Shown here one piece after another: positions 1 to 64,000 of a stretch of 64,000 nucleotides of DNA (positions within the stretch are counted from its first letter, which is position 1; each line of letters opens with the position of its first letter). A program made the translations under genes and the position numbers. Location: IMG/VR virus record IMGVR_UViG_3300019487_000026, positions 25,344 to 89,343 of that record. The stretch is one strand, 5' to 3'. The notes beneath the pieces are model-generated. The model saw only the letters and a program-made list of their open reading frames with translations. It was not told the DNA's origin and ran no database searches. The stretch comes from a virus.

Positions 1-104
1 CGTCCGTCAATACGGATGATCACAGGCGTTCGACGCAAAAGTGCGCCTTGGGTTGTGGCTTCGTACTCTTTCATACGATCGCCGAGAGTGGTTTTGTCTG
101 TCAT
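1..104 (-). CDS. Thg1-like tRNA(His) guanylyltransferase / 3'-5' polymerase, N-terminus only (runs off the window)
   Basis: Manual translation MTDKTTLGDRMKEYEPQPKAHFLRRTPVIIRIDGR matches the Thg1/TLP N-terminal pattern (RMKxYE...IRIDG); AGGAGG RBS and TTGACA-17-GAGAAT promoter upstream. Confidence 0.85.
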   Translation of the reverse strand, partial: MTDKTTLGDRMKEYEATTQGALLRRTPVIIRIDG

Positions 105-215
105 GGGTTTACCTCCTTCGAGATAGACAAAACATTCTCACATGGAACGGGTTGGTTGTCAAGGGGAAACCCAGTTGGACCCTCAAAGGCATAAATATCG
201 CAGGAGGAAAACACT

Positions 216-569
216 ATGAGCGACTATGATCCAGAGCATGATTTCGATCGACGAAGCGATGTAGAAAGCCGTCTTGACGCTCTTGAAATCGCTCGGGCAA
301 CCCAAAATCTTCAGCTGAAACAGACGACTGAGGAGCTCAGTACGGGTAAAGTCAAGTTCCAGACAATTGTTGATGCTCTCCACGATCAGCGAATTGAAAT
401 TGAACTACTCAAAACAATGCGAGAAGACATTGTTCAGATCAAAGAATGCGTTACGAAACTGAAGACCGCCGAACTTGAACGGAGAGGTGTGTGGAAGGTT
501 GTTGCTGTTGTTTCAGCTGTAATCACCTTCATCGTTCAGGGCTTGATTATGTACTTTACGTCGAAGTAA
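216..569 (+). CDS. Coiled-coil protein with C-terminal TM helix (possibly holin-like)
   Basis: ORF track; TAAATA and GGAGG upstream; hydrophobic C-terminus. Confidence 0.6.
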   Translation: MSDYDPEHDFDRRSDVESRLDALEIARATQNLQLKQTTEELSTGKVKFQTIVDALHDQRIEIELLKTMREDIVQIKECVTKLKTAELERRGVWKVVAVVSAVITFIVQGLIMYFTSK

Positions 570-1329
570 TCTCTTCACACGCTACGATCCAATTCTTAAC
601 AAAATCGCTTCGAACGATGTCGTGATGTGTGAAGTGAATCACACTGAATTCTGGCATGCGTGAAACTACCTTGATATAATCTTCCATTCCGCTTGTATCG
701 AGTTTGCTTTTTCGAAGATCTGTCTGTGGCAAGTCGCCTACAAAGATCATTCGAGAGTGAACACCCAACCGCGTCATAATTGAATTGATTTCGTGGAAGT
801 TCATGTTCTGACCTTCGTCGACGATCACAATAGAGTGATCCCAAGTCAAACCACGAATGAAGGATGTCGTACAGAACACGACTCGTCCACCTGCCTTCAT
901 ATCCTCGTAGGACGATTGACGGCCTAGAAAATCCGCAAACATCTCTTGGTACGGAAGCTCATATAACATGGACTTTTCTTCAAGTGTACCGGGTAGGAAG
1001 CCTTGATCTCGTGTCGGAACAGCTGATCGAACAATGATGATTTGATCGATTGGGCTATCCTCACGGAGGAGTTCGTTTAGGGCCAGATAGATGGCGATGT
1101 AGGTCTTACCGGTTCCAGCAGAGCCGTGGGCACAAATGTGTTTGCCGGCGAGAAAATCGTGAAAGAATTCGTTTTGTGTAGGTGTTAGTGGTTTAATGTG
1201 TCTCAAATCGTGCTTACTCCATTTCTTGCGATGAGGTCCATCTTCTATAGCTTTTCCATTAAGAATAAGTGCGCGGGACAATTCCGCGATCCGTTCATTC
1301 CGGACGGATTTTCGGCTTCTTTTGGACAT
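556..1329 (-). CDS. phoH: PhoH-family ATPase
   Basis: GSAGTGKT Walker A, GFLPG, RGLTW, DEGQN, GDxxQxD, DIVRS motifs; start moved to the ATG at 1329 behind GGAGG. Confidence 0.95.
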   Translation of the reverse strand: MSKRSRKSVRNERIAELSRALILNGKAIEDGPHRKKWSKHDLRHIKPLTPTQNEFFHDFLAGKHICAHGSAGTGKTYIAIYLALNELLREDSPIDQIIIVRSAVPTRDQGFLPGTLEEKSMLYELPYQEMFADFLGRQSSYEDMKAGGRVVFCTTSFIRGLTWDHSIVIVDEGQNMNFHEINSIMTRLGVHSRMIFVGDLPQTDLRKSKLDTSGMEDYIKVVSRMPEFSVIHFTHHDIVRSDFVKNWIVACEEITST

Positions 1330-1469
1330 AGTGAGCCTCCTTGGTAAGAAAGATACGGCGGGTTTACAGCAGGATGGAACTGCAGAAAAAACTTTGAACA
1401 AGTGCAATCAGTCATGTTTGTATTTATAATTCGCAGGGAAAAAGTCCCCTTTCCCTTTGTAAACAATGC

Positions 1470-1769
1470 TCACTTGTTCCAGTTGTCTTTTGCTCCCAAG
1501 GAATAAATATTACCAAAGCCAAGCTGAACAGCATAGTTCAGTGCAGCTCGTAAGTCTTCGTCGTCGTTTGTGTCGGCGAAAAAAATCAGTTGTGTGTTTT
1601 TGGGATGTTTTAGGAGAGACGAAATTTGTCGGAGCGAGATATTGATCGCACCCGGCAACGTGCCATCTCGAAACGAGGTCGGTGGACGAACGTCAATAAG
1701 AAGCCCACCTTTCTTTTCGATGAGCTTCTTTGCCTTCATTCCATTAATTTTTTGTCCAACAAACATCAA
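1470..1769 (-). CDS. Rhodanese-like domain protein
   Basis: LIDVR...G.LPGAINI and GF.NIYSL pattern; no obvious catalytic Cys. Confidence 0.8.
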   Translation of the reverse strand: MMFVGQKINGMKAKKLIEKKGGLLIDVRPPTSFRDGTLPGAINISLRQISSLLKHPKNTQLIFFADTNDDEDLRAALNYAVQLGFGNIYSLGAKDNWNK

Positions 1770-2407
1770 TAGTCCAAATTGTCATGGGGAAAATCGGTCC
1801 CCCCAAATGCATAGCTTTCTTCAACCTTTGCTCTAGCATCACCACCCTCTAGGATTTTTCTTTCGGCATCAACATTTCGGTCAATTGTAGCTGTCGCATT
1901 GAATTGACGACCTTTGTTGCGAGCACGAAGCTTTGCTTGATTTGTTTCTAGGATTTGTTCCCACGATACACCAAGCGTATCGACCATGATAGCTTGATAC
2001 CAGGCGAGATCACCAAGTTCTTCTTGGAGATTGACTGGGTCCATTTGGGGCCATGACTGTAGTTGTTTATGCATTACGTTAAGAAGCTCTGTGGCCTCTG
2101 TTGCGATGCCGATGATTGCGTGAAACAAGCGAGGATCAATAGGTTGCTTATAGTCTTCATTGCGGAGGGGCCGATATTCACCAGCACTGAGACGATTTGC
2201 ATTTTCTGCGAGCAGCCCAACTTCATGATTCCATTTTTCAGGTGCAACAGGCTTTCCGTAGAAAACATTCTTTTTGACCATGTCAAGCAGATTTCCGGCG
2301 GAAATCATTGCTCCAAGAACTCGTGAGAGAATTACAGGATCGGCTTGAACTGCATCAATGCGACTTTCGGTTTCAATCGCACCTTGAACGTATTCTTGTA
2401 GATTCAT
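1766..2407 (-). CDS. MazG-like NTP pyrophosphohydrolase
   Basis: HAIIGIATEATEL, EELGDLAWY, N.AKLRAR motifs. Confidence 0.85.
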   Translation of the reverse strand: MNLQEYVQGAIETESRIDAVQADPVILSRVLGAMISAGNLLDMVKKNVFYGKPVAPEKWNHEVGLLAENANRLSAGEYRPLRNEDYKQPIDPRLFHAIIGIATEATELLNVMHKQLQSWPQMDPVNLQEELGDLAWYQAIMVDTLGVSWEQILETNQAKLRARNKGRQFNATATIDRNVDAERKILEGGDARAKVEESYAFGGTDFPHDNLDY

Positions 2408-2480
2408 TTTTATTGTTCTCCTTGGTTGTTCAACATTATAAGTTGTTCAAGCAAGGTTCACAACTTGAGCCATTTATCTT

Positions 2481-2582
2481 TGGAGCGGATACCGAGAGTC
2501 GAACTCGGGACTGGACCTTATTATAAGCACTTTGTCAAATGCTCATAGGCAAGGTTCCGTTTTACCACTAAACTATATCCGC
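2481..2582 (-). tRNA. tRNA-Gly(GCC) with a 28-nt hairpin insert (2520-2547) between positions 36 and 37
   Basis: GCGGATA/TATCCGC acceptor stem, D and T arms and CCA present; removing the insert gives a 74-nt tRNA with loop TT-GCC-AA. Confidence 0.85.
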
Positions 2583-2670
2583 CTAGTATGTTTCGAAAGA
2601 GGTTTGCAGTATTTACGATCTAACGTATAATGTCAACGGGATACATAAATATGGGTCAAAAGGACCAAAC

Positions 2671-3423
2671 ATGCGGTATCGAACGATTTGGTTGAGCGAC
2701 ATACATCTCGGCACTCGCGGCTGCCAAACAGAACAGCTTCTCGATTTCCTGAAGAGCAACGAAAGCGAATACCTCTTCCTTGTTGGTGATATAATTGATT
2801 TCTGGTCGCTAAAAAGAGTCCCATACTGGCCAAGGTCGCACAATACAATTGTTCAAAAAATTCTCCGTAAAGCTCGCAATGGTACCTCGGTGATTTTCAT
2901 TCCAGGCAACCACGATGAAATTCTTCGAAACTATTTGAATCACTCTTTCGGCGACATTCGATTATTTGAAGAATACACACACGTGCTGGCTAATGGAATG
3001 AAGGTACATTGTTTGCACGGCGATATCTTTGATATCATCACAAAATATCATAAGTGGGTGGCCGTTCTTGGTGATGTTGCCTACGATTTTCTTTTGTGGC
3101 TAAATCGCAACTTTAATTGGTTCCGAAAAAAGCTCGGAATGGGCTACTGGTCGATTTCGGCCGCAATCAAACTTGCCGTCAAGCAAGCTGTGAGCTACAT
3201 TAGTGATTTTGAAAACAGTGTGATTGAGTATGCAGAGATCAACAACGTTGAGGCGATCCTGTGTGGTCATATTCATCACGCTGAAATCCGACAAAGTGGA
3301 AAAGTTTTATACATTAACACAGGCGACTGGGTCGAGAGTTGTACGGCAATTGTCGAACACTTTGATGGTCGTTTAGAACTAATACGGTGGACAGATGAAG
3401 CAAAAGATATTGATAATAACTGA
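2671..3423 (+). CDS. LpxH/PlcP-like metallophosphoesterase (putative phospholipase C)
   Basis: SDIHLG, GDIID, GNHD, HGD, GHIH, NTGDWVE motifs. Confidence 0.85.
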   Translation: MRYRTIWLSDIHLGTRGCQTEQLLDFLKSNESEYLFLVGDIIDFWSLKRVPYWPRSHNTIVQKILRKARNGTSVIFIPGNHDEILRNYLNHSFGDIRLFEEYTHVLANGMKVHCLHGDIFDIITKYHKWVAVLGDVAYDFLLWLNRNFNWFRKKLGMGYWSISAAIKLAVKQAVSYISDFENSVIEYAEINNVEAILCGHIHHAEIRQSGKVLYINTGDWVESCTAIVEHFDGRLELIRWTDEAKDIDNN

Positions 3424-4399
3424 TGCGTGGGAGCCACAGGTCAATGGTGTTGTTCGAACACTAAAGACAACAGTTCAACATCTAATTGAAAAAGACTATG
3501 ATGTTTTTGTGATTCATCCTCAGATGTTCTGTAGTGTTCCGCTGCCGGGCTATAACGAAATTCGTTTATCACTCTTTCCTCGTCGAAGAGTCGGGAAACT
3601 GATCAAAGAATTTTGTCCGGATTATATCCACATTTCAACGGAAGGTCCTCTTGGTTGGGCTGCACGCAACTATTGCGTGAAGCATAAACTCGGCTTCTCA
3701 ACCGCATATCACACAATGTTTCCAGAGTACGTTAACATTCGGTGGGGCCTACCAGCATCATGGGGCTACAGTGTTGTTCGTAAATTTCACAAGCCGGCGG
3801 GGCGAGTGATGGTTGCCACACAAGCATTGAAAGAACAACTTCAGCTTCATAGTTTCAAGAACTCATTTGGGGAGTGGACTCGGGGCGTCGATCATGAAAT
3901 GTTCCACCCAAAACGTCGAACGGCGAGTGCTCGACCGTATGCTCTATATGTTGGTCGTGTGTCTCACGAAAAGAATCTCGAAGCATTTCTCTCGTTAGAT
4001 CTTCCCGATCTCGACAAGATTGTTATTGGCAAGGGACCACATCTTGAAGCGTTGCGAGCGCGGTTTCCCAAGACGTTCTTTATTGGTGAGCGAAAAGGTG
4101 AGGAGCTTGCAACGTACTATGCGTCAGCAGAAGTATTTGTGTTTCCAAGCAAAACAGACACGTTTGGTCTTGTTATGATTGAATCGCTTGCTTCCGGAAC
4201 ACCTGTAGCTGCTTATGATGTAGCTAATACGAGGGCAATTCTGTATAAAACAACTGGAGCATGCGAAGAGGATCTTGGCGTAGCGATTACCAATGCTCGA
4301 AAGCTATCCAGAAATATGTGTAGGCTTGCAGGAACTACGTTGACGTGGCAACGTGCAACGGGGCAGTTTTTGGCGAACTTGGTTCCTGCCTATCCGTAA
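3395..4399 (+). CDS. GT4 glycosyltransferase (Agt-like glycolipid synthase)
   Basis: TDAWEPQVNGVVRTL, VGRVS.EKN, FPSKTDTFGLVMIE motifs. Confidence 0.9.
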   Translation: MKQKILIITDAWEPQVNGVVRTLKTTVQHLIEKDYDVFVIHPQMFCSVPLPGYNEIRLSLFPRRRVGKLIKEFCPDYIHISTEGPLGWAARNYCVKHKLGFSTAYHTMFPEYVNIRWGLPASWGYSVVRKFHKPAGRVMVATQALKEQLQLHSFKNSFGEWTRGVDHEMFHPKRRTASARPYALYVGRVSHEKNLEAFLSLDLPDLDKIVIGKGPHLEALRARFPKTFFIGERKGEELATYYASAEVFVFPSKTDTFGLVMIESLASGTPVAAYDVANTRAILYKTTGACEEDLGVAITNARKLSRNMCRLAGTTLTWQRATGQFLANLVPAYP

Positions 4400-4808
4400 A
4401 CAAAATTCCGTCGAGATGGTCAATCTCGTGTTGAATACAAGCGGCATCAAGACCCTTGAGAAATGTTGTGTGTTCTTCGCCCGACGATTCAAAAAATTTC
4501 ACCCGAACCTCTTGAGCTCGTCTCACGTAGCAAAATTTACCAGGGGATGAAAGACAACCTTCGTAAGACAGTTGCTCACCAATCCGCTCGAGAATTTCAG
4601 GATTGACAAGAACGTATGGCCACTCAGCCGTTACGATAAGTCGAATTGATTTACCAACTTGTGGCGCTGCCAGTCCGATGCCATTATGCATGTACATTGT
4701 TGTGGCCATGTCAACTGCAAGATTCCATAGCTCGTCGTCGAACTCCGTCACAGGTTGTGCGACAAGACGGAGGATCGGATCAGTGTCAGGGAGCAAGGCT
4801 TCAATCAC
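4335..4808 (-). CDS. def: Peptide deformylase
   Basis: GIGLAAPQVG, EGCLS, QHEIDHLDG motifs. Confidence 0.95.
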   Translation of the reverse strand: MIEALLPDTDPILRLVAQPVTEFDDELWNLAVDMATTMYMHNGIGLAAPQVGKSIRLIVTAEWPYVLVNPEILERIGEQLSYEGCLSSPGKFCYVRRAQEVRVKFFESSGEEHTTFLKGLDAACIQHEIDHLDGILFTDRQEPSSPKTAPLHVATST

Positions 4809-5016
4809 GGGGAGCGATTTTGAAAGGTGGGAGTTGTGACATCAATTTGTTGAATTCTTCATGAACACCGAGCATCTGAGCCAATTCAACAACGATAAGG
4901 ACATTTTTCATATCGTCCTCGGCGTTCCCACAACGTTTGAAGTCACGAAGTAAAATCAAAGCAAGGGCGAGTTGTTCTCGCCCTGCTTCGTTCAGATCAT
5001 TTAACGTCTTTGCCAT
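4801..5016 (-). CDS. Hypothetical protein
   Basis: ORF coupled to def. Confidence 0.55.
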   Translation of the reverse strand: MAKTLNDLNEAGREQLALALILLRDFKRCGNAEDDMKNVLIVVELAQMLGVHEEFNKLMSQLPPFKIAPRD

Positions 5017-5020
5017 TGAT

Positions 5021-5605
5021 CTAGTGTGGCTTTGGCGGGTTGAGCAGACGTGAAATCGGCTTGACCTGCTTCAACAAGAATTCCATCTGATCCGCAAGAA
5101 TGTTGCGATTCATAAGAATCAAGTATTCAGCGCGGTTCGGCGCATACGGCACGTAGAGCAACTTCATGTGAGCTTCTTCCGGAGTACGGTTGTCCTTCAC
5201 CTTGTTGCAACCACCACAAGCAGTTACGACGTTTTCCCAACGGTCCTTACCACCACGCGAGCGCGGCGTCACGTGATCACGTGTCAAGTCTTCGTACTTG
5301 AACATGCCACCACAGTACGCACACATCTGATGGTCGCGACGGAAGAGGGCACGGTTGGTCAGCACTGGCGTGCGGTGAATGTGCGTATCAGCAACTTCAC
5401 CAGCAACAGCAATGATGGAGTTCAGGTCCATAAACGAACGGTCGCCCGTTAGTCGTGAACGACCACCGTAGACAGTGTATCCGTCGGTACCGACTGCCCA
5501 CGCAACGAGATCTTTCGCGTAGTAATACACGGCGTCTTCGTACGTAATCCAACGGCATGGATTTCCAGCCTTGTCGAGCTGGAGAATCAGCGGATGTTCA
5601 GCCAT
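5021..5605 (-). CDS. HNH endonuclease
   Basis: CAYCG, TRDHV.PRSRGG, NVVTAC..CN..K; ATG at 5605 behind GAGGAGG. Confidence 0.9.
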   Translation of the reverse strand: MAEHPLILQLDKAGNPCRWITYEDAVYYYAKDLVAWAVGTDGYTVYGGRSRLTGDRSFMDLNSIIAVAGEVADTHIHRTPVLTNRALFRRDHQMCAYCGGMFKYEDLTRDHVTPRSRGGKDRWENVVTACGGCNKVKDNRTPEEAHMKLLYVPYAPNRAEYLILMNRNILADQMEFLLKQVKPISRLLNPPKPH

Positions 5606-5679
5606 AATACACCTCCTCACTTGTTTCACAAGTATTTACGTGTGAATCTGTGGAACTGTACACAGAATATGTAATAAGG

Positions 5680-6021
5680 TCAACTAATTGTCTCTTCATT
5701 TTCTTTCTCCTGTAAAAGCTTGAATTTCCGAAGTGGTTTACGTTGTTGATCATACAAAGGCTGTGTGGCAATTGCCGTATTGCCTGTGTCATAATCTGGT
5801 TCGAAAAACAATTCAAATTCAATTCCATGTCGTCCAAGATATTGTGCAACATTCATTAGGTGGTGCTGATCCTTCACACCACACAGCACAATGTGCAATG
5901 GTTGTTCGGGTTTTTCGAATCGAAAGCTCGCTTCACTTGCTGCATGAGAAGCTTGCACGATTTGTTGTGGGTGCGACAAATCTTCTCGGACGAAAATATA
6001 CATATATGGAATCTAGCTCAT
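5680..6021 (-). CDS. Pth2-like peptidyl-tRNA hydrolase with an in-frame TAG at codon 3 (6013-6015)
   Basis: YIFVREDL...QIVQASHA...FFEPD...TAIAT.P pattern; GGAGG 7 nt before ATG-AGC-TAG-ATT-CCA-TAT-ATG; ATG overlaps the upstream TGA. Confidence 0.75.
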
Positions 6022-6398
6022 TTGTGTGCCTCCAAAACTGTAAGGATGTTTGTCCAATGTTCTTCGGTGAGTGTTTCACCATAGCGCATGCAGAACGGAA
6101 CCGCCCAGCCATACTTCTGGCCTGACCTTTCGTGATGCTCACGCTGTGTTTTGCGATGTTTGATGTTGAATTTGAGATTGTTTACTGCGTACTCAAACGT
6201 ACGCCATGGATTTTTATTGTAGTGGCTGTTGATTTTCTTTTCGTTCACGAATGGCGAAAACCCGCAACGTAAATCACGGCCTCGAATCAGATTGTAAAGA
6301 ACGTGATCTTGCGTCGTGGCGATCTTACCACGCGAAAGTTGGCGGAATGCTTCTTGGTACTGCTTAAATTGCTGTTTGTCAGGAATGACGTAATTCAT
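6018..6398 (-). CDS. Hypothetical protein cotranscribed with the Pth2-like gene
   Basis: ORF with AGGAG RBS. Confidence 0.75.
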   Translation of the reverse strand: MNYVIPDKQQFKQYQEAFRQLSRGKIATTQDHVLYNLIRGRDLRCGFSPFVNEKKINSHYNKNPWRTFEYAVNNLKFNIKHRKTQREHHERSGQKYGWAVPFCMRYGETLTEEHWTNILTVLEAHK

Positions 6399-6458
6399 TT
6401 TGTAAACTCCTAGTCAATGGTTAAAGGTAAAAACCGCGGAAAATGCCGACTAGGGCGT

Positions 6459-6545
6459 TTACGGAGGGATCCTAGGTCTACAAACCTAGGTGAACGGGCG
6501 AATCTACCCGCGTTTGACTGGCTGAATCATTGTTTCTTTAGTCAT
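6459..6545 (-). promoter_or_regulatory. Leader uORF MTKETMIQPVKRG*IRPFT*VCRPRIPP-TAA with two in-frame amber codons
   Basis: GAAAGGA RBS; TAG at 6504-6506 and 6486-6488; CCTAGTCGG just after the TAA is complementary to TTGACTAGG overlapping the next RBS. Confidence 0.7.
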
Positions 6546-6566
6546 GTGAAAATTCCTTTCGACGAA

Positions 6567-6595
6567 AGTATATATGTCTTGTCCCTCTTTGTCAA
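6567..6595 (-). promoter_or_regulatory. Sigma70-type promoter for the amber-gated operon
   Basis: TTGACA-17 nt-TATACT. Confidence 0.85.
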
Positions 6596-6615
6596 CGAGG
6601 CCGATAAATATCTAC

Positions 6616-6921
6616 ATGAAACTCAACGAGATTACCCGCCGCGCCTTCTTGGGCGCCATTCTAGGAACCGCTGCAACAGTCGCAATGGGGCAGCCTCATC
6701 GTCCGTATGACCCGAACAACGATCCTTGGGATAAGCTTCATCAAGGTATGACATACGGAGAAGTTCACGCGTTGCTTGGTGAGCCGACCCGCATAAAAAC
6801 ATGGGGTGAAATAACGAACTGGGAATACGGGATGGCAACAGTTCGATTCTGGAAAGGCAAACTGACCGATTGGTCTTATCCTGGTGCTAAAAAGAATCGG
6901 GGTCCGTCGCATCCGAAGTAA
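6616..6921 (+). CDS. Small SmpA/BamE-like protein with MKLNEI start and a TRRAFL Tat-like segment
   Basis: GMTYGEVHALLGEP motif; TAAATA upstream. Confidence 0.6.
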   Translation: MKLNEITRRAFLGAILGTAATVAMGQPHRPYDPNNDPWDKLHQGMTYGEVHALLGEPTRIKTWGEITNWEYGMATVRFWKGKLTDWSYPGAKKNRGPSHPK

Positions 6922-7126
6922 TCACGACCATGTCGTCGGTTCGAACATTGCGAACGAGTGCATGTGGTCTTGTGCCCTTAACAATGAAGCAGGTGCAATG
7001 ACACTGTGGTCGAAACATACATCCTAGAATTTCAAGTGCTTTATCAACTGCTTCGTCAATTCTTTTGAAGGGGTGGGCTTGGTAATTCTTTCCAGTTGAG
7101 CGTTCTACACGAAAAAAGAAATCCAT
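6887..7126 (-). CDS. Hypothetical protein
   Basis: ORF with AAGGAG RBS. Confidence 0.55.
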   Translation of the reverse strand: MDFFFRVERSTGKNYQAHPFKRIDEAVDKALEILGCMFRPQCHCTCFIVKGTRPHALVRNVRTDDMVVITSDATDPDSF

Positions 7127-7200
7127 TGGATGGTCTCCTTATTGTTTTGCAATAGTTTAAATTGTTAAAACAGGTAAAACAACTACAAGAAAGATTTTAT

Positions 7201-9846
7201 TTATGTTGCGTTAGGAATGACGGACTTAAGCGTGACATAACCCAACCAAACCCAGTTTTCAGCCGCAACACCTGTAACAGTAATTGCTAGAGCTTCATTG
7301 GTATTGTCGGCGGTAATATTTGCATCCGTGGTTGCATCAGACTCCGCCAGTACTGTTTTGGTTGGCGCGACGAGTAGTGTTGTATTATTTGCGTTGTCAC
7401 GGAAAAGCACCCCGTCCGTAAACTTGTAAACAGCGTAATCATTATTAGCAACAGTTTGGCCTTGACCAATAACCACGGCGTCAAAATGCCACACCCTACT
7501 TGCCGAGATTGTAAGTCGAGCGCTGTCAAAGGTGCGTAGTTCCGATGGAGTTGCACTAGTCGTACGTAGACGCATTTGAACAACAGCTTCGTGCGAAGCA
7601 AAATCACCACCAGCAGCGCCAGTCGTTAGCTGACGCTCCACAGCGCTTCCAAACTCGGCGATACGAGCTGTGGCAGCACCTGTGCCAGTAAAGAAGGTTC
7701 GTGGTTGTGCGTTCGTAACGGTATAACCCATTGTAATGGCTTGTGATTCATTACTAATCGCCAAGGTACCAATAGCAATCGAATCACCCGCAGTTACGCC
7801 AGTTTCAGCACTTGGGCCTAAAGCAACAGAAAATTGACCACTTGCATTTGCGGAATTACCGATGGCCAGTGGCGATTGAATCCCATCTGCTACAGCACCA
7901 GCACCTATCGCTATTGCGCTTGGTCCGTCAATAATGGTACTTACTCCGATCGCAATGGAATTGGCTTCGCCGGTACCAGTCCCATTGGCGGATTTTCCGA
8001 TTGCAATTATGTTTGTGCCCTGTGCGTTTGCACTACTACCTATAGTAATCGCTTCTATTCCATTTGAAGTAGCAGCAATACCAATTGCTATAGCTCCGAA
8101 TTGGTTTGAGCCTGAACCTGTACCAATTGTGATTCCAAAGGTTGCATTTGACTGAGAATTTGGACCAATTACAACGCTATTCGTTGCTGTGCCAAATTGT
8201 CCTGCACTTGCACCAGTACCCCACACGACAGCGTCATCGGCTTGATTGATCGCTCCCGAGCCGATTGCAACTGCATTATTGCCTGACGCATTAGGTGGTG
8301 TCGCCGCAACAGGATTAGCATCGTAGAGTGCCGGGGAAACTGAAGACCATGACGGTGCAACGCCTGGGCCACCCGATACGATTGCTTGACCAGCCGTTCC
8401 CGATGCACCCTCGACCAACCACTCACCTGTTGAAAGAATAGTAAGTCTTGGCAAACCTGTAGTGGACAACGCAATACTAGCTCCAACTTCTAGTGTATCA
8501 CCATTACCACCTGTGATTGTAACGATACCGTCAGTGCCACCACCAGAACCAGCTGTGATATTGATATCACCACCAGCCCCAGAAAGGCTTGTACCACCAT
8601 TAATGTTGACAATACCAGCAGCACCCGGTCCTGATGAATTACCACCCGCAAGAGTAGTTATTCCTGCTGTTCCAACAAACGTGGCACCGGATGTTATATT
8701 GATACTGCCCGCATTAGTTCCAACACCATTTGTACCACCCGTTATATTAACGTCGCCTGGACTACCACTACCACCCGCAGTCCCCGTTGCTATATTAACA
8801 TCACCGCTATTACCAGTACCAAAAGCACTTTGACCACTGGTTATGAAAACAGAACCCCCCTCGGCACTGTTTGGCGTACCAAAACCATCTCCTCCTGCGA
8901 GATACAGATCCCCACCAGTAAATCCAGAACCACTGGTAAGACCAGCTCGAAGGACAGCATAAGCTCCATTCATACCAAATGAATCTGCTGCCACAAGAAG
9001 AACACCCGTACCTGGAGATACTGCAAAGTTTCCAAACAACGAAAGGGCGCCATTTATTGGATCGAATGTAAAGTTTGGTGAACTATCAATACCAGCGCCC
9101 GTTCCGTATACGATTTGGTTTGCTGGTTCCGCTGGTGTTGGTGCGACGGTATTAATCCAATTCGTTCCATTGAATGACAAGAATTGGCCTGATGATGGTG
9201 CTGTGAGAACAACATCTTGAAGTTGATCCAAAGAAATACCACTCTCGCCTTCAACAAACAACACACTGAAGTGATCTACGTCTAGCGTTGCACCAACACC
9301 ACTTGTTGCACCTTTTGATACTTGTGCAATCGGAGCACCTGAGCCACCAGGAAGATTCGTTGAGATTGTATGAACGAGAATACCATTGTTATAGAACTGC
9401 CAGCTTGCACCTGTATTGACGGCACGGAGAGGTCCGGCGATGATAAAGGCTGGACCTGTTGTCTGGCCGCCTCCATTACTACAAAAAGGAACTGCAGTCG
9501 TTGTCGTGATCATCCAGCCAACGGCATCTATGTAGCTCGGTGAGCCGCTGTCAGCAATCATTATCAATCCATTATCACCTGGTCCTGCGGATGTGATTGC
9601 AGCTATCCACGAAAATTCGTCAACGCTTGTAAAATTGATTGGTGTTGGAAGTAAACCACCAGCAGAAATGCCTGTTGAATGACCACCCGTGATTCCAGTG
9701 GTAATTCGCACTGCACCAAACGAAGCATTCGCAACGTTCGTAACAGTTCCGCTTCCGACTGCATTGAAAAGTGTCCAACCTAGACCCGTTCCTGTTACGA
9801 AATCATCAAACAAACCACGAGTTGCTGTGTCAAATGGTACGGCCAC
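7201..9846 (-). CDS. Tail fibre / adhesin-like protein with Gly-rich repeats and YadA-head-like (AIAIG) repeats
   Basis: 881 aa; G(D/N)(V/I)NITxG repeats and about 14-residue AIAIG repeats; TAAATA upstream. Confidence 0.75.
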   Translation of the reverse strand: MAVPFDTATRGLFDDFVTGTGLGWTLFNAVGSGTVTNVANASFGAVRITTGITGGHSTGISAGGLLPTPINFTSVDEFSWIAAITSAGPGDNGLIMIADSGSPSYIDAVGWMITTTTAVPFCSNGGGQTTGPAFIIAGPLRAVNTGASWQFYNNGILVHTISTNLPGGSGAPIAQVSKGATSGVGATLDVDHFSVLFVEGESGISLDQLQDVVLTAPSSGQFLSFNGTNWINTVAPTPAEPANQIVYGTGAGIDSSPNFTFDPINGALSLFGNFAVSPGTGVLLVAADSFGMNGAYAVLRAGLTSGSGFTGGDLYLAGGDGFGTPNSAEGGSVFITSGQSAFGTGNSGDVNIATGTAGGSGSPGDVNITGGTNGVGTNAGSINITSGATFVGTAGITTLAGGNSSGPGAAGIVNINGGTSLSGAGGDINITAGSGGGTDGIVTITGGNGDTLEVGASIALSTTGLPRLTILSTGEWLVEGASGTAGQAIVSGGPGVAPSWSSVSPALYDANPVAATPPNASGNNAVAIGSGAINQADDAVVWGTGASAGQFGTATNSVVIGPNSQSNATFGITIGTGSGSNQFGAIAIGIAATSNGIEAITIGSSANAQGTNIIAIGKSANGTGTGEANSIAIGVSTIIDGPSAIAIGAGAVADGIQSPLAIGNSANASGQFSVALGPSAETGVTAGDSIAIGTLAISNESQAITMGYTVTNAQPRTFFTGTGAATARIAEFGSAVERQLTTGAAGGDFASHEAVVQMRLRTTSATPSELRTFDSARLTISASRVWHFDAVVIGQGQTVANNDYAVYKFTDGVLFRDNANNTTLLVAPTKTVLAESDATTDANITADNTNEALAITVTGVAAENWVWLGYVTLKSVIPNAT

Positions 9847-9893
9847 GTGAAATCTCCCGAAATGTGTAAATATTTATCGTTTTCGAGGAGAAA

Positions 9894-10640
9894 CTACTGA
9901 AGTTCAGTATCAAGAAAAGCCAGCAGGGTTTTTGCTTCTCGAAAACTCATCCGTAATAGTCGATACTCACATTGCCGGGCGAATTGTGTTTTTGTTTCAT
10001 CATGAATCTTGAATCTTTCAAACCGATTGTTCTTATGAAAGAGGGGGGATTGCTTGAAGTGTTGCTCACCATCATATTCCAATAACAAATTTTTGGAAGG
10101 AATGTAGAAATCGAAAACAAGCTTTCGGTTTGTGAATGGTGATCGACAATTGTCGAATTTCTTTTGACGGATAAAGACAATATTGCGTTCGGTAAGTGCC
10201 TTGGCAATGCGTTCCTCAACAAATGATCCCTTTGACGAACAGGTAGGGCAGGCTTGACCGGTGAGATGTTTTTCGGCTCGAGCAATACGAAACAATCCGT
10301 GTGTGGGACAAAGAATTTCAATCGGCTTATGACTTGCAATATAACAAACGTTTGTGTAATCATAAACCTTTCCGTGTATCACTTCCGCTCGCTGTTGAAA
10401 TTCTTTTTTCGTCAACACCGTCCTTTCTCGATTTCGTTTTGCTTTTGCAAGACGTTCACATTGTGGACAGCCTTGTTTGTGTGATGTGTGATTGTTTGGT
10501 CTTTGAGAGAATGATCCGTGTTGTTTACAAATAATCTCAATCTTTGTAGCGGCATTTTTGTAAATAACACGCGAATAATCATAATGCTGACCGTGCACTT
10601 TTCGCGCCTTGTTTATAAAAAGAGTTGTATTGAGTCTCAT
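9894..10640 (-). CDS. Free-standing homing endonuclease-like protein (repeated Zn-binding units plus a PD-(D/E)XK/Vsr-like C-terminus)
   Basis: HG..YDY...IIC..HG.F repeats; FDFYIP...LLEYDGEQHF. Confidence 0.8.
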   Translation of the reverse strand: MRLNTTLFINKARKVHGQHYDYSRVIYKNAATKIEIICKQHGSFSQRPNNHTSHKQGCPQCERLAKAKRNRERTVLTKKEFQQRAEVIHGKVYDYTNVCYIASHKPIEILCPTHGLFRIARAEKHLTGQACPTCSSKGSFVEERIAKALTERNIVFIRQKKFDNCRSPFTNRKLVFDFYIPSKNLLLEYDGEQHFKQSPLFHKNNRFERFKIHDETKTQFARQCEYRLLRMSFREAKTLLAFLDTELQ

Positions 10641-10669
10641 ATGTTCATATTTAGGAGGAGCTACAAACT

Positions 10670-11239
10670 ATGTCAAATTTCGATGTTGCAATAGAAGTCA
10701 TTCTCAAAAACGAGGGGGGATTCGTGAATCACCCCAATGATCCAGGTGGAGCAACCTCCTATGGTATCAGCCTACGATTTTTGGCCGAACATCCAGAGCT
10801 TGGGGATTTTGATTTAGACGGTGATGTAGATATTGAAGATATTGCGAATATGACACGTGAACAAGCGATCGAAATTTACCGTATCTGTTGGTGGGACCAA
10901 TATGGCTACGGGCGCATCATTGACCAAACAATTGCTACAAAGGTCTTTGATCATTCTGTGAACATGGGTGCAAAACGAGCTCACATTCTTCTCCAGACAG
11001 CGTTAAACAAAGCATTTGGTTTGAACCTATCAGTTGATGGTGTTTTGGGCAATGCGTCTTGTAATGCGATCAATCATTGCCTAGATGGCGACCAAGAACA
11101 GATACTGTTGTCAGCATATTGCGAAGAGATTTGGGGCTTTTATTCACGCCTTATCGCTGGTAATCCGAAGTTTAAAGTGTTCGAAAGAGGTTGGAAGCGA
11201 CGAGCGTTTGAACTCTGCGGAGCAAATGAATTAGGTTGA
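10670..11239 (+). CDS. GH108 lysozyme (endolysin) with peptidoglycan-binding domain
   Basis: EGGFVNHPNDPGGATSYGIS, FD.SVNMG, DGVLG, F.RGW.RR. Confidence 0.92.
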   Translation: MSNFDVAIEVILKNEGGFVNHPNDPGGATSYGISLRFLAEHPELGDFDLDGDVDIEDIANMTREQAIEIYRICWWDQYGYGRIIDQTIATKVFDHSVNMGAKRAHILLQTALNKAFGLNLSVDGVLGNASCNAINHCLDGDQEQILLSAYCEEIWGFYSRLIAGNPKFKVFERGWKRRAFELCGANELG

Positions 11240-11265
11240 CCTTTGACCCCTTTTAGGAGATGGTA

Positions 11266-11373
11266 ATGGAACTTGTACGCTATGTTGTGGCTTTTGCACT
11301 TGAAAACCCATATACTTTTGGAGCAATACTATTTGTTATTGGTGGTTTGATTGCCGCCTTTACTGCCAAATGA
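11266..11373 (+). CDS. 35-aa membrane peptide next to the endolysin
   Basis: AGGAG RBS; MELVRYVVAFALENPYTFGAILFVIGGLIAAFTAK. Confidence 0.5.
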   Translation: MELVRYVVAFALENPYTFGAILFVIGGLIAAFTAK

Positions 11374-11379
11374 GTTAAC

Positions 11380-12180
11380 ATGAAACTCCGGATTTTTTCC
11401 GATTTGCACATTGAATTTACCGATTATCATTTCGAGAAGCTCGATGATGATAAAGAGACTATTTGTATCCTTGCTGGCGATATTGGTGTTCCGTTGAATC
11501 GACCGGGCGAGCCGAGTCCATTAATGGCGTTCCTTGGTCGTGCTAGTGAACAATTCAAACGTGTTCTGTATGTTGTTGGCAACCATGAATACTATCATGG
11601 CTGGTTTCCAGCAACTCGACGACATATTGCTGAGGACATTGAAGATGCTAAATTTGGCAACGTGATCCTTCTCGAGGATGCAATGCATGTTGAAGACAAC
11701 GTTGCATTCATTGGTGCTACACTATGGACATACTTGAATCCAATTGGTGCTCATCACGCAATGGCTTACATGAATGACTTTCGCATCATCAAGAAACAGG
11801 ACGGAGCTCTTGTTCGTCGTTTCCGTCCGGAAGATGCGAATATTGTCCATGAAACTTCGAAGCATTTTATCAAGACTGCGGCTCAGTTGGCACACGAGAA
11901 TGGTCAGAAGGTTGTTGTGATCACTCATCATGGCCCTTCGTACCAGTCTGTTCATGCTCGCTATAAAGACAGCATGATGAATGATGCATTCGTTTCGAAT
12001 CTGGAACCACTGATTGAAACAATTCATCCTGTTTTGTGGATTCATGGTCATGTGCACGATCCATTCGATTACATGGTCGATGAGACTCGTGTAATTGCGA
12101 ATCCTCGTGGCTACCCACAAGAGCAGATTCGTTCGAGAGCTGAAAAACGCCACGACCCTCTTTTGGCCGTAGAAGTCTAG
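11380..12180 (+). CDS. Calcineurin-like metallophosphoesterase
   Basis: SDLH, AGD, GNHE, THH, HGHVH, NPRGY. Confidence 0.92.
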   Translation: MKLRIFSDLHIEFTDYHFEKLDDDKETICILAGDIGVPLNRPGEPSPLMAFLGRASEQFKRVLYVVGNHEYYHGWFPATRRHIAEDIEDAKFGNVILLEDAMHVEDNVAFIGATLWTYLNPIGAHHAMAYMNDFRIIKKQDGALVRRFRPEDANIVHETSKHFIKTAAQLAHENGQKVVVITHHGPSYQSVHARYKDSMMNDAFVSNLEPLIETIHPVLWIHGHVHDPFDYMVDETRVIANPRGYPQEQIRSRAEKRHDPLLAVEV

Positions 12181-12229
12181 GCCGAGTTTATCTACACAAG
12201 CATAAATAGCTGAAATATGGAGAGAACCC

Positions 12230-12535
12230 ATGAGTAAGCTACTTGAAGAAATGCGTAAATTTGCTGGTATTCCTGTTGCGGCGCCGCCAGAAGGATTAAA
12301 GCGTCTTCCACCAATTAAACTCACGGAAGAAGATGTTTCAGCCGAACACATTGCGAAGGAGCGTGAAGTGTTTAACGCTTGCATCAAGTCTTGCGAAGAA
12401 ATCCTCAAGATGTGTGAGGCCCGCCTGAAAGAAAAAGGCCTAAGCGATGAACACCGCAAACAATACACAGAGATGTGTGCTTGCACAAAAGAACACGTCG
12501 CAGGGCTGAAAAAGCACCTCGCAAGTTATAAGTAG
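12230..12535 (+). CDS. Hypothetical late protein
   Basis: TAAATA and GGAG upstream. Confidence 0.65.
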   Translation: MSKLLEEMRKFAGIPVAAPPEGLKRLPPIKLTEEDVSAEHIAKEREVFNACIKSCEEILKMCEARLKEKGLSDEHRKQYTEMCACTKEHVAGLKKHLASYK

Positions 12536-12543
12536 GTCATCCT

Positions 12544-12965
12544 ATGAAGCTGGAAACGCTTCACAATCAAACACGAGATGCGCTGGACTTCCGCTATCAC
12601 CATCTTTATGGACAACTAATGTCTTGTACAAACAAATGCGAGCGGATTATGTGAAAGAATATGACGAGTGGCCTGAGATGTTTACTTCAGACACGTTCGG
12701 TCGCGTGCGTTATCCTATCATTGTTGAAAGAAAATTTGGTCAAGCAACCAAACGTGTTGGTGAGTGGGAAGACAAAGAGAAAGAGAAAGAGAAACTGAAT
12801 CTCGGTATTTCATCAGAAGGATTTCATATTTGGTTGGATTGGCCCGGGCATGAAAAATTTCAGCCATTAGTTGTGCAATTAACAAAAATCGTCCAAGCCA
12901 CGGTTGAGCATGGAATTGTAGCCGATAATCCTTCTTCGTGGTGGGAGAAGTTACTAAACTGGTAA
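12544..12965 (+). pseudogene. Hypothetical protein with an apparent frameshift near 12620
   Basis: MKLETLH... start frame is out of phase with ORF 12624-12965. Confidence 0.45.
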
Positions 12966-13022
12966 CCAATAAATACATATGTTGACCTTTTACGATTGCT
13001 TATCGTAGAATGGCCATAGGTG

Positions 13023-13065
13023 GAGGGATAGACCCTCAACCACTAATTTTGGAAGGATTTTCCAA
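13023..13065 (+). promoter_or_regulatory. nadM leader: hairpin with ATAGA loop plus an SD-containing hairpin
   Basis: GAGGG-ATAGA-CCCTC and TTGGAAG-GAT-TTTCCAA-ATG. Confidence 0.55.
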
Positions 13066-14097
13066 ATGCCTACGTATCAATACGACTACATTGTTTTCAT
13101 TGGCCGATTTCAGCCATTCCATAACGGACACAAATATGCCCTTGATCGAGCTCTAACACTTGCTGAGCGAGTGATTGTGTTTGTTGGTAGTGCCTTTCAG
13201 CCTCGTACAATCAAGAATCCGTTCACGGCTGAAGAGCGTATCGAAATGCTTCATTCCGTATATCCGGACAACAAACAACTTATTTCTCTACCTATTCGCG
13301 ATCAACTGTACAACGATCAGCGCTGGATTGCGGAGATTCAGGAGAAGACGCGTACCGTGATCGCCGCTGCTGGTTGGCGCCCGGGCCCAACGAAAATTGG
13401 AATCACGGGGTTCAGCAAAGACGAAAGTTCATATTATCTCGATCTGTTCCCCCAGTGGGAATCTGTTCCGCATGAACCAATCGATATGATCAATGCGACC
13501 GACATTCGGCGATTGCTGTTTGAAGGAATCAGCGCCTCGTTCGTTAAGAGTACGATGCCTGAAGTTGTTTTCGACTATGTGTCGAAATTCAAGAATTCAG
13601 ACGACTTCAAACAACTGCGTCGTGAGTACGACTTTATCAAGCAGTATAAGGCTGCTTGGAGTGTTGCTCCATATGCGCCAACCTTTCTTACCGTCGATGC
13701 AGGTGTTATTCAGTCGGGACACATTCTGCTCGTTCAACGCAAAGCGTCTCCAGGGGAGGGATTGTGGGCTCTGCCGGGTGGTTTTGTTAATCAGAACGAA
13801 ACGATTGTTGATGCGATGGTTCGTGAGCTTCGCGAAGAGACTAAACTTAAGGTTCCTGCTCCCGTGTTGAAGGGTTCGATCAAAGCAATGAAAGTATTCG
13901 ATCATCCTGATCGTTCTTTGCGTGGACGAACTATTACTCATGCACACCTGATCGAGCTGCCGGCAGGTCCGCTACCTGCTGTCAAAGGTGGTGATGACGC
14001 AAAGAAAGCAAAATGGTTTCCGATCAGTGAAATCCGGAGTTAAAATCTTTTCGAGGATCACTATGACATTATTCAGTACTTTTTGGGCCAAGTGTAA
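13066..14097 (+). CDS. nadM: Bifunctional NMN adenylyltransferase / ADP-ribose pyrophosphatase, with an in-frame TAA at 14041
   Basis: GRFQPFHNGH, Nudix box GG...RELREET; the conserved LFEDHYDII tail continues in frame after the TAA. Confidence 0.9.
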
Positions 14098-14476
14098 GCC
14101 AACCCTTTGGTGGGAGTGGTTGCCCGGACGACAAACGAACGGGGCGTATTACAAAATGCGTTTGTGGCAGTCCAAGTGGCCCTTCATGCATGACGTATGG
14201 TTGATTCATTATCCGGAAGGCTCATACATTCCTCCTCATATTGATGAGGTTGATAGATATCGACACTATCGGTTGAATATTGTTCTCCGCGAGGCTGTTG
14301 AAGGTGGAGATTTTGAGCCCTCTGGCCTGATGCAACCTTTTATTAACACCCGTCGGGTGAAATTCTTTCGGCCTGATCGAATCGTGCATGGCGTAAAGAA
14401 GATCGTTAAAGGTACTCGATTAGTGTTGAGTATTGGATGGGCGTTGAAAAAGAAACGACCGGGGCCACCATGGTGA
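14063..14476 (+). CDS. 2OG-Fe(II) oxygenase-like protein
   Basis: PPHID...HGV...RLVLSIG; start uncertain. Confidence 0.7.
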   Translation: MTLFSTFWAKCKPTLWWEWLPGRQTNGAYYKMRLWQSKWPFMHDVWLIHYPEGSYIPPHIDEVDRYRHYRLNIVLREAVEGGDFEPSGLMQPFINTRRVKFFRPDRIVHGVKKIVKGTRLVLSIGWALKKKRPGPPW

Positions 14477-14832
14477 AAAACCTCAGTGCAACTCCAGACG
14501 GATGTAGTGATTACGCCTGGCAGAGGTACAATTATTTTTGTGACCGATTGGTGGATTTGCATAACACTTGTGTGTTTGCTTTTGAAAAGAAGTATGGATT
14601 TAGGCTCGCAGACCTTGAAAGAGGCAACGAATTTCCTTTGCGGATGACAGATTTCGCTGTTATTGAAGTTATTGCTGTGCTAGACTCCTCGACGAACTTG
14701 AGTAGAGATTGCCCCATGCGTGTGTGGACGGAGTGGACATTTGCTGAGGACCTGCTTAGAATGATCGATGAAGTGAATAACTCATCAAGGGGTCTCTATA
14801 ATGAAAGAAAACAAAAGACTAAAGGGAGCTAA
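14470..14832 (+). CDS. Hypothetical protein
   Basis: ORF track. Confidence 0.45.
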   Translation: MVKNLSATPDGCSDYAWQRYNYFCDRLVDLHNTCVFAFEKKYGFRLADLERGNEFPLRMTDFAVIEVIAVLDSSTNLSRDCPMRVWTEWTFAEDLLRMIDEVNNSSRGLYNERKQKTKGS

Positions 14833-15050
14833 TCTTTTGACACTGGCCGCAACGAAACACTTGAGCAGGCGATAAAACTTGACTTGATGCTCTTGCAATT
14901 GTTCGATCGACACAATATTCCGTACAGAACATTTCGCGTCAACGAAGAAATCGAGAAGCAAGTGTTTGACTACATCTGGGAAAGGTTTGAACGCGTTTCA
15001 GCCGTAAGTTGACTTTTGCGGTTCGACCATATATAGTTAACCCTTACAAT

Positions 15051-15126
15051 TGCGGGTTAGAGCAGAAGTAGCTCGCCTGGCTCATAACCAGGAGGCCGTG
15101 GCGTGCAATTCCCACACCCGCTACCA
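15051..15126 (+). tRNA. tRNA-Met(CAT), initiator-like (1:72 mismatch)
   Basis: CCTGG-CTCATAA-CCAGG arm, CCA end. Confidence 0.85.
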
Positions 15127-15387
15127 ATCAGTTGCGCAGGTTAGTGATACTTCATCACTCGTGCGAACTAGAGAGGCAACTCTTTAGCGTGTGCCGAACA
15201 CGTGAGTTAGTAGTCGCAAGGCGAAAGCAGAAGGTCAGTGGTAGTGCTGTTCACTATCCCCTTCAGGAGGGAGAGAATGATTATGCTCTGGAAATCAGGG
15301 CCGTGGCTGACACGTTATAAGCGGCTTGGGGTACAGAAATAATTCTGGATCACAAAGCGACGGCACTAGCCGACCTATACTCTGATT
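15127..15387 (+). ncRNA. Y-RNA-like structured ncRNA 1 (long variant)
   Basis: 5' ATCAG-TTGCGCAGGTTAGTGATACTTCA and 3' CACTAGCCGACCTATACT-CTGAT; termini shared with the RNAs at 37007 and 40008. Confidence 0.6.
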
Positions 15388-15404
15388 GAATTTTTTTGAG
15401 AAAT

Positions 15405-15629
15405 ATGCCAACAGTCCATCTAAATCCAGAACGACAATCTCTCAAAGATGTCGAAATTGCTCTCCGCAAGCTGAAGAAGCTTGTCGAAAAATGTGGGACA
15501 TTGAAAAAGCTTCATGAGAAGGAATTTCATGAGCGTGCCGGTGTCAAACGCAATCGTAAACGTGCTGCTGCCATTATGCGGTGGCGTCGAGAAACCCAAA
15601 AGCACCAACTCCCGCCAAAACTTTACTGA
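15405..15629 (+). CDS. rpsU: Phage ribosomal protein bS21
   Basis: VEIALRKLKK.VEK.G.LK.L..KEFHE...KRNRKRAAA..RWRR. Confidence 0.85.
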   Translation: MPTVHLNPERQSLKDVEIALRKLKKLVEKCGTLKKLHEKEFHERAGVKRNRKRAAAIMRWRRETQKHQLPPKLY

Positions 15630-16039
15630 TGGCCTCCAATCCTGATATCTTGTTTGCCAATTATCGTATTGGTGATGACTTGTGGAGAGATCGTCCGGTC
15701 GAGGATCGTATTAAACACCTCGAAGAGCAACTCAAGAAAGTTTTGCTCCAGCGAGAACATTTCCGAAGAAATTCGGAACCATCTGTAGACGCCAACGAGA
15801 AAGTTCTTCGAAGTGCTAGCTGGTTGTGGGCTAAACAATCAAATCAATCAACTGCATTTCCAGCGGTACACCATCCGTTCTATCTTTGGCGTGGTGATAT
15901 GTGTGTCCTTATTTGTCACCAAAACATCATTAATGCTGTGCAAGGACGAGCTCGTGAAGCATGGGAAGAGGAGTGTCAGCGAGCACTTGAAAAAGAACAG
16001 GGAAGGAAAAATCGGGAGGAAAAATGTGTCGATTCGTAG
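15629..16039 (+). CDS. Hypothetical protein
   Basis: ORF coupled to bS21 (TGATG). Confidence 0.55.
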   Translation: MASNPDILFANYRIGDDLWRDRPVEDRIKHLEEQLKKVLLQREHFRRNSEPSVDANEKVLRSASWLWAKQSNQSTAFPAVHHPFYLWRGDMCVLICHQNIINAVQGRAREAWEEECQRALEKEQGRKNREEKCVDS

Positions 16040-16870
16040 TGTATCATGGTCATCCAGTATTGATTGCGGATCTGCTTTACAGACCTAAGCATGGTCTGGT
16101 TGAACAGAGCATGCGATCCGAACAAAGCTTTCAAAGCTACAATGCTGATGGTTTTGGGATTGGCTTTTATACAGAAGGGTTTCCGAACCCCTGCGTGATT
16201 CGTTCAACGACACCCGCCTGGGCAAATACAGGTTTACAGGAGTTGTCGAATCGAGTCTATTCGACACGAATCTTCGGCCACGTTCGAGCCGCCTCACCGG
16301 GACTCGAAGTGCAAACAACAAACTGCCATCCATTTACAGCAGGTCGGTATCAGTTTATGCACAATGGAGCGATTGGTGATTTCCGTAAAGTGAAACGCCA
16401 AATCCAAAATGCACTGTCAGACGTGGGAATGTATTCGCGGTTCAACTGACACGGAACATGCATTTGGCTTGTTCTTACACGGTGTTGGTAGTCTTGACAA
16501 GAGACTGAGTACAAGTGAGATGCGCACCCTGCTCGTGATGACAATTGCAACACTAGTCCATATTGCTCAACTGCAAAAGAATCCACTGACATTGAACTTC
16601 GCAGTTTCGGACGGCTACTCAACAGTTGTCTCTCGCTTTGCTGCCAATGCTGAACAATCGCCAACATTGTACTATTCTTCTGGACAAAGATACGTACTGA
16701 ATGGAAATGACTGCGACATGATCCCATCATCTAACGGACACACAGGAGCAACGCTAATCGCGAGCGAACCTATCACGCGGCAACCTAATGAGTGGACTTT
16801 GGTTCCTCAAAACCACACGGTTTCTGTAGATCCAGACGGAATGTGCTCTGTTGAAAAAATCACCATATAA
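16024..16870 (+). pseudogene. Class II glutamine amidotransferase (EgtC/YafJ-like), frameshifted near 16425
   Basis: MCRF N-terminal Cys, NADGFGIG, HVRAAS, NCHPF, MHNG; the second frame has GSTDTEH and ASEP. Confidence 0.85.
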
Positions 16871-17050
16871 TACTGAAATGTTGGAGAGTGGGAGGGGACA
16901 GATTTGTAAGGGGAAAAACCGACCCCTTTCTGGAATATAAATACAAGATTACGTAATAGGCTTCGAGAGTTGGACATTGTGTCGAATTCTCAACTAACTG
17001 ACTTTAATTAAAGGGATCTTAGTCAGTGATCCGTTAGAAAGAGGAATGCT

Positions 17051-17935
17051 ATGATGTATGGAAATAAATTGGCAATTGCAGTAAAACATAACGGCAAAGT
17101 CCTTCGTGAATTCAATAAGGACACAGTCTATCTGCCCTTCGGTGCAGAATATTCAATCTTCATCAAAAACCTCGACACAGTTCGTGCGTCTGTCAAAGTA
17201 ATGATCGATGGTAAAGACATCGGTGATGGCACAACGTTCGTTGTCAATGGTAGTAGCTCGATCGAACTCGAGCGATTCCTTCGGGCGGGCAACCTGAATG
17301 AAGGAAATCGTTTCAAGTTTATTGAGCGAACGGCGTCGGTTGAAAACCATCGTGGTGTTGGTGGTGAGGATGGCCTAGTGGTGATTGAGTATCAATTTGA
17401 GAAACGAGTTCCGAAAGTGGAGTACGTTGATCATCACATCTATCATCGTTATCACGATCATTGGTTGCTACCACGACATCGCAGACCGTATTGGTATGGA
17501 GATGACACATACACTGTGTGCAACTCCGGCGACTCGTACGGCCTATCTGGTGGTGTTTCGAGTAATACGGTCGGCAGCACTGTCTCAGATTCGTTGTTGA
17601 ACACAGAGCCCAAAGTGCAAATGAAAGGCAAGAAGCAAGCAATGCGTGCTCATTCAATAAATCTTGCGCATGTTGAGCCACAAGCAACGCTGATCAACGA
17701 TGCTGGTATTACGGTGGCTGGTTCCAAATCAGACCAACAGTTTCATCAATCTGCTTGGTTTGCAACCGAAACGGAAAAGTTCAGTCTTGTCCTTAAACTT
17801 CTCGGTCAAGTTGAAAGTGGTCGCGCTGTTCGTACAGCAATCACTGTGAAACACAAACAGAAGTGTGATACGTGTGGTCATGTGAATAAGGCAAATGCCA
17901 AATTCTGTGCTAATTGTGGCAGGCACTCGAGCTAG
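17051..17935 (+). CDS. Hypothetical phage protein with a C-terminal zinc ribbon
   Basis: CDTCG...FCANCG; GAGGA RBS. Confidence 0.75.
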   Translation: MMYGNKLAIAVKHNGKVLREFNKDTVYLPFGAEYSIFIKNLDTVRASVKVMIDGKDIGDGTTFVVNGSSSIELERFLRAGNLNEGNRFKFIERTASVENHRGVGGEDGLVVIEYQFEKRVPKVEYVDHHIYHRYHDHWLLPRHRRPYWYGDDTYTVCNSGDSYGLSGGVSSNTVGSTVSDSLLNTEPKVQMKGKKQAMRAHSINLAHVEPQATLINDAGITVAGSKSDQQFHQSAWFATETEKFSLVLKLLGQVESGRAVRTAITVKHKQKCDTCGHVNKANAKFCANCGRHSS

Positions 17936-17945
17936 TGTAAGTATG

Positions 17946-17973
17946 CTGGGGGCTACTAAAGGGTAGCCCCCAG
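17946..17973 (+). terminator. GC-rich hairpin, terminator-like
   Basis: CTGGGGGCTACT-AAAG-GGTAGCCCCCAG; no U-tract. Confidence 0.5.
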
Positions 17974-18009
17974 TCTCCCATAAATATCGTCTGCATTTAG
18001 GAGTTTATC

Positions 18010-18513
18010 ATGGCAGACGAACAAAACGAGTGTAGCACAGGCGCAACCGAAGGTGAGTTGCAATTTGTCTCGGAAAAAGTTGACAAGGTTGAACGAGATC
18101 TCAAGGAAGAATTGGGCAAAATTTCATTCGAGAGCTTGTTTGGCAGGTGGGTTAGTAGCCACGTAATGACCGTCAGTGTCAGCACCATTGCTACCGTTCT
18201 TGGCTTTGTTGGCACGATCTTTGTTGGTTCCTTCTGGGTGAGTGATCGTTTTGTAGAAGCTGCTGAACTCGATAAAGCCACACAGCAAATTCAGCGTGAT
18301 CTAACCAAGTTTCGGCACCAAGGCTCGGTTGATAATCTTGAAATGCGTCGGTGGTACGCTGAGCAGCGACTCGCCGACATGGAAAGTAAGCGAAGCCCAT
18401 CAGCTGATGATCGAGCACGTATTCAGCAACTGCGTCGAGAGATTGAACGACTAGACGGACAAATTCGTGCGACACAAGACAAGATCGAAAAGCTTGAAAA
18501 ACCAGGTCAATGA
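18010..18513 (+). CDS. Membrane-anchored coiled-coil protein
   Basis: One TM helix followed by a coiled coil. Confidence 0.65.
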   Translation: MADEQNECSTGATEGELQFVSEKVDKVERDLKEELGKISFESLFGRWVSSHVMTVSVSTIATVLGFVGTIFVGSFWVSDRFVEAAELDKATQQIQRDLTKFRHQGSVDNLEMRRWYAEQRLADMESKRSPSADDRARIQQLRREIERLDGQIRATQDKIEKLEKPGQ

Positions 18514-19067
18514 GCGACGATAAAATAATTGACTTTCAGAAACGACGGCACGAAAAGATCCTTCGAAGTGTTGAACAGGGACTTGAACCGCTGGGTGCCG
18601 CGTTTGATGCTCGTCTGGCCGATCGTGATCGCACTCATGCTATCGCAAAGAGTGAATTCCAACAGATTCAAAACATCGTCAATAAATTACGAATTGATTC
18701 GTATGTTCCAGGGTTCACTGACCTGGATGATATTTTGCATTGGTTGACCGTAGACAAACGTGGTACACACCGCAATCAAACGGCTTTAAAGGCTGAATAT
18801 TCTCCTCAAGATGTTTTCAAACTGCGTATGATTGCCCACCACTCGCCGCGATTACTAAGCCGTCTCAATGAAATGAAGCGTGTTGTTCATACTTTTCTTG
18901 ACAAGTGGCAAAAGAAAGTTGTTTCTGGGGAAATTCCTGCGGACCCAGAAGCAGTCGAACAAGCAGCCTATCTTGATAGCGAAATTGCGAATGATATTCA
19001 CACGCTCGATGAGGTGCGACGATTGTTTAAGGTTGAACCAACGAAGGACTGGCGGGATTTTGTGTAG
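18510..19067 (+). CDS. Hypothetical protein
   Basis: ORF track. Confidence 0.65.
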   Translation: MSDDKIIDFQKRRHEKILRSVEQGLEPLGAAFDARLADRDRTHAIAKSEFQQIQNIVNKLRIDSYVPGFTDLDDILHWLTVDKRGTHRNQTALKAEYSPQDVFKLRMIAHHSPRLLSRLNEMKRVVHTFLDKWQKKVVSGEIPADPEAVEQAAYLDSEIANDIHTLDEVRRLFKVEPTKDWRDFV

Positions 19068-19683
19068 GCACTGATAGGAAAGTTCGTATTGTTGGAAGTG
19101 GAACACTGTAAGCAATCCAGTGAACGGGGATAGCAGTCGATCGATTAACTGGAATTGACAGAATTGCTTTTGTGATTGCAACTAACTCCCAACGATTATT
19201 TCGAAACACAAATATTCCACCGCCGGACATACCTGGGGCAACGTTGGCGGAGAAAATAAGCTGCCCGCCCTTATCGACGCCTTGTGAATGTCCAGTTGTT
19301 GCGAATTGTGTTCCAACAATTGTCCCGTGGGGAAATCCAACAGCCAGAATTTCTTCGTCAATGACTGCAGATGCCGCCGCCATAGTCGCACAAGGACACG
19401 AAGCTTTTGCTTGAACAAGTGCTAGATCGTTCTTTGAATCAATTTTAATTAGGCGGCCTTCTTGTTTTCCGTCTCGTGTGTGTATTTCGATCGAGCCGCG
19501 AATCGTAAAGAGGTGTGCTGAACTTAGCCATGTATCTTCGGCGATCAAAACGGCCGAACCGGTACTTGCAGAAATTGGCGTTTGCACAAGGACCTGTGCA
19601 ACGACGCCACGTGCGCTGGTAAAGTTTGCCCCACTCACAACCGTCGATGCGAGAAATAGAAGGGCAAAAAGAATAGATCGCAT
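19027..19683 (-). CDS. Secreted trypsin-like serine protease
   Basis: Signal peptide; SSAH, DLAL, PGMSGGG triad motifs. Confidence 0.85.
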   Translation of the reverse strand: MRSILFALLFLASTVVSGANFTSARGVVAQVLVQTPISASTGSAVLIAEDTWLSSAHLFTIRGSIEIHTRDGKQEGRLIKIDSKNDLALVQAKASCPCATMAAASAVIDEEILAVGFPHGTIVGTQFATTGHSQGVDKGGQLIFSANVAPGMSGGGIFVFRNNRWELVAITKAILSIPVNRSTAIPVHWIAYSVPLPTIRTFLSVPTQNPASPSLVQP

Positions 19684-19751
19684 TTGGGTATTTAGTGTTG
19701 ACCCATCGTTTACATCTAATATATACTTTGGTATTCGATGGAGATTATCAG

Positions 19752-20150
19752 ATGACAATTCGTCACATTCTCACAGCCGTGCTTACCATTATTCCAGTAG
19801 CAATCGTATTTGCACAAGAGTTGGAAGCGGAAGTCGCGCACCGTGGACGCCCAGTTCCAGTTGTTCCGATAACCGATCGTCAAATGAATTCTCCTGATAA
19901 CAAGGACTTAATGATTCTTGAAACAACACGATGCACTAATACTGTGATTCTTGAGGCGATTCGTGAGGATTTTCATTCGTCGATGTATACTGGGTTTGCA
20001 ACAGTCGACGGTCCGGGCACAAATATGCCATTGTGCTACATTGAGTACATGCGGGCTGGTGGTCTAGTTGTTTTTGTTCATTATCTTCACGAGGGACGAA
20101 CTGGCATGATACAGATCCCCTCCAACAAATTTAAGAAACGAACCAATTAA
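19752..20150 (+). CDS. Secreted hypothetical protein
   Basis: GGAG RBS; signal peptide ending VFA-Q. Confidence 0.6.
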   Translation: MTIRHILTAVLTIIPVAIVFAQELEAEVAHRGRPVPVVPITDRQMNSPDNKDLMILETTRCTNTVILEAIREDFHSSMYTGFATVDGPGTNMPLCYIEYMRAGGLVVFVHYLHEGRTGMIQIPSNKFKKRTN

Positions 20151-20156
20151 ACGTAC

Positions 20157-20230
20157 GCGCGATTAGCTCAATGGGAGAGCAATTGTCTCTAAAACTTTGG
20201 TTGAGGGTTCGAGTCCCTCATCGCGCACCA
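20157..20230 (+). tRNA. Amber suppressor tRNA (anticodon CTA)
   Basis: GCGCGAT/ATCGCGC acceptor stem, canonical D and T arms, loop CT-CTA-AA (20187-20193), CCA; anticodon stem has two U-U mismatches. Confidence 0.8.
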
Positions 20231-20384
20231 AGACGATCTCTTATACGGTGGACTACGAACGTGGCTACAAGGACGGTCGTAGCAAAAAGGCAAACCTTGC
20301 TCGATCGGGTGCGTATGGTGGCAATGCGACTGCCTATCTGGAAGGCTTTGCTGATGGTAAGGCAAAGAAAGCACGTAGGATGTA

Positions 20385-20657
20385 ATGGACGATAGCAACG
20401 AAATGATCGGCTTGGGGCATGCGGCAAAACGCACGTCCCTTGCCGTTTATAAACACGGTAACCTTGCCCTAGTCCCCCACTACACAAATAGTGGGGATTA
20501 TGGCTATTTCATAGTTGAAGAACACCCTATTCGAATTGCTGACAAAATGGGGTTTCTCTATCGCAATCAACGATTTTTTATCAAGAAAATCGACGAAACG
20601 GCTTTTCAAAAAGCTCTGTCAAAACTTAAAGAGATAGTGCTGGCGGAAAAACAATAG
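20385..20657 (+). CDS. Hypothetical protein
   Basis: ORF track. Confidence 0.5.
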   Translation: MDDSNEMIGLGHAAKRTSLAVYKHGNLALVPHYTNSGDYGYFIVEEHPIRIADKMGFLYRNQRFFIKKIDETAFQKALSKLKEIVLAEKQ

Positions 20658-20712
20658 CCTTCTTTGGACTCCCATAAATAGGTGTACTGATCGTACACAC
20701 GGGAGATCCCAC

Positions 20713-22278
20713 ATGAAACAAGGCTTTGTCATTGCTAGAAATCGGTCTAACAAGCAGTTTTTTAGCGCAAAAGGTTCCTACGAACGTCCACACTGGACAC
20801 ACAAGGTCGAGGAAGCTACAGTTTATTATAGTGACGGGATGGCCCAAGCTGCCGTCAAAAAATTGTGGGTCAATGGTAATTTTCCAGCTAATGTCATAGT
20901 TCTTTCAGAACTCAGCATCGATTTCCAAGCACCAACTCATACATCGCCTCCTGCATCACACGAAGAACAGCCTTCTATGTCGGATGAGGTATCAGATCAC
21001 GATGCACCACACGGCTCATCAGAAGACCTACCGTCAGCCGATGACGCTTCGTCAGGTGCCAGCGAAGAGCCACTAGATCATGAAGAGCCAGATGGTGACG
21101 AGGACCTCGACGACGAAGACATGGATGGTGATGGTGATAATGTTGAGGCTTCGGACGAAGACCTTGGCGATGACCACGAAGAAGATCTTGACGATGAAGA
21201 TCTTGACGATGAAGACTTTGGTGATGAGGATCTAGAAGGCGAAACAGATCACGAGGAAGGTCCCGAAGCAAGCCACGGTGATGAAGAAGTCCCAAGCGAA
21301 GAGCCAAGTGTAAGTGGCGATGACATCCCAGATGAAGAGATTAGTCGCGAAGAAGAATGCGCCTCGATGTATGCAGAGGGGCAGTTTGTCGTCTGGAAGG
21401 AACAAATCGCAGAAGTTATCCATGCTCGTCGCAACGCTACATCGGTCATTATTCGTGTTGATGGCAAGGACCAGCGAGTACCTGTATCCGAGCTGAGCGA
21501 AAGCACAGAAGCCGTAAATCCACAAATGCGTGATGCAGCTTATGCAACAATGGGTTCGGTTCACGCTGGACATGGCGATGAGCCGTCGGTTCAAGAACTC
21601 TCACGCGGTGCGCGACGTGTTGGTATTCGTGTGGGCGAGAAAATGTACGACTTCGGCCGCAATTATCCAGCAGCCATGGGTTTCTATCGCTCATTGACTC
21701 CTGACGAACAAAAAATGGCAAAGTTTGTCGGAGAAACATTCCGTATGCCAGCTCGTCCCGATAAACAAGGCAATGCTAAGCCAACAGAGAATACAAATCT
21801 GATTCCAAACCTGAAAGAACCGAAATACATGGAGATCGACCTGGATGATCCAGTCGGTGCTGTGTCGAAACCCTTTACAGATCTAGACTATGCAACTGCT
21901 TACCAGCACGGCGAGAAAGTTCCAGTTCCAGGTAATGTTAAGGCAGCTCTTCGTGATTCGATTGAGACATTCCGTAAAGCAGCAGACTACAACAACGGTC
22001 GTGATGATGCACAAGCATCATTCTGCATGACCGTATGCAGTGCTCTCGAAGAACTTCAAGACCATCTCAACCAAGGAACCGTTGACGGCGTTAAGCAAGC
22101 TCAAATCAAGGTGTCGTCGTGGATGAATCCGATCACGACAAACATTCCTGAAGTTGTGCGAGACTTTGTTTACTACGGTGGTCGTAAGAAATCGCTTCGT
22201 GATCTTTTCGATATCAAGAAGGGTGAAGCCATGTTGGCAAAGGTTCGCGGAGGCTTGAATTATCCAAAGGGGAAGTAA
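20713..22278 (+). CDS. Late protein with a long Asp/Glu-rich disordered region
   Basis: TAAATA upstream; DDEDL repeats. Confidence 0.75.
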   Translation: MKQGFVIARNRSNKQFFSAKGSYERPHWTHKVEEATVYYSDGMAQAAVKKLWVNGNFPANVIVLSELSIDFQAPTHTSPPASHEEQPSMSDEVSDHDAPHGSSEDLPSADDASSGASEEPLDHEEPDGDEDLDDEDMDGDGDNVEASDEDLGDDHEEDLDDEDLDDEDFGDEDLEGETDHEEGPEASHGDEEVPSEEPSVSGDDIPDEEISREEECASMYAEGQFVVWKEQIAEVIHARRNATSVIIRVDGKDQRVPVSELSESTEAVNPQMRDAAYATMGSVHAGHGDEPSVQELSRGARRVGIRVGEKMYDFGRNYPAAMGFYRSLTPDEQKMAKFVGETFRMPARPDKQGNAKPTENTNLIPNLKEPKYMEIDLDDPVGAVSKPFTDLDYATAYQHGEKVPVPGNVKAALRDSIETFRKAADYNNGRDDAQASFCMTVCSALEELQDHLNQGTVDGVKQAQIKVSSWMNPITTNIPEVVRDFVYYGGRKKSLRDLFDIKKGEAMLAKVRGGLNYPKGK

Positions 22279-22587
22279 ATGCTTCCGCTGTTGAAACAAC
22301 TCAACGAGACAATTCAATCCCTCGAAGAGGGGCGCGAGAAAGAAGAGTACATCGCTAAAAAAGCAGGACAGCTGCTATCGGAGATGATGTATCTTCATGC
22401 TCGAACACAATTTGAAAAGGACCCGTCTCTAAAAAATCGATATGATGATTGGATGGAGTACTTGCAGTATGAGTATTCGATTATTAAGCAACATCATCTT
22501 GATATTTTTGCTCAAAAAGTAGCGCAAGCTGTCGCTGGCACAGTGCGTGACCTCGAAAACGGAGTCTATTATAGGCACAACAAATAA
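22279..22587 (+). CDS. Hypothetical protein
   Basis: ORF track. Confidence 0.65.
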   Translation: MLPLLKQLNETIQSLEEGREKEEYIAKKAGQLLSEMMYLHARTQFEKDPSLKNRYDDWMEYLQYEYSIIKQHHLDIFAQKVAQAVAGTVRDLENGVYYRHNK

Positions 22588-22605
22588 TCGAAGACGGAGC
22601 GAAAC

Positions 22606-24261
22606 GTGAAATTAAATACCCTTTTCGAAGCCAAGACCCCACGCGAACAGCTCGCCGATCTCAAGCAACAGCGGATCGACAATAAAAAAGAGCGGTTGGA
22701 CCTGTACAATCAGATTGAAGCGCTTGCTAAGGTTGACGCGAAAGCAGTAGGTATTAACACTACCCACTCAGACTGGATCGCAAAATTCAACAGCGCCGTC
22801 CCAGGCGCTGTTCACGTTTACTCATATCTGAAGGAACAACCGATCCGGTATTTTTATTTCAGGCCAAGTTCGCCTAACCTCCGAACTGCTGAAGACCTTC
22901 GAAAGAAAATGCATGGTCTTCGATGGGATGACCGGAAGCTTCGGCGTTCGGTAATCCACAAGAAAAGGGAAGTCGAAGCAAGCGATCCATCGAAGCCAAA
23001 AGGCTTTTTCATGCCGACAACTACTACGGCGGCCGAGCAGCAGGAAATGAAGGAACACGTTGAGCGACTCTTCCACTCTGTTGAACAGTTGCAACATCAC
23101 CTGTACCGATTCGAAAGGTCTAGACCCACTGGGGGTGGCGTTGAATATGTATCCGTCCTATCCCAGCACCGTTACACCAAGATGCGAAAACTGTTGGATG
23201 AAGTTAAAACCCTTCTCAATCTTGACTGGGCATACGTGCCCGTTCACTGGCGCCACAATTTGCTTCGGAACGTTTACGTTTCGCCCAGCCTAAAGGATAA
23301 GGTCGAAGTGCTCGTCCAAGCATATAATCACACACTCGACAAACTGGATCGCAAATTTAAAGAGTACAAATACGTTGCTGTCAAGGGTGCAGTCTCGGAA
23401 GAAGATGAAGAAACAGACGACGAACTTGTCAATCCATCCGCACTGAAGGGGGAGTTGGCCGAGCTTAAAAAAAAACATAAGGAGCTTGGAACACAAGTAA
23501 CAAAACTAGCCAACGACCTTCATGATGTTGCGTTCAAGGAAGAACGGGCTAATGGATGGTCGTACCTCGCAGCACCCAGTGGCCGGCCGCACCCATACGG
23601 ATTTGTTCTTCGAATCACCAATCGATATGCAAAGCGTCATGAATATTATTTCACGAATCGAACTACTTACGACGAAGCTGTAAAGATTGCTCGTGAGATG
23701 AATAAGAATCGTCGAATGCAACACGATACCTTTAAGGCATATAAAAGTAAGAAGCGGGAACTTGAAGGGTCAGCGGCAACAGCTGGTCTGACAGTAGGAA
23801 AGAAACCAAAAGGTATGGCTCTAGATCCCAATATGCCTTTCGCAGATCTTGACGCCTTGGCGAAGGATCGTCGCGAACATTTGTCGAAAGTGTATGATTC
23901 GGTTGCATTCTTGCACGCTCATCTTGGTCGGCTTGAGGATAAATTCAAAGATATACACGTCATCGCCGGCGGAAGTGCAACACACATTGACATATTATCG
24001 TCAGCGAAGCATACAGCGTTGCGAAAGGCTATTTTCTTTGTTGACAAGGAGCTTGCGCTGTCAGCAAGTGATGTGATCGGCTGGCCTGTGAAAACAGCCT
24101 ATATTGTTGACACGCATGCTGCAGAATTCAGAGAAGCTGCAAAGCATTTTGAGCATCGAGCCGACCAACTTATTAAGGCTGTCAAGCAATATGAGTACAT
24201 TCGTGATGAGTGGTTCAAGCGTAGGGTTGAAGAGAAGCGCAAGGCTACGGCAACCCCATAA
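22606..24261 (+). CDS. Hypothetical protein with an internal duplication; possible internal head protein
   Basis: Two similar halves (L..LK...; EH.....SV..L..HL.R.E); MKLNTLFE start. Confidence 0.7.
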   Translation: MKLNTLFEAKTPREQLADLKQQRIDNKKERLDLYNQIEALAKVDAKAVGINTTHSDWIAKFNSAVPGAVHVYSYLKEQPIRYFYFRPSSPNLRTAEDLRKKMHGLRWDDRKLRRSVIHKKREVEASDPSKPKGFFMPTTTTAAEQQEMKEHVERLFHSVEQLQHHLYRFERSRPTGGGVEYVSVLSQHRYTKMRKLLDEVKTLLNLDWAYVPVHWRHNLLRNVYVSPSLKDKVEVLVQAYNHTLDKLDRKFKEYKYVAVKGAVSEEDEETDDELVNPSALKGELAELKKKHKELGTQVTKLANDLHDVAFKEERANGWSYLAAPSGRPHPYGFVLRITNRYAKRHEYYFTNRTTYDEAVKIAREMNKNRRMQHDTFKAYKSKKRELEGSAATAGLTVGKKPKGMALDPNMPFADLDALAKDRREHLSKVYDSVAFLHAHLGRLEDKFKDIHVIAGGSATHIDILSSAKHTALRKAIFFVDKELALSASDVIGWPVKTAYIVDTHAAEFREAAKHFEHRADQLIKAVKQYEYIRDEWFKRRVEEKRKATATP

Positions 24262-24288
24262 ATACCGGACAAGTGAGGCCCAAATAGC

Positions 24289-24492
24289 ATGAAAATACAA
24301 GAAGTTGTCAAGCCTATTCCGCCGATGCCGCCCGAAGAGCCCCAACGCTTGACTGAACAAGCTGTATTAGGGGATATTGTACTCTATGGTCTCGATCCGG
24401 CGGATCCTGATTACCGTAAGATTGCTGCAAAAATTAAACGATTTGAGCAAACAGACCCCCGTCTGTTTCACAAAATCATTTCGCTGGGTTGA
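24289..24492 (+). CDS. Hypothetical protein
   Basis: MKIQEV start; TAAATA upstream. Confidence 0.55.
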   Translation: MKIQEVVKPIPPMPPEEPQRLTEQAVLGDIVLYGLDPADPDYRKIAAKIKRFEQTDPRLFHKIISLG

Positions 24493-24494
24493 GG

Positions 24495-25427
24495 ATGAGT
24501 AAAATGCGTCTCCTAAAGGACATCTACGAAATGGCACGAACAGCACAAGTATGCGCGAACTGTGGTCGTGAGCTTGGTGTAGGAAAGAACCATTTCTACT
24601 ACAAAGATAAAACCACAGGTACAGCCAAATACAAGTGCAAGGGAACAGGTACTTTCTTCTCAGCTGCAGCTCCTGGAACTGCTCCAAGCACTCCTGGTGC
24701 TTCGACTGCTCTTCCAACAGCACCAGCCGCGACACCAGCACCGACAACTCCACGAGTTCCAACACCAGCAAAAGCACCCAGGGCGCCGATTCCGGGGGGT
24801 TCGGGCACCGATCGAATCAAGCAGTGGCTCGACGAGCACAAGATTACTGGATATACGATTCGAAGTGATGGTCTAGTTGATGTTTCGGGCCATGTGATTC
24901 TCAATGGATACGGAGAGTCGACGCTTCCGGTCAAATTTGGAAAGATCACTGGTGAATTCCATGCTGGTGCAACTGCTCTGACAACAATGGATGGCATGCC
25001 TTCACACACAACCGGCGACTGCATGCTTGACACATCGAAATTCACATCATGCCACGGTCTACCAGCCAATATGGAATGTGAAGGATCGTTTGCTTTGTTT
25101 GGCAACAAACAGATGACGAGCTTGGATGGGATGAACATCAAAACAGTTGGAAAGATTCTTTATCTTTCAAAGCTACCTCTGATCAAAGACCTGAAAGATA
25201 TTCACGAGCGTGTTCATCATGTTGGGGAAACGATCGTCCTCGCAAAGACGCCAATCGAATCACACGTCTTGGGACTTATGTTGATTCCTGGTCTGAAGAA
25301 CGTTGAGGGACTAGAACCAAAAGGCGTACTGGACATTTTAAACAAATACCTAGCTGGAGATCGAGATCTTTATATGTGTCAAGATGAGCTGATCGACGCC
25401 GGGTTTCTACCGTTTGCGAAGCTCTAA
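24495..25427 (+). CDS. Protein with an N-terminal Cys motif, Pro/Ala linker and LRR-like repeats
   Basis: LPVKFGKITGEF, LTTMDGMP repeats, CQDELIDAGF C-terminus. Confidence 0.7.
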   Translation: MSKMRLLKDIYEMARTAQVCANCGRELGVGKNHFYYKDKTTGTAKYKCKGTGTFFSAAAPGTAPSTPGASTALPTAPAATPAPTTPRVPTPAKAPRAPIPGGSGTDRIKQWLDEHKITGYTIRSDGLVDVSGHVILNGYGESTLPVKFGKITGEFHAGATALTTMDGMPSHTTGDCMLDTSKFTSCHGLPANMECEGSFALFGNKQMTSLDGMNIKTVGKILYLSKLPLIKDLKDIHERVHHVGETIVLAKTPIESHVLGLMLIPGLKNVEGLEPKGVLDILNKYLAGDRDLYMCQDELIDAGFLPFAKL

Positions 25428-28400
25428 TGGACAAGAAGAATCAAGTCGTAAAACTGATGGGTAAGACGATGCGCCACATGGCGGGCCGTTCACAAGGCCG
25501 CTACAAAGGTGCAGGTCTTCTACTCGCAGGTGATCCGGGGGTGGGGAAGGCCCAACCATTGTATTCAAAAGTGTTAACGCCAACTGGTTGGAAGACAATG
25601 GGCGAGGTTGTTATCGGTGATGATGTTATTACACCGTCTGGGGATGTTGCGAAAATTACGGGCGTGTTTCCGCAGGGTAAGAAAGACATTTATACTATCA
25701 CGTTTCACGACGGCAGTCAAACGCAATGTTGCAAAGAACACCTCTGGAAGTGTTATTATTCACCATATTCTACACAACCAGCGGAAGAACATATTGTTTC
25801 AACGGAGCAACTTATAGACTTGCTCAACACAATGAAAAATAAAGGTTATAACAACAATATTTCAATTCCTCTCACAACAGCAGTTGAATATTCGACTCAA
25901 AATTATGAGATTGATCCATATGTTTTGGGAGCACTATTGGGTGATGGATCACTATGTGGTAGCACGATCCGGTTTACATCTGTCGACAGGGAAATTGTCG
26001 AACGTATCCAAACGTTTTTGCCAGAGCAAATGCAAATTAATAACATTTCTGGATCCGTAAAAGAACATTTGATTGTGCGGAAACCAGAATTTTTTAGAAC
26101 ACGCCAAGAAAGCAAATTTGTTTCTATACTGAAAAAACTTGAATTATACGATAAACATTCACACGAAAAGTTTATCCCTGATGTCTACAAACACGGTTCT
26201 GTTGACCAGCGGTTTGCTCTTTTACAAGGTTTGATGGATACAGACGGGACAGCCACCACACAACAAGGACGACCCTCCTTTTGCTCAACAAGCTATCGTC
26301 TTGCAAGAGACGTGCAAGAATTAGTGTGGTCGCTTGGTGGTTGCGCATCTATTAGCACAACACACCCAACTTACACCTATAGGGGTGAAAAACATCAAGG
26401 AAAAACAGCATATGTTGTGCTGATAGCACATCCAACACCAAAAATGCTTTTCTCGTTGTCTCGCAAGAAAGACCTGTGTCGTGAGACACACGGTAATGAT
26501 CGTATTACCTTACGACGACGTGTTGTTTCTATTCAACAAACTGGATATGAAGAAGCCCAATGTATTTTAGTTGATCATCCCGATCATCTGTATATAACTG
26601 ATGGTTATATCGTTACACACAACACGACATTCGTTGAGCTCATGTCGGGCTTGCTTGGCCTTCCAGCAGTCATCATTGAGATTCCCCACATTACGGAAGA
26701 ACACTTGATCAATATTCCGTTCATCGTTTATAACGATGTCGACAACACTACAAAGCAAGGTGTGTCGCAAATGAAACCAGCAGGCCAGGGATCTGACGAA
26801 TATGAGTTGGTTCTGGCACAGTCGAATTTGTACACGCAAATTATGGCTGAGAAGAAAACTCCTGATGCGGAGTATCTCAAGAAGATGAAAACAGCTCCTC
26901 GCTATGTGCAAGATATGTTCCGCTTTTACGGTGGAAACGAAACAACAATTCCGCCGGTAATTCATGCTCTTCGTTCGAAATATGAAAACCTTCTCTTCTT
27001 GGATGAATATTATCGCAATACGTCAATGCGTATTCGAAACATCTTGCGTTCGCTGCTGAACCGTAAGATCGGTAGCCACCCACTACCCAAAACAACGTAC
27101 ATTATCTATGCATCAAACATGAACGATGCTGGTCTTGAAGATATTCCGGACAATCATCAATTCAAAGAAATGGAATATAAGACTCCTTCAAAGAATGACT
27201 GGTTTGACTGGTTAGAATCCAACGTTGTCCACAAAACTGGGAAGCCCCTACAACCTGAAGTTCTTCAGACCTTTCGGACGCTTCTAAAAGACGAAGACAT
27301 GAGTCATACGGATGTCGACACAGGGATTCGCACCTCACCTCGACGCTGGGAACAGTTGATTCTGTACGTGAATGCAGCGTTGCCAGTTGACAACCAAGCA
27401 GAGGCAAAGGCTTTGCTGACGAACGTACGAAACAACTTCATTGGTTTTGAACATGGAGCTGATGACAAGTGGCGTCACAGTAGTATTGAAAAGAAAGTTG
27501 TCAAGGCAGTGGCAAAACTGATTCAAACAACTTCTAGTATCACGACAGCACCCACCGACGTGCATGAAATGCATGATTGGCGAGAAACTCTAACACATCA
27601 ACTTCGTATGCGAATGCGGTTGGGTGATCATCGTAAGTATGTGCCGGTCGTTTCGGGTCCTCCAGGTATTGGTAAGACAACACAAGCTGAAATCATTGCA
27701 ACTAAAATTGCGAATGAACACGGCTGCAAGTTCGGTCTTCGGGTGATTGACATCGACATTGGGGAAATCTTTTCAGAAGATGCAACAGGTCTGCCTCTTC
27801 CTGGTCGTCGTTTTGAAGAGCACGGACAACGTCAAATCACTGTGAAATTCTCATTTCCTAAACTGTATCATCAAATCATGACGATGATTAAGGAAAAGGA
27901 TCATGATTTTATTGAGTCCTTGAAAGACGAACACGGAGACGAAGCACCGAAATATATTCAAGAATACGAAAAACAACGCTGGAAGTACCTGATCTTCTTT
28001 GACGAAATTAACCGTGTCGACGAAAACACGTTTAATGCGTTGCGGCGTGTCATTCTCGAAAAGAACTTCGGTCCTGCTGGTGATGCTCACGGTTCGATGC
28101 TAAAACTTCCGAAGGAAGCAATTATCTTTGCTGCAATGAATCCAGAAGGAACTGGTACAATTCCATTAACGGCTCACTTTCGTGATGTTGTTGATCTGGT
28201 TCCGTCAAAGGGCTCATGGCAAATGACGAGAGCATACCTCCGTACGCTTTCATCCGGCAAAGGCAATCTTCGTGATGTTGCTCTAAACATTGCGGACGCG
28301 TTCGTCGATAAATTCAAGAGTCGCGATTCGAAATATCATTCTCAAGAAACAGCATTTTGGTTGGATATTGGAACGCCCGTGTATATTTCACCTCGTGAAT

Positions 28401-29137
28401 ATGAAGACGTTATTGAGACGCTTGTTGATGAAATGGAAGCTGGAATCAAGGACGCCCTTGATGATCCTGATATGAAGGAGGAAGGCTTACGAGATGCGAT
28501 GGACGATGTTGTTGGTGAAGCACTAGAAGATTCCTTGGCATTCTCGTTCCGAAAAGGTCATACGAATAAAGAGGAATTCATGGCAAAGGTACGGCCGTGG
28601 GTTGCTTCTCTTGATGATCGCGTGTTTGGCGGCCTTGTCTCGAAGAAAACCAAGGCACCGACAATGGCAGAGTCGCTGGCTCGATACTTCGAAGGGACCG
28701 ACTTGACGCACATGAGTGACGACGCGAACTTTGCGCACATCAATTTAAGCGCCAATAATGCTCAGTTTGTTGAAGAAGTTAAAGAACTGCTCACAACACG
28801 CTTTACCGATGATGCATCCGTGCAGAAGTATTTGCTTGAAAAAACGCACTCCAAGATCGTTCTTGATAAAGCTGGTCGCCAACTGAAGACCAACCCAGGC
28901 GAAAAGGTTTCCCTCTTTACGAATTTCGTGTATGCTGTCCTTTATACGCTGCACATTCACAATCATCAGTTCGATCGCCTTGTAGCGCTCGGAAAGGCAA
29001 TTTCACAGTCGTTCTCCAACATTGTGAAAACCTTGGAGCAAAAAGGTCGCTTGAGTGCTGACATTAAACGTCAGACTGACCGTGAGGTGACGCGGATCCG
29101 AACAGAAGTACCTGAACTTGTTCAAAGCTTGACGTAA
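25427..29137 (+). CDS. Tandem MoxR-like AAA+ ATPase containing an intein
   Basis: GDPGVGK/T and GPPGIGKT Walker A; FLDE and FFDEINR Walker B; SPRRW and SPREY. Confidence 0.88.
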   Translation: MDKKNQVVKLMGKTMRHMAGRSQGRYKGAGLLLAGDPGVGKAQPLYSKVLTPTGWKTMGEVVIGDDVITPSGDVAKITGVFPQGKKDIYTITFHDGSQTQCCKEHLWKCYYSPYSTQPAEEHIVSTEQLIDLLNTMKNKGYNNNISIPLTTAVEYSTQNYEIDPYVLGALLGDGSLCGSTIRFTSVDREIVERIQTFLPEQMQINNISGSVKEHLIVRKPEFFRTRQESKFVSILKKLELYDKHSHEKFIPDVYKHGSVDQRFALLQGLMDTDGTATTQQGRPSFCSTSYRLARDVQELVWSLGGCASISTTHPTYTYRGEKHQGKTAYVVLIAHPTPKMLFSLSRKKDLCRETHGNDRITLRRRVVSIQQTGYEEAQCILVDHPDHLYITDGYIVTHNTTFVELMSGLLGLPAVIIEIPHITEEHLINIPFIVYNDVDNTTKQGVSQMKPAGQGSDEYELVLAQSNLYTQIMAEKKTPDAEYLKKMKTAPRYVQDMFRFYGGNETTIPPVIHALRSKYENLLFLDEYYRNTSMRIRNILRSLLNRKIGSHPLPKTTYIIYASNMNDAGLEDIPDNHQFKEMEYKTPSKNDWFDWLESNVVHKTGKPLQPEVLQTFRTLLKDEDMSHTDVDTGIRTSPRRWEQLILYVNAALPVDNQAEAKALLTNVRNNFIGFEHGADDKWRHSSIEKKVVKAVAKLIQTTSSITTAPTDVHEMHDWRETLTHQLRMRMRLGDHRKYVPVVSGPPGIGKTTQAEIIATKIANEHGCKFGLRVIDIDIGEIFSEDATGLPLPGRRFEEHGQRQITVKFSFPKLYHQIMTMIKEKDHDFIESLKDEHGDEAPKYIQEYEKQRWKYLIFFDEINRVDENTFNALRRVILEKNFGPAGDAHGSMLKLPKEAIIFAAMNPEGTGTIPLTAHFRDVVDLVPSKGSWQMTRAYLRTLSSGKGNLRDVALNIADAFVDKFKSRDSKYHSQETAFWLDIGTPVYISPREYEDVIETLVDEMEAGIKDALDDPDMKEEGLRDAMDDVVGEALEDSLAFSFRKGHTNKEEFMAKVRPWVASLDDRVFGGLVSKKTKAPTMAESLARYFEGTDLTHMSDDANFAHINLSANNAQFVEEVKELLTTRFTDDASVQKYLLEKTHSKIVLDKAGRQLKTNPGEKVSLFTNFVYAVLYTLHIHNHQFDRLVALGKAISQSFSNIVKTLEQKGRLSADIKRQTDREVTRIRTEVPELVQSLT
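25550..26623 (+). mobile_element. Class 3 intein with LAGLIDADG endonuclease, inserted in the Walker A motif
   Basis: Starts Ala (AQPLYSKV), ends THN/T; HLW, QC and VTHN give the WCT triplet; LGALLGDG and LQGLMDTDG. Confidence 0.9.
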
Positions 29138-29146
29138 GGGTGGATC

Positions 29147-31042
29147 ATGGGACGAGCAGCGTTTGCACGATTTGAGCGGCTGACGGAAGCGTCATCTCCA
29201 CCTTTGTATAGAAAACGTGCCGCGCCTGGCGAGGTCAAGTTCTCTAAGTCTTCGTTCACAGATCCCTTCATTCAAAAAATGCTGACACTGATCGGTGGAG
29301 TGGCAAAAAAGACTCCTGCAGAACTTGAAAAAGAGATTCAGGCGTATATCGACACCGAGCTTGCGCCGGCGGCAAAGAAAGCGCCTCTCTTGTATCATAC
29401 GATGATGGACAATGCTATCGAAGGTGAAGTCTTCAAGAAGTTTGAAGAGATAGCGTACGATAGTGGTGCGCCAACACTCAATCTACCAACGTTTTTGCTT
29501 CTCGTAAACTGGATTGCGGCGGATCACGACGAGGTTTGGCCTCTGCGTGGTTATATCGATCGGCGTCGTCTAGCAAACCCACGCTATACATGGTCAGGAA
29601 CACCACTTGCTGGATGTAATATCGTTCCCCAAAAGGGACGTCCGTATGATTCAATCAAAACTGCTGCGGCAACACCAGGTGGTGAATTTATCTTCAACTT
29701 GCAGTTCGTTCAGAAGTGGCTCGACTGGGCTCATCTGAAAGGTGTTCGCGGGCCAGGCAAGAAATATATGTCCAACGGTGGAAAGATTCCGGACGCATAT
29801 GTGTTTATCGAATTCCTGATCCTTCACGAATTCTTCCACTATTCAAATGATGACTTTTACTACCAGAAGGTCATCCCGAAAGCCAATCCAAAGATTATCA
29901 ACTGGGTTGGGGATTTCCGGTCGAATTATTTTCTTGTGAAGAGTGGTTATCCACAACCACCAATTGGTCTGTTTAATGATTTGATCAATTACGATCGACA
30001 ACCCGATTACGTTACGATGTACAACCTCGTCAAGGAGCAAATGGAAAAGCTCCGAGATCCCGATCTCGAGAAAAAGATCCAAGACATTATGGATGGGATG
30101 TCCGACGATCACGGACCTGGGTCGGAAGAGGGCGAAGAGGCTGAGGTCGATCCAAACACGACTGCAGAAGATCTCGACAAACACGGAAAGCAAGTTCAGG
30201 ACAAAGCTTCCAAGTCCGAAGACACCAGCGCCGAAGAGCGAGAGGCAAAAGAAAAAGAAAACGCAGAGCAGGACCAAAAGGAACGCGAGCGTGCTGAAAA
30301 AGGTCGTCGAGAAAAAGGCGGAAAAGCACAAGGTGTTGACTATTCGAAGATTGCCCCCGACTATAAGTGGGATCAACTCGTCGACCGATTTGTCAAGTCT
30401 TCAAAGATACTGAAACAGTTCAGTTATCGTCGTCCTAGCCGACGAAACGTGACGGGATTAGATGTCCTTCGCCAACAAAAAGCTGCTGCCCTGAAACCAT
30501 CTGAAGTAGCGATGGAACACGTTGATCTAAACTTGTGTTTCGTTCTGGACTGCTCCGGATCGATGCTTGGAAATGTCAAGAAAGTATTCGTCAATGCTCG
30601 ATCGCTTTTGACAGACCGTAAATTTGAAAAGTCTGAGGTGTACGTGTTGAAATTTAGCGATCAACATGAACTATACAAGGGTGTGTTCAAGACGAACAAG
30701 GCGCGAAAGATTGAAGACATTGCAAAAGATCGATTTGGTCCTTACAACACGACGATGGATACCGTGTTTGCGACGGCTCGTGGGGGTGGTACGGAAATTA
30801 ATGCGGCGTCGGCAGCCGATATGGCAACGCTGATGAAGTTAGGCTACAATTGTCTAGTGTGTACCGATACCGATATTTTGTGGGAGCACAACTTAACGTT
30901 GATGATGGATCTTTTCAAGAAATTTCCGCGCCATATGTTTCTAATCATGGTTGATCGTCGCTGCTATATTCAATGGCGCCAAAAAACTGGCATTGCAACA
31001 CCAAATATTTCTCACTTCCCTGGTGGTCGATCCGATTACTAA
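29147..31042 (+). CDS. HEXXH metallopeptidase plus vWA domain protein (MoxR partner)
   Basis: ILHEFFHY; DCSGSM MIDAS; GGGTEI; TDTD. Confidence 0.8.
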   Translation: MGRAAFARFERLTEASSPPLYRKRAAPGEVKFSKSSFTDPFIQKMLTLIGGVAKKTPAELEKEIQAYIDTELAPAAKKAPLLYHTMMDNAIEGEVFKKFEEIAYDSGAPTLNLPTFLLLVNWIAADHDEVWPLRGYIDRRRLANPRYTWSGTPLAGCNIVPQKGRPYDSIKTAAATPGGEFIFNLQFVQKWLDWAHLKGVRGPGKKYMSNGGKIPDAYVFIEFLILHEFFHYSNDDFYYQKVIPKANPKIINWVGDFRSNYFLVKSGYPQPPIGLFNDLINYDRQPDYVTMYNLVKEQMEKLRDPDLEKKIQDIMDGMSDDHGPGSEEGEEAEVDPNTTAEDLDKHGKQVQDKASKSEDTSAEEREAKEKENAEQDQKERERAEKGRREKGGKAQGVDYSKIAPDYKWDQLVDRFVKSSKILKQFSYRRPSRRNVTGLDVLRQQKAAALKPSEVAMEHVDLNLCFVLDCSGSMLGNVKKVFVNARSLLTDRKFEKSEVYVLKFSDQHELYKGVFKTNKARKIEDIAKDRFGPYNTTMDTVFATARGGGTEINAASAADMATLMKLGYNCLVCTDTDILWEHNLTLMMDLFKKFPRHMFLIMVDRRCYIQWRQKTGIATPNISHFPGGRSDY

Positions 31043-31578
31043 AGGTCGGTAGATCGAACGTATTCCATGACCCCTTTACATTCGGGGCATTCTGGAAGTT
31101 TCAACTTACCCTCGAAAGCTCCATGCTTTTTTTGACCGAAAACTTTTGGCTTCAAGCAATCCAAGCAACGATACAAGTGCAGTCGCTTTGCCTGTGAAGG
31201 AGGCATATGGACGTGAACGTCTGTATAAATCTCTGGCTTTACGCCAAACTGTTTCATAATCTGAATCCACTCGATTCCATGTGGCTTGGAGTTTGGATGC
31301 ATGATATTCTGTGCTAGGTGTGCTACTTCGTGTGGTACGATTGTTTCGATGAACTCTTGAGAATCCTGTACAATATAATATGGATTGAAACTGATACGAG
31401 TTTTAACGATTGCCCCTTCCGCATCGCTATACGTGAACGTTTGGGCAGCAACCGTACCTCGTTGTGTGTAATCGATTTCGGGGGAAGGAATTTGAACATC
31501 AAGCAAGGAATTTGCCTTGTTCACCCAGTACGTGGTGTGGTCCTCGATTTTGTCTTTAAGCAATGGATCAATCATCAC
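31039..31578 (-). CDS. SprT-like zinc metalloprotease
   Basis: PHEVAHL, PHGIEW, C-terminal CxxC pairs. Confidence 0.88.
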   Translation of the reverse strand: MMIDPLLKDKIEDHTTYWVNKANSLLDVQIPSPEIDYTQRGTVAAQTFTYSDAEGAIVKTRISFNPYYIVQDSQEFIETIVPHEVAHLAQNIMHPNSKPHGIEWIQIMKQFGVKPEIYTDVHVHMPPSQAKRLHLYRCLDCLKPKVFGQKKHGAFEGKLKLPECPECKGVMEYVRSTDL

Positions 31579-31673
31579 AGTTCTCCCCCTATATTTAGCT
31601 GTTGTTGGTTGACAACCCTTTCCACTTTTGTTTATGCTTGAACACGAAATAGGTTCCGCAAATAGGAGATCTC

Positions 31674-32447
31674 ATGGACGAAGTCAAACGGAAGAAAATT
31701 GAAACACTAGCGAAGTGGGGCATTGCACTCGTTGGTGCTGCGGTGATTGCGCCTGTAATCTTTCTTTCGATTAAAGGTTTAATCGGTCTGATTATTGCTT
31801 TCGTCATCGGTTCAACTGCAATCGCATTTGCTCCGTGGTTTGCGATGAAACTAGCAAACTGGAAAGTTAAGGCTATCATGCACGAGGCACACGAAAGCCC
31901 AATCCCAACCCTGCTGAACCAGGTTCAAGAAAAATACCAAGCCCTCTCTCGATTTAAAGACAGCATCACAAACTTTCGCACGGAAATTGCAAATTTCGAA
32001 GAGAAAGTCAAATTGTTTTCCCAGCAGTATCCAGCAGAGGCTCCAAAGTTTGAGCAACAACTCGAGGGGATGAAACGACTGCTACTCTACCGTGTCGACA
32101 AATACAAAGCCGCCAAGAAACAAACAGAAGAGTTCGAAATGGCTGTGGGTAAGGCTCGTGCACTGTGGGATATGAGTCAGGAAGCACAGCGAATGAACAA
32201 ACTCGCTGGGATGCAAACAGGCGATCCATTTGAGAAGATCAAAACCGAAGTTGCTCTTGAGAGTGTTGTTTCATCCGTAAATCAGGCCTTCAGTGAACTG
32301 GAGACTGCTCTGATGGATGATGACACTGCCAAACAGCTCGCCACTAACCACACAACGGCCCTGGAATACAAACCAGTTCCGGCAACCGAAACAGTTGATT
32401 TTTCGCAACTTCCTGCTCAACCAGCCAAAATCAAGGTGCGTGCGTGA
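31674..32447 (+). CDS. Protein with two TM helices and a long coiled coil (PspA-like)
   Basis: TTGACA-17-TATGCT promoter upstream; AGGAG RBS. Confidence 0.7.
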   Translation: MDEVKRKKIETLAKWGIALVGAAVIAPVIFLSIKGLIGLIIAFVIGSTAIAFAPWFAMKLANWKVKAIMHEAHESPIPTLLNQVQEKYQALSRFKDSITNFRTEIANFEEKVKLFSQQYPAEAPKFEQQLEGMKRLLLYRVDKYKAAKKQTEEFEMAVGKARALWDMSQEAQRMNKLAGMQTGDPFEKIKTEVALESVVSSVNQAFSELETALMDDDTAKQLATNHTTALEYKPVPATETVDFSQLPAQPAKIKVRA

Positions 32448-32596
32448 AATTTCGAATCATTGCTATTGTGATCCTTCTTGTCGTCTTGGGGGGATTAGCA
32501 GTTCTTGTCAGCCAAGACGACAGTAGACCTGTGCCTCAAAGTGCACCATCGTCTAATCCAGATGATTCTGCATTGAAAGGGTTGAGAATTAATTAA
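32444..32596 (+). CDS. Small membrane protein
   Basis: GTG overlapping the upstream stop; hydrophobic N-terminus. Confidence 0.55.
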   Translation: MKFRIIAIVILLVVLGGLAVLVSQDDSRPVPQSAPSSNPDDSALKGLRIN

Positions 32597-32606
32597 AGGA
32601 GATTTT

Positions 32607-33527
32607 ATGAAGAACGTAATCGTAGCACTCATTGCAGCACTTGCTGTGGGTACCGCGTCGGCCCAGCAACTGATCGTTGCTACAGGTAGCGCCGAAGGTA
32701 CTTACTCGAAGCTGTTCAAAGAAATGATTGGTCAGTGTTCGGGATCAGGCCTCTCGATGATTGAGAGAAACTCGACCGGATCGATCGAAAACCTGAACAA
32801 CCTTCTCGGCAACCAAATCAACGCTGCGTTCATCCAAACCGACGTGTTGTTCGCTCGTGCCAATCGCGACGATCTCGGCAACGTCAAAACGCTTGTTGCT
32901 CTTCATCCGGAAGAGGTGCACTTCGTTGCACCTGTAAATTCTGGAATCAAGTCGGGTGGTGTTGTGGGCTTTGGTGGTTCGGCTATCGTGTTTAGCAACA
33001 TTGCCGACCTGCAAAACTACAAAGTTGGTGCAGCTGGTGGTTCGGTTGTCTCTGCAAACCTGATTCGTCTTCAAAGCGAAATTGCTTATCAGGTTGTCGA
33101 GTACGCTGACAACAAGGCCGCTCTGACCGGGCTCGCTGCAGGTGAGATTCAAGCCGTCGTGATGGTTGGTGGTGCTCCGCTTGGTGCTGTTGAAGCGCTT
33201 GGACCGAGCTACAAACTGTTGTCGATCAATGAGTCGACGTACAACAAGCTCAAGGGCGTCTATCGTCAAGCTCGCCTGTCGTACAACAAGCCGAACTCGC
33301 TCAAAGCGGATGGTGTGTCCACGATTGCCACAGACGCGCTTCTCGTCACGAGGGAGTACAAGACCGAGAAATTCATCACCGGTCTTTCGAAGTTCCGCAG
33401 TTGCGTTCTAAATGCCCTTCCTGAGCTCCAAGAAACAACCGGTACCCACCCGAAGTGGCAAACGATCAAGGCCGACAACAAAGGCAAGTGGGCCTGGTAT
33501 GATCTACCAGTGGTCGGAAAGAAATGA
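32607..33527 (+). CDS. TAXI-family TRAP solute-binding protein
   Basis: Signal peptide; VATGSAEGTY, STGSIENL, AFIQTD, LHPEEVH. Confidence 0.85.
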   Translation: MKNVIVALIAALAVGTASAQQLIVATGSAEGTYSKLFKEMIGQCSGSGLSMIERNSTGSIENLNNLLGNQINAAFIQTDVLFARANRDDLGNVKTLVALHPEEVHFVAPVNSGIKSGGVVGFGGSAIVFSNIADLQNYKVGAAGGSVVSANLIRLQSEIAYQVVEYADNKAALTGLAAGEIQAVVMVGGAPLGAVEALGPSYKLLSINESTYNKLKGVYRQARLSYNKPNSLKADGVSTIATDALLVTREYKTEKFITGLSKFRSCVLNALPELQETTGTHPKWQTIKADNKGKWAWYDLPVVGKK

Positions 33528-33901
33528 GCAAAAAGACTACATCGTTAGTAGTGTGGATGGATCCGCGCGACTGTGATCCTCCACACGAAGTTCGAAAGCA
33601 CGAGAGGCTCGAGCCTCTCGTGTATGCTTTTGCAACCGAAGGTTTTGACAAGTCTCGTCCTGCGCTCGTCGGCTACATTCTCAATGGACGCATTCAGTTG
33701 CTCAGTGGAACACACAGACACGCGGCTGCAAAGAAAGTTGGAATTCAGATTCCCGTCACGATCTGGCTAGGATCACAAATTGAAGAGTCCTGGGGTGTTT
33801 CACTCGAGGAGTGGCGAAGAATTATGGAGGACATTCCTGTCTCTGATCTCGAAACGGTTGACCTCGAGTACTTCCGTGAGCATGGATTGGTAGAGAAGTG
33901 A
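33524..33901 (+). CDS. ParB/sulfiredoxin-like domain protein
   Basis: LLSGTHRHAAA. Confidence 0.7.
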   Translation: MSKKTTSLVVWMDPRDCDPPHEVRKHERLEPLVYAFATEGFDKSRPALVGYILNGRIQLLSGTHRHAAAKKVGIQIPVTIWLGSQIEESWGVSLEEWRRIMEDIPVSDLETVDLEYFREHGLVEK

Positions 33902-34055
33902 TTCTTCACCCTGTTTTCTTTTCTGTTGTCTTTCTTTGAACCTCCATATATACTTTCATCCTTGCCTGTTTGAAAGCAGGTTTGGAATTGTTGACCTAGC
34001 ATATAAATAGGTCGATGATGTGTGAACATTGTTTGTTTTGAACGAAGGATTTGAA

Positions 34056-34250
34056 ATGCATAACTCGCAACGACATAGCTGGCGCCAACTGAGCAACTCG
34101 CTCGGGTTGAGCTCCGTCTGCTCAGAGCGAGATTATATGCGCTTTGAACAGCCTAGCAGCGCCCTTCGTGGAGGACCTGGAATCTAAAGTTCTCAAAAAA
34201 GATAGACAAACACGAAGGGCCTTGAGAGAAATCCAAGGCCCTTTTATTTT
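34056..34250 (+). promoter_or_regulatory. Leader peptide (43 aa, 34056-34187) with antiterminator and terminator: putative attenuator upstream of the tRNA array
   Basis: GCCCTTCGTG (34161-70) is the exact reverse complement of CACGAAGGGC (34211-20), which overlaps the terminator stem. Confidence 0.7.
34215..34250 (+). terminator. Intrinsic terminator
   Basis: AAGGGCCTTG-N9-CAAGGCCCTT-TTATTTT. Confidence 0.85.
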
Positions 34251-34425
34251 GGTGTACGTGTTGATGCGGAACGTGACTGCGACCCAACACGCAAAAGATA
34301 GTCGGTCGAATGGGCGGGTGTCCGGATGAAACCGTGGCGGGAACGCGGGAGTACAAAAGGCACTTGCGTATTCGTATGAGTACGCATTTTCTTGATCATT
34401 TCTAAGAGTGATCAAGAAAATCAAT

Positions 34426-34499
34426 GGTGACTCTAGTGTAGTGGTAGCACAATTCGCTGTGAACGAGTTAGCCAGGGTTCAATTCCCGGAGCCACCCCA
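34426..34499 (+). tRNA. tRNA-His(GTG) with encoded G-1
   Basis: Cloverleaf, CCA. Confidence 0.9.
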
Positions 34500-34554
34500 C
34501 AATTGGGTTCAATATAAATACGCCTGTTCGGCGAACCGCCGCAAGGAGAATATA

Positions 34555-34971
34555 ATGAACACCAAAGATCAAGGAAGTCTCGGAGTGCTAGTTGTAATGC
34601 AGCAGGCAGTACAAAAAGGGTATATAGTTTGCGTTCCGTATGGTGATAACCAACGATACGATCTTCTGTTTGATAGAAACGGTCAATACCAACGTGTACA
34701 AGTCAAATATATAACACCCAAAGATGGAAGAATAAAACTAAAGCTCTTCACTGTAATGCATGACAAAAATAGAACCACTGAAAGAAAGTATCGTCGGGTA
34801 AAATATACAGCAAAAGATATTGACTTTTTTGCAATTGTGAACGCAAACACACATGAAGTGTATATGATCCCGTTGAGTGAAATAAATGGGCACTCAGAAA
34901 TGGTACTTCGAACAGACGAAGATTTGCGTAAAAGTAGCAAGGCTCGTCTAGCTAAGAATTATTTGATGTAA
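34555..34971 (+). CDS. PD-(D/E)XK endonuclease (free-standing homing type)
   Basis: PYGDNQRYDLL...RVQVK...Y..KDIDFF. Confidence 0.85.
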   Translation: MNTKDQGSLGVLVVMQQAVQKGYIVCVPYGDNQRYDLLFDRNGQYQRVQVKYITPKDGRIKLKLFTVMHDKNRTTERKYRRVKYTAKDIDFFAIVNANTHEVYMIPLSEINGHSEMVLRTDEDLRKSSKARLAKNYLM

Positions 34972-34977
34972 TAAAAT

Positions 34978-35068
34978 GGAAGGTAAACTGACAAGGCGTC
35001 AGGCTCGTTTGCTAAACGAAGAGAGCGACCTAACGTTGCTTGAGTTTCGATTACTCTGCCTTCCTCCA
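34978..35068 (+). tRNA. tRNA-Ser(GCT)
   Basis: Long variable arm, CCA. Confidence 0.85.
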
Positions 35069-35070
35069 AA

Positions 35071-35122
35071 TATCACCATAGTGAAATTGGAGATCATCTA
35101 ACCCTGCGAAGGTTCGTTTTGG
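35071..35122 (+). pseudogene. Truncated tRNA (5' half, GCG anticodon) upstream of the HNH gene
   Basis: TAGTGAAATTGGAGATCAT D arm and AACC-CTGCGAA-GGTT; no T arm. Confidence 0.55.
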
Positions 35123-35144
35123 TTTCGCAAGCATAAATAGTGAT

Positions 35145-35585
35145 ATGAAAACAAAATATTGTCCTCGTTGTGAAGAAGATAAAGCACTCGCTGAGTTCTC
35201 ACATAAGAACAAAGCGAAAAAGATATTAGCTGATCATTGTAAGGTGTGTGTTCGTTCTTATGCTAAGGAACACTACGAAGCGAACAAGAAACAGTATAAG
35301 GAACGAGCAGCTCGTAATCATCAGAAAACGATAGAGTGGTATCGTAAATTGAAAGAGTCGTTGCAGTGTTGCTGGTGCGGTGAAAAAACTAGTTGTACAT
35401 TAGATTTTCATCACGTGGATGCCAGCAAAGAGTTTGAGATTGGGACGGGCTTTTACAAAGTATCTAGGAAAACATTGATTGCAGAATTAGCAAAATGTGT
35501 GTGCTTGTGTGCGAATTGTCATCGCAAAGTTCATGCTGGATTGATTGATCTTCCAGCACACATAAAGCGCATTACTATAAAGTAA
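35145..35585 (+). CDS. HNH homing endonuclease
   Basis: CPRC, CKVC, LDFHH, LCANCHRKVH. Confidence 0.88.
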   Translation: MKTKYCPRCEEDKALAEFSHKNKAKKILADHCKVCVRSYAKEHYEANKKQYKERAARNHQKTIEWYRKLKESLQCCWCGEKTSCTLDFHHVDASKEFEIGTGFYKVSRKTLIAELAKCVCLCANCHRKVHAGLIDLPAHIKRITIK

Positions 35586-35586
35586 T

Positions 35587-35658
35587 ATCGCGTCCGACGG
35601 ATTCGGGCCTGTGTTTGCGAAACACGGTGAAACCGTTCGACTCGGTTACGCGGTGCCA
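35587..35658 (+). tRNA. Atypical tRNA-Arg(GCG)
   Basis: Acceptor stem, T arm and CCA present; D stem directly follows the acceptor strand. Confidence 0.7.
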
Positions 35659-35667
35659 AAATATAAC

Positions 35668-35741
35668 GGTGGCATGGTGTAATGGTAGCATAGGAGTCTG
35701 TCTAACTCTTGGCAGGGGTTCAATTCCCCTTGTCACCGCCA
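35668..35741 (+). tRNA. tRNA-Asp(GTC)
   Basis: Cloverleaf, CCA. Confidence 0.88.
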
Positions 35742-35742
35742 T

Positions 35743-35829
35743 GGATGACGACTGGCATTGGCGACCAGAGCAGTCTGTAAAACTGTATCCCTTCGGGGAG
35801 ACTAGGTTCGATTCCTAGGTCATCCACCA
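35743..35829 (+). tRNA. tRNA-Tyr(GTA)
   Basis: Long variable arm, CCA. Confidence 0.88.
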
Positions 35830-35859
35830 ATTTTATGGTATGCTGTTGTTTTACCTGTT

Positions 35860-36741
35860 TTGGAGAACAACGTGAACCGTCTTTTACTGCTTGGTTTTAT
35901 GATGTTTTTTGTCTCGAGCGTTTCAGGAAATCAACAATTTGAAACATTTGCTCGACACATGGAACGTGAACATGGTTTCGATAGAAGCGAGATTCATGTT
36001 CTGCTCAAGGGCACGGAACCACTTCAAGACGTGTTGCAAATGTTTCGGCGACCGTCAACTGACAAGTCGTTCGATGAATTTGAACGTTGGTTTATTAATG
36101 AACGTCGAATCAATAATGGTGTAATGTTTTTGATCGAACATCATGACCTGCTCGAACGAGCAGAAAGAGTATACGGAGTACCAGCCCCAATGATTGTCTC
36201 GTTTCTTGGTATCGAAACGAGCTATGGGACGAATATAGGCAAGCACAAGGTGGTTGAGTCACTGATTACGTTGGGCTTCTATGGACATCGTAGGCAAGAA
36301 TATTTCCGCTATGAATTGGAACATTTCCTGGTCACGGCTCGAGAGTTGAATTGGGACCGCAATCAGATCGTTGGATCGTTTGCAGGTGCAATTGGCATTC
36401 CGCAATTTATGCCAAGCAATATTCGTAAGCTTGCTGTCGATTTTGATGGAGATGGTCAGATTGATCTTATCGGAAACAAAGCCGATGCAATTGGTAGTGT
36501 TGGAAATTATCTTCAACAGGCGGGCTGGCGTCGAGGAGAACCAGTAGCAACAAGAATTAAAATCACTGATAAGCGTGGTGGATCATTTGTATTGCGGACC
36601 TTACCTGGTCCAGATCCAGTTCGTTTTCGGATTGAGCATAATTACAAAGTCATCAAACGGTACAATCCGAGCGATAATTATGCAATGACAATTTTCATCC
36701 TTGCTGAAAAAATCAAGGAACGTAGGAAAGGTGAAAACTAA
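35860..36741 (+). CDS. mltB: Lytic murein transglycosylase B-like protein
   Basis: GIETSYG, GSFAGAIG.PQFMPS, VDFDGDGQIDL, YN.S..YA. Confidence 0.9.
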   Translation: MENNVNRLLLLGFMMFFVSSVSGNQQFETFARHMEREHGFDRSEIHVLLKGTEPLQDVLQMFRRPSTDKSFDEFERWFINERRINNGVMFLIEHHDLLERAERVYGVPAPMIVSFLGIETSYGTNIGKHKVVESLITLGFYGHRRQEYFRYELEHFLVTARELNWDRNQIVGSFAGAIGIPQFMPSNIRKLAVDFDGDGQIDLIGNKADAIGSVGNYLQQAGWRRGEPVATRIKITDKRGGSFVLRTLPGPDPVRFRIEHNYKVIKRYNPSDNYAMTIFILAEKIKERRKGEN

Positions 36742-36746
36742 ACAAA

Positions 36747-36821
36747 GGTGGATTGGTGAAATGGCTATCACACGACTCTCATAAGGTTGAGTAAACGGAT
36801 CGTAACCGTTATCCACTACCA
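36747..36821 (+). tRNA. tRNA with CAT anticodon (Met or Ile2)
   Basis: Cloverleaf, CCA. Confidence 0.8.
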
Positions 36822-36844
36822 ACCACGCACGACCAAAAGTATAT

Positions 36845-36920
36845 GTACTGGCATGCAAACTGGCTAGCGAACAGGCTTTCAACCTGTAATTTGCGGGTTC
36901 AATTCCCGTCCAGTACTCCA
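36845..36920 (+). tRNA. tRNA-Glu(TTC)
   Basis: ACAGG-CTTTCAA-CCTGT, CCA. Confidence 0.8.
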
Positions 36921-36928
36921 AATTTTAT

Positions 36929-37006
36929 GCCCTGGTGGATAAATCGGCAAAATCGCCTCGTTTAGACCGAGGAGTTGTGAGGGTTCGAATCCCTCTCGGG
37001 GCACCA
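36929..37006 (+). tRNA. tRNA-Leu(TAG), short variable arm
   Basis: Cloverleaf, CCA. Confidence 0.85.
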
Positions 37007-37122
37007 AGTTGTTGCGTAGGAAACACAGTTACTTCATTTCTGCAAAAAATGAGTTAGGAGTTCGATTCTCCTCTTGAATCCTGGACGGAACTTATGTCAC
37101 TGTATCCGACTTCATCTCAGCT
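37007..37122 (+). ncRNA. Y-RNA-like ncRNA 2 containing an anticodon-like hairpin (GCA) and a T arm
   Basis: TTGCGTAGG...AGTTACTTCA at the 5' end; AGGAG-TTCGATT-CTCCT; CCGACTTCATCT-CAGCT at the 3' end. Confidence 0.65.
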
Positions 37123-37129
37123 TGATTAT

Positions 37130-37202
37130 GGAGAAGTAGCTTAAGAGAGAGCACGCCCACTCGGAGGGCGCCGCGATGGTTTAAACCCATCCTTCTCCAC
37201 CA
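37130..37202 (+). tRNA. Degenerate tRNA (loop ACTCGGA; probably TCG/Arg)
   Basis: Intact stems and CCA but non-canonical D, T and anticodon loops. Confidence 0.6.
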
Positions 37203-37406
37203 ATTTTTAGGAGCGTGTTATGAATGACCAAGAATTTAGAAACTAATTGAAGACGCATGCACAAAAGTGTCTGACATTGATCTTGCTGATATGCTCAAAG
37301 TCAGTAGACCTACAATTGATCGTTGGAGATGTGGTGTTACTTCACCGCACCCCTTCGCGCGGGCGAGTGTTGCAAGGATTGTAAACGCTCTGAAATAAAT
37401 ACCGGT

Positions 37407-37778
37407 ATGAAACTCCTAGAAGTCATTACCGACGACGAAATTGAACAATTCAAGCAAGCATTCCATATGTTTATGAACAGTAAACTACGGAATCAATGGC
37501 TTGGAGGTGATGTCATTCAGGTATACATGCGGAAGGGCATTCACGTTATTGGTCGTCAAGCATTCAAGACGCTTGATATCGCAAACATTCAGATCGACGA
37601 AAGTGAGCGGGGAAAAGGCGTTGGGATGAGACTGATTGACTGGTTGCATGAACAGAATCCCTTTGAAGTTACATACGTAGAGAGCTTGCAGAATCTACGT
37701 TTGTATGCAAGTCTTAAGCAACGTGGTTGGATTGATGTTCCAAATTCTCAACCACCTAGTGTGTATAAAACAAAGTAA
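37407..37778 (+). CDS. GNAT-like acetyltransferase (late)
   Basis: IANIQIDESERGKGVG; TAAATA upstream. Confidence 0.7.
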   Translation: MKLLEVITDDEIEQFKQAFHMFMNSKLRNQWLGGDVIQVYMRKGIHVIGRQAFKTLDIANIQIDESERGKGVGMRLIDWLHEQNPFEVTYVESLQNLRLYASLKQRGWIDVPNSQPPSVYKTK

Positions 37779-37782
37779 ATTT

Positions 37783-37857
37783 CTCCGTAGAGCGTGAGGG
37801 TTAGCGTACAACGTTTGGGGCGTTGTGGATCAGGTTCGAGTCCTGCTCACACAGCAG
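37783..37857 (+). pseudogene. Degenerate tRNA-Pro(TGG)
   Basis: CAACG-TTTGGGG-CGTTG and T arm present; acceptor stem does not pair. Confidence 0.6.
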
Positions 37858-37863
37858 AATAAC

Positions 37864-37937
37864 AGGTCGCTAGTGTAATGGCAGCATGACAACCTCCAAA
37901 GTTGTTGGTGGGAGTTCAAGTCTCTCGCGACCTGCCA
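37864..37937 (+). tRNA. tRNA-Trp(CCA)
   Basis: Cloverleaf, CCA. Confidence 0.9.
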
Positions 37938-37946
37938 AATTGTAAT

Positions 37947-38025
37947 GCAGCTCTGGCAGAGGTGGTCCTACATGCGTGTGCCTGAAGAGCACAAGATCTC
38001 AGTTCGATTCTGGGGGGCTGCACCA
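37947..38025 (+). tRNA. tRNA-Phe(GAA)
   Basis: Cloverleaf, CCA. Confidence 0.88.
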
Positions 38026-38170
38026 AAGTTTCGAAGTGAATTGTTTCAAGCCGTCTGAAGGGGTTGCAACTCCGACAGATGTATAATGGATTAGCTCACG
38101 ACGCGTCCGGGCTTGTTATGAAACGGCGCTTGATCAGCGTTTCTGGCCAAGAACGAGCGAAAAGATTATT

Positions 38171-38254
38171 GGGCAAGTGGGGGAATTGGCAGACCCACCA
38201 CTTTGAGAGGGTGGCGCGTAAAGCGTGCAGGTTCGAATCCTGTTTTGCCCACCA
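38171..38254 (+). tRNA. tRNA-Leu(GAG)
   Basis: Cloverleaf, CCA. Confidence 0.9.
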
Positions 38255-38257
38255 AAT

Positions 38258-38353
38258 GGAAGATTGGGTGAGTGGCTTAAACCACCTATCTCGAAAATAG
38301 GAGGGTCGGGGACTAGCTCGGCTCCGTAGGTTCGAATCCTACATCTTCCGCCA
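38258..38353 (+). tRNA. tRNA-Ser(CGA)
   Basis: Cloverleaf, CCA. Confidence 0.9.
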
Positions 38354-38355
38354 AT

Positions 38356-38433
38356 GCGTTGCTGATGGGAATTGGCAGACCTCATACGCTCAAACCGTAT
38401 GGTTTCTCGGTTCGACTCCGAGGCAACGCACCA
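38356..38433 (+). tRNA. tRNA-Leu(CAA), short variable arm
   Basis: Cloverleaf, CCA. Confidence 0.85.
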
Positions 38434-38436
38434 TTC

Positions 38437-38510
38437 GCGGGTATAGTATAATGGTATTATGCGACATTGCCAGTGTTGAGACGTGGGTTCGATTCCCACT
38501 ACCTGCTCCA
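38437..38510 (+). tRNA. tRNA-Gly(GCC), no insert
   Basis: Cloverleaf, CCA. Confidence 0.9.
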
Positions 38511-38568
38511 GTTGTTGACCCTTTGTAAATAGGTGAAAATGTTGCCATACGACAAAGGAGAGATTCAG

Positions 38569-39843
38569 ATGAAAAAGTTTGGTGCACTTGCAATCGACCT
38601 CGAATGGAAAGATGATCCTCGTTGGAATGGCGTAAAACGACCGTATACTGGCGAAGACGTGTACAAATTACAAGGGTCGATGCCCATCCAGTACACACTA
38701 GCAACTCACGGTGCATATAAACTTTGGAATATGTTGCATGAACGTCCATTCGTCCATGCACTTGGTGCTGTCACGGGCATGCAAGCTTTGCAACAAGTTA
38801 AAGCAGGCTTGCCAGCAATTTATTTGTCGGGTTGGCAAGTTGCAGCTGATGCAAACGACAGCTTGAATATGTATCCTGATCAATCATTGTACGCTACGAC
38901 AAGTGTGCCAACGGTTGTTGAACGTATCAACAACACATTGAGTCGTGCGGACCAAATCCAGCACATGGAAGGGCGAGACGAGATTGATTACTTCGCCCCA
39001 ATCGTTGCTGATGCTGAGGCTGGCTTTGGAGGAGTGCTAAACGCACACGAGCTGATGAAAGCAATGATTCGTGCAGGTGCTGCGGGTGTCCATTTTGAAG
39101 ATCAACTTGCCTCTGTCAAGAAATGTGGGCACATGGGTGGTAAGGTTCTTGTGTCGACCCGTGAAGCTGTTGAAAAACTGGTTGCAGCTCGTCTCGCAGC
39201 CGACATTATGGGTGTGCCTACAGTATTGTTTGCACGAACCGATGCAGAGGCGGCGAACTTGATTACAAACGATGTCGACGAAAATGACAAACCATTCTTG
39301 ACAGGTGAACGAACTGTTGAAGGTTTCTATCGTGTGCGAAACGGTCTCGAACAAGCTATCTCGCGCGGTCTTGCTTATGCACCGTATGCAGATCTTGTGT
39401 GGTGTGAGACGGGAAAACCTGATCTCGAGTTCGCGAAGAAATTTGCGGAAGCGGTGCTGCGTGAAAATCCAACTAAGATGTTGGCGTACAATTGTTCGCC
39501 ATCGTTTAACTGGAAAAAGAATCTTGACGACGCAACGATTGCAAAATTCCAGCACGAGCTTGGAGCGATGGGATACAAGTTCCAATTCATTACGCTGGCA
39601 GGATTCCATGCGTTGAACTACTCGATGTTTGACCTTGCACATGGATATGCTCGACACAATATGTCAGCGTTTGTCGAGCTTCAAGAGAAAGAATTTAAGG
39701 CTGCTGCGGTTGGCTTCACTGCTGTGAAGCATCAGCGCGAAGTTGGGACGAGTTATTTTGATGAGATCACGCAGGTGATCCAGTCGCGCATGTCCTCAAC
39801 AACTGCGTTGAAAGGTTCGACCGAAGAAGAGCAGTTTCACTAA
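38569..39843 (+). CDS. aceA: Isocitrate lyase
   Basis: [40 protein letters not shown]. Confidence 0.97.
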
Positions 39844-39848
39844 ACAAA

Positions 39849-39925
39849 CGCAGGGAAGGTGCTGGATTTCCTCGACTGGTTTCATACGCCAGTTCACGTC
39901 GGTTCAATTCCGACCCCTGCAACCA
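39849..39925 (+). tRNA. tRNA-Met(CAT), C1:A72 mismatch (initiator-like)
   Basis: Cloverleaf with atypical D arm, CCA. Confidence 0.75.
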
Positions 39926-39928
39926 TTT

Positions 39929-40007
39929 CAGAGTGTAGGAAAGCCTGGCTTAATCCGTCGCGTCCGGAGCGCGAAGACCGTTGGTTCGAATCCAACCACT
40001 CTGACCA
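39929..40007 (+). tRNA. tRNA-Pro(CGG)
   Basis: Cloverleaf, CCA; C at position 33. Confidence 0.85.
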
Positions 40008-40126
40008 ACAGCTGCGTAGGTATGGAGTTCTTCATTCCAAACTGCGAACGGGAGTTCGATTCTCTCTTTATCGTCTAGTGGTAAGACAGCAGTCAACAAA
40101 GATGCCAAACCGTTTTAAACTCTGTT
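40008..40126 (+). ncRNA. Y-RNA-like ncRNA 3 containing a circularly permuted tRNA-Gly(TCC) core without an acceptor stem
   Basis: Order TTCCAA-ACTGC, T arm, D arm, GCAGTC, inside termini shared with the other two RNAs. Confidence 0.7.
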
Positions 40127-40143
40127 GATTAATATTTAACAAT

Positions 40144-40219
40144 TGCCTCGTGGTGTAATGGTTAGCATGCTTGCCTTTGAAGCAAGTCGGTGTTGGTTCG
40201 AATCCAGCCGGGGTAGCCA
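40144..40219 (+). tRNA. tRNA-Gln(TTG)
   Basis: Cloverleaf, CCA. Confidence 0.88.
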
Positions 40220-40231
40220 TAGGAGATTAGT

Positions 40232-40402
40232 ATGTCCAAGAAAGATGAAAAGAAGAAGCAAAGGCTTCAAGAGAGACTGACCCAACTTGAACAAGAACTG
40301 ACAACTGCACTGACAAAGAAGTCATCTGCAACGACGGAAATCAATGTTCCTGAGTATACGCGGAGGATTCAAGAACTGCGTGAGCAACTAGCGAAAATGT
40401 AA
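40232..40402 (+). CDS. Small coiled-coil protein
   Basis: AGGAG RBS; MSKKDEKKKQRLQERL... Confidence 0.6.
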   Translation: MSKKDEKKKQRLQERLTQLEQELTTALTKKSSATTEINVPEYTRRIQELREQLAKM

Positions 40403-40437
40403 TTCGTCAGGTATAATGTTGTCATTAGGAGAAATCA

Positions 40438-40665
40438 ATGCCGAATCCAACATTGAAAGACATGGTGATTGACAATAAAAAGGTTCACTTCATTTTCTAT
40501 CGTGAGAAGGAACTGTGGTACAAGACGGAAACTGGCTTTGAGTTTCCCGTTCCTATCGAAGACGTTGGGAACGCTATCTTTCTTGCGGAAGATAAGGCTC
40601 TGCTGTTCATGCGTTATATTCGCAAGCAGTTGCAAACAATTGAAAAAGCAAAGCAAGAGCAATAA
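40438..40665 (+). CDS. Small phage protein
   Basis: AGGAG RBS; FEFPVPIEDVGNA.FLAEDKA. Confidence 0.7.
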   Translation: MPNPTLKDMVIDNKKVHFIFYREKELWYKTETGFEFPVPIEDVGNAIFLAEDKALLFMRYIRKQLQTIEKAKQEQ

Positions 40666-40669
40666 CAAT

Positions 40670-40743
40670 TGGGATGTGGTGTAATGGTAGCATTGCTGGT
40701 TCTGACCCAGTAGGCCAAGGCTCGATTCCTTGCATCCCTGCCA
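40670..40743 (+). tRNA. tRNA-Gln(CTG)
   Basis: Cloverleaf, CCA. Confidence 0.88.
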
Positions 40744-40951
40744 CTAAATACAAGCAATGATTTCTGAGGAGGTGCATGCCATGGAACATATCAGAAAGTT
40801 GCTTGATCGATTATTTGGTAATACGAAAAAACCTGCACCGCGTGTCAAGAAGCCTTTGACAAAGATGGAAATCATGAATCACCTTCGAAAGGAGCGTCTC
40901 AAACGAGAGGCACTTGAAAAGGGCTCCAAAAAATAAGATAGTTGTAAGCAC

Positions 40952-41026
40952 GACGTGGTGGCAGATTGGACATGCGTCAGCCTGCAAAGCTGTTCTAAAA
41001 GGGTTCGATTCCCTTACACGTCTCCA
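40952..41026 (+). tRNA. tRNA-Cys(GCA)
   Basis: Cloverleaf, CCA. Confidence 0.85.
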
Positions 41027-41259
41027 CTATTTGGAGGAATTGTGCGACTCATTTTTGGAATGATCTTATTGTTCATTGTCGATCTGTTGACTCCATTCAT
41101 TCCGCTAGGTTCGCTGCTGTTGGTGTTTGCCGTACTGCACGAACCGACAGCACGACGGCTTGTTAATTACATTGCTGCTGTCCACAACCGACAGTAGTTG
41201 CCCTCAAAGCCCCTTTAGGGTATGGTGGGGTATTCTAAATACCCTTTTTGGAGATATAG

Positions 41260-41694
41260 ATGATTACGGCAAAACGTTGGAAAAGTTCACCTGCACGACC
41301 AGGTCCGTCAGGCACGCAGTGGCCGCCCACGGGAATCGAAGCAATCAAGCTCAATGAAATCGACCGCGACGGTGGCGGTGGTACGGTCATTGATCGTCCA
41401 GGCACGATCGACCTCGAAAAAGAAGATACAAAGACCAAGCAGCCGCCGATGTATGACGTCGTGATCTATAACGACGATTTCACACCGGCTGAGTTCGTTG
41501 TTGAAGTGCTTCAAAAGTTTTTCAGCTACGATCTCCAACGTGGGATTGCTCTGATGATCACCGTGCATCGTTCGGGCAAAGGCGTCATTGGAACGTATCC
41601 GAAAGATGTCGCTGAAACAAAAGTGCAGCAAGCAAATAGTTATGCAACGGCTCACGAGCATCCGCTGCAACTAATTGCAGAGAAGAGAGACTAA
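41260..41694 (+). CDS. clpS: ClpS N-end rule adaptor
   Basis: PPMYDVVIYNDDFTP.EFVVEVL...VH..GKG..G.Y..DVAETK. Confidence 0.92.
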   Translation: MITAKRWKSSPARPGPSGTQWPPTGIEAIKLNEIDRDGGGGTVIDRPGTIDLEKEDTKTKQPPMYDVVIYNDDFTPAEFVVEVLQKFFSYDLQRGIALMITVHRSGKGVIGTYPKDVAETKVQQANSYATAHEHPLQLIAEKRD

Positions 41695-41704
41695 TTTTTT
41701 AACT

Positions 41705-41779
41705 GCGGGTGTCGTATAGTGGCTATTATCTCTGCCTTCCAAGCAGAGGAGGAGGGTTCGAATCCCTCTACCCGCTCCA
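41705..41779 (+). tRNA. tRNA-Gly(TCC)
   Basis: Cloverleaf, CCA. Confidence 0.92.
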
Positions 41780-41793
41780 ATAAGGATTGTGTC

Positions 41794-42234
41794 ATGTACT
41801 ACCACAGTGGAAGTGGGGTCATTGCTTATGACCCTTGGCGTGGCGACATGAAAAGTCGCACCGACTGGTGGTGTATCGTTGATGTCGACAAAGAGATTAC
41901 CCGTTATTATCGCTGGTGGCTTCAGCGGGAGAAACACATCTACCTTCAAAAACCAGCTTGGGATGCACACATCTCAATCATTCGTGGTGAGTACGCTTGT
42001 GCTTCAAACCCCCAACTATGGCGAAAGTATCAGGGGCAGACTGTTAATTTCCAATACGAACACGGACATATCCGTTGTGAACCTGACAAGGATGGAGGAG
42101 TGTATTATTGGATAGATGTAGAGGCCCCATTGCTCAATCAGATTCGTGCCGAGTTTGGACTTCCTCGAGGGTGGCGTTTTCACATCACAATTGGTCGAAC
42201 GTACGACTACGTGGCCCGTGTGCCAAAAAGATAG
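41794..42234 (+). CDS. 2H phosphoesterase-like protein
   Basis: Two HxS/T motifs (AHISII, FHITIG). Confidence 0.7.
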   Translation: MYYHSGSGVIAYDPWRGDMKSRTDWWCIVDVDKEITRYYRWWLQREKHIYLQKPAWDAHISIIRGEYACASNPQLWRKYQGQTVNFQYEHGHIRCEPDKDGGVYYWIDVEAPLLNQIRAEFGLPRGWRFHITIGRTYDYVARVPKR

Positions 42235-42243
42235 GAGAAATAT

Positions 42244-42831
42244 ATGAAAGCTTTAGCCGCCCTGGCAGTAGCTCTTACAATGTTCATTGGAACTGCAGTT
42301 GCACAAGATAAATTGACCGTGCTTGTTGCAAAACCGGATCTAGGAGAATTCTATCAAAAGACGGTCATTGTTGTCGCCGGTGATATTGGTGTTGAGATCG
42401 GTTTCATCATTAATCGTCCAGCAACACTGACGGGACGAAAACAAACGAGGTTGGGTGAACTGTTTCCTACCGACGAACCAAGTAAGAAACTTAATGCACC
42501 CGTTTGGCTCGGTGGCCCAGTGAACACGACGACTGTTTGGGCGCTTGCGAAGGACACAAAAGGCGCAAAGGCGACGATACCCGTTGGTGGAACTGGATAC
42601 CACATGGTGATGTCAGTTGATGCTGTCGATGCTCTGATCGCCGAAGGTGCTGCAACGACATCATTCTATGCGGGTTTCATTATTTGGCAGCCAGAAGAAC
42701 GTGAAGCCGAAATGCAGAAGGGATTCTGGTTCAAGACTGAAATGACAATGGATGAACTTCAGAAACTTTCGAAAGATGAGAAGGGCTGGGAGATGTTGAT
42801 GAAGCGACTAAAGTCGCAGACGTCCATCTAG
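42244..42831 (+). CDS. YqgE/AlgH-like protein with a signal peptide
   Basis: LVAKP, GFIINRP, VWLGGPV, FYAGF..W...E.E. Confidence 0.75.
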   Translation: MKALAALAVALTMFIGTAVAQDKLTVLVAKPDLGEFYQKTVIVVAGDIGVEIGFIINRPATLTGRKQTRLGELFPTDEPSKKLNAPVWLGGPVNTTTVWALAKDTKGAKATIPVGGTGYHMVMSVDAVDALIAEGAATTSFYAGFIIWQPEEREAEMQKGFWFKTEMTMDELQKLSKDEKGWEMLMKRLKSQTSI

Positions 42832-42856
42832 GGGAGTAGAAATAAATAGGTCCACT

Positions 42857-43165
42857 ATGGACATTGGCAATAATCTCTACGTGAAATACTTGTGGCCTGA
42901 ATGGATGTTCAAGGATGCCAACAAAGGCACTTCCCTTGAACGTGCTGCCGCATATAGGCATAATATGAGTATGGCAAACTATTTGCCGACTTATATCCGC
43001 CGATGGACGGTTTTAACAGGGATTGCTTATACGTTGGTTGTATTAACCGAAGCAATATTGCCAAAGATTGTTGCTGGTTTCTTCGGAGTGATTGTTGGTT
43101 GGGCTGTCGCGACGATTTTTGTTCTTATTGCAATGTACTTGTTATTAAAACGTGCTGGAGATTAG
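42857..43165 (+). CDS. Membrane protein
   Basis: Two TM helices. Confidence 0.6.
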   Translation: MDIGNNLYVKYLWPEWMFKDANKGTSLERAAAYRHNMSMANYLPTYIRRWTVLTGIAYTLVVLTEAILPKIVAGFFGVIVGWAVATIFVLIAMYLLLKRAGD

Positions 43166-43231
43166 CTCAGTTGGTAGAGCGCCGCCCCTACAAGGCGGAT
43201 GTCGGGGGTTCGAGCCCCTCATCTCCAACCA
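43156..43231 (+). tRNA. tRNA-Val(TAC)
   Basis: Cloverleaf, CCA; overlaps the upstream stop codon. Confidence 0.9.
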
Positions 43232-43241
43232 GGAGGATCAT

Positions 43242-43619
43242 ATGAAACTTATCGATAGATTACATCCCTTGCGGCTTGCGCCAGCATTATTCTTCATTAC
43301 GTTGCTATCTTTTGCAGCATCATTTGCTTTTGCATTACCAAACGTAGCCATTTTCGTGCATGAAAACGGCAAGGAACGATGGCTATTCGGTAATGCAAAA
43401 TGTCAAAGTGAAGAAATCAAAGAGCAACAAAGTGGAGCAATCGTAAGCGATGATGGTGTGGCATATGTATTTCATGGTATTTTCTGTTGGACAGAACTTG
43501 GTGATGGAAAAATAAGAATAACGAAACAGAACGGTGAAATCCGATTCTTTACGAAGGATCAACTTCAAGATAAACGCGAAGAGCTTCGTCGACAGGGATT
43601 ATTGCGAGAGCCGATCTAA
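43242..43619 (+). CDS. Secreted hypothetical protein
   Basis: GGAGG RBS; signal-like N-terminus. Confidence 0.6.
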   Translation: MKLIDRLHPLRLAPALFFITLLSFAASFAFALPNVAIFVHENGKERWLFGNAKCQSEEIKEQQSGAIVSDDGVAYVFHGIFCWTELGDGKIRITKQNGEIRFFTKDQLQDKREELRRQGLLREPI

Positions 43620-43900
43620 TGGAACTTACACGTGTTGGTGAGTTATTTACCGTGCAGATTATAGCTGCCAACAAGCAGAATAGCCGTCCTTATCTTTATT
43701 TTTTCGTAAAGGATAGCGAAAAACACGTTCGCCTCATGTACTTGGCTGATGCAACGTATAATGATTTGTTTAGAAGTATTGCGCAGCAGTATTCAGAGGA
43801 CGGTGATTGTTATCTCGGTAGTATACGGTTGTATAACGATGCGATTCTTGCCGGCAACAAGCTAACATTTCCTATTCTTGCGAGTGTGAAAGATGATTAA
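43619..43900 (+). CDS. Hypothetical protein
   Basis: ORF track. Confidence 0.5.
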   Translation: MELTRVGELFTVQIIAANKQNSRPYLYFFVKDSEKHVRLMYLADATYNDLFRSIAQQYSEDGDCYLGSIRLYNDAILAGNKLTFPILASVKDD

Positions 43901-44390
43901 ACGCTCATTTGTAGCAAGTGTGTTCCTTCACTTGATGGTGTTGTGGCTGTTTTCGGGTGGTGGACCCGGTGAAGGTGAATCGAAAGAAAAAATTCAGGCG
44001 AAGGAGAACCGCGGTAAGTCGTTCGATAATCGCAGTATACAAGACATCCATCGACCTCTAGAGATTACAGTTGTCCCTCCCCCGAAAAAGAGTGGTGAGC
44101 AACTTGCTTACGAAAAGTTTCAAGAAGACCTCACAAAGTGTGAACCATCGTTTGGTGGTATCGGAATATCTCTGATGGGTGTTGATCTAACATTAATCGT
44201 GCTCGAAGCACACAAATACTACCCTGCTGAACGAGCAGGCATTCGAGCAGGAGATCTCCTCAAGGGAATTTCTCTGAGTGAGATTCGAGGAGAAGTTGGA
44301 ACCCCCGTCAGGGTTGAGGTCATCAGAGATGGTGTCCCTTTGACATTTAATCTAATACGTGGGAAGATTTGTTTAAAGAGCACACAGTAG
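43893..44390 (+). CDS. Membrane-anchored PDZ-domain protein
   Basis: FGGIGI...PAERAGIRAGD...IRGEVGTPV. Confidence 0.8.
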   Translation: MIKRSFVASVFLHLMVLWLFSGGGPGEGESKEKIQAKENRGKSFDNRSIQDIHRPLEITVVPPPKKSGEQLAYEKFQEDLTKCEPSFGGIGISLMGVDLTLIVLEAHKYYPAERAGIRAGDLLKGISLSEIRGEVGTPVRVEVIRDGVPLTFNLIRGKICLKSTQ

Positions 44391-44396
44391 TATCAT

Positions 44397-44482
44397 GCCC
44401 GGGTGGCGTAATGGCAGCCGCGCCAGCCTAGGAGCTGGTGGGTTCTCCTGCCCCGTGGGTTCGAATCCCACCTCTTCCGCCA
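44397..44482 (+). pseudogene. Chimeric tRNA: Leu-type 5' half, Ser-type 3' end
   Basis: GCCCGGG cannot pair with CTCTTCC; 6-nt anticodon loop CTAGGA. Confidence 0.65.
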
Positions 44483-44492
44483 AGGAGAAATT

Positions 44493-44798
44493 ATGACTAA
44501 GATCGAAAAAATGTGCCGTGAACATTTCAATGAGCCAGTGCTCATGGTCTTTGATCTTGCTCGTCTAATTGGCTATGGTGAAGATGCTGATGATTGTTAT
44601 TTGATTGTCAAGTATCCAGATCGTGGTGTTGTGTGGCATACAGCAGTGGGTGGCTATGTGTTTCTTGATCGGTTGAGAATCGCTGGCGATTGGGATGACT
44701 TCAAGCGATTAGACGAAGCATTAGAATTGAACAACGTTCCAAAAAAGAGCAAGAAGTTCGCGTTGAAATTCGCCCAACGGAAACAATGTTTAGTTTGA
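44493..44798 (+). CDS. Hypothetical protein
   Basis: AAGGAG RBS. Confidence 0.6.
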   Translation: MTKIEKMCREHFNEPVLMVFDLARLIGYGEDADDCYLIVKYPDRGVVWHTAVGGYVFLDRLRIAGDWDDFKRLDEALELNNVPKKSKKFALKFAQRKQCLV

Positions 44799-45044
44799 AA
44801 GATAGGTGAAATATGGAAACAGTTTGGATGTTCTTGATGACCAGCGTGTCGTGTACCGGGCATTGGCAGAGTTTAAGGCTGTGGACCGTTTTCAAGCAAA
44901 GAGTCTTGCGAAGCCGCTATGATGATTCAGCCAAAACCAGAAAACAATCTCAATACTACGAGTGTAAATCGTCTAGGAGACCTCTATGACACCACTTGAG
45001 TGCACATTACTCGAAGAAGTTGTTTATTGGCGAATGATGGTATT

Positions 45045-45119
45045 GCCGCGTTAGCTCAATGGATAGAGTATCGGTCTACGAAACCGAAGGTTACACGTTC
45101 GACCCGTGTACGCGGTACA
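45045..45119 (+). tRNA. tRNA-Arg(ACG)
   Basis: Cloverleaf; CCA not fully encoded. Confidence 0.88.
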
Positions 45120-45140
45120 GTGTAAATAAAGAATGGTTAC

Positions 45141-45216
45141 GCCTCCATAGCTCAGTGGACAGAGTGCCTGTCTTCGAAACAGGACGCCGGGAGTTCGAAT
45201 CTCTCTGGAGGCGCCA
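45141..45216 (+). tRNA. tRNA-Arg(TCG)
   Basis: Cloverleaf, CCA. Confidence 0.9.
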
Positions 45217-45218
45217 AT

Positions 45219-45290
45219 TGGCGATTAGCTCAAAGGCAGAGCGCCCGCTCGACACGCAGGAGGTTAGAGGTCCGAGTCCTCTATTGCCAA
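45219..45290 (+). tRNA. tRNA-Val(GAC)
   Basis: Cloverleaf with an irregular anticodon stem. Confidence 0.75.
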
Positions 45291-45295
45291 CAACT

Positions 45296-45377
45296 GGCCA
45301 AGTGGCGTAATCGGCAGCCGCGCGAGTCTCAAAAACTCGTACCGAAAGGTGTGTGGGTTCGAGTCCCACCTTGGCCA
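45296..45377 (+). tRNA. tRNA-Leu(CAA)
   Basis: Cloverleaf with long variable arm. Confidence 0.9.
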
Positions 45378-45417
45378 CTCAATCTCATAAATACCTTCTC
45401 TAATTAGGAGGTATGTT

Positions 45418-45876
45418 ATGGCAACCGTCTCTTCACCAGAATACGATCTTATTATAGGCGCACCTGGCCCAGCTTTTGATGCCGCTGTTGCAGCCAATAT
45501 CGCCCTTGGTTTTGCGCCGTTGGGTGTCCCGTATGTTAATTCAGGAAGTGGTGATCTTGAACAAGTAATGTTCCGAGGAGCCATTGCATCTTTTATTGCT
45601 CTCCATGCTATTACCAGCGAAACCGCTGGAACTGCTGGAACTGGTGCATTCCTTATCGCGGGCGACTTTGCTCGTGATTTCAATGCTGGTTATCGCTTTA
45701 CGGTCGACGGTTCAACGAGCAATGACGGAACGTATTCTGTCAAGGATGGTGGTTCGACATTTAGTGCTGGCTTCACAACGATTCCTGTCAATGAGACAGT
45801 TGTTGCTTCGGCAACAAACGGCTCGATTCAAGCTTACGCCCCAAGCATTCTGCAAGTTAATCCGGATCACGTCTAA
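45418..45876 (+). CDS. Late, probably structural protein
   Basis: TAAATA and AGGAGG; Gly/Ala/Thr-rich. Confidence 0.65.
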   Translation: MATVSSPEYDLIIGAPGPAFDAAVAANIALGFAPLGVPYVNSGSGDLEQVMFRGAIASFIALHAITSETAGTAGTGAFLIAGDFARDFNAGYRFTVDGSTSNDGTYSVKDGGSTFSAGFTTIPVNETVVASATNGSIQAYAPSILQVNPDHV

Positions 45877-46085
45877 TGGCTGGTGCAAAAACAGGGCAGA
45901 AGAAGACGGTTGGCCTTCGAGTTCGCATGTTGGATGGGAAGAGAGTTATCCCTTGCCTTTATTCTGGTCGAGCAGTGGGCCACGGAAAATATTTTGCCGC
46001 TATGATTAACGATCAGCTCATTGTTGATGAAACCGGCAAGCCATATCCGTTTGATGCAGTTGGTGAATTGGTTGAGCAAGCATGA
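45876..46085 (+). CDS. Hypothetical protein
   Basis: Coupled ORF. Confidence 0.6.
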   Translation: MAGAKTGQKKTVGLRVRMLDGKRVIPCLYSGRAVGHGKYFAAMINDQLIVDETGKPYPFDAVGELVEQA

Positions 46086-46348
46086 GCAACGGAACTGACG
46101 ATCTTGTTATTGTCAATGGTTTACCCCTTCCAACGCGTCGTCAACGTAAACGTCTTGTTGTGATTACCCTTGTGTTTTGTGCTCTTACCATCGGTTATGT
46201 GGTAGGATGGGGTGATCCAGCAAATAGTTTGCATACATCAGCTCTCGCGTGGTCGTTTGGCACAGCAGTAGCTACATTGTTTGCATATGTATTTGGAGCG
46301 GTTGCTGACAACCTGAATGTAATCAGGAATGTTTTGCAACAGAAATAG
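46082..46348 (+). CDS. Two-TM membrane protein (holin-like)
   Basis: Two hydrophobic helices. Confidence 0.6.
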   Translation: MSNGTDDLVIVNGLPLPTRRQRKRLVVITLVFCALTIGYVVGWGDPANSLHTSALAWSFGTAVATLFAYVFGAVADNLNVIRNVLQQK

Positions 46349-46351
46349 CAT

Positions 46352-46425
46352 CTCCCGGTGGCGCAATCGGCAGTCGCAACACCCTTAAAAGGTGAAATGT
46401 GAGGGTTCGAATCCCTCTCGGGAGA
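46352..46425 (+). tRNA. tRNA-Leu(TAA), short variable arm
   Basis: Cloverleaf; CCA not encoded. Confidence 0.8.
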
Positions 46426-46444
46426 CTTATGTTGGAGAGTGTGA

Positions 46445-46795
46445 GTGGAAGATCCTGTACCAGTATTGATGTATATGAACGAAGATGAGATCGTTGCTCA
46501 TCTTCTTCGATATAATCTCACCAAAACTGACAAAGACTTGTTGCGGGGGAAGCCTGCGGAAGAACTTTGCAAACTCGATGATACGTTCGGTCAGTGGATT
46601 CGTACGACATATCGTATGTGGGAGTCAAACAATCCTTTCTATGATCCGTCCACTGCAAAAGACGGAACACTGCGAATTATTGAAAAGGTGTGGTGTGTGT
46701 TAACTGGGCAATCCATTATTCGCCCTGTTGTCGAGGCAAAAGCAGAAGAGAAAGAGTATACATACGTTTATCAACATCCAGATTATTGTTGTTAG
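46445..46795 (+). CDS. Hypothetical protein
   Basis: ORF track. Confidence 0.55.
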   Translation: MEDPVPVLMYMNEDEIVAHLLRYNLTKTDKDLLRGKPAEELCKLDDTFGQWIRTTYRMWESNNPFYDPSTAKDGTLRIIEKVWCVLTGQSIIRPVVEAKAEEKEYTYVYQHPDYCC

Positions 46796-46798
46796 AAT

Positions 46799-46889
46799 GG
46801 AAGTGTGGCAGAGCGGCTGATTGCGCTTGTCTTGAAAACAAGTGATCGTGATGAGCGATCCGTGGGTTCGAATCCTACCACTTCCGCCA
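46799..46889 (+). tRNA. tRNA-Ser(TGA)
   Basis: Cloverleaf, CCA. Confidence 0.92.
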
Positions 46890-46905
46890 TATTATAGGAG
46901 ACCAT

Positions 46906-47169
46906 ATGTTTGACTTAGACGAGAAACAGAAGCAGCGACTTGACGCATGGAACGCAGAGCAAGATAAGATCGTTCTAGAATATCAACGCCGAACGTGGAC
47001 GCCTGTAGAATTCGAGGAAATGACGCTAGATGGTCAGTTTCCTTACTATGGCGCTATAGGCGGTCATCTGACCTATAAATTCACGCCAACTGGTATCGGG
47101 ACAATCGTTGCTGTTTACCATTCCGGCACACAAGCAGAAATCAATCTAACCGATTACGAGAGCTGGTAA
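46906..47169 (+). CDS. Small phage protein
   Basis: YYGAIGG.LTYKFTPTGIG...NLTDYESW. Confidence 0.7.
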   Translation: MFDLDEKQKQRLDAWNAEQDKIVLEYQRRTWTPVEFEEMTLDGQFPYYGAIGGHLTYKFTPTGIGTIVAVYHSGTQAEINLTDYESW

Positions 47170-47170
47170 T

Positions 47171-47395
47171 ATGCCGCAACAAGATAAACCTTTTGTGTTT
47201 GATCAGGCCGCTTGGTCAACAGTACTCATTGAACCCAGCCTTTGGTGGCGCATCAAAGCTCTGTTTAAACAACAGCCAATCATTTTCTGTTGGGGACAGG
47301 ATCGGTACATTACACGCGGTTTCAAAGGTGAGTGGCTCCACAGCGTCGGTGGCGTTCCAACAAAGATTCGTGAGGAGCTGGAGCGGAATGCCTAA
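47171..47395 (+). CDS. Hypothetical protein
   Basis: ORF track. Confidence 0.5.
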   Translation: MPQQDKPFVFDQAAWSTVLIEPSLWWRIKALFKQQPIIFCWGQDRYITRGFKGEWLHSVGGVPTKIREELERNA

Positions 47396-47639
47396 TTTCG
47401 GTTATCGCTTTATCAACGAGATGATCCAGCGCTGGCAAGACCGGCCTTGGATCAAGTTTGACGTGTCAACACCGTATCACCTTGGCCATCGTCGCGAGCG
47501 AGGCCACCTTCCGTTCGTTGGTCAGTACCACTTCAAGAGGTACTGCAAATTCGGGCATACTCGCTGGCAATCATACAAGCACAGCAAGATGAAAAAGCTG
47601 TATTGGCGCCTACACCCCGAATACAAAAAACATCACTAA
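47388..47639 (+). CDS. Basic hypothetical protein
   Basis: GGAG RBS. Confidence 0.5.
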   Translation: MPNFGYRFINEMIQRWQDRPWIKFDVSTPYHLGHRRERGHLPFVGQYHFKRYCKFGHTRWQSYKHSKMKKLYWRLHPEYKKHH

Positions 47640-47646
47640 ATACTAG

Positions 47647-47720
47647 ACCTCGTCCAGTGGATTCTGGCGGCAGGTTTCCTAAACCAGCATGAAGAGGTCC
47701 GATTCCTCTACGAGGTACCA
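47647..47720 (+). tRNA. Atypical tRNA-Arg(CCT)
   Basis: ACCTCGT/ACGAGGT acceptor stem; D stem directly follows the acceptor strand; CCA. Confidence 0.7.
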
Positions 47721-48866
47721 ATGAAACTGAGTGAGATCTTAGCAGAAGCAGTAATCAAGCCTGAGGCAACCTCAGAGATTATGACTGGACTGCTCGATCT
47801 TCGTGATCAAGTGATAAGTCGTGGCTTGCTGAGTCGCCTTTCGTCACTCTGGAATACAGCTCGTATCCTTTCTATTCTAAACAATGCTCCCTTTGCAAAG
47901 AAGTATGGCATTGAATTTCGGGCACTACCACCTGAAAGTAGTATACGCATTAAGGCTCGTCGCGTTCTCGGTCTCGTTGGTGGTGGTGGATCGTATATGT
48001 ACAATAAGTTCACGGGACAACCAATGGGAATTGAAGTTTTGCTTTCTCGAGAGCTGGGCCGCTTGATGAAATCGAAAGAATCTTGGCACAACGCTGTTAT
48101 TGAAATCATTCATACAATTGACCACGAGTTAGTTCATCGTGAACAACATCGTCGAGGGCGAGCAAAGAATCCTCTCGCGATTCCAAAACCAACCTCTTCG
48201 AAAGGAGATCAACAAAAATACTATGGTGATCCACGAGAGATCATGGCATATGCTCGAGAAGCCGCGCAACAACTTATGCTCAACGGTGTATCACGTCGTG
48301 CTTTGATCCGTTTAATGCAAGACCCGTCCATGCTCGCCGAACCTTCACTGCTAAGCTTTTCCCCAGCTGTCTATCAATATCGGAAAACGTTCTCACCCAA
48401 CCATCCTGTTTATCGCAAATTCGTCCGCTATGTTGTTGACTATTTGAAGGACGAAGAACCAATGGCAGAAGCTACAGATGCTCTGCAAGCATTCCGTACA
48501 ATGATGTATCCCGGAAAAGCGGACTACGATACTCGACCACTTGCCACACGCAAAGGACCAGGAATTTTTATATGGGACGACGAGGGAGATGTTGTCATAC
48601 GATTGATTGACGTTCCTTCGATTGAGAATTATTACGCCCGTCTCGATAGAATTCAGAAACAAAGCACGTCGGGCGAAAAAGCAATTGATGCGTTGTTCAA
48701 TACGGGTAGCGGACATCCTCTGGGTGCCGAAGAGTTGCTGCGCCATAAAGATAAGGTCGAAAAAGCCGAATACGTTCCTTTCACTACGTGGTATAATAGC
48801 GTTCATAACTGGTATAGGTCAGGCCAAGATGATTACGAGCCCTTGCATCAACATTTGCACTTATGA
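47721..48866 (+). CDS. HEXXH-containing late protein (MKLSEILAE start)
   Basis: HELVHREQ...YYGDPREIMAYA. Confidence 0.7.
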   Translation: MKLSEILAEAVIKPEATSEIMTGLLDLRDQVISRGLLSRLSSLWNTARILSILNNAPFAKKYGIEFRALPPESSIRIKARRVLGLVGGGGSYMYNKFTGQPMGIEVLLSRELGRLMKSKESWHNAVIEIIHTIDHELVHREQHRRGRAKNPLAIPKPTSSKGDQQKYYGDPREIMAYAREAAQQLMLNGVSRRALIRLMQDPSMLAEPSLLSFSPAVYQYRKTFSPNHPVYRKFVRYVVDYLKDEEPMAEATDALQAFRTMMYPGKADYDTRPLATRKGPGIFIWDDEGDVVIRLIDVPSIENYYARLDRIQKQSTSGEKAIDALFNTGSGHPLGAEELLRHKDKVEKAEYVPFTTWYNSVHNWYRSGQDDYEPLHQHLHL

Positions 48867-49050
48867 TAAAAACACTTGGACCTGCACAGGCTGTTTTCGT
48901 ACAGCCGATGAGATTGCTCAATGGCCAACGATGACTGAGCACGAGCGCACAGAAACACTCAAGCGTTGTCAGCAAAGAGCCATTGCCGTAAAATACCCTC
49001 TTTCAACTGGTCAATCTCATGGAAATTTGGTGGACAATCACGGTCGTTGA
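48829..49050 (+). CDS. DUF1289-like Cys-rich protein
   Basis: SPCINIC...CTGCFRT.DEI..W. Confidence 0.75.
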   Translation: MITSPCINICTYDKNTWTCTGCFRTADEIAQWPTMTEHERTETLKRCQQRAIAVKYPLSTGQSHGNLVDNHGR

Positions 49051-49253
49051 CTGCAACCAGATAACTTGGGAGCATCGAATATGCTTTGATGCTGGAGAGT
49101 TCTGGGGTGTGGAGAATTTGACCCGATTGTTTCCAGATACAGGCGCTTGGACGTTGTTTTTAGCGCAACTTTTCACGTCTAAAACCGGCCAAATAAATAG
49201 ACTTACAAATAGAGACGGTGAGACTAGCCAGTTGTCATGGGAACAGGATTAGG

Positions 49254-49356
49254 GCTGGCTTAGCTCAGTTGGTAGAGCTCCTGATTTGTTGAATGTCTTT
49301 TTTGAGGACATTGAACAATCAGGAGGTCGAGGGTTCGAGTCCTTCAGCCAGCACCA
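49254..49356 (+). tRNA. tRNA-Thr(TGT) with a 27-nt hairpin insert (49290-49316) between positions 36 and 37
   Basis: Removing the insert gives a canonical 76-nt tRNA-Thr with CCTGA-TTTGTAA-TCAGG. Confidence 0.9.
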
Positions 49357-49385
49357 ACTTTTTCCACCGTCTGGGAGAGCAGGCG

Positions 49386-50051
49386 GTGCGCAATAATATC
49401 GAAATTGACGTCAAAAAGCTTCCCAAGCGTTGCCGGTCGTTCGTTGAGGATACAATCACGTATGCTAACGAGAATGGCTGTGCCGTTCGACTCCTCAATG
49501 CAGATACCCTATACAGCGATGTTGCGGAGACTATGCCTGTCGAGGGATACCTGGAGGGAGACGGCAAGTTCCTCTCCGTTGCATGCGGCTCCCTACAACC
49601 ACTTTACGCATGGATCGGTGTTCTATGTCATGAAAGCTGCCATCTCGATCAATTCCTTCAAAACAAGCCACTCTGGAACAAAATGGATTATTATAACAGC
49701 GATGCGTTGAATATGTTTGATGACTGGATTGCTGGCAAGAAATACAAACCTCGTACGATTTCGTCATGTGTCTCAAAGATTCAACAGATCGAACTAGATT
49801 GCGAAGAACGAACGGTTGAAAAGATTCTTTGCTACGATCTTCCAATTGATCTCAACTATTACATTCCTAGCGCTAATGCGTATATCATGCTGTACAGAGC
49901 CGTTTCCCATCTTCGCCGTTGGTATACTCCCGGCAAGGAACCGCACAACAACTTGAAAATTGTCCGTGCAATGCCCGGCAGTTTTCTCTCCCTGACCACA
50001 TTCGCTAATATTCCCAAAGACCTGTTGACCCTTTACGACCAAGCAATGTAA
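49386..50051 (+). CDS. HEXXH metallopeptidase-like protein
   Basis: CHESCHLDQ...ELDCE. Confidence 0.65.
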   Translation: MRNNIEIDVKKLPKRCRSFVEDTITYANENGCAVRLLNADTLYSDVAETMPVEGYLEGDGKFLSVACGSLQPLYAWIGVLCHESCHLDQFLQNKPLWNKMDYYNSDALNMFDDWIAGKKYKPRTISSCVSKIQQIELDCEERTVEKILCYDLPIDLNYYIPSANAYIMLYRAVSHLRRWYTPGKEPHNNLKIVRAMPGSFLSLTTFANIPKDLLTLYDQAM

Positions 50052-50060
50052 GATTTGTGC

Positions 50061-50477
50061 ATGAGCTATGCAAACACCGAAACCTGGTTTGATGAAGACG
50101 ATAGGTGGGGCCGTCGGACTTCCTGCGTGAAACACATTGGAGACGTTGCGGCACTAATAGAAATGTACAATCTAGCACAGAAACGGCTCCGACATTACTA
50201 CAATCGTGCAACTGATCTCAAGCAGGTCCAGGCCGAATGGAGGAAGTATAATTGGCCGAGAGGAAGTCAAGGGACAGGTTCCTGTCCAATCCACGAGCAT
50301 CTTGCTGAGGTACCAAAGAATTTTGACTGCACGACGTATTCCGGTTTTCCCCTCGAAGAAGAATTGCGCCGAATGTTCGATGAAATTTTTGCCACTCTCG
50401 ATGTGCTTACTCGCTGTAGGGCGAAAGTCGATTATCTAAAAAGCAAAAATGGACTTCCCGCCTCGTTTCATATATAA
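50061..50477 (+). CDS. Hypothetical protein
   Basis: ORF track. Confidence 0.5.
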   Translation: MSYANTETWFDEDDRWGRRTSCVKHIGDVAALIEMYNLAQKRLRHYYNRATDLKQVQAEWRKYNWPRGSQGTGSCPIHEHLAEVPKNFDCTTYSGFPLEEELRRMFDEIFATLDVLTRCRAKVDYLKSKNGLPASFHI

Positions 50478-50539
50478 TGATTGTGTATCGCTCATTGTGA
50501 GGGTACGCTTTAAATTTTATTGCTCATTGGAGAATAAAC

Positions 50540-51025
50540 ATGACGCTCAAACTACCTAAATTCCCTTCGTGGAATGCCTCAAAAGCTGAAGTGTTCAAAG
50601 GTGTTGAAGACCTTTTGACTGAAGCAAACAACGTCTGGCTTGACGCCGAAAGAATGTTCGATGAATTCGAACAGCAATTCCCCCTTGGCGTTCGACATTC
50701 GAACTTTCCTCCTCGCAACATTGTAAAAACTGACACAGGCTACGAGCTTGCTTTCGCCGTTGCTGGTTTCAAGCGTGATGACTTATCGGTCGAAGTTGAT
50801 TCGAACAATGTGTTGAAAGTTGCTGGCGACAAACCGGTGCGACCGGGTACCCAAGACGCCGACTATCTATTCCGAGGAATTGCAACACGTCAGTTCGAAA
50901 ATCGAATGCAGCTGCTTGATGGTGATAAAGTCAAGAACGTTAAGTTCGCTGACGGTATCCTGTCAATTGTTATCGAACGCACGCCAGCTGTAGAGCCAAC
51001 AACGACCAAACTGACAATCGAGTAA
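50540..51025 (+). CDS. Small heat-shock protein (Hsp20, IbpA-like)
   Basis: FPP.NIVK...AVAGF...RGIATRQF...DGILSI. Confidence 0.92.
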   Translation: MTLKLPKFPSWNASKAEVFKGVEDLLTEANNVWLDAERMFDEFEQQFPLGVRHSNFPPRNIVKTDTGYELAFAVAGFKRDDLSVEVDSNNVLKVAGDKPVRPGTQDADYLFRGIATRQFENRMQLLDGDKVKNVKFADGILSIVIERTPAVEPTTTKLTIE

Positions 51026-51123
51026 AGCCATGTGGAAAAATATCAAACCACTTTTGTGGTACCTGGCAACTATTGTCTTTCTTGTTGGATTGCTGCACTT
51101 TTTGGTGCATTCTGCCGCTGTCT

Positions 51124-51153
51124 AAGAAAGGGGCTTGTGGCCCCTTTCTTTTT
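51124..51153 (+). terminator. Intrinsic terminator
   Basis: AAGAAAGGGGC-TTGTG-GCCCCTTTCTT-TTT. Confidence 0.8.
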
Positions 51154-51320
51154 CATTTACACTAGGGAGATGAAATCAATCACCATCACCCTTCCGGCCG
51201 ATCAAGCGAGTGCATACATCGCTTCGCTTCAATTCGTCATTCCTTTTCTGGAACAAGATTGGGTTTGCATGAGTGCTTGTAATTTTCTTGATCAACTTCG
51301 AGCTGATTTGACCACTGCCT

Positions 51321-51620
51321 ATGCCAAAGAGCAAAACGCTAGCCAGCCTGGCGAAGAAATTTCAAGTTCTTGATCTTGCCGATGAGCTCCCGAGCGGCAA
51401 GTACAAGGGCACGACTGTGTTCTGTGTTCTGACCGAGAATCCGAGCTATCTTGTTTGGTTTCATAACAACACGAAATACAAGCTCAAGGAACGAATCTTT
51501 GAGACAGCCCAGCGTTTGATTACAGACGACCGTCCGAAAAAAAGCCCATTCGATGCTACGTTCGAGGATCTCAGCGATGAAGAACGACGAGCAATACTCA
51601 AACTCTATCATGGAACGTAG
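51321..51620 (+). CDS. Small protein (GKYKG...PSYLVW motif)
   Basis: ORF track. Confidence 0.55.
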   Translation: MPKSKTLASLAKKFQVLDLADELPSGKYKGTTVFCVLTENPSYLVWFHNNTKYKLKERIFETAQRLITDDRPKKSPFDATFEDLSDEERRAILKLYHGT

Positions 51621-51655
51621 TTGTCAAACTGTAAATAATAGGGTATCATATTGAA

Positions 51656-51875
51656 ATCGTAGTCCTGGTTCATCGCTGTGCATTCGTTGCATAGAGGAAA
51701 GTCAGGACTGACACGGGCAAATGTTCAAGCTCTGTGGGCGAGGAAACTCGTTAACACCTCAACTTGACTGTCAGCAACCCAAACAGGTAGCAATGACTTG
51801 GCACCGACGAGCTACCGGGTCGGGGCGCAGATGAATGATGAACTAAAACAGAATCCTGCTTACGGGGACTACGAT
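51656..51875 (+). ncRNA. rnpB: RNase P RNA, minimal (220 nt)
   Basis: P1 ATCGTAGTCC/GGACTACGAT; P2 GTTCATCG/TGATGAAC; conserved GAGGAAAGTCAGGA and AACAGAATCCTGCTTA forming P4. Confidence 0.88.
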
Positions 51876-51903
51876 AAATACCCTCTTGAAATGAGGGAGA
51901 TAA

Positions 51904-52653
51904 ATGCGACTTCTTGAAGTGCTCACTGCACCCGTTCATATCAACAAACGAGGTACACTTGTTGTCCTTCCGAGTTTTGTTGAAAAAGACTTTCGTCTCG
52001 ACATGGTCGAATATGCATGCTTGTACAAACAAGTCGTGTATACGATTAGTGGTCTTACTAATGTCCCCCGACAAATTATTGCCGATGCTCTTAATGTTCC
52101 CGCAAAGGGATTTTACGGCCACAAGCTTGCAGAGATTATTGATAACGTAAACCGAACACCCGTCGATCATGATGGTGTTCGGTATCGGTTTCGTGTTGGT
52201 GTGCAAACATACTCGACGGTTCAACAAGCGATCGATGCAGTGCAGAGTGGACAACCCGTGATTGCTTTTACGAACATTCATGATGCGCTCTCTTACCACC
52301 TCAGTGATCTTGATCGGGACGCCGCCGGCGGGTGGTCCACTCGAAAACAACGTCAGGGAATTGTTGACTTTAAAGACTCCCGCCGAATACATAATCAGCC
52401 CGCCACCAGAGCGGGCCATCATGTACTTTTGCTAATTGGGTATGATCGACGAACGAAACATTTGATTTTTCGCGAGACGGGAGCGACGTATGCATTCAAG
52501 GGCTACGCAAAAGTTTCTCGAGAAATTCTAGAAACCCACCCACATTTCGTCCGTTTATTCCTTGCAATTGTTGTTCAAGACCTAAAAAAGAAACCGATAA
52601 ATACGAGCCACAAAGGAAAAACCGATGAAATTCCTCCAACAACTCGAAGGTAG
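51904..52653 (+). CDS. Papain-like peptidase fold protein (possible)
   Basis: GHHVLLLIGYD...GYAKV. Confidence 0.5.
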   Translation: MRLLEVLTAPVHINKRGTLVVLPSFVEKDFRLDMVEYACLYKQVVYTISGLTNVPRQIIADALNVPAKGFYGHKLAEIIDNVNRTPVDHDGVRYRFRVGVQTYSTVQQAIDAVQSGQPVIAFTNIHDALSYHLSDLDRDAAGGWSTRKQRQGIVDFKDSRRIHNQPATRAGHHVLLLIGYDRRTKHLIFRETGATYAFKGYAKVSREILETHPHFVRLFLAIVVQDLKKKPINTSHKGKTDEIPPTTRR

Positions 52654-53692
52654 TCGCCTTCAACTTGTAAGTCGCGAGAAGGCTTACTCGAATGTCAAAT
52701 TCCATGAACGGTTCGGAACGTTTCTTGAAGCTTTACGCTGTGAGAATTTAATTACCGAATCCGAACGGTTTACAGTCGAGCGCGGCTACTGCTGGGCCGA
52801 CGACGTTCGTCAAGACGGTATTCTGCTGATTACCGAAGACCTTCCAACGATTACAAAACAAACAAAGCGGCTTATTGTTGCTGGAACACCAACACTACTT
52901 CAAATATTTGAGCACGTCCTGTCTCGATATGCAACGTACTGCATCGAAGAAGATATTGAACCGTCCGATATTGAACTAGATCCACAATACCACGAGAAGC
53001 TCAACCCAACTCTGTGGGATGAATACGAAGATGAGTTTCGATTGAAAACAGATGTCCGTAAGGCACTATGGGAAATCGCGGAACAATTCTTGAAGAATCT
53101 CAAGATGCCATCAATGGAAATCATTGACGCTCTGTTCACTGGAAGTAATGCAAACTACAACTGGACGGACGATAGTGATATTGACCTCCACATTGTTGTC
53201 GATGTCGCTCAAGCCACACGTCGATACGGTGATATAACTCCTGAATATCTTCAAGCCAAGCAGCGTCTTTGGAGTGAACAACACGACATCAAGATTCACG
53301 GTAAGCCTATTGAAGTCTATGTACAAGATGTTCACGAGCCACACGTTTCCACCGGCATGTATTCGTTGAAAGAAGAACAGTGGGCTACCGAGCCAAAACA
53401 CGAACAACCAACTATTCATACTGTTGACGTTCGTACAAAAGCAGCTTCGCTCGCAAATCGTATCAACGACATGACCGACCACAACTGTAATCCAAAGCGT
53501 GCTGAAGAGATGCTTGACAAACTACGCATCTATCGTCGAGCAGGACTTGCAAAGGGTGGTGAGTTTTGTGTCGAAAATCTTGTATTCAAGTATCTGCGCT
53601 CCAATGGTTATCTCGAGAAGCTTTCACAATGTAAACGGCAGGGCTTTGATTCGGCTTTGTCGGTTGAAGACGAAGAGTGGTGGAAGGAATGA
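52625..53692 (+). CDS. Pol-beta-family nucleotidyltransferase
   Basis: TGSNANYNW...SDIDLH...IEVYVQ. Confidence 0.8.
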   Translation: MKFLQQLEGSRLQLVSREKAYSNVKFHERFGTFLEALRCENLITESERFTVERGYCWADDVRQDGILLITEDLPTITKQTKRLIVAGTPTLLQIFEHVLSRYATYCIEEDIEPSDIELDPQYHEKLNPTLWDEYEDEFRLKTDVRKALWEIAEQFLKNLKMPSMEIIDALFTGSNANYNWTDDSDIDLHIVVDVAQATRRYGDITPEYLQAKQRLWSEQHDIKIHGKPIEVYVQDVHEPHVSTGMYSLKEEQWATEPKHEQPTIHTVDVRTKAASLANRINDMTDHNCNPKRAEEMLDKLRIYRRAGLAKGGEFCVENLVFKYLRSNGYLEKLSQCKRQGFDSALSVEDEEWWKE

Positions 53693-53882
53693 TTTCTTTT
53701 GTTCTTGAGGGACGTCGAGACCGCGTTCTCGCGATCATGCAGCAGCTCCATACCTTTCATTCGTATGAAGATCGTCTTGCTTTCGTTTACGAACTTATCC
53801 GACATCAACAAATTAGTCTGAAAGACTATCTTGCTGTTATGGAGCATCTCTACACATCGCGGACCTATCTTGGAGGTCGCTA

Positions 53883-54374
53883 ATGGATAGCAAACTCGTT
53901 CTTGACTATTTCACACAACAAGAACAACGACTTGAAGAACGGTTAGGATTCTTGCACAAGCGGTTAAAGTATGCAATCGACCAAATAGCTGATTTGTATG
54001 CTGAAAATGTTGCCAATGTTCGATTCGTGCGCGAGCCCGAATTGCGTTTTGCATCTGATCGTCCATTATTGGTATTTGAGATTGATTCGCAGCATTATAA
54101 ACTGCACGGTAAGGCAATACGTCAGTCTCACATTCAGTCAAACGATTTCCCATTTCATCTCGCCTCACGCATTGTCGCTGCGAAGAATCTTATTCATTAT
54201 CGAAGAGGAGTGGCAACGATTAAAACCGAACCGCGTTTTGACGAAATAAGCGCATTACTGAAAACTGTTCACACAGACCTGTCAGCTTATCGAAAAGCAT
54301 ATGAGTTAATGAATAAATACAGAAAGACACGTTATTTCGTTCAGAACGAGTTGACAGACTATGAAGCTACTTGA
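53883..54374 (+). CDS. Hypothetical protein
   Basis: GGAGG RBS. Confidence 0.6.
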   Translation: MDSKLVLDYFTQQEQRLEERLGFLHKRLKYAIDQIADLYAENVANVRFVREPELRFASDRPLLVFEIDSQHYKLHGKAIRQSHIQSNDFPFHLASRIVAAKNLIHYRRGVATIKTEPRFDEISALLKTVHTDLSAYRKAYELMNKYRKTRYFVQNELTDYEAT

Positions 54375-54672
54375 TATTCTTACGGAAGACATGGTTGACA
54401 AAAGCGAGTTTGTCAACCAGATTGATCAAATGATGACGTTCTTGTCCTTTGCTGCAAAGGGCGACGAACTAACGTCATCTGTGTTCAAACGATACACAGG
54501 TGTAAATCCCGATGAAATTCAAGACGAAGAATACTATAGACTACTATACAATCTATCTCCAGAAGATCTTGCTGGCTTGATGCACAAGCTGCAAGGCCTC
54601 TTGCAACAACATCATGAGCTGCATCAAATCGCCACCAAGGCGAAGCAGCAGCGACAGCGATGGTTGCATTGA
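54361..54672 (+). CDS. Hypothetical protein (MKLLDILTE start)
   Basis: ORF track. Confidence 0.6.
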   Translation: MKLLDILTEDMVDKSEFVNQIDQMMTFLSFAAKGDELTSSVFKRYTGVNPDEIQDEEYYRLLYNLSPEDLAGLMHKLQGLLQQHHELHQIATKAKQQRQRWLH

Positions 54673-54816
54673 TAACTCTTTTGAAAGGAGAATAACATGG
54701 ATCTAGTAGCGCTTGTAGTGGGTATCGCAGTTGGTGCCGTTTTCTCACCATTTTGGATGAAAGTATGGGAAATGGTAAAGGCGTTTGTTCAGTCAAAAGT
54801 GGGGTAAGGACGTGAA

Positions 54817-55164
54817 ATGAATTCCCTGGTCCGGCTTGTGTTTTGGGGGACATTATGGCTAGTCGCTTGGATTGCGACTACGATTGTCCGTGGCCTCACC
54901 AAACAACCCCGGCTGGACAATTGCTTGACGTGGGCATTACGTCGTTGGGACGAAAAGGGTGGCTATCTCGTTGTTAGGTGGTGTCGAAGCTCGACATTTC
55001 ACTGGATGAGGTGGCCACATTTTTTATGGCTTCCGGAAGAGAAACATCAAGAACTTCGTCATTTTCTTCCACGTGATGATGATGGGAGTCCAGACCTTTG
55101 GCCTGACCCGTGGTTTGAGGGTTATGTCCAAACAGGCGATGACGAAGACGTGAGGGAAAATTGA
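54817..55164 (+). CDS. Trp-rich membrane-anchored protein
   Basis: ORF track. Confidence 0.55.
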   Translation: MNSLVRLVFWGTLWLVAWIATTIVRGLTKQPRLDNCLTWALRRWDEKGGYLVVRWCRSSTFHWMRWPHFLWLPEEKHQELRHFLPRDDDGSPDLWPDPWFEGYVQTGDDEDVREN

Positions 55165-55270
55165 AAACATGATTAGACTAAATACTGTTGACAAGCAGGT
55201 GTAAACCCTGTAAGTTGAATGTACGCGGATGGAGTATCCGCGAGATTGTAGTAAAGAGTTGTTTGATTTA

Positions 55271-55315
55271 CCAAACAGATAGACTGTTTGGGCATTTTGG
55301 CAAAGGAGCTTTGTC
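55271..55315 (+). promoter_or_regulatory. nadV leader: hairpin with ATAGA loop plus an SD-containing hairpin
   Basis: CCAAACAG-ATAGA-CTGTTTGG and GGCAAAG-GAG-CTTTGTC-ATG. Confidence 0.6.
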
Positions 55316-56722
55316 ATGCGTAGTAATCTGATTTCTAACCTTATTCTCAACACCGACAGCTATAAAGCCTCACATTGGCTCCAGTACCCTCCTGGTACGC
55401 GCAATGTGTATTCGTACATTGAAAGCCGAGGCGGCAAATGGCCCAAGACCGTGTTCTTCGGTCTCCAGTATCTTCTGAAAGAGTACCTCACCAAGCCAAT
55501 CACACAAGAGGTGATTGACCAGGCTGAAAAGTTTTGGAAGGCTCATGGCGAGCCGTTCAATCGACCAGGTTGGGAGTACATTCTCAAAGAGCACAACGGC
55601 TACCTGCCTGTTCGTATTCGTGCTGTCCAAGAAGGGACGATCGTTCCTACTCACAATGTCCTCGCGACAGTTGAGGCAACTGACGAAAAGTGCTACTGGC
55701 TCGTTTCATACATTGAGACAATGCTGATCAGAGCTGTGTGGTATCCAACAACGGTCGCTACCAACAGCTATCACGTCAAAGAAACTATCAAGAGGTATCT
55801 CGAAGAAACGGGGACGCCTGAACTGATCAATTTCAAATTCCACGACTTTGGTGCACGCGGCGCAACTGTTTTCGAACAAGCCGGAATCGGTGGTGCTGCT
55901 CACCTTGTCAACTTCATGGGAACAGACACTGTCGCAGGTGCTCTGTTTGCGATGGAGTATTACAACGCTGATGAGCCTGTTGGCTACAGTATTCCTGCCG
56001 CTGAACATTCAACAATGACGTCGTGGGGCGGTCGAGACGGTGAATGGAAAGCTATGGAAAACATGGTTGACCAATATGGTGGCGATGGCAACCTGTATGC
56101 GTGCGTTAGCGACAGCTACGATATCTATCATGCAATCACTGAAATCTGGGGCCGGAAACTGAAAGACAAAGTCCTCAAGAAGGGCGGAACGTTGGTTGTT
56201 CGTCCTGACAGTGGAGATCCAGTCGAAGTGACTCTCAAGTGCGTCGAGCTTCTCGGTGATGCATTCGGCTACACCGTCAACAGCAAAGGTTACAAGGTCC
56301 TGCATCCGTCAGTACGCCTGATCCAAGGCGATGGCATTACTGGAGAAGAAGTTGAGAAGATCCTTGAGAGCTACAAACGTCATGGCTGGTCTGCTGACAA
56401 CATTGCATTCGGTTGCGGTGCGGGTCTCCTGCAAAAAGTTGATCGCGACACGCTGAAGTTTGCAATGAAAGCCAGCTCAATCAACATCGACGGTGTGTGG
56501 CACGATGTATACAAAGATCCGGCTACAGACAAGGGGAAGAAATCGAAGCGAGGTCGTATTACGCTGTACAAAGACCCTGCGGAAGGTTTCCACTATAGTA
56601 GTCTGCTAGTTGAAGGACCATCCACACATGGGGTGAAGGATGAGTTGATTACCGTGTTCGAAAATGGGAAAATTTTGAAGGAATGGAACTTCGCCGAAGT
56701 GCGTGCGAAGGCCAATGAGTAA
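55316..56722 (+). CDS. nadV: Nicotinamide phosphoribosyltransferase
   Basis: TDSYK.SH, HDFG.RG, PAAEHS, VRPDSGDP, IQGDG. Confidence 0.96.
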   Translation: MRSNLISNLILNTDSYKASHWLQYPPGTRNVYSYIESRGGKWPKTVFFGLQYLLKEYLTKPITQEVIDQAEKFWKAHGEPFNRPGWEYILKEHNGYLPVRIRAVQEGTIVPTHNVLATVEATDEKCYWLVSYIETMLIRAVWYPTTVATNSYHVKETIKRYLEETGTPELINFKFHDFGARGATVFEQAGIGGAAHLVNFMGTDTVAGALFAMEYYNADEPVGYSIPAAEHSTMTSWGGRDGEWKAMENMVDQYGGDGNLYACVSDSYDIYHAITEIWGRKLKDKVLKKGGTLVVRPDSGDPVEVTLKCVELLGDAFGYTVNSKGYKVLHPSVRLIQGDGITGEEVEKILESYKRHGWSADNIAFGCGAGLLQKVDRDTLKFAMKASSINIDGVWHDVYKDPATDKGKKSKRGRITLYKDPAEGFHYSSLLVEGPSTHGVKDELITVFENGKILKEWNFAEVRAKANE

Positions 56723-56733
56723 AGGAGAAAGTT

Positions 56734-57390
56734 ATGAACAACCTTCTAGGTAGTGACAAACTGATGAATCGCTTCTTCCGTCGTGTTGACGGGGTTGTGT
56801 GGGATTTGATGAGTGGTCGTGTTGGGGTTCGAAGCAAGGATGGCATTGCCACCCTTGATCTTTCGGGTGACGCCCCTCAAGTCGTCATCAACTTGTTTGA
56901 CCAGTTCGGTATGGAGATGCCTGCTTTTGCACAAAGCACTCCAGTTGACAGTGTCAATGTTGGCGATCTGATTTATGGTGCAAGTGGTATTCTTGGTTGG
57001 GTTATCGAGAAGAAAGAGAAGTCGTTCCGACTTCTGAAACTCGATGGCACGCATTCGTCGTGGTCTCCGCCGAAAGTTCAAATGCTTGGACTTGACAGTG
57101 GTGTCATGGTTCTGCGCAGTCTTGTCAACATGCTTCCGGGTGGATCTGCTGGTCTTGGCAATATGCAGAATGCTCTTCTGCCGCTGATGATGATGGATGG
57201 TGGTGGCAGTGGACTGAATCTGGAAAAGATGTTGCCGATGTTGCTGATGTCGCAAATCAATCCAACGGGCGGTGATGCGTCTGGAAACAACATGAATCAA
57301 ATGTTGCAAACAATGTTGATGATGCAACTGCTCGGCAAGGGGTCGGGCACAGATTCACGATTCAACAAGAATCATTTTGACCGAGATTAA
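56734..57390 (+). CDS. Hypothetical protein with a Met-rich C-terminus
   Basis: AAGGAG RBS. Confidence 0.75.
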   Translation: MNNLLGSDKLMNRFFRRVDGVVWDLMSGRVGVRSKDGIATLDLSGDAPQVVINLFDQFGMEMPAFAQSTPVDSVNVGDLIYGASGILGWVIEKKEKSFRLLKLDGTHSSWSPPKVQMLGLDSGVMVLRSLVNMLPGGSAGLGNMQNALLPLMMMDGGGSGLNLEKMLPMLLMSQINPTGGDASGNNMNQMLQTMLMMQLLGKGSGTDSRFNKNHFDRD

Positions 57391-57401
57391 GGAGAAAGAT
57401 C

Positions 57402-57581
57402 ATGGGAGCCCCAGCAAGCGATTACACAGCAAAAGTAGATATCAATAATCTCGCGCAACGATTTGCAGTGGGCACTCTGACACGGGACACTATTGTCGCA
57501 CTGTATAGTGAAGACGTTGCTGTCCAAGTTGAAGAGGCCTCGAAGGCTTATATTGTCGCGGAGGACACGAAAGGAGAATAA
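57402..57581 (+). CDS. Small hypothetical protein
   Basis: AAGGAG RBS. Confidence 0.5.
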   Translation: MGAPASDYTAKVDINNLAQRFAVGTLTRDTIVALYSEDVAVQVEEASKAYIVAEDTKGE

Positions 57582-57583
57582 TC

Positions 57584-58471
57584 ATGGGACACGCAGTATG
57601 GGATGGAGATAGCCGAGAAACTTATCGTGCTTTCAGCGATACGGCAAAGAGTGCAACACACGTTCGGGAAGTCTTCAAGAGCACACAAATCAACGAAGCT
57701 CTGAATCCAAAAGGGATTCTTCTTCGCGAAAGTTGTGACAGCAAACACAATCCGGAATCGAATGCAATCATTGTAGGTTTAGATGTCACGGGTTCGATGG
57801 GCATCATTGCTCACACAATGGCGAAGGAAGGCCTTGGGACACTGGTTGAGGGAATTCTTGATCGTAAGCCTGTTGTTGATCCACACATTATGTTTATGGC
57901 GATTGGTGATGCTCGTGGTGATGATGCACCTCTGCAAGTATCACAGTTTGAAGCTGATATCCGCATCGCTCAACAACTTCAAGACATTTATGTTGAGGGC
58001 CACGGTGGGGGCAACAACACAGAGAGCTACGACTTGCCATGGTATTTTGCGGCGAACAAAACGAAAATTGACTGCTTCGAAAAGCGTGGCAAGAAAGGCT
58101 ACCTATTCACAATCGGTGATGAAATGCCGCCTGTTGGTCTCACAAAGACACACATTAAGTCGATTTTTGGATCGGACGACCAGCGTGGCTATAATGCGAG
58201 TGAGCTTCTTGCAATGGCGGAAGAGAAGTACAATGTCTTTCACGTAATTGTCGAGCAGGGCAACTTTGCGCGGCGTGATCCAGTTGGCGTTGTCGGTGAA
58301 TGGCGACAGCTGCTTGGTAAGCGTGCAATTCCGCTATCGAACTATGAACATATTTCACAGGTGATTCTCTCTGCAATTGAAGTACAAGAGGGAGCTGATC
58401 CAGAAGATGTGTTGGCTTCGTGGCAAGATGCAGCAGTGCGCAAAACTGTGAAACACGCGTTGTTTGATTAG
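57584..58471 (+). CDS. vWA-domain protein
   Basis: LDVTGSMG MIDAS; GGGNNTESY; TIGDE. Confidence 0.85.
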   Translation: MGHAVWDGDSRETYRAFSDTAKSATHVREVFKSTQINEALNPKGILLRESCDSKHNPESNAIIVGLDVTGSMGIIAHTMAKEGLGTLVEGILDRKPVVDPHIMFMAIGDARGDDAPLQVSQFEADIRIAQQLQDIYVEGHGGGNNTESYDLPWYFAANKTKIDCFEKRGKKGYLFTIGDEMPPVGLTKTHIKSIFGSDDQRGYNASELLAMAEEKYNVFHVIVEQGNFARRDPVGVVGEWRQLLGKRAIPLSNYEHISQVILSAIEVQEGADPEDVLASWQDAAVRKTVKHALFD

Positions 58472-58479
58472 GAGAGGAT

Positions 58480-58911
58480 ATGAAAGAACTACACGATAGT
58501 TTTATGGCCGATGCACCAAAGATCATTGTCACCGCGTACAAAAACAAAACACCGTTGCTGTACAAGGGCAAACCCGTAATCGTTAATGGACACGGATGGA
58601 AACTTGATCCGTATTACAAGGCAGTCGTCAGCATCCAAGATGGTGATGAAGTCGAATATGTTGCTAAGGATTGGAAAAAAGCGCCCAAAGGCACCAAGGT
58701 CAAGCGAAAGCTTCATCGCAGCTCAAATCGCAACGATCCGCGTTATCAGTGGGGGCTCTATGATAGTGGACCAAAAAAAGGCCATGTTGTTCCACCCATC
58801 GGCCCTTTTGAGGAAGGCGATACTTGGTCATATCTAGATCAGATTAGTGGCTGTTCGTGGTGCAACTTTAAGTACCACAACAAAAAGTGGGTTCACATCT
58901 CAACGGAGTAA
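58480..58911 (+). CDS. Hypothetical protein
   Basis: ORF track. Confidence 0.55.
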   Translation: MKELHDSFMADAPKIIVTAYKNKTPLLYKGKPVIVNGHGWKLDPYYKAVVSIQDGDEVEYVAKDWKKAPKGTKVKRKLHRSSNRNDPRYQWGLYDSGPKKGHVVPPIGPFEEGDTWSYLDQISGCSWCNFKYHNKKWVHISTE

Positions 58912-58914
58912 TCC

Positions 58915-60078
58915 GTGAAAGCACAAGCTGTCATTGGTAGTAATTTCGGTGATGAGGGCAAAGGTCTCATCACCGATTACCTTGTCTCTAAGGCCGAGAA
59001 GCCTGTCGTCATTCGTTTCAATGGCGGAGCACAGGCTGGACATACTGTCGTTCTGCCCGACCAGCGCCACGTCTTTCATCATTTTGGTTCGGGAACATTT
59101 GGTCAAGCACCAACATTCCTCAGTGAGTTTTTCGTAGTCAATCCTCTCCTGTATTTTCGTGAACTAGACCAGCTTCTTGCGAAGAATGTGCGACCCGTTG
59201 TTGTTTTAGATGTACGAGCCGCTCTTACCACACCGTTTGATATGATGATTAACCAAACGGTTGAAATGGCTCGCGGAACTGCTCGGCACGGAAGCTGTGG
59301 TGTCGGTATTAACGAAACAATTACACGAAATGAACGTCCCGAATATCGAACAATTGTTGCAGATCTCTTCGATCAAAATGCCCTTCGTCAAAAACTGATG
59401 CTGATTCGAGATGGCTATGTGAAAACCCGTATCCACCAATTGCTGGGTCGAGACGAGATTATTCCAGATCTTAAGCATGATGTATTGATCGACAACTTTC
59501 TTTTCTTCGGGAAAGAATTACTTAATGCAACATTTCCTGTTGACAATCTATCGTACATGAAGCGATTCAAGACGTTCGTGTTCGAAGGTGCACAAGGATT
59601 GCTACTTGATGAATTTCATTATTGGTTTCCTCACGTGACAAGATCACGCACGGGAATGGTCAATGTCAATAAGATTGCCCATGAGCTTGGTTTGCAAAAA
59701 GTCGATGCATATTTCGCAACGCGGTCCTATCTCACGCGGCACGGAGCAGGTCCATTACCGTTTGAAGCACCCGGCAAAATATATGACAAGATCGAAGATA
59801 CGACAAACATTACAAACGCATATCAAGGATCGCTGCGATTTGCACCACTGAATCTGGATCTACTCAAAGAGAGCATTGCCAGAGAACTTACGGGATCCCA
59901 CATCACACCACACCTTGTGATCACGTGCCTAGATCAGGTGTCTGGTACTCCACAGTATGTTTTGAATAATCAGCTAATCGTTAAAGACGACCTGACAATT
60001 CAGACGAGCAATCTTCTTCCGTTCAAATCCGTCCTTGGTTCATATGGACCAACAAGGAACGATATTAGAACACTTTGA
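58915..60078 (+). CDS. Adenylosuccinate synthetase-like protein
   Basis: FGDEGKG, GGAQAGHT, FEGAQG.LLD, TRHGAGP. Confidence 0.9.
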   Translation: MKAQAVIGSNFGDEGKGLITDYLVSKAEKPVVIRFNGGAQAGHTVVLPDQRHVFHHFGSGTFGQAPTFLSEFFVVNPLLYFRELDQLLAKNVRPVVVLDVRAALTTPFDMMINQTVEMARGTARHGSCGVGINETITRNERPEYRTIVADLFDQNALRQKLMLIRDGYVKTRIHQLLGRDEIIPDLKHDVLIDNFLFFGKELLNATFPVDNLSYMKRFKTFVFEGAQGLLLDEFHYWFPHVTRSRTGMVNVNKIAHELGLQKVDAYFATRSYLTRHGAGPLPFEAPGKIYDKIEDTTNITNAYQGSLRFAPLNLDLLKESIARELTGSHITPHLVITCLDQVSGTPQYVLNNQLIVKDDLTIQTSNLLPFKSVLGSYGPTRNDIRTL

Positions 60079-60550
60079 TTAGGAAGTACATAAGACTTGT
60101 TGATAGCAATGCACCACCAATGACATCACGCCACCAGTGTTTCTTTGCAACAACACGGCTTACACCCGTGAGCATCGCCAATCCATACATCAACGCCACA
60201 AGAATATCAAAACCAAACAAGAAATGAAGGTATGTTGGCCCGATAAACGCACCTGCTGTGTGCCCGCTAGGAAAGCTGTTTTTCCCACCGTTTGGTCGCA
60301 CACCAAATCGCGTAAAGTTTGATAGAGCTTTGACTACTGATGCGATACCGACAATTAGGAGGGAGGCACCAGCCCAGAAAGCCGCCGTGATCTGCAATAG
60401 GCCTGCTGGCACACTTGAGGGTGCATAGAAAATTGAAAGGAATAAAGCAAGCCAGGGCAAAACGTACTGAAGCACGTCTCCGAGTTTTTCAAGCTTACCA
60501 GCAGCGTCTGGCGCTTTAAGGTGGTCCCAAACATCGTTCAGGTTCAACAT
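60065..60550 (-). CDS. PAP2-family membrane phosphatase
   Basis: K...RP, SFPSGH, SRV...KHW..DV. Confidence 0.88.
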   Translation of the reverse strand: MLNLNDVWDHLKAPDAAGKLEKLGDVLQYVLPWLALFLSIFYAPSSVPAGLLQITAAFWAGASLLIVGIASVVKALSNFTRFGVRPNGGKNSFPSGHTAGAFIGPTYLHFLFGFDILVALMYGLAMLTGVSRVVAKKHWWRDVIGGALLSTSLMYFLIKVF

Positions 60551-60590
60551 AGTTGTTCTCCTTTGGAAAAGGGTGTAGAATGTTATATTT

Positions 60591-60965
60591 ATGCCGAACA
60601 AACTTCACGAAATTGTGTTTGAATTCAACGTTCATCGTCCCGGACGAGGTGGAACTTATACAATATTTCGGCGAACGTATGTGCTTACATACGAGAAAGA
60701 TACAACGCCTGGATCTCGGAGATTGCTTTATCGAGAACAGCATTGGTCAACGCTTCTAATGATAGCGGAGCGTGTTATTGATATAACACGGGGCGTCTGG
60801 CTCAAGGATCGAAAGGATGATTCTTGTCAGCAGAGGCATTTGTCGCGCCGAGAACTTGCTGTATGGAGAGATACGCCTTGGATGGATATCGAGGACATTT
60901 TTAAAGAACTGTTGGCAGATGGTACACTACGCCTTGTTGATTCTGGACTCTGTCCCTGGTGGTAG
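60591..60965 (+). CDS. Hypothetical protein
   Basis: ORF track. Confidence 0.5.
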   Translation: MPNKLHEIVFEFNVHRPGRGGTYTIFRRTYVLTYEKDTTPGSRRLLYREQHWSTLLMIAERVIDITRGVWLKDRKDDSCQQRHLSRRELAVWRDTPWMDIEDIFKELLADGTLRLVDSGLCPWW

Positions 60966-60978
60966 TCAGAGGAGCATT

Positions 60979-61416
60979 ATGAAAATTACAACGTTTTTTG
61001 GTGAGCATCGCTTCTTGTCGAATTTCTTCCGCGCGGAATTCGTGTGGGATGGGATTGTTTGGCCAACAAGCGAACATGCCTATCAAGCCGCTAAGACACT
61101 TGACGCAAAAGTTCGATTGGAAATCTCACGAACGCCAAAGCCAGGTGATGTCAAGCGGCTCGGCAAAAAAGTTATCTTGCGCACTGATTGGCCTACAGTC
61201 AAGGTTGATGTGATGCGTGAGATTATTCGAGCAAAATTCGAACAAAATCCTGAATTAAAGCAACGTTTGATTGATACCGGCGAAGCTATTCTCGAGGAAG
61301 GAAATACCTGGAACGATTGCTTCTGGGGCATTTCTCCACCCGGTAGCGGACAAGGACGCAATGAACTTGGCAAGATCCTAATGGAATTGCGCATAGAATT
61401 TGGAGGTGGCAAATGA
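60979..61416 (+). CDS. NADAR (YbiA-like) protein
   Basis: FLSNF, TSEHAYQAAK, KFEQNPELK, D.FWG, G.N.LGKILMELR. Confidence 0.92.
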   Translation: MKITTFFGEHRFLSNFFRAEFVWDGIVWPTSEHAYQAAKTLDAKVRLEISRTPKPGDVKRLGKKVILRTDWPTVKVDVMREIIRAKFEQNPELKQRLIDTGEAILEEGNTWNDCFWGISPPGSGQGRNELGKILMELRIEFGGGK

Positions 61417-61982
61417 AACTTTATTTCGCTGGAATTGGAAGCCGCGAGACTCCTGATCGTGTATTAATTCTCATGGAAGAGTTTGCCCAGGAGGCAGCTC
61501 GTCTTGATCTTATTTTGCGGTCTGGTGGTGCTCCGGGTGCTGATCAAGCGTTTGAACGCGGGTGCGATCGTCATCCAGGTGATAAAGAAATCTTTATCCC
61601 TTGGAAGGGGTTTGAGAATCGCACAGGACACCTTCCATTACCCGAAGCTGGAGATCTTGCCGCTAGGGTTCATCCCTACTATCGTAATATGAAACGACCA
61701 AGTAAACTCTTGGTGTCTCGCAACATGCATCAAATTCAAGGAATTGATTTGCTAACTCCGTGTGATTTTGTCTTGTGTTGGACAAAAGACGGATGCACAA
61801 GCCATCTAACCTACAGTCCTACAAGCACTGGTGGGACTGGTTCTGCAATCGCACTTGCCTCACTCAATAATATTCCCGTCTATAATCTTTATGAACCCCA
61901 AGCATTGTGGAATGCTTATGCTTTCATGACCCAAACCATTCGAATTAGACAGCGGGAAGTTGTTGATAAAAACGATTTGTAG
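61413..61982 (+). CDS. SLOG/DprA-like nucleotide-binding protein
   Basis: AGIGSRETP, LRSGGA.GAD.AFE, GGTG.AI.LA. Confidence 0.85.
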   Translation: MKLYFAGIGSRETPDRVLILMEEFAQEAARLDLILRSGGAPGADQAFERGCDRHPGDKEIFIPWKGFENRTGHLPLPEAGDLAARVHPYYRNMKRPSKLLVSRNMHQIQGIDLLTPCDFVLCWTKDGCTSHLTYSPTSTGGTGSAIALASLNNIPVYNLYEPQALWNAYAFMTQTIRIRQREVVDKNDL

Positions 61983-62014
61983 TACACTTCTCCCATAAGG
62001 AGAACCGTTGTTAA

Positions 62015-62836
62015 ATGATAGAACATCCTCTTTTCCCCCGTGGAAACATTTACCTTTCTGGTGGTATGCAGTATGCAAAAGATCTAGGAGCAGCTTGGCG
62101 AGACGATTGCTCCCGGCGACTCCAGGAAATGGAATACTACCCTCTTGACATTACGGTACTCGACAAAGCATATTCTGCAGCTTTCGGACATCCGTATATG
62201 TTCTTGGAGACGACTGATCTCCTGCAATACAAATCCAACATTCGTCGTCAAATTGTTCGAGCGGACATTGAGTTGGTTCGACATCACAGTCATGCGTTGG
62301 TTGTGTATTTTGACGAAGCGGCTCGACGGGGGGCTGGAACTCAAAGTGAGTGTCAGGAAGCATATGACTATGATGTCCCGTATTTCATTGTGAACGGATA
62401 CGATAGTTGGAAAGAGGTTCCAGGTTGGATTCGAGCGAATTCAACAAAAATGTTTACTTCTTTCGATGAATTATACGCATATCTGGAACGATTGCCTGCT
62501 GGTATTTTGAGACGTGATGTCTACGGGAATCGACACGTTGACCACTTCTACCTCTGTTCGCTGTGCGGTGAACCTTTTGAAAAGAGTGGTCTACAGTTTG
62601 TCTCAAAGCTGACACCCATGTATTGTAAAGGATGTGTTGATGTCGTCAAGACAACACACGAGAAGCACGCTGATCGATACGAATTTTTCTTATCGCACAT
62701 TCAGCAAGAAATTCAAGCCGATTTAATGCGTCTCAGGTTGGCCGTGCAGTGGGACCATGAGTCCCGTCAGTTAATGAGCGAAATTATTGCTGACGCGGAT
62801 ACCGTTGAAAAAGATTTTATGAAAGGAGATGCCTGA
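62015..62836 (+). CDS. Nucleoside 2-deoxyribosyltransferase-like protein with a zinc finger
   Basis: IYLSGGM...WR...D...GT.SE; CSLC/CKGC. Confidence 0.65.
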   Translation: MIEHPLFPRGNIYLSGGMQYAKDLGAAWRDDCSRRLQEMEYYPLDITVLDKAYSAAFGHPYMFLETTDLLQYKSNIRRQIVRADIELVRHHSHALVVYFDEAARRGAGTQSECQEAYDYDVPYFIVNGYDSWKEVPGWIRANSTKMFTSFDELYAYLERLPAGILRRDVYGNRHVDHFYLCSLCGEPFEKSGLQFVSKLTPMYCKGCVDVVKTTHEKHADRYEFFLSHIQQEIQADLMRLRLAVQWDHESRQLMSEIIADADTVEKDFMKGDA

Positions 62837-63117
62837 TGCCTTATATCATTCAGGAAAAACGAGATGTACTCGATCCATATCTTGAAGGACTTCTAAACGC
62901 ACTTCGAGAACTCGAAAGTGATGATCCAAACAATAATATGGAAGGCAACATTAATTACATTGTTTCACGAATCCTACACCACGTCTATAAAGGTGGTGGC
63001 TATCGTGGTGTAAATGATGGTGTGGGTGCAACAGTTTGTGCTGTGCTTGAGTTTTATCGAAAGGTTGCGGCTCCATATGAGGACCAAAAAGAGTTCGACA
63101 ACGGGCCGGTCTCTTAA
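62836..63117 (+). CDS. Small phage protein (MPYI...EFYR.VAAPYED.K...NG)
   Basis: ORF coupled to the upstream gene. Confidence 0.7.
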   Translation: MPYIIQEKRDVLDPYLEGLLNALRELESDDPNNNMEGNINYIVSRILHHVYKGGGYRGVNDGVGATVCAVLEFYRKVAAPYEDQKEFDNGPVS

Positions 63118-63119
63118 TA

Positions 63120-63287
63120 AAAGAGGCGTAAATCCCGACCTTTGCTATACACTGGACGAATACTTTAGTTTGTTGAATCAGTGGGGCGACTCTTACCAAC
63201 AACAAAGAGGCGTAAATCCCGACCTTTGCTATACACTGGACGAATACTTTAGTTTGTTGAATCAGTGGGGCGACTCTTACCAACAAC
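63120..63287 (+). repeat. Perfect 84-bp tandem duplication
   Basis: 63120-63203 equals 63204-63287; in frame (28 aa). Confidence 0.92.
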
Positions 63288-63541
63288 CGAAGAAACGGAG
63301 ATCAACGGAACATAAAGCTTTCGACGCGAAGCGACAACGACGGATAGAACAACTCGTGCGAGCACACATTTCTGTCTCGGCAGAGCACTATGAGTTGTTT
63401 AAAGCCTGGCGCCATTACGTCGAATATGCTGGTGTGTTTCCTGATGGAAGATCGATACCAAAGCCTCGAAAGAGTGAGTTTTCGTTTCTAAGTGGCACCC
63501 CACCAAAAACACCGTCTAAATAATCAAAAAGGAGTATTGAC

Positions 63542-63721
63542 ATGCTTACAGAAATCTCGCTAACGCGTTTTGTTGTTAAGGTCAACGGTATCACGGTTTG
63601 CGCCCCACAACTCTCCCGCCAGCTTGCAGAAGCTGCTGTTCTAACACTCACACCAGAACAGCAAGCTTTGGCCGTAATCGTACCAATCACAGACGGCAAT
63701 CAAGAACTACTTCTTGGGTAA
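63542..63721 (+). CDS. Small protein ending GNQELLLG
   Basis: AAGGAG RBS. Confidence 0.6.
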   Translation: MLTEISLTRFVVKVNGITVCAPQLSRQLAEAAVLTLTPEQQALAVIVPITDGNQELLLG

Positions 63722-63948
63722 ATTTTGTCGTGAGTGTAAATAGCCTCGGTTATGGTGGAGGCTATGGACGTTTCAACGATTGAAGAACTAATTGAACAAA
63801 TTGACGATGTCATCGCTGTTTTGCTGGAGAACGAAGAGGAGTGTTTCGCTCCGTTATCGTCCGCCCAACAGCTTCGAGATGACCTTGTTGATCTGATCCC
63901 TGAAGAAAACGAAGACGAATAAATATCTCCTTGAAGAAGGGAGAAATT

Positions 63949-64000
63949 ATGCGTTTGGGCGATCTTGTGGAGATGTCGCAGGTTGAGCAAGGAACCACTG
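63949..64000 (+). CDS. Late gene start (MRLGDLVEM...), partial
   Basis: TAAATA and GGAG upstream. Confidence 0.5.
   Translation, partial: MRLGDLVEMSQVEQGTT

Follow-up and report, generated by a model that had tools for sequence, protein, structure and literature searches.

What is a 28-nt hairpin doing directly behind the anticodon of a phage tRNA gene, and, if it is taken out of the transcript, by what means? A tRNA can lose an intron by three established routes, namely group I self-splicing, group II splicing, and cleavage by an endonuclease followed by ligation at a bulge-helix-bulge motif; bacteria and their viruses are not known to use any but the self-splicing kinds. The gene that raises the question lies in a 64,000-nt stretch of DNA (the window) within an 89-kb jumbo-phage fragment; the phage is uncultured and comes from cave metagenomes (IMG/VR; CheckV completeness of the fragment 35%). 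The fragment encodes ~30 tRNA genes and many genes for translation and nucleotide metabolism. Megablast of window positions 1-8000 against a phage collection returned no match, and the protein encoded at 47721-48866 has no relatives in viral contigs. The nearest cultured phage is Ralstonia phage RsoM2USA, on the basis of one protein with 38.6% identity, and none of the 42 tRNA matches in its genome is ~100 nt long.

An insert in the anticodon loop of a tRNA-Gly gene

The interrupted gene and the features that bear on it are as follows.

2481-2582, minus strand: tRNA-Gly(GCC) gene including the insert and an encoded CCA, 102 nt (Rfam RF00005, 49 bits)
2548-2582, minus strand: 5' exon, tRNA positions 1-36, ending with the anticodon GCC (2550-2548)
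2520-2547, minus strand: putative mini-intron of 28 nt, with an 11-bp stem (U.G at rung 9, U-A at rung 10), a GACA loop and a 2-nt 3' tail, AU
2481-2519, minus strand: 3' exon, from A37 A38 to the discriminator U73 and CCA
2608-2636, minus strand: sigma-70-like promoter match TTGACA-17-AATACT, 25 nt upstream of the tRNA-Gly gene (consensus match only, 10/12)
38437-38510, plus strand: insert-free tRNA-Gly(GCC), a redundant isoacceptor in a tRNA array

The initial annotation, made from the sequence alone, had read this gene as a tRNA-Gly with a hairpin insert at position 36/37, and the structural part of that reading is borne out. On the minus strand, 2484-2582 is matched by the Rfam tRNA model (49 bits, E 1.9e-7), with 32 anticodon-loop bases left unaligned, and the layout listed above was read from the sequence itself. 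The proposed 11-bp stem with its 2-nt tail is recovered by folding: the insert alone reaches -11.4 kcal/mol (z -5.56), and 0 of 200 shuffles fold as well. Both the promoter motif, which matches the consensus at 10 of 12 positions (2636-2608, minus strand), and the insert-free Gly(GCC) gene that had been noted at 38437 are present.

With the insert removed, the sequence and the RF00005 match give a cloverleaf with a 7-nt loop, UUGCCAA, as expected of a functional tRNA-Gly(GCC), and the anticodon stem has a single A/C mismatch. The acceptor stem opens with G1-C72, C2-G71 and G3-C70 and is followed by discriminator U73, which together fit the identity elements of tRNA-Gly. Among 270 intron-free tRNAs of the phage family, the six closest are all Gly(GCC). 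Moreover, two relatives carry an intron-less Gly(GCC) gene at the same site, upstream of a MazG homologue, with the loop UUGCCAA or UUGCCAU. From the acceptor stem and U73, the nearest tRNAs and the intron-less genes at the same site, the gene is Gly(GCC) with an insert at 36/37, an assignment read from sequence comparison. The placement cannot slide because the junction bases differ. Plain ARAGORN does not call the gene at 2481-2582, and with its intron option the program miscalls it as Ile(aat) because several cut positions give a 7-base loop. In contigs from two cave-metagenome DNA runs, which are possibly the source of this DNA, the insert is unchanged; a search for RNA runs that contain this DNA returned none.

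A small family of related inserts

A second interrupted gene occurs in the window.

49254-49356, plus strand: tRNA-Thr(UGU) with a 27-nt insert (49290-49316) at 36/37 (Rfam 60.4 bits; match 49254-49353, 100 nt)

Three further homologous inserts were found in related jumbo-phage contigs that were reached via the MazG protein and by insert-specific pattern scans. They interrupt Gly(GCC) in contig G011, Trp(CCA) in G008 and Gly(UCC) in G064. The five inserts have a common layout and fall into two sequence types: type A comprises the window Gly and G008 Trp inserts, and type B the window Thr insert and its homologues in G011 and G064. Alignment of the G011 gene with a near-identical intron-less orthologue leaves a single clean 28-nt gap (TTGCC/28/AA), and the same holds for the G008 gene and its intron-less orthologue (CTCC/28/AAA). 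The G008 Trp insert thus sits at 35/36, within the anticodon, and the remaining four at 36/37. A sixth insert, of 29 nt, was found in a G006 tRNA that resembles Val(UAC); it differs in sequence and fits a 1-nt rather than a 2-nt stagger. The family is narrow, with five members in four phage records. These members are related and may share a single ancestor, so that a feature present in 5/5 indicates conservation and does not amount to five independent trials.

When viral contigs were scanned with a pattern that allows tRNAs 20-38 additional bases, at least 119 stretches matched, mostly Tyr and Ile tRNAs of giant viruses with eukaryote-type introns. Rows with fewer than five anticodon-stem pairs, or with GTAG or TATG loops, were left out before folding, and the 16 phage-like stretches that were folded, from among the matches listed, had no common register. 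The type A pattern returned one chance match and one known member, and the type B pattern one known member and the new member in G064. In metagenome contigs the type B pattern matched 13 times, in no case within a tRNA, and all 13 are chance matches. The insert model, R1, recovered 5/5 known members as a control and added none to them in 509 kb of DNA from the phage family. Two long tRNA matches proved not to belong to this class: at G014:151543-151641 the Trp anticodon arm is intact and the D region is odd, and G008:62293-62390 has a long extra arm.

The occurrence of the inserts in different tRNAs and genomes, and the sharing of two types among several genes, suggest movement, and HNH endonuclease genes lie nearby. 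Could the inserts then be palindromic mobile elements, of the MITE or REP kind, that landed in tRNA genes as DNA? We regard this as quite improbable. The hairpin relies on G.U pairs and folds only on the tRNA strand: the opposite strand of the Gly insert has essentially no fold (-1.4 kcal/mol, z +0.30), and with the insert model the sense strand scores 49.8 bits and the antisense strand 22.9. No further copies turned up outside tRNA anticodon loops in the 509 kb of the phage family, and the junctions have no visible target-site duplication.

Register and covariation

In all five inserts the first base pairs with the third-last, which gives a hairpin with a 2-nt 3' overhang. This register is informative because the insert boundaries come from tRNA identity and intron-less orthologues rather than from the fold. 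In 4/5 the 2-nt tail also pairs with the two exon bases that precede the 5' cut, the exception being the window Gly gene, and the tail covaries with the anticodon (AC opposite GU, GG opposite CC). In these four, both predicted cuts would therefore lie within a continuous helix, 2 bp apart. The G008 Trp insert is displaced by one base relative to the tRNA and nevertheless keeps its register.

Covariation among homologous inserts, the check that the initial annotation had proposed, is present. When the five extended anticodon arms are aligned, 85.6% of cells are paired, compared with 63.3% in shuffles (0/500 as high) and 35-45% for slid partners, and 15 of 20 pairs are changed on both sides, figures that refer to a structure drawn from the same five sequences and that include anticodon-stem covariation, which is trivial between different tRNAs. 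The informative covariation is inside the insert and at the tail. The two type A members, for example, are three A-U/U-A flips apart, with their G.U pairs unchanged. Set against the roughly two helical turns, unbroken at the cut site, of a bacterial RNase III substrate, the Thr arm forms 19 pairs in the 44-nt arm fold and 21 in the whole-tRNA fold, plus two unpaired positions.

The window Gly gene is the least canonical member. Its exon-side rungs -1 to -3 are all mismatched, its tail is unpaired with the anticodon, and a 2x1 internal loop interrupts its folded arm at the cut.

Are the inserts removed?

The composition of the tRNA sets bears on whether the inserts persist in the mature RNA. 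In the G008 genome, which has terminal repeats and is complete (350 kb), we count 57 Rfam tRNA matches and 60 ARAGORN calls covering 19 amino acids. Its sole tRNA-Trp is the insert-bearing gene, which ARAGORN names Pro(agg); the other 19 amino acids are served. In G006 (52% complete) the only Val gene is likewise insert-bearing, and no other amino acid is missing. The window Thr gene is the only Thr tRNA within the 89 kb. Given that these Trp, Val and Thr genes have no substitute in their records, we argue that the inserts are removed. The argument is weaker for the window Gly gene, which has an intron-free twin; given this twin and the unpaired cleavage region, its processing may be inefficient or fail altogether.

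A contrary reading is that the insert is retained, either in a decaying or disabled copy or in an RNA that acts as a decoy for anticodon nucleases of the host, as a regulator or as a store of masked precursor. The insert-free Gly(GCC) in the same genome would fit such a fate, as would the unpaired cut region, which is peculiar to the window Gly gene, and the same phages hold many odd tRNA-like RNAs that are unable to decode. Yet the exons are intact (49 bits), a promoter-like site of its own precedes the gene, and its CCA is encoded. Sister inserts occur in the sole Trp and sole Val genes of otherwise full tRNA sets, and, unlike what is expected of a dead insertion, different tRNAs keep both the register and the pairing of tail with anticodon. 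On balance we consider retention rather unlikely.

The initial annotation had gone further and suggested a protein-spliced or nuclease-activated tRNA. What stands of this is a conserved, intron-like element that is unable to self-splice, as indicated by the homologues, the covariation, the strand-specific fold and the sole tRNA-Trp of G008; its splicing by proteins is putative. The geometry points to a type of nuclease that the annotation had left unnamed, RNase III.

Correspondence to RNase III substrates

E. coli RNase III cuts both strands of a helix and leaves 2-nt 3' overhangs with 5'-phosphate and 3'-OH ends (PMC1540722). According to that study, a substrate needs at least 11 bp from the cut to the tetraloop to react well, the minimal substrate yields a 28-nt product, and a single proximal-plus-distal set suffices to specify the site (PMC1540722). 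The distal box is UA/UG, with the UG pair stringently needed; a GC pair beside the scissile bond blocks catalysis, one at position 2 of the proximal box blocks binding, and internal loops can confine cleavage to one strand (PMC1540722).

The inserts were compared with these rules, which are those of E. coli. The 2-nt 3' overhang, as a matter of geometry only, is found in 5/5 inserts. The Gly insert has 11 bp, a tetraloop and 2 nt, in total 28 nt, like the T7 R1.1 minimal substrate (PMC1540722). Among the others, the G011 and Thr inserts have 11 rungs each, one of them mismatched, and the Thr loop is 3 nt long; those of G008 and G064 have 10 rungs each. The U.G pair of the distal box is at rung 9 in 5/5 and the following U-A at rung 10 in 4/5, the rung number being our deduction from the T7 sequence and the available text of PMC1540722. 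Rungs 1 and 3 are A-U or U-A only, in 5/5, with no GC at the antideterminant positions of the proximal box. The resemblance to T7 R1.1 extends to U.G and then U-A near the loop, to A/U where GC inhibits and, in the four members with a paired tail, to a helix that continues beyond the cut (PMC1540722).

This correspondence can also be followed base by base. The 28-nt piece of T7 R1.1, taken from the T7 record, shares rungs 9-11 and is closed by a GNRA loop. No gap is needed to align it with the three 28-nt inserts, and MAFFT places one gap in each 27-nt insert; the only invariant columns are 9 and 18, the partners of the rung 9 U.G. We presume, from the 11-bp and 28-nt statements in the study above, that T7 RNA is cut at the end of this piece. 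Against the correspondence, the insert model has no match in T7 at E below 2.4 and none at R1.1.

The inserts also depart from R1.1 in several respects. They sit within a tRNA anticodon loop, where both cuts would need ligation to give a working molecule, and cleavage here is predicted from sequence. Rung 2 is a G/G mismatch in three members. With three mismatched exon-side rungs and an internal loop at the cut, the window Gly gene resembles natural single-cut RNase III sites, and by analogy it may be cut in one strand. The structure, its conservation and covariation, its register and its fit to published RNase III determinants are direct observations on this family.

Candidate enzymes

No RNase III gene was found in any of five related phage records, of which two are complete, and so the nuclease would have to come from the host. 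The initial annotation had called for a search for ligases and endonucleases, and the outcome was mixed. RtcB is absent from the five related records (0/5), as is an EndA-type endonuclease (PF01974, tRNA_int_endo), which four archaeal control genomes do match, and we know of no EndA in bacteria. An ATP-dependent RNA ligase (PF09414) is present in all five.

These absences bear on whether the insert is simply an archaeal or eukaryal intron, with a bulge-helix-bulge and a splicing endonuclease, or a self-splicing group I intron. Its location in the anticodon loop is that of such introns. The folds, in contrast, contain no two 3-nt bulges 4 bp apart; the helix is unbroken or has a small internal loop, and 2 bp separate the cuts. 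The inserts lie at 36/37 or 35/36 rather than at 37/38, and neither tRNA_int_endo nor RtcB occurs in the five records. At 28 nt the insert is far below the size of a group I ribozyme (a few hundred nt), and an Rfam search at E up to 1 returned only tRNA. These readings are already contradicted by the tests made, and we give them almost no credence.

Two genes of this phage are of particular relevance to ligation and end repair.

G000:17778-18869 (this phage, outside the window, ~9 kb upstream of the Gly gene): HNH-Rnl2 fusion (PF09414, E 4.7e-23)
41719-42234, plus strand: 2H phosphoesterase (2H-SAK domain), an RNA-repair-type gene in the tRNA array (PF22547, E 7.9e-9)

The fusion protein matches phrog_24030, 'RNA ligase' (E 8.7e-120), and is predicted to combine an N-terminal HNH nuclease domain with an Rnl2-type ATP-dependent RNA ligase. 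Its HNH and KxDG motifs are intact, and EKLDGEN is invariant in 4/4 close homologues. The ligase has no sequence match in the PDB and no NCBIfam match. Rnl2-type ligases are known for sealing nicks in duplexes; sealing of an open anticodon loop would be a putative activity of this enzyme. The insert model found nothing (0/50) in 50 other phage records with an HNH-Rnl2 fusion, a sample of 50 of 76 fusion loci from which short or weak loci and already-searched records had been left out. The ligase thus occurs in many insert-free phages and is not specific to the inserts. An Acb1-like 2H enzyme adjoins the ligase, and kinase-like AAA_33 ORFs occur in 4/5 related records, so the gene content may also be compatible with a heal-and-seal route.

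These genes bring forward a variant in which the intron is real and the cut is made by a phage enzyme: either the HNH domain of HNH-Rnl2, in a cut-and-seal protein, or a nuclease that leaves a cyclic phosphate, with the ends then healed by kinase/phosphatase and 2H activities. HNH nucleases leave 5'-phosphate and 3'-OH ends, often with 3' overhangs. The catalytic motifs of HNH-Rnl2 are conserved in 4/4 close homologues, HNH matches cover residues 21-79 (PHROGs), and the AAA_33 ORFs, the 2H-SAK gene and the Acb1-like 2H enzyme beside the ligase would supply the healing steps. The HNH-ligase fusion is itself on record, described as lacking an explanation by Iyer et al. 2021 (PMC7824862). Against this, the sites lie within a helix in 4/5 members, which we would expect to be unfavorable for metal-independent loop nucleases, and the rung 9 U.G and the A/U-only rungs fit RNase III rules specifically. 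The fusion is present in the 50 other phage records without inserts, and RNA cleavage by the HNH domain is only putative. We consider a phage-encoded nuclease unlikely.

A possible splicing pathway

Host RNase III is the nuclease that we prefer, with due reserve: that the insert is a genuine short tRNA intron of jumbo phages, cut by host RNase III and sealed by a phage RNA ligase, is a plausible account, although we hold it with somewhat less than even confidence, as it is read from sequence. We infer the cleavage, the ligation and the identity of the acting enzymes as follows. The family would consist of 27-28-nt hairpin introns placed within the anticodon (35/36) or immediately behind it (36/37). 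Stacked in the precursor, the insert, the loop bases and the anticodon stem would form one long helix that buries the anticodon. Host RNase III could then cleave the two strands of this helix, offset by the 2 nt usual for this enzyme, releasing a hairpin with a 2-nt 3' overhang and leaving 3'-OH and 5'-phosphate ends in the anticodon loop. Such ends could be joined directly by a phage ATP-dependent RNA ligase, for which the HNH-Rnl2 fusion is a candidate. In the window Gly precursor the bases beside the cut sites would be unpaired, and single-strand cleavage or poor splicing is possible.

How would this compare with known systems? The introns of archaea and eukaryotes, which are removed by EndA/Sen and sealed by RtcB or Trl1, are also short and protein-dependent, also lie in the anticodon loop and also pair with the anticodon. 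The phage inserts differ in having no bulge-helix-bulge, a non-canonical position and no EndA or RtcB, and their ends would be 5'-phosphate and 3'-OH rather than cyclic phosphate and 5'-OH. Intervening sequences of 23S rRNA offer another parallel, in that an extra hairpin in a structural RNA gene is excised by RNase III. There the fragments stay unligated and are held by the ribosome, whereas a tRNA with a broken anticodon loop must be ligated. To our knowledge, the known RNase III sites in mRNA, in rRNA and in rRNA intervening sequences are not re-joined.

On the side of ligation, the T4 Pnkp/Rnl1 system and the repair sets of jumbo phages likewise include a phage ATP-dependent ligase able to reseal an anticodon loop (Iyer et al. 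2021, PMC7824862). The RNA-repair-set genes of the present phage are the HNH-Rnl2 fusion, 2H and NTase. In phage tRNA repair the ligase answers damage inflicted by the host (PMC7824862). The break at the insert would instead be programmed by a phage gene.

The closest precedent among phages is the 'enigmatic' tRNA introns of Lak megaphages, which Devoto et al. 2019 believed to be the first known from phages (PMC6784885). As far as the available text goes, those introns are also non-group-I inserts in phage tRNAs, are absent in close relatives and have no explained mechanism (PMC6784885). The Lak intron treated in the main text differs in being big enough for a tRNA-like fold and in its phage lineage and habitat (PMC6784885). 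The main texts of the literature that we searched describe no short hairpin introns in phage tRNAs and no RNase III-dependent tRNA splicing. The available text of a 2026 jumbo-phage review treats introns only in general terms, and PMC12880540 contains none of four tRNA-intron phrases. The insert is a real and conserved feature with a putative mechanism of removal.

More speculatively, and with more doubt than belief, we suggest that the family represents a third, protein-based route of tRNA splicing. Its element would be a portable RNase III site that masks the anticodon; RNase III would cut it out with a stagger of 2 nt, and a phage ligase would join the exons with no need for end-healing. 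The element would have moved between Gly, Thr and Trp loops, its tail being re-tuned to the local anticodon each time. It could serve as a gate that ties tRNA supply to expression of the phage ligase, or as a shield that protects a pool of precursor from host anticodon nucleases, and the widespread HNH-Rnl2 fusions of jumbo phages are possibly involved.

Independent of mechanism, the inserts affect how phage genomes are read. Standard tRNA finders miss or misname the insert genes, which are called Ile, Val, His or Pro, and phage tRNA sets and the codon-usage inferences drawn from them are therefore wrong where inserts occur. If the proposed pathway is true, it would be a new route of tRNA splicing, with a new role for RNase III and for phage RNA ligases. 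The 'enigmatic' tRNA introns of phages would then have an explanation too, and so, perhaps, would their HNH-ligase fusions.

A second insert-bearing tRNA and the RNA ligase of the window phage

window 49254-49356: tRNA-Thr(UGU) with a 27-nt hairpin insert at 36/37
G000:17778-18869 (L185:12578-13669, minus on L185): RNA ligase that carries an HNH nuclease domain at its N terminus

The tRNA-Gly(GCC) gene is not the only tRNA gene of the phage to carry an insert. The second, for tRNA-Thr(UGU), is the only Thr tRNA gene of the 89-kb phage fragment (G000). The helix of its insert arm is unbroken across both of the proposed RNase III cut sites, and tRNA-Thr(UGU) is therefore the better-formed insert tRNA of the fragment. 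Perfect TTGACA and TATAAT hexamers occur within the Gly(GCC) insert (window 2520-2547, minus). Because they are separated by just 7 nt, they are too close to serve as a promoter, and their occurrence is probably due to chance.

The gene for the HNH-fused RNA ligase lies outside the window, ~6.5 kb before its start, and adjoins a gene for an Acb1-like 2H phosphoesterase (G000:17103-17762). The HNH-RNA ligase fusion is present at 76 loci in large phage contigs.

Further genes of the window

window 15051-15123: CAU-anticodon tRNA
window 20157-20230: amber-suppressor-type tRNA with a CUA anticodon
window 25427-29137: AAA ATPase (1236 aa) with an internal LAGLIDADG domain

The CAU-anticodon tRNA was not called by ARAGORN despite its Rfam match (48 bits). 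The CUA-anticodon tRNA, which ARAGORN named Pyl, has homologues in three contigs of other phages (G006, G008 and G011). The LAGLIDADG domain of the AAA ATPase is possibly an intein. After the ATPase comes a DUF2201/VWA protein, and Ralstonia phage RsoM2USA encodes its closest cultured relative.

Inserts and unusual tRNA-like RNAs in related phages

L156:6466-6567 (G006), minus: Val(UAC)-resembling tRNA with a 29-nt insert at 34/35
L191:337-481 (G064): tRNA-Leu(AAG)-like gene whose anticodon loop holds a 61-62-nt insert
L157:224-349 (G006), minus, and L168:4861-4982 (G012), minus: tRNA-like genes with two tandem T-arm-like hairpins and encoded CCA
L156:17023-17151 (G006), minus, and L159:1586-1717 and L159:1021-1249 (G008): tRNA-shaped RNAs with the middle replaced by a module containing the words TTGCGTAG and CTTC

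The Val(UAC)-like gene is the sole Val candidate among the 54 ARAGORN tRNA genes in three stretches (60 kb) of a 183-kb contig; its insert is unrelated in sequence and folds to give a 1-nt stagger. The insert of the Leu(AAG)-like gene folds as two hairpins, the second of which weakly matches the model built from the family inserts (21.7 bits). The genes with tandem T-arm-like hairpins are not ordinary tRNAs, and the RNAs with the TTGCGTAG/CTTC module may be Y-RNA-like.

What the first reader, a model, noticed from the sequence alone, without database searches (positions are those of the whole stretch)
5680..6595. Amber-readthrough-gated operon encoding a Pth2-like peptidyl-tRNA hydrolase
Seen, on the minus strand: a TTGACA-17-TATACT promoter and GAAAGGA RBS precede a 28-codon leader, MTKETMIQPVKRG-TAG-IRPFT-TAG-VCRPRIPP-TAA (6545-6459). 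Four nt after its TAA is CCTAGTCGG, complementary to TTGACTAGG, which overlaps the AGGAG RBS of the 126-aa gene. The Pth2-like gene has its only good RBS (GGAGG, 7 nt spacer) at the ATG overlapping the upstream TGA and reads ATG-AGC-TAG-ATT-CCA-TAT-ATG, so it has an amber at codon 3. That makes three in-frame TAGs at regulatory positions, two followed by ATT. Known: RAPP/RGPP-type motifs arrest ribosomes, and RF2 autoregulates through inefficient termination. Inference: only ribosomes that read through UAG reach RIPP-stop, pause there and unmask the RBS, and readthrough is needed again to make the hydrolase. This would be a genetic sensor of UAG suppression or RF1 failure that switches on a ribosome-rescue function.
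Basis: partly seen in the sequence, partly recalled or inferred. Interest (0 to 1): 0.92.

Follow-up and report, generated by a model that had tools for sequence, protein, structure and literature searches.

The report
Suppressor-tRNA-gated phage hydrolase operon
A large phage that uses the normal genetic code seems to translate a small two-gene operon, ending in a peptidyl-tRNA-hydrolase-like gene, only when its own UAG-reading tRNA overrides three built-in UAG stops, which would give such "orphan" phage suppressor tRNAs a conserved target.

Summary
Comparison shows they are conserved.

- **Early UAG in the hydrolase gene.** 30 of 86 distinct homologous loci, cultured jumbo phages included, have ATG, 1-5 codons, an in-frame stop, then the conserved core. 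The stop is TAG in 30 of 30.
- **Leader.** The 126-aa gene (here "X") pairs with the hydrolase gene in 51 of 86 loci. In 32 of 39 testable loci X is preceded by a short leader with an in-frame TAG followed by Pro-Pro. None appears on the reverse strand; shuffles average 0.56.
- **RBS masking.** The Pro-Pro codons, or bases just after them, pair with X's ribosome-binding site.
- **Matching tRNA.** The window encodes tRNA(CUA) 14 kb away. In 19 of 19 loci with a suppressor tRNA in the flanks, its anticodon matches the leader's stop, including one TAA/UUA swap.
- **No recoding.** About 25% of this phage's ORFs end in TAG.

Best reading: a leader-peptide translational attenuator whose input is amber suppression, with a second gate at codon 3 of the hydrolase gene. 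Nothing was tested experimentally. The enzyme's substrate and X's role are unknown.

Five literature searches found no description. Earlier agents of this scan reported the same design on other genomes.

The parts
6567..6595 (-). sigma-70-like promoter TTGACA-17-TATACT of the operon
   Evidence: Sequence. Pattern scan gives 11 of 12 matches, the best site in 4000-7400. Consensus match only; no transcript data.
6459..6560 (-). Leader. SD GAAAGGA 6560-6554; ATG 6545; TAG 6506-6504 (followed by ATT); TAG 6488-6486 (followed by GTT); Pro-Pro codons CCT CCG 6467-6462; TAA 6461-6459.
   Evidence: Sequence. Homologous leaders of the form ATG, 0-14 codons, TAG ... PP stand upstream of X in 32 of 39 loci, against 0 of 39 on the reverse strand. 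The closest relatives L173 and L175 also have two TAGs and ...FT*VRARDPP. In 11 whole phage records (2.4 Mb) the strict pattern occurs at X in five and once elsewhere.
6446..6454 (-). anti-SD segment CCTAGTCGG, 4 nt after the leader's TAA
   Evidence: Paired with 6417-6409 in the minimum-energy fold.
6407..6417 (-). TTGACTAGG plus AGGAG: the sequestered ribosome-binding site of gene X
   Evidence: SD bases are about 0.2 unpaired in free RNA and with a ribosome at either TAG, and 0.40 with a ribosome at Pro-Pro/TAA.
6018..6398 (-). Gene X, 126 aa, unknown function (phrog_22448). Conserved partner of the Pth2-like gene. Its TGA overlaps the next ATG (ATGA).
   Evidence: phrog_22448 E 1.1e-8. A profile finds X in 51 of 86 loci and 7 of 11 whole records, mostly 8-41 nt upstream of the Pth2-like gene. 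No Pfam, NCBIfam or PADLOC hit. 90 clusters in the protein collection, all named 'hypothetical' or unnamed.
5680..6033 (-). Pth2-like gene. SD GGAGG 6033-6029; ATG 6021; AGC; in-frame TAG 6015-6013; ATT CCA TAT; ATG 6003 ... TGA 5682-5680. 113 codons if the TAG is read, 107 aa from ATG 6003.
   Evidence: PF01981 E 8.2e-5, 23.2 bits against cut-off 23, matching from profile position 3. Family alignment shows a conserved P-Y before the core, matching the I-P-Y codons after the TAG. Early in-frame TAG in 30 of 86 loci.
20157..20230 (+). tRNA with anticodon CUA (amber suppressor) and encoded CCA end. The presumed reader of the three TAGs.
   Evidence: ARAGORN. Rfam tRNA 61.9 bits against gathering score 29, with two non-standard pairs in the anticodon stem. 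It is the only suppressor tRNA in the 89-kb record.

Best explanation
The stretch is a translational switch operated by the phage's own amber-suppressor tRNA.

Proposed sequence of events:
1. A promoter drives an mRNA that starts with a short leader ORF.
2. By the standard code the leader ends at UAG after 13 codons. The ribosome-binding site of the next gene, X, stays locked in a hairpin.
3. If charged tRNA(CUA), encoded 14 kb away, out-competes RF1 at both leader UAGs, the ribosome runs on to the Pro-Pro-UAA end.
4. That end lies directly on or next to the anti-SD. While the ribosome sits or terminates there, X's SD is freed and X is translated.
5. Ribosomes finishing X at the overlapping ATGA start the Pth2-like gene. 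They must read a third UAG at codon 3 to make the full protein with its conserved I-P-Y N-terminus.

Output therefore rises steeply with suppression efficiency. Only this operon is gated this way.

Shown: the anatomy, its conservation, its specificity for TAG, the anticodon/stop match, and the predicted RNA geometry.

Inferred:
- actual readthrough;
- a pause at Pro-Pro;
- coupling of X to the hydrolase gene;
- by analogy with other autoregulatory sensors, that X and the hydrolase act back on the suppressor tRNA or on the products of readthrough.
For: 1. **Early TAG in the Pth2-like gene.**
- 110 loci were tabled, 24 exact duplicates dropped, 86 classified.
- 30 have ATG, 1-5 codons, a stop, 3-10 codons without ATG, then the core. 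The stop is TAG in 30/30.
- The next base is A in 22 and G in 8. ATT follows in 16.
- TAG ends only 4-25% of ORFs in these phages.
- Only 2 of 30 have Met at core position 1.
- A relative has Gln where L175 has TAG: MTQENPY against MT*ENPY.
- The trait needs at least 7 changes on the tree of 77 rows and persists across deep branches.
- It is present in cultured phages GAP32, CBB, Serratia BF, Yersinia fHe-Yen9-04, ME3, RsoM2USA and Arash. There the gene is unannotated or truncated.

2. **Leader.**
- Present in 32/39 loci; 22/39 end exactly in PP-stop.
- Controls are near zero.
- Genome-wide, the strict pattern occurs at X in five of 11 records, plus one stray hit elsewhere.

3. **RNA geometry.**
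- X's SD pairs with the Pro-Pro codons in 22 of 32 folded segments, and with the 3-10 nt after them in 9.
- A ribosome modelled at Pro-Pro raises SD accessibility by at least 0.2 over a ribosome at UAG in 24 of 30 segments. The reverse holds in 1.

4. **tRNA.**
- tRNA(CUA) is present in 10 of 11 whole records.
- It is the commonest tRNA near the gene, in 23 of 86 loci.
- In 19/19 loci with a suppressor tRNA in the flanks the anticodon matches the leader's gating stop: 18 CUA/TAG and 1 UUA/TAA.

5. **No global recoding.**
Against: - There is no experimental or RNA evidence for readthrough, stalling or expression.
- In this window the constrained fold frees the SD only partly, from 0.20 to 0.40. 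The first CCUAGG copy can replace the masked anti-SD.
- R-I-P-P is not a tested arrest motif. CCUCC conservation is explained equally well by its anti-SD role.
- ATG 6003 could allow a suppression-independent, slightly shorter product in this phage.
- About 25% of this phage's ORFs end in TAG, so strong suppression would extend many of its own proteins. High readthrough is therefore unlikely.
- The tRNA's anticodon stem has two U-U mismatches, and its amino-acid identity could not be determined.
- 7 of 39 loci deviate from the TAG...PP leader pattern. Two carry TAA or TGA in place of TAG, one ends D-P-stop, two stop 11 nt short of CCTCC, and two are unclear.
- Loci are not all independent: near-identical relatives remain after de-duplication.
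- PTH2 membership is borderline, so the enzymatic output is uncertain.
Confidence: 0.7

Rival explanations
1. Same gate, no arrest. The TAG-gated leader works purely by ribosome occupancy or termination on the anti-SD, or in some relatives by termination-reinitiation at an overlapping ATGA. Pro-Pro is only the reading of a CCUCC anti-SD and does not stall the ribosome.
For: - CCNCC pairs with X's SD in 22 of 32 segments.
- In G001/L173, L175, L009 and L023 the leader frame runs past Pro-Pro and ends at a TGA overlapping X's ATG.
- Residues before PP vary: NG, HD, KD, LR, RG, RI, RA, VG.
- In L204 and L239 the leader stops 11 nt before CCTCC, in another frame.
Against: - CCNCC is read as Pro-Pro in all 32 leaders found. 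This count is biased, because the search required PP.
- A stop follows directly in 22 of 39.
- Arg lies 1-2 residues before the first Pro in the leaders ending RAPP, RGPP, RIPP, RDPP and LRPP. This resembles the RAPP-like motifs of PMC10987492 (abstract read).
- From recall, not a call: C-terminal Pro-Pro is known to slow termination.
Confidence: 0.35
2. The TAGs are ordinary stops. The leader is a 13-codon uORF or untranslated structured RNA. X is controlled by the hairpin through some other factor. The hydrolase starts at ATG 6003 by reinitiation after the 2-codon mini-ORF. The tRNA(CUA) is unrelated.
For: - By table 11 nothing needs readthrough in this window. ATG 6003 gives a 107-aa protein that matches Pfam from profile position 3.
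- TAG is a normal terminator for about 25% of this phage's ORFs.
- No RNA or protein data exist.
Against: - 28 of 30 TAG-bearing homologues have no Met after the TAG.
- The stop is always TAG and always in frame.
- The codons after it encode the conserved P-Y.
- Leaders keep TAG followed by an open frame to Pro-Pro in 32/39 loci.
- The TAA leader is paired with a UUA tRNA.
Confidence: 0.07
3. The phage switches the infected cell to a TAG-sense code (code-15-like), and these TAGs are just three of many recoded codons.
For: - A tRNA(CUA) is present.
- Recoded phages with suppressor tRNAs are known (Borges et al. preprint 10.1101/2021.08.26.457843, passages read).
Against: - Coding coverage under table 11 is 0.88-0.91, and 27 of 107 ORFs of 80 aa or more (33 of 120 at 60 aa or more) end in TAG.
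- Making TAG sense does not raise coverage.
- Long ORF pairs split by TAG number 28 of 262, in line with stop usage.
- No other gene with SD, ATG and an early TAG recurs in 11 records.
Confidence: 0.04
4. The CTAG-rich palindromes (CCTAGG twice, CCTAGT, ACTAGG) are operator sites for a DNA-binding regulator, perhaps X itself. The in-frame TAGs are a by-product.
For: - This is the densest CTAG cluster in the 89-kb record, with about 0.016 such windows expected genome-wide.
- The X profile gives weak, non-significant hits to winged-helix RepA N-terminal domains, E 0.05-0.3.
Against: - Upstream regions of X in six other phage records have 0-2 CTAG in 300 nt, yet keep the TAG...Pro-Pro leader.
- So the CTAG cluster is specific to this window and is not the conserved feature.
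Confidence: 0.05

Closest known systems
Leader-peptide translational attenuation that unmasks a downstream SD (ermC/cat leaders; SecM-secA, MifM-yidC2). Recalled from general knowledge.
   Same: A short uORF with its own SD, a stem that hides the next gene's SD, and a ribosome positioned at the end of the leader that opens it.
   Different: The input here is whether a stop codon inside the leader is read through by a dedicated tRNA. It is not an antibiotic, an amino acid or secretion force. The regulated genes are a Pth2-like protein and an unknown partner.
RAPP/RGPP-type arrest peptides (ApdA, ApdP and relatives): PMC10951233 and PMC10987492, abstracts read
   Same: The leaders end in x-x-Pro-Pro. 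Some relatives have exactly RAPP (L009) or RGPP (L032, L228, L235). All lie upstream of a regulated gene.
   Different: The window has R-I-P-P. Many relatives have NGPP, HDPP, KDPP or LRPP. Arrest is untested. The known peptides regulate Sec/YidC components and contain no internal stop codon.
Classical attenuation (trp/his leaders), which senses charged tRNA through leader translation. Recalled.
   Same: A leader peptide reports the availability of one charged tRNA species through how far the ribosome gets.
   Different: The codon here is a stop codon and the tRNA a suppressor. The output is translational rather than transcription termination.
RF2 (prfB) autoregulation through an early in-frame UGA. 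Recalled.
   Same: An early in-frame stop codon in a translation-factor-type gene makes its synthesis depend on termination efficiency at that codon.
   Different: prfB uses a +1 frameshift and senses RF2. Here the frame is kept, so readthrough is needed, and a cognate tRNA is encoded in the same genome.
Stop-codon-recoded phages with their own suppressor tRNAs (TAG read as Gln; Borges et al. preprint 10.1101/2021.08.26.457843, passages read)
   Same: A phage-encoded tRNA(CUA), with in-frame TAG proposed to regulate translation.
   Different: Those phages recode many late genes and avoid TAG as a stop. Here the code is standard, TAG ends about a quarter of ORFs, and one small operon is gated. 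That preprint does not contain the words 'hydrolase' or 'peptidyl'.
Peptidyl-tRNA hydrolase 2 (Pfam PF01981; PDB 2zv3, 1q7s)
   Same: The N-terminal V-R-x-D-L...Q...H-A and the central E-P-D...T-A-I-A-T motifs align to PTH2. The Pfam hit is just above the cut-off.
   Different: The relationship is very distant: profile against PDB gives E 0.013-0.21. The protein is about 100 aa, and no fold or activity could be tested.
Phage lambda bar minigenes (SD-AUG-one codon-stop, toxic when Pth is limiting). Recalled.
   Same: SD-ATG-AGC-TAG is formally a two-codon minigene placed at a peptidyl-tRNA-hydrolase-type gene.
   Different: Here the stop is in frame with, and followed by, the conserved coding sequence, and it is always TAG. 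No link to drop-off was tested.

Membership tests
Peptidyl-tRNA hydrolase 2 (PF01981) | Pfam model match at or above the gathering score | tested here: met
   23.2 bits against cut-off 23, E 8.2e-5, residues 1-85 on profile 3-102 of 115. This is marginal. 8 of the 77 hits listed (the window's own protein among them) carry a precomputed PF01981 hit.
Peptidyl-tRNA hydrolase 2 (PF01981) | Sequence-profile similarity to solved PTH2 structures | tested here: inconclusive
   Family profile against PDB: 24bt_A 'peptidyl-tRNA hydrolase' E 0.013, 2zv3_A E 0.18, 1q7s_A (Bit1) E 0.21.
Peptidyl-tRNA hydrolase 2 (PF01981) | PTH2 alpha/beta fold and hydrolysis of peptidyl-tRNA | not testable with these tools
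There is no assay.
Leader-peptide translational attenuator (SD-unmasking type) | Short uORF with its own SD upstream of the regulated gene | tested here: met
   GAAAGGA, 8 nt, then ATG 6545. With an SD required, 33 of 39 related loci have such a leader.
Leader-peptide translational attenuator (SD-unmasking type) | Stem that sequesters the downstream SD, with its 5' arm inside the footprint of a ribosome at the leader's end | tested here: met
   In the window, 6454-6446 pairs with 6417-6409. In the family, the SD pairs with the Pro-Pro codons in 22/32 segments or with the next 3-10 nt in 9/32. Accessibility medians are 0.20 free, 0.18 at UAG and 0.53 at Pro-Pro. These are predictions only.
Leader-peptide translational attenuator (SD-unmasking type) | Signal-dependent ribosome position shown by toeprint or reporter | not testable with these tools
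   Needs an experiment.
RAPP/RGPP arrest peptides | R-A/G-P-P motif at the arrest site | tested here: not met
   The window has R-I-P-P. Relatives vary, and only L009 (RAPP) and L032/L228/L235 (RGPP) fit.
RAPP/RGPP arrest peptides | [quoted passage not shown] | not testable with these tools
   Needs toeprinting or cryo-EM.
Stop-codon-recoded (code-15-like) phage | Low coding density under table 11 and many genes with in-frame TAG | tested here: not met
   Coverage 0.91 under table 11 and 0.91 with TAG as sense. No other recurrent in-frame TAG gene.
Stop-codon-recoded (code-15-like) phage | TAG avoided as a terminator | tested here: not met
   33 of 120 ORFs and 27 of 107 ORFs end in TAG.
Stop-codon-recoded (code-15-like) phage | Phage-encoded tRNA(CUA) | tested here: met
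   20157-20230, Rfam 61.9 bits.

The most novel reading that the evidence does not exclude
The tRNA(CUA), the UAG leader, X and the Pth2-like protein may form a closed-loop controller of stop-codon readthrough. The leader and the codon-3 UAG would measure how well the suppressor beats RF1. The hydrolase, with X, would then remove the aminoacyl or peptidyl group from the suppressor tRNA or clear its drop-off products. A standard-code phage could in this way hold UAG readthrough at a set level, making this a natural homeostat of genetic-code ambiguity. The two linkage modes would be interchangeable ways of wiring the same loop: the tRNA gene placed next to the operon, or extra UAG gates when it lies far away. 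The supporting count is 4/30 against 19/56 loci with the tRNA in the flanks, p 0.045.
Probability: 0.3. Interest if true: 0.95.

Novelty: new variant of a known kind. Interest (0 to 1): 0.85.

Why it matters
Many large phages that use the standard code carry amber-suppressor tRNAs with no known target. The XacN1 authors read through all 18 TAG stops in silico and found none (PMC5852040, passages read).

This operon gives those tRNAs a conserved, specific target. It would be a natural gene switch operated by a tRNA that reads a stop codon, a design so far built only by synthetic biologists.

It is directly testable in cultured phages such as ME3, GAP32, CBB, RsoM2USA, Serratia BF and Arash, and in E. 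coli reporters. It also shows that current annotations miss or truncate the gene. It could further provide orthogonal tRNA/leader parts for engineered control of translation.

Tried and rejected
**Searches that gave nothing useful**
- Rfam, permissive E-value threshold, on 5500-7200: only a chance miRNA hit and no tRNA-like remnant in the 5' region. The idea that the leader is a decayed tRNA was dropped.
- DNA similarity to cultured phages: only short HNH matches.
- Single-sequence scan for X in viral contigs: nothing. X relatives were later found by synteny and a profile.
- X function: no usable feature hit in the protein atlas and structure rows all below TM 0.5; PDB profile hits not significant; no NCBIfam or PADLOC hit.
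- Genes beside the tRNA(CUA): no aminoacyl-tRNA synthetase or other translation family in 9 neighbouring ORFs.

**Ideas tested and dropped**
- Other genes with an early TAG, in this genome and in 10 related records: none recurrent.
- Global recoding: rejected.
- Amino-acid identity of the tRNA(CUA). Alignment of 28 distinct sequences and comparison with each phage's other tRNAs gave no clear parent. The single Gln/TAG comparison (P0003 against L175) is only a hint.
- CTAG palindromes as a conserved operator: not conserved in relatives.

**No data or no access**
- Sequencing runs: no RNA holder listed. Only two DNA contig sets were available, which may be the source sample.
XacN1's Supplementary Table S3, the tRNA list cited in the passage read, could bear on its tRNA(CUA) copies.
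- Literature searches found no description of an amber-gated Pth2-like gene or a UAG leader. So did passages read in PMC5852040, PMC6102473, the Borges preprint and PMC13037316. Subscription journals are not covered.
Full report
**What is there**

- Promoter TTGACA-17-TATACT at 6595-6567 is the best promoter-like site in 4000-7400.
- An SD and ATG 6545 follow. The frame reads MTKETMIQPVKRG-TAG-IRPFT-TAG-VCRPRIPP-TAA.
- CCTAGTCGG (6454-6446) pairs with TTGACTAGG (6417-6409) over the AGGAG of the 126-aa gene at 6398-6018.
- GGAGG-7 nt-ATG 6021 overlaps that gene's TGA and is followed by AGC-TAG-ATT-CCA-TAT-ATG 6003.
- The 5' region folds unusually well: z -3.52, with 0 of 200 shuffles as stable.
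- Two public assemblies of cave-metagenome runs hold 5600-6700 without a difference. They may be the source sample, and they are contigs, not reads.

**Context**

The window is part of a large phage.
- The record held is 89 kb. The same proteins are on record on a 355-kb contig.
- It has 28 tRNA genes. One, at 20157-20230, has anticodon CUA. It scores 61.9 bits on the Rfam tRNA model, with two non-standard pairs in the anticodon stem.
- The phage is not recoded. Simple ORF tiling covers 0.91 of the genome under table 11 and gains nothing with TAG as sense. 33 of 120 ORFs end in TAG, or 27 of 107 at 80 aa or more.
- No other gene has an SD, an ATG and an early TAG before a long frame.

**The hydrolase gene**

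- The 107-aa product from ATG 6003 matches Pfam PTH2 just above the cut-off, 23.2 against 23 bits.
- A family profile weakly matches solved PTH2 chains, E 0.013-0.21.
- In an alignment of 32 of 77 homologues, many carry extra N-terminal residues with a conserved P-Y directly before the core. One example is MKSHIPYMYLFVRED, which matches the I-P-Y encoded between the window's TAG and ATG 6003.

Homologous loci came from three sources, plus the window itself:
- viral contigs: 29 found, 27 used;
- metagenome contigs: 70;
- cultured phages: 12 of 39 matching records opened.

That makes 110 loci, or 86 after exact duplicates were dropped. Results:
- 30 have ATG, 1-5 codons, an in-frame stop, 3-10 codons with no ATG, then the core.
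- The stop is TAG in all 30. The following base is A (22) or G (8), and ATT follows in 16.
- The residue at the window's Met-6003 position is Met in only 2.
- The other 56 start normally. Their nearest upstream in-frame stops are TAA 26, TGA 18, TAG 6 and none 6.
- The TAG class includes Cronobacter GAP32, Pectobacterium CBB, Serratia BF, Yersinia fHe-Yen9-04, Acinetobacter ME3, Ralstonia RsoM2USA, Salmonella Arash and the 595-kb LR756511.
- GenBank has no CDS there for BF, fHe-Yen9-04 and RsoM2USA. It has a truncated one for GAP32_397, CBB_406 and Arash gp84c.
- On a quick ML tree of 77 rows the trait needs at least 7 changes. Two are forced by well-supported branches, and 500 shuffles average 22.5. 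The trait is kept across long branches.

**The partner gene and the leader**

- In loci without the early TAG, a tRNA(CUA) typically sits a few hundred bases upstream on the same strand.
- The ORF between it and the hydrolase gene is homologous to the window's 126-aa protein, here called X. Both hit phrog_22448.
- An X profile finds it in 7 of 11 whole records and 51 of 86 loci: 43 upstream of the hydrolase gene, mostly 8-41 nt before its core, and 8 (weak hits) downstream.
- 39 loci have X directly upstream with at least 160 nt before it. In 32 of them there is a leader of the form ATG, 0-14 codons, TAG ... Pro-Pro. In 22 a stop follows Pro-Pro directly.
- Examples: M*IHINGPP, MM*ILNNGPP, MR*ICLRPP, ML*MPNKDPP, MTKVTHT*INSIHDPP, MRNKQL*QVRGPP.
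- The closest relatives have two TAGs, like the window: MKRVKKA*VAGFT*VRARDPP...
- Controls: reverse complement 0 of 39; 200 shuffles mean 0.56 (maximum 4) and 0.03 for the strict form; TAA or TGA in the role of TAG 2 and 1.
- In 2.4 Mb of 11 phage records the strict TAG pattern occurs at X in five, with one stray hit.

The 7 exceptions are informative:
- L179 has TAA in place of TAG, and its locus carries a tRNA with anticodon UUA.
- L194 has TGA, on a 2-kb contig with no tRNA.
- L181 ends in D-P-stop.
- L204 and L239 stop 11 nt before CCTCC.
- Two are unclear.

With an SD required, 33 of 39 loci have a leader. All 19 loci with a suppressor tRNA in the flanks have one, and the anticodon matches the gating stop in 19 of 19.

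**RNA geometry**

- In 32 folded segments X's SD pairs with the Pro-Pro codons themselves (CCNCC) in 22, and with the 3-10 nt after them in 9, the window among these.
- Forcing a 28-nt ribosome footprint open gave these median unpaired probabilities of X's SD over 30 segments: 0.20 free, 0.18 with the UAG in the A site, 0.53 with the ribosome at Pro-Pro.
- 24 of 30 gain at least 0.2 relative to the UAG state. One goes the other way.
- In the window the gain is modest, 0.20 to 0.40. The first CCUAGG copy can re-pair with the SD once its own partner is covered.

**Reading**

- The simplest account of all this is a translational attenuator whose input is amber suppression by the phage's own tRNA.
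- In this phage and some others a second UAG gate sits at the start of the hydrolase gene.
- Still inferred: the stall at R-I-P-P, the "RF1 failure" input and the "ribosome rescue" output.
- Because CCUCC is both Pro-Pro and an anti-SD, comparative data cannot tell arrest from plain occupancy.
- X's function is unknown.
- The tRNA gene lies in the flanks less often when the hydrolase gene carries its own TAG: 4/30 against 19/56, p 0.045, with unequal flank lengths. Physical linkage and extra gating may be alternative ways to couple the parts.
- I consider a feedback role on the suppressor tRNA plausible but untested.

**Novelty**

- Five full-text searches found no description. Neither did passages read in the XacN1 paper, the Atu_ph07 paper, the Borges preprint and a 2026 jumbo-phage survey.
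- The XacN1 authors explicitly found no target for their tRNA(CUA).
- Earlier agents of this scan reported the same amber-gated Pth2-like gene and the same UAG/Pro-Pro leader on other genomes. I read those notes after reaching the same points from the data: for the gene and 85-90 for the leader.
- Those notes are not independent evidence, and the scores here rest on my own tests.

Noticed in passing
window 4335-5629, minus strand: Directly downstream of the operon, on the same strand, lie an HNH endonuclease (5629-5021; PF14279 E 4e-15), a 71-aa ORF and a peptide deformylase (4808-4335; PF01327 E 1.6e-40). The deformylase is another translation-related gene. A terminator-like hairpin lies at 4984-4964.
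   Followed up: partly
window 34426-46889: There is an array of 27 further tRNA genes on the + strand. The tRNA(CUA) at 20157 stands alone, 14 kb from both the array and the operon.
   Followed up: no
whole 89-kb record: The trinucleotide TAG (654 seen, 1570 expected) and CTAG (115 seen, 343 expected) are strongly depleted. Even so, about a quarter of ORFs end in TAG.
   Followed up: partly
L179 (same contig as L010), about 1755-2642: The leader has TAA instead of TAG (MIKVTDN-TAA-VPSLHDPP-TAG). The neighbouring tRNA has anticodon UUA, a natural swap of lock and key.
   Followed up: yes
L194, upstream of X at 383: The leader has TGA as the internal stop (MKWY-TGA-MLNNGPPV-TAA). The 2-kb contig holds no tRNA, so a UCA partner could not be checked.
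   Followed up: partly
L163, L167, L168 (Xanthomonas phages XacN1 and Xoo-sp13, Stenotrophomonas phage CM1): The Pth2-like domain is the C-terminal part of a protein of about 280 aa (XacN1 ORF364, Xoosp13_327). It has no early TAG. XacN1 still carries two tRNA(CUA) according to PMC5852040.
   Followed up: no
L171 (Salmonella phage Arash), 2798-2872: The GenBank record calls this tRNA 'tRNA-Phe', whereas ARAGORN reads anticodon CTA. It lies about 1 kb downstream of the TAG-gated Pth2-like gene.
   Followed up: partly
L021, L022, L026, L202, L210, L214, L218, L219: In the clade with the early TAG but no upstream X, weak X-like ORFs (E 3e-3 to 4e-8) lie 350-1800 nt downstream of the Pth2-like gene.
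   Followed up: no
L237, 1082: A TAG sits 4 codons before the core, but there is no ATG in the 30 in-frame codons upstream. This may be a fusion to, or readthrough extension of, an upstream ORF.
   Followed up: no
G004 (record of L021), 54520-57002: This 84-kb fragment (22% complete) has two tRNA(UCA) and no tRNA(CUA), although its Pth2-like gene carries an early TAG.
   Followed up: no
window 6574-6921, plus strand: The divergent neighbour looks like a small exported protein with a weak BamE-domain match (E 4e-4, below the cut-off) and a twin-arginine-like N-terminus. Its likely start is the internal MKLNEITRRAFLG.
   Followed up: no

Follow-up and report, generated by a model that had tools for sequence, protein, structure and literature searches.

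A conserved leader reading frame and terminator/antiterminator pair at the head of giant-phage tRNA arrays: a candidate ribosome-mediated attenuator

Introduction

Giant phages may have tRNA genes by the dozen, and the locus described here bears on why they do so and at what times the genes are used. The locus lies in a stretch of 64,000 nucleotides (the window; positions 25,344 to 89,343 of IMG/VR record IMGVR_UViG_3300019487_000026). Since the source record is an 89-kb viral contig judged to be 35% complete, we take it to derive from an uncultivated giant phage. The window contains an array of 27 tRNA genes that begins with tRNA-His at 34426 and extends through 46889. tRNA genes are generally thought to be controlled at their promoters, and leader-peptide attenuators are classically associated with amino-acid operons, namely trp, his, leu, thr, ilv, and phe. 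An initial annotation of this DNA, made from the sequence alone, nevertheless read the region immediately upstream of the array as a leader-peptide attenuator, in which unimpeded translation of a Ser-rich leader would cover an antiterminator and stop transcription, whereas stalled translation would permit read-through into the tRNA genes. Here we ask what stands at the head of this array, whether it is shared with related phages, and what might set its output.

Results

Reading of positions 33700-34700 located every feature listed in the initial annotation: a promoter, a 43-codon ORF, a pair of complementary segments, and a terminator (Table 1). The module as a whole spans approximately 260 nt. 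We refer to the ribosome-binding stretch as segment 1 and to the two antiterminator strands as segments 2 and 3; segment 2 is an exact 10-nt complement of segment 3, with no mismatches. The list of open reading frames gives a longer, TTG-started version of the leader frame.

Table 1. Features of the module upstream of the tRNA array (coordinates in the window)
Feature	Position	Strand	Description
Promoter P1, upstream, sigma-70-like	33926-33954	+	Promoter scan 9/12 matches
Promoter P2	33991-34019	+	-35-like TTGACC at 33991-33996, 17-nt spacer, weak -10-like hexamer at 34014-34019; scan 9/12
Segment 1, purine-rich ribosome-binding stretch	34042-34049	+	Complementary to 7 nt of segment 2
Leader ORF, 43 codons plus TAA	34056-34187	+	ATG at 34056, TAA at 34185-34187, 9 Ser
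Segment 2, antiterminator upstream strand	34161-34170	+	Within leader codons 36-39
Inner hairpin of the antiterminator element	34171-34194	+	Stop codon (34185-34187) in its loop
Segment 3, antiterminator downstream strand	34211-34220	+	Final 6 nt form the beginning of the terminator 5' arm
Intrinsic terminator	34215-34250	+	Arms 34215-34224 / 34234-34243, 9-nt loop, T-run 34244-34250
Conserved structured spacer RNA	34257-34420	+	Between terminator and tRNA-His
tRNA-His(GUG), first array gene	34426-34498	+	

The plus-strand terminator hairpin has a predicted energy of -20.3 kcal/mol (RNAfold) and is present in the minimum free energy (MFE) folds; our terminator scan lists the hairpin for the minus strand only, because the loop limit of the scan is 8. 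A match between the leader and a terminator arm could arise fortuitously, and we therefore shuffled the 145 nt at 34056-34200 with dinucleotide composition preserved and scored perfect complements overlapping the terminator 5' arm by at least 4 nt. None of 5000 shuffles yielded a perfect complement of at least 10 nt; the maximum was 9 nt, reached in 11 shuffles. Among the seven perfect-stem terminator-like hairpins on both strands of the window, this is the only one with a 10-nt partner, the others having partners of 0 to 7 nt. The complementarity of segments 2 and 3 is thus no chance feature.

The spacer of P2 contains the octamer TATAAATA at 34002-34009, a possible T4-type late promoter motif. 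The window contains four copies of the octamer where 0.9 would be expected; all four precede an ORF on the same strand, and the octamer is frequent in related loci. Across the six loci described below, one or two strong promoters precede the ORF. The P2 arrangement is kept in L005, L006, L008, and L009, and L015 differs in the first base of the octamer. A P1-like site is found at the matching place in L005 (11/12 matches) and L015 (10/12); the scan returned no such site at that place in L009. Downstream of the terminator the picture is different. No sigma-70-like promoter was detected between the terminator and tRNA-His in any of the three relatives scanned (L005, L009, and L015), a result that applies to this promoter class, as phage-specific types may escape the scan. 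In the window, the sole promoter match in this interval overlaps the terminator and is not conserved.

Surveying sequence collections by several routes produced a family of six distinct loci: the window and L005, L006, L008, L009, and L015, the five relatives coming from uncultivated giant phages. L005 and L006 were found through peptide patterns in metagenome contigs, L008 and L009 through DNA patterns in viral contigs, and L015 through alignment of a 521-aa protein encoded upstream in the relatives. Because it was retrieved through this upstream protein, L015 is independent of the switch element itself. L009 is identical to L010 over 651 nt and L015 to L016 over 581 nt, and each pair of twins was counted once. 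The patterns that retrieved L008 and L009 contained segment 3, and that for L008 also segment 2, so the identity of these two loci in those segments is partly due to ascertainment.

All six loci share a common order of promoter(s), ORF, segment 2, inner hairpin, segment 3, terminator, spacer, tRNA-His, and further tRNAs. The initial annotation had proposed looking for covarying helices upstream of tRNA arrays in related phages; the module heads the array in 6/6 loci, with tRNA-His always the first tRNA, 124-270 nt downstream of the terminator. A covariance model of the switch matched a single copy per family record (6/6) and gave no match in an unrelated complete phage of 259.6 kb (G001). The upstream neighbor is not constant: the 521-aa gene adjoins the module in the relatives, and approximately 11.5 kb of other genes lie between the two in the window. 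The module therefore appears to travel with the tRNA array.

Further searches did not enlarge the family. An enlarged alignment of the upstream protein returned the same five loci and no new one. Alignment of the peptide against viral contigs gave 0 of 24 stretches and then 1 of 8, on a contig already in the set, and the 125-aa protein encoded just upstream of the module gave 12 pattern matches in viral contigs, none of them relatives. The PD-(D/E)XK protein encoded just downstream led to two loci, L003 and L004; L003 lies in G001, a phage that has neither the upstream protein nor the element. A DNA pattern scan of genome contigs produced five matches, none with tRNA-His and none a family member, which we attribute to repeat-like palindromes or chance, and a further DNA pattern match, L007, has no tRNAs and was likewise dismissed as chance. 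In the GenBank phage collection the window DNA matched through tRNA-His only (five records), and neither the 521-aa protein nor the leader peptide had a match.

The initial annotation treated the 43-codon leader as a coding frame, a reading that the relatives bear out. Frame 0 alone is open in all six loci, the other two frames containing one to six stops each, and every difference in ORF length is a multiple of three. The ORF starts with ATG and ends with TAA in 6/6 loci and is preceded by a purine-rich ribosome-binding stretch in 5/6. A full HMMER search with the 43-residue peptide returned two small proteins and one 576-aa repeat protein (P0002), the latter dropped as a low-complexity match. 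From 2297 candidates, a subsequent profile search recovered 26 peptides with lengths of 43-61 aa that had been predicted as genes in metagenomes. Together with the translated loci these form an alignment of 28 rows, from which P0002 and the N-terminally extended forms P0017 and P0027 (of P0015 and P0025, respectively) were left out. The reading frame is, on this comparative evidence, real. No Pfam or NCBIfam family matched the peptide.

Across codons 9-34 of the six loci we obtained a pN of 0.25 and a pS of 0.55 (pN/pS 0.46), compared with 0.38 and 0.72 (pN/pS 0.53) for the neighboring 521-aa protein, and several leader codon columns differ at the third position only. By this measure the conservation of the peptide is similar to that of an ordinary protein encoded by these phages, which is more than a mere track for ribosomes would need. 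RNA structure inside the ORF was rejected as the cause, the consensus being too weak (alifold energy -5.8). We also rejected the minus-strand ORF at 34122-34424 as a gene. It has weak tblastn matches, the region holds no ORF of at least 100 aa in L009, and the matching ORF in L005 overlaps tRNA-His; we take it to be a shadow of the conserved RNA.

Loss of the 10-bp helix in relatives would have spoken against an attenuator. The helix is instead kept in 6/6 loci, with 53 of 54 cells paired over nine aligned pairs, one terminal pair being lost in L009. Segment 3 is invariant in five of the six loci, and in L015 it carries a change that compensates one in segment 2, such that a C-G pair becomes U-A and pairing is preserved. 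Segment 2 occupies the same codon phase in 6/6 loci. Pooled over 15 pairs of loci, its four codons (numbered 35-38 in this comparison) show no synonymous differences over 50 sites, compared with 118.2 differences over 214.8 sites for codons 9-34; third-position variation is absent from the four segment 2 codons and occurs in 21 of the 26 codons upstream. This comparison indicates that constraint acts on segment 2 at the nucleotide level. In the 28 peptides, the codon that includes the changed base specifies Arg in 20 cases and Cys in 8, and in the six DNA loci the two are a single transition apart, a pattern easier to reconcile with an RNA pair than with a protein.

Dinucleotide-level chance aside, the covariation itself must be read with care. 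A shuffle control reaches the observed covariation of the key helix in 85 of 500 cases, as is to be expected with six sequences; there is one double change, in one lineage, and the covariation support for the key helix is thin and, taken alone, statistically weak. The segment 3 change in L015 would also improve the extended stem of the terminator, turning a G-U pair into A-U. In the folds an A-rich stretch pairs with the T-run, which may partly explain the conservation 5' of segment 3. The inner hairpin has a different sequence in each of the six loci and is predicted in all of them, and the distal stem of the terminator differs in all six yet remains paired.

Folding of transcripts cut before the terminator 3' arm gave the antiterminator in 6/6 loci, at -22.0 to -28.0 kcal/mol. 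In the complete region the terminator state is favored (-28.9 to -41.1 kcal/mol, compared with -26.2 to -32.1 kcal/mol for a forced antiterminator). As isolated elements the two are balanced, at -20.6 to -24.3 kcal/mol for the antiterminator and -19.2 to -22.7 kcal/mol for the terminator hairpins, which are followed by T-runs in all six loci. These predicted energies fit a switch. Segment 1 shares a 7-nt repeat with segment 3 and pairs with segment 2 in the full-length MFE structures of 5/5 loci folded; the fold of L015 shows no pairing between segments 1 and 2. By analogy with the trp leader, the segment 1/segment 2 pairing would favor termination on untranslated RNA.

The geometry of the element is similarly constant. 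From the end of segment 2 to the stop codon there are 14-20 nt, and from the stop codon to segment 3 there are 19-23 nt; the antiterminator loop measures 39-42 nt, and TAA lies inside a loop in 6/6 loci. The usual size of the ribosome footprint allows a ribosome on the stop codon to be placed on this map. The initial annotation had the ribosome cover the antiterminator. We retain the idea of a block by translation, but a ribosome at the stop would not be on segment 2, which ends 14-20 nt earlier. Since it would occupy the antiterminator loop, we infer that the block operates through unwinding and steric hindrance: segment 2 and the inner hairpin would be unwound, the loop occupied, and the 5' arm of the terminator left free.

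The leader had been described as Ser-rich. The nine Ser residues are there, although the richness in Ser proves to be part of a wider bias toward amino acids for which the phage has tRNAs. Four records contain 28, 27, 33, and 37 tRNA genes; their sets are without tRNAs for Ala, Asn, Ile, and Lys in all four cases and include Thr in two, and as the records are 10-68% complete, genes for the absent tRNAs may be located elsewhere. When the 28 leaders are compared with the phage proteome, the five amino acids with the strongest depletion are Ile, Asn, Lys, Ala, and Thr. Leader composition is associated with tRNA presence (Mann-Whitney p of 6e-5 to 2e-4, Spearman r of 0.52-0.69), the peptides being relatives and not independent. 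In the window leader 4 of 43 residues are Ala, Ile, Lys, Asn, or Thr, compared with 30.5% in the proteome, and only 132 of 16123 windows from phage ORFs are as low in these five. Because the records are fragmentary and the peptides related, this match of the leaders to the phage tRNA set may serve as a supporting hint, not as proof.

At the codon level, tRNA coverage of the leader exceeds the ORF mean in four of four genomes and clearly so in G003 only (0.93 for the leader, 0.62 for ORFs; 23 of 5000 windows as high). For the other three genomes the corresponding values are 0.72/0.62, 0.61/0.52, and 0.64/0.57, with 718, 725, and 1260 of 5000 windows as high. One Ser codon is used five times in the window leader without a matching tRNA found in its record, and a tandem series of a single regulatory codon is absent. 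The leaders are also diverse, with 17.9 distinct residues on average, random windows having 16.4 (none of 2000 means reached the leader value), a difference to which we attach little weight because the peptides are relatives.

Between the terminator and tRNA-His lies a second conserved RNA (Table 1). The RNAalifold consensus of five loci comprises 34 pairs, of which 20 show changes in both partners; by eye, the structure is not evident in L015. Searches of Rfam at E-values up to 1 (window 33000-36000, L005, L006, L008, and L009) found no family that covers the leader or the spacer. A T-box riboswitch, also without a match in these searches, was set aside as a candidate. A match to the BjrC68 sRNA (RF02353), scoring 24.3 bits at 34196-34251 and 22.8 bits in L008 against a gathering threshold of 39 bits, was rejected; it is limited to segment 3 and the terminator.

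Discussion

We propose that a ribosome-mediated (leader-peptide) transcription attenuator gates the phage tRNA array, a reading of the comparative data to which we assign a probability of roughly 60%. Of the interpretation first offered for this DNA, the helix, the frame, and the position before the array have proved to be conserved, and it is the placement of the ribosome that has changed. Transcription would start at strong tandem promoters and then cross the 43-codon leader. In the emerging transcript segments 2 and 3 could form, together with the inner hairpin, an antiterminator that sequesters the initial 6 nt of the 5' arm of the terminator. A ribosome that keeps pace with the polymerase would unwind segment 2 and the inner hairpin and rest on TAA in the loop as the terminator is made; the terminator would then form, and transcription would end 180 nt short of tRNA-His. 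With a ribosome that lags, or that stalls early in the leader, the antiterminator would form first, allowing read-through to the spacer RNA, tRNA-His, and the rest of the array. The phage probably makes its array tRNAs mainly when ribosomes are slow, and such an arrangement would constitute a feedback in which slow decoding raises tRNA output. Depletion or cleavage of tRNAs, suggested at the outset as the trigger of read-through, might be what slows them. As the leader consists almost solely of amino acids for which the phage has tRNAs, the signal is likely to be the decoding capacity for these amino acids.

A more specific version of this proposal is that the leader, in a composition matched to the tRNA set of the phage itself, reports on decoding capacity, and that the nascent chain itself participates, for example as a programmed slow or arrest sequence. 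The codons of the leader would specify almost exclusively the 15-16 amino acids served by phage tRNAs, and the feedback loop would set transcription of the 27-gene array and the structured RNA according to the speed of codon reading. Participation of the nascent chain would account for the protein-like conservation of the peptide. We advance this version tentatively, with the odds somewhat against it. Were it true, tRNAs would be supplied when those of the host are scarce or cut by a defense nuclease, and this would be a type of control without a printed description for the tRNA genes of any organism.

The conservation of the peptide could also mean that the locus is simply a gene for a small protein, equipped with a promoter and a terminator of its own. 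The 43-51-residue product would then be what matters, the terminator would do no more than close the mRNA and shield the array, and the tRNAs would come from leak-through or from an unrecognized promoter. The pN/pS of 0.46 in codons 9-34, against 0.53 for the neighboring protein, is what such a gene would show, the 26 homologues were called as genes in metagenomes, and there is no strong RNA structure in the ORF (alifold -5.8) to account for the conservation otherwise. It would, however, leave unexplained why segment 2 has no synonymous change, why a complement to the terminator arm is kept and once compensated, why the loop that holds the stop stays at 39-42 nt, and why the module has a fixed place before tRNA-His whatever lies upstream. 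The scans of three relatives, which showed no sigma-70-like promoter downstream of the terminator, and the absence of a Pfam or NCBIfam family for the peptide also weigh against a simple gene, and we consider this explanation unlikely. It is compatible with an attenuator if the peptide has a second role.

Two further explanations keep the RNA at the center and differ in what acts on it. In one, the switch is read by a phage or host protein, a tRNA, or a small molecule instead of the ribosome, the choice of fold being set by binding to the antiterminator element or to the leader, and translation of the ORF is secondary. The two folds are energetically balanced, like those of factor-dependent switches, the inner hairpin and the loop length are conserved, and a second structured RNA follows the terminator. 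Such a switch would not need an ORF with its start and frame kept in 6/6 loci or a stop codon always in the loop, and neither a T-box nor any other Rfam cis-regulatory match was found at E-values up to 1. Moreover, the inner hairpin keeps its pairing but not its sequence, which disfavors a sequence-specific binding site there; we judge a factor-read switch quite unlikely. In the other, segment 2 serves translational self-control or stability of the leader mRNA, pairing with the ribosome-binding stretch of the terminated transcript to prevent more rounds of translation, and its match to segment 3 is a by-product of a shared purine-rich motif. The pairing of segments 1 and 2 in the full-length MFE structures of 5/5 loci folded and the 7-nt repeat common to the ribosome-binding stretch and segment 3 would accord with this explanation. 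L015 lacks the segment 1 pairing, yet keeps segments 2 and 3 with a compensating change, and in 6/6 loci segment 2 also matches the three 5' bases of segment 3, a part that the shared motif does not include. We regard this explanation as highly improbable.

The attenuator proposed here resembles the classical ones in having a short translated leader, a terminator, and an antiterminator that exclude each other, with the position of the ribosome picking the fold, and in a possible third pairing (segment 1/segment 2) that would favor termination when the leader is not translated. Unlike the trp and his leaders, the phage leader has no tandem run of one regulatory codon. It also differs from the classical systems in that the ORF includes the upstream strand of the antiterminator, which ends 14-20 nt ahead of a stop codon that is itself in the loop, and in that the target is a set of tRNA genes in a phage instead of biosynthetic enzymes. 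Of the classical examples, the trp and leu attenuators are mentioned in PMC10274678 and pheL in PMC3082878.

Closest in logic, by analogy, would be the uORF attenuator of mycobacterial whiB7. As described in PMC10274678, efficient translation of the whiB7 uORF leads to the terminator, and translation stress leads to an antiterminator and to read-through; the starvations to which the system responds depend on the amino acids that the uORF contains, and it is activated when tRNAs and tRNA synthetases are knocked down. Both systems have a fairly long uORF of mixed amino acids upstream of an intrinsic terminator. whiB7 encodes a bacterial transcription factor, whereas the phage module precedes a tRNA array and a structured RNA. 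The whiB7 uORF is reported in the same account to be very variable in sequence and Ala-rich, unlike the phage leader, which is conserved and Ala-poor, and the two have no sequence relation.

With regard to the target, the nearest parallel is the trn operon of Anabaena, a long tRNA array that is induced by translational stress and is controlled at its promoter, where direct repeats are bound by the repressor TrcR (PMC8421152, PMC10272220). The main text of PMC8421152 makes no mention of a leader, attenuation, or a terminator. The two systems are alike in having a large accessory tRNA array that is kept low and, in our proposal for the phage, turned on when translation is impaired; they differ in that a repressor acts at the promoter in Anabaena and the phage element consists of a leader ORF with a terminator and antiterminator. 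This is the only regulated accessory array that we found in print, and it is repressor-based. At the level of titles and abstracts, our searches turned up no publication that describes a leader-peptide attenuator upstream of tRNA genes. The regulation proposed is thus of a known kind, and it is the target, a tRNA array, that is unexpected.

If the proposal is correct, the module would represent a compact and portable sensor of ribosome speed. A phage equipped with it would gauge translation itself and dose its tRNAs accordingly, which would tie phage tRNAs to translation stress, including that caused by tRNA-cutting defenses.

A structured RNA between the leader terminator and tRNA-His

The spacer that separates the terminator of the leader from tRNA-His, the first gene of the tRNA array, contains a conserved structured RNA in five of the six family loci. 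RNAalifold analysis of these five loci predicted 34 base pairs, 20 of which are changed on both sides. The predicted fold includes a covarying hairpin flanked by a purine-rich internal loop, and a long hairpin located immediately 5' of the tRNA. Searches of window positions 33000-36000 and of L005, L006, L008, and L009 returned no Rfam match to this RNA with E up to 1. In the sixth locus, L015, the RNA was not evident on inspection by eye.

Features of the window and of the related loci (L numbers)
Feature	Sequence	Position	Strand
TATAAATA	window	1421-1428	-
TATAAATA	window	16936-16943	
TATAAATA	window	34002-34009	
TATAAATA	window	34513-34520	
Spacer RNA	window	34257-34420	+
Spacer RNA	L005	5190-5425	
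Spacer RNA	L006	575-796	
Spacer RNA	L008	865-643	-
Spacer RNA	L009	5265-5522	
Inter-promoter hairpin	window	33965-33980	
Inter-promoter hairpin	L005	about 4862-4880	
Inter-promoter hairpin	L006	about 262-277	
Inter-promoter hairpin	L015	about 5900-5914	
1236-aa ATPase	window	within 22606-33901	
Metallopeptidase-VWA protein	window	within 22606-33901	
Periplasmic-binding-like protein (NMT1_3 family)	window	within 22606-33901	
CUA-anticodon tRNA	window	20157-20230	
CUA-anticodon tRNA	L005	1764-1918	
CUA-anticodon tRNA	L008	4516-4595	
CUA-anticodon tRNA	L009	1325-1399 and 6082-6154	
PD-(D/E)XK endonuclease gene	window	34555-34971	
ORF after endonuclease gene	window	35145-35585	

The octamer TATAAATA

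The octamer occurs four times in the window, against 0.9 expected, and is also common in the related loci. Each of the four copies has a same-strand ORF 10-110 nt downstream, and a hairpin often directly precedes the octamer. TATAAATA is a candidate phage promoter of T4-late type. A small hairpin can also be read between the two tandem promoters 5' of the leader in several loci.

Gene content around the leader and the tRNA array

In relatives the leader directly adjoins a 521-aa gene; in the window only, the two are separated by approximately 11.5 kb of genes (positions 22606-33901), three of which are tabulated. The tRNA sets of four related giant-phage records (G000 and G003 whole, G002 and G005 over positions 1-40000) were compared. 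Ala, Asn, Ile, and Lys tRNAs are missing from all four of these incomplete records, which carry 27-37 tRNA genes each, and tRNA-Thr was found in two of the four, again as incomplete records. The window and every relative whose sequence spans the region concerned carry, outside the main array, a tRNA with the amber-reading CUA anticodon, which ARAGORN labels Pyl. The leader ORF ends in TAA in all six loci.

Directly after tRNA-His, a PD-(D/E)XK endonuclease gene (Pfam E-value 4e-27) is inserted with TATAAATA upstream of it, and the ORF that follows has relatives at the equivalent place in L009. The two look like mobile nuclease genes dispersed through the tRNA array.
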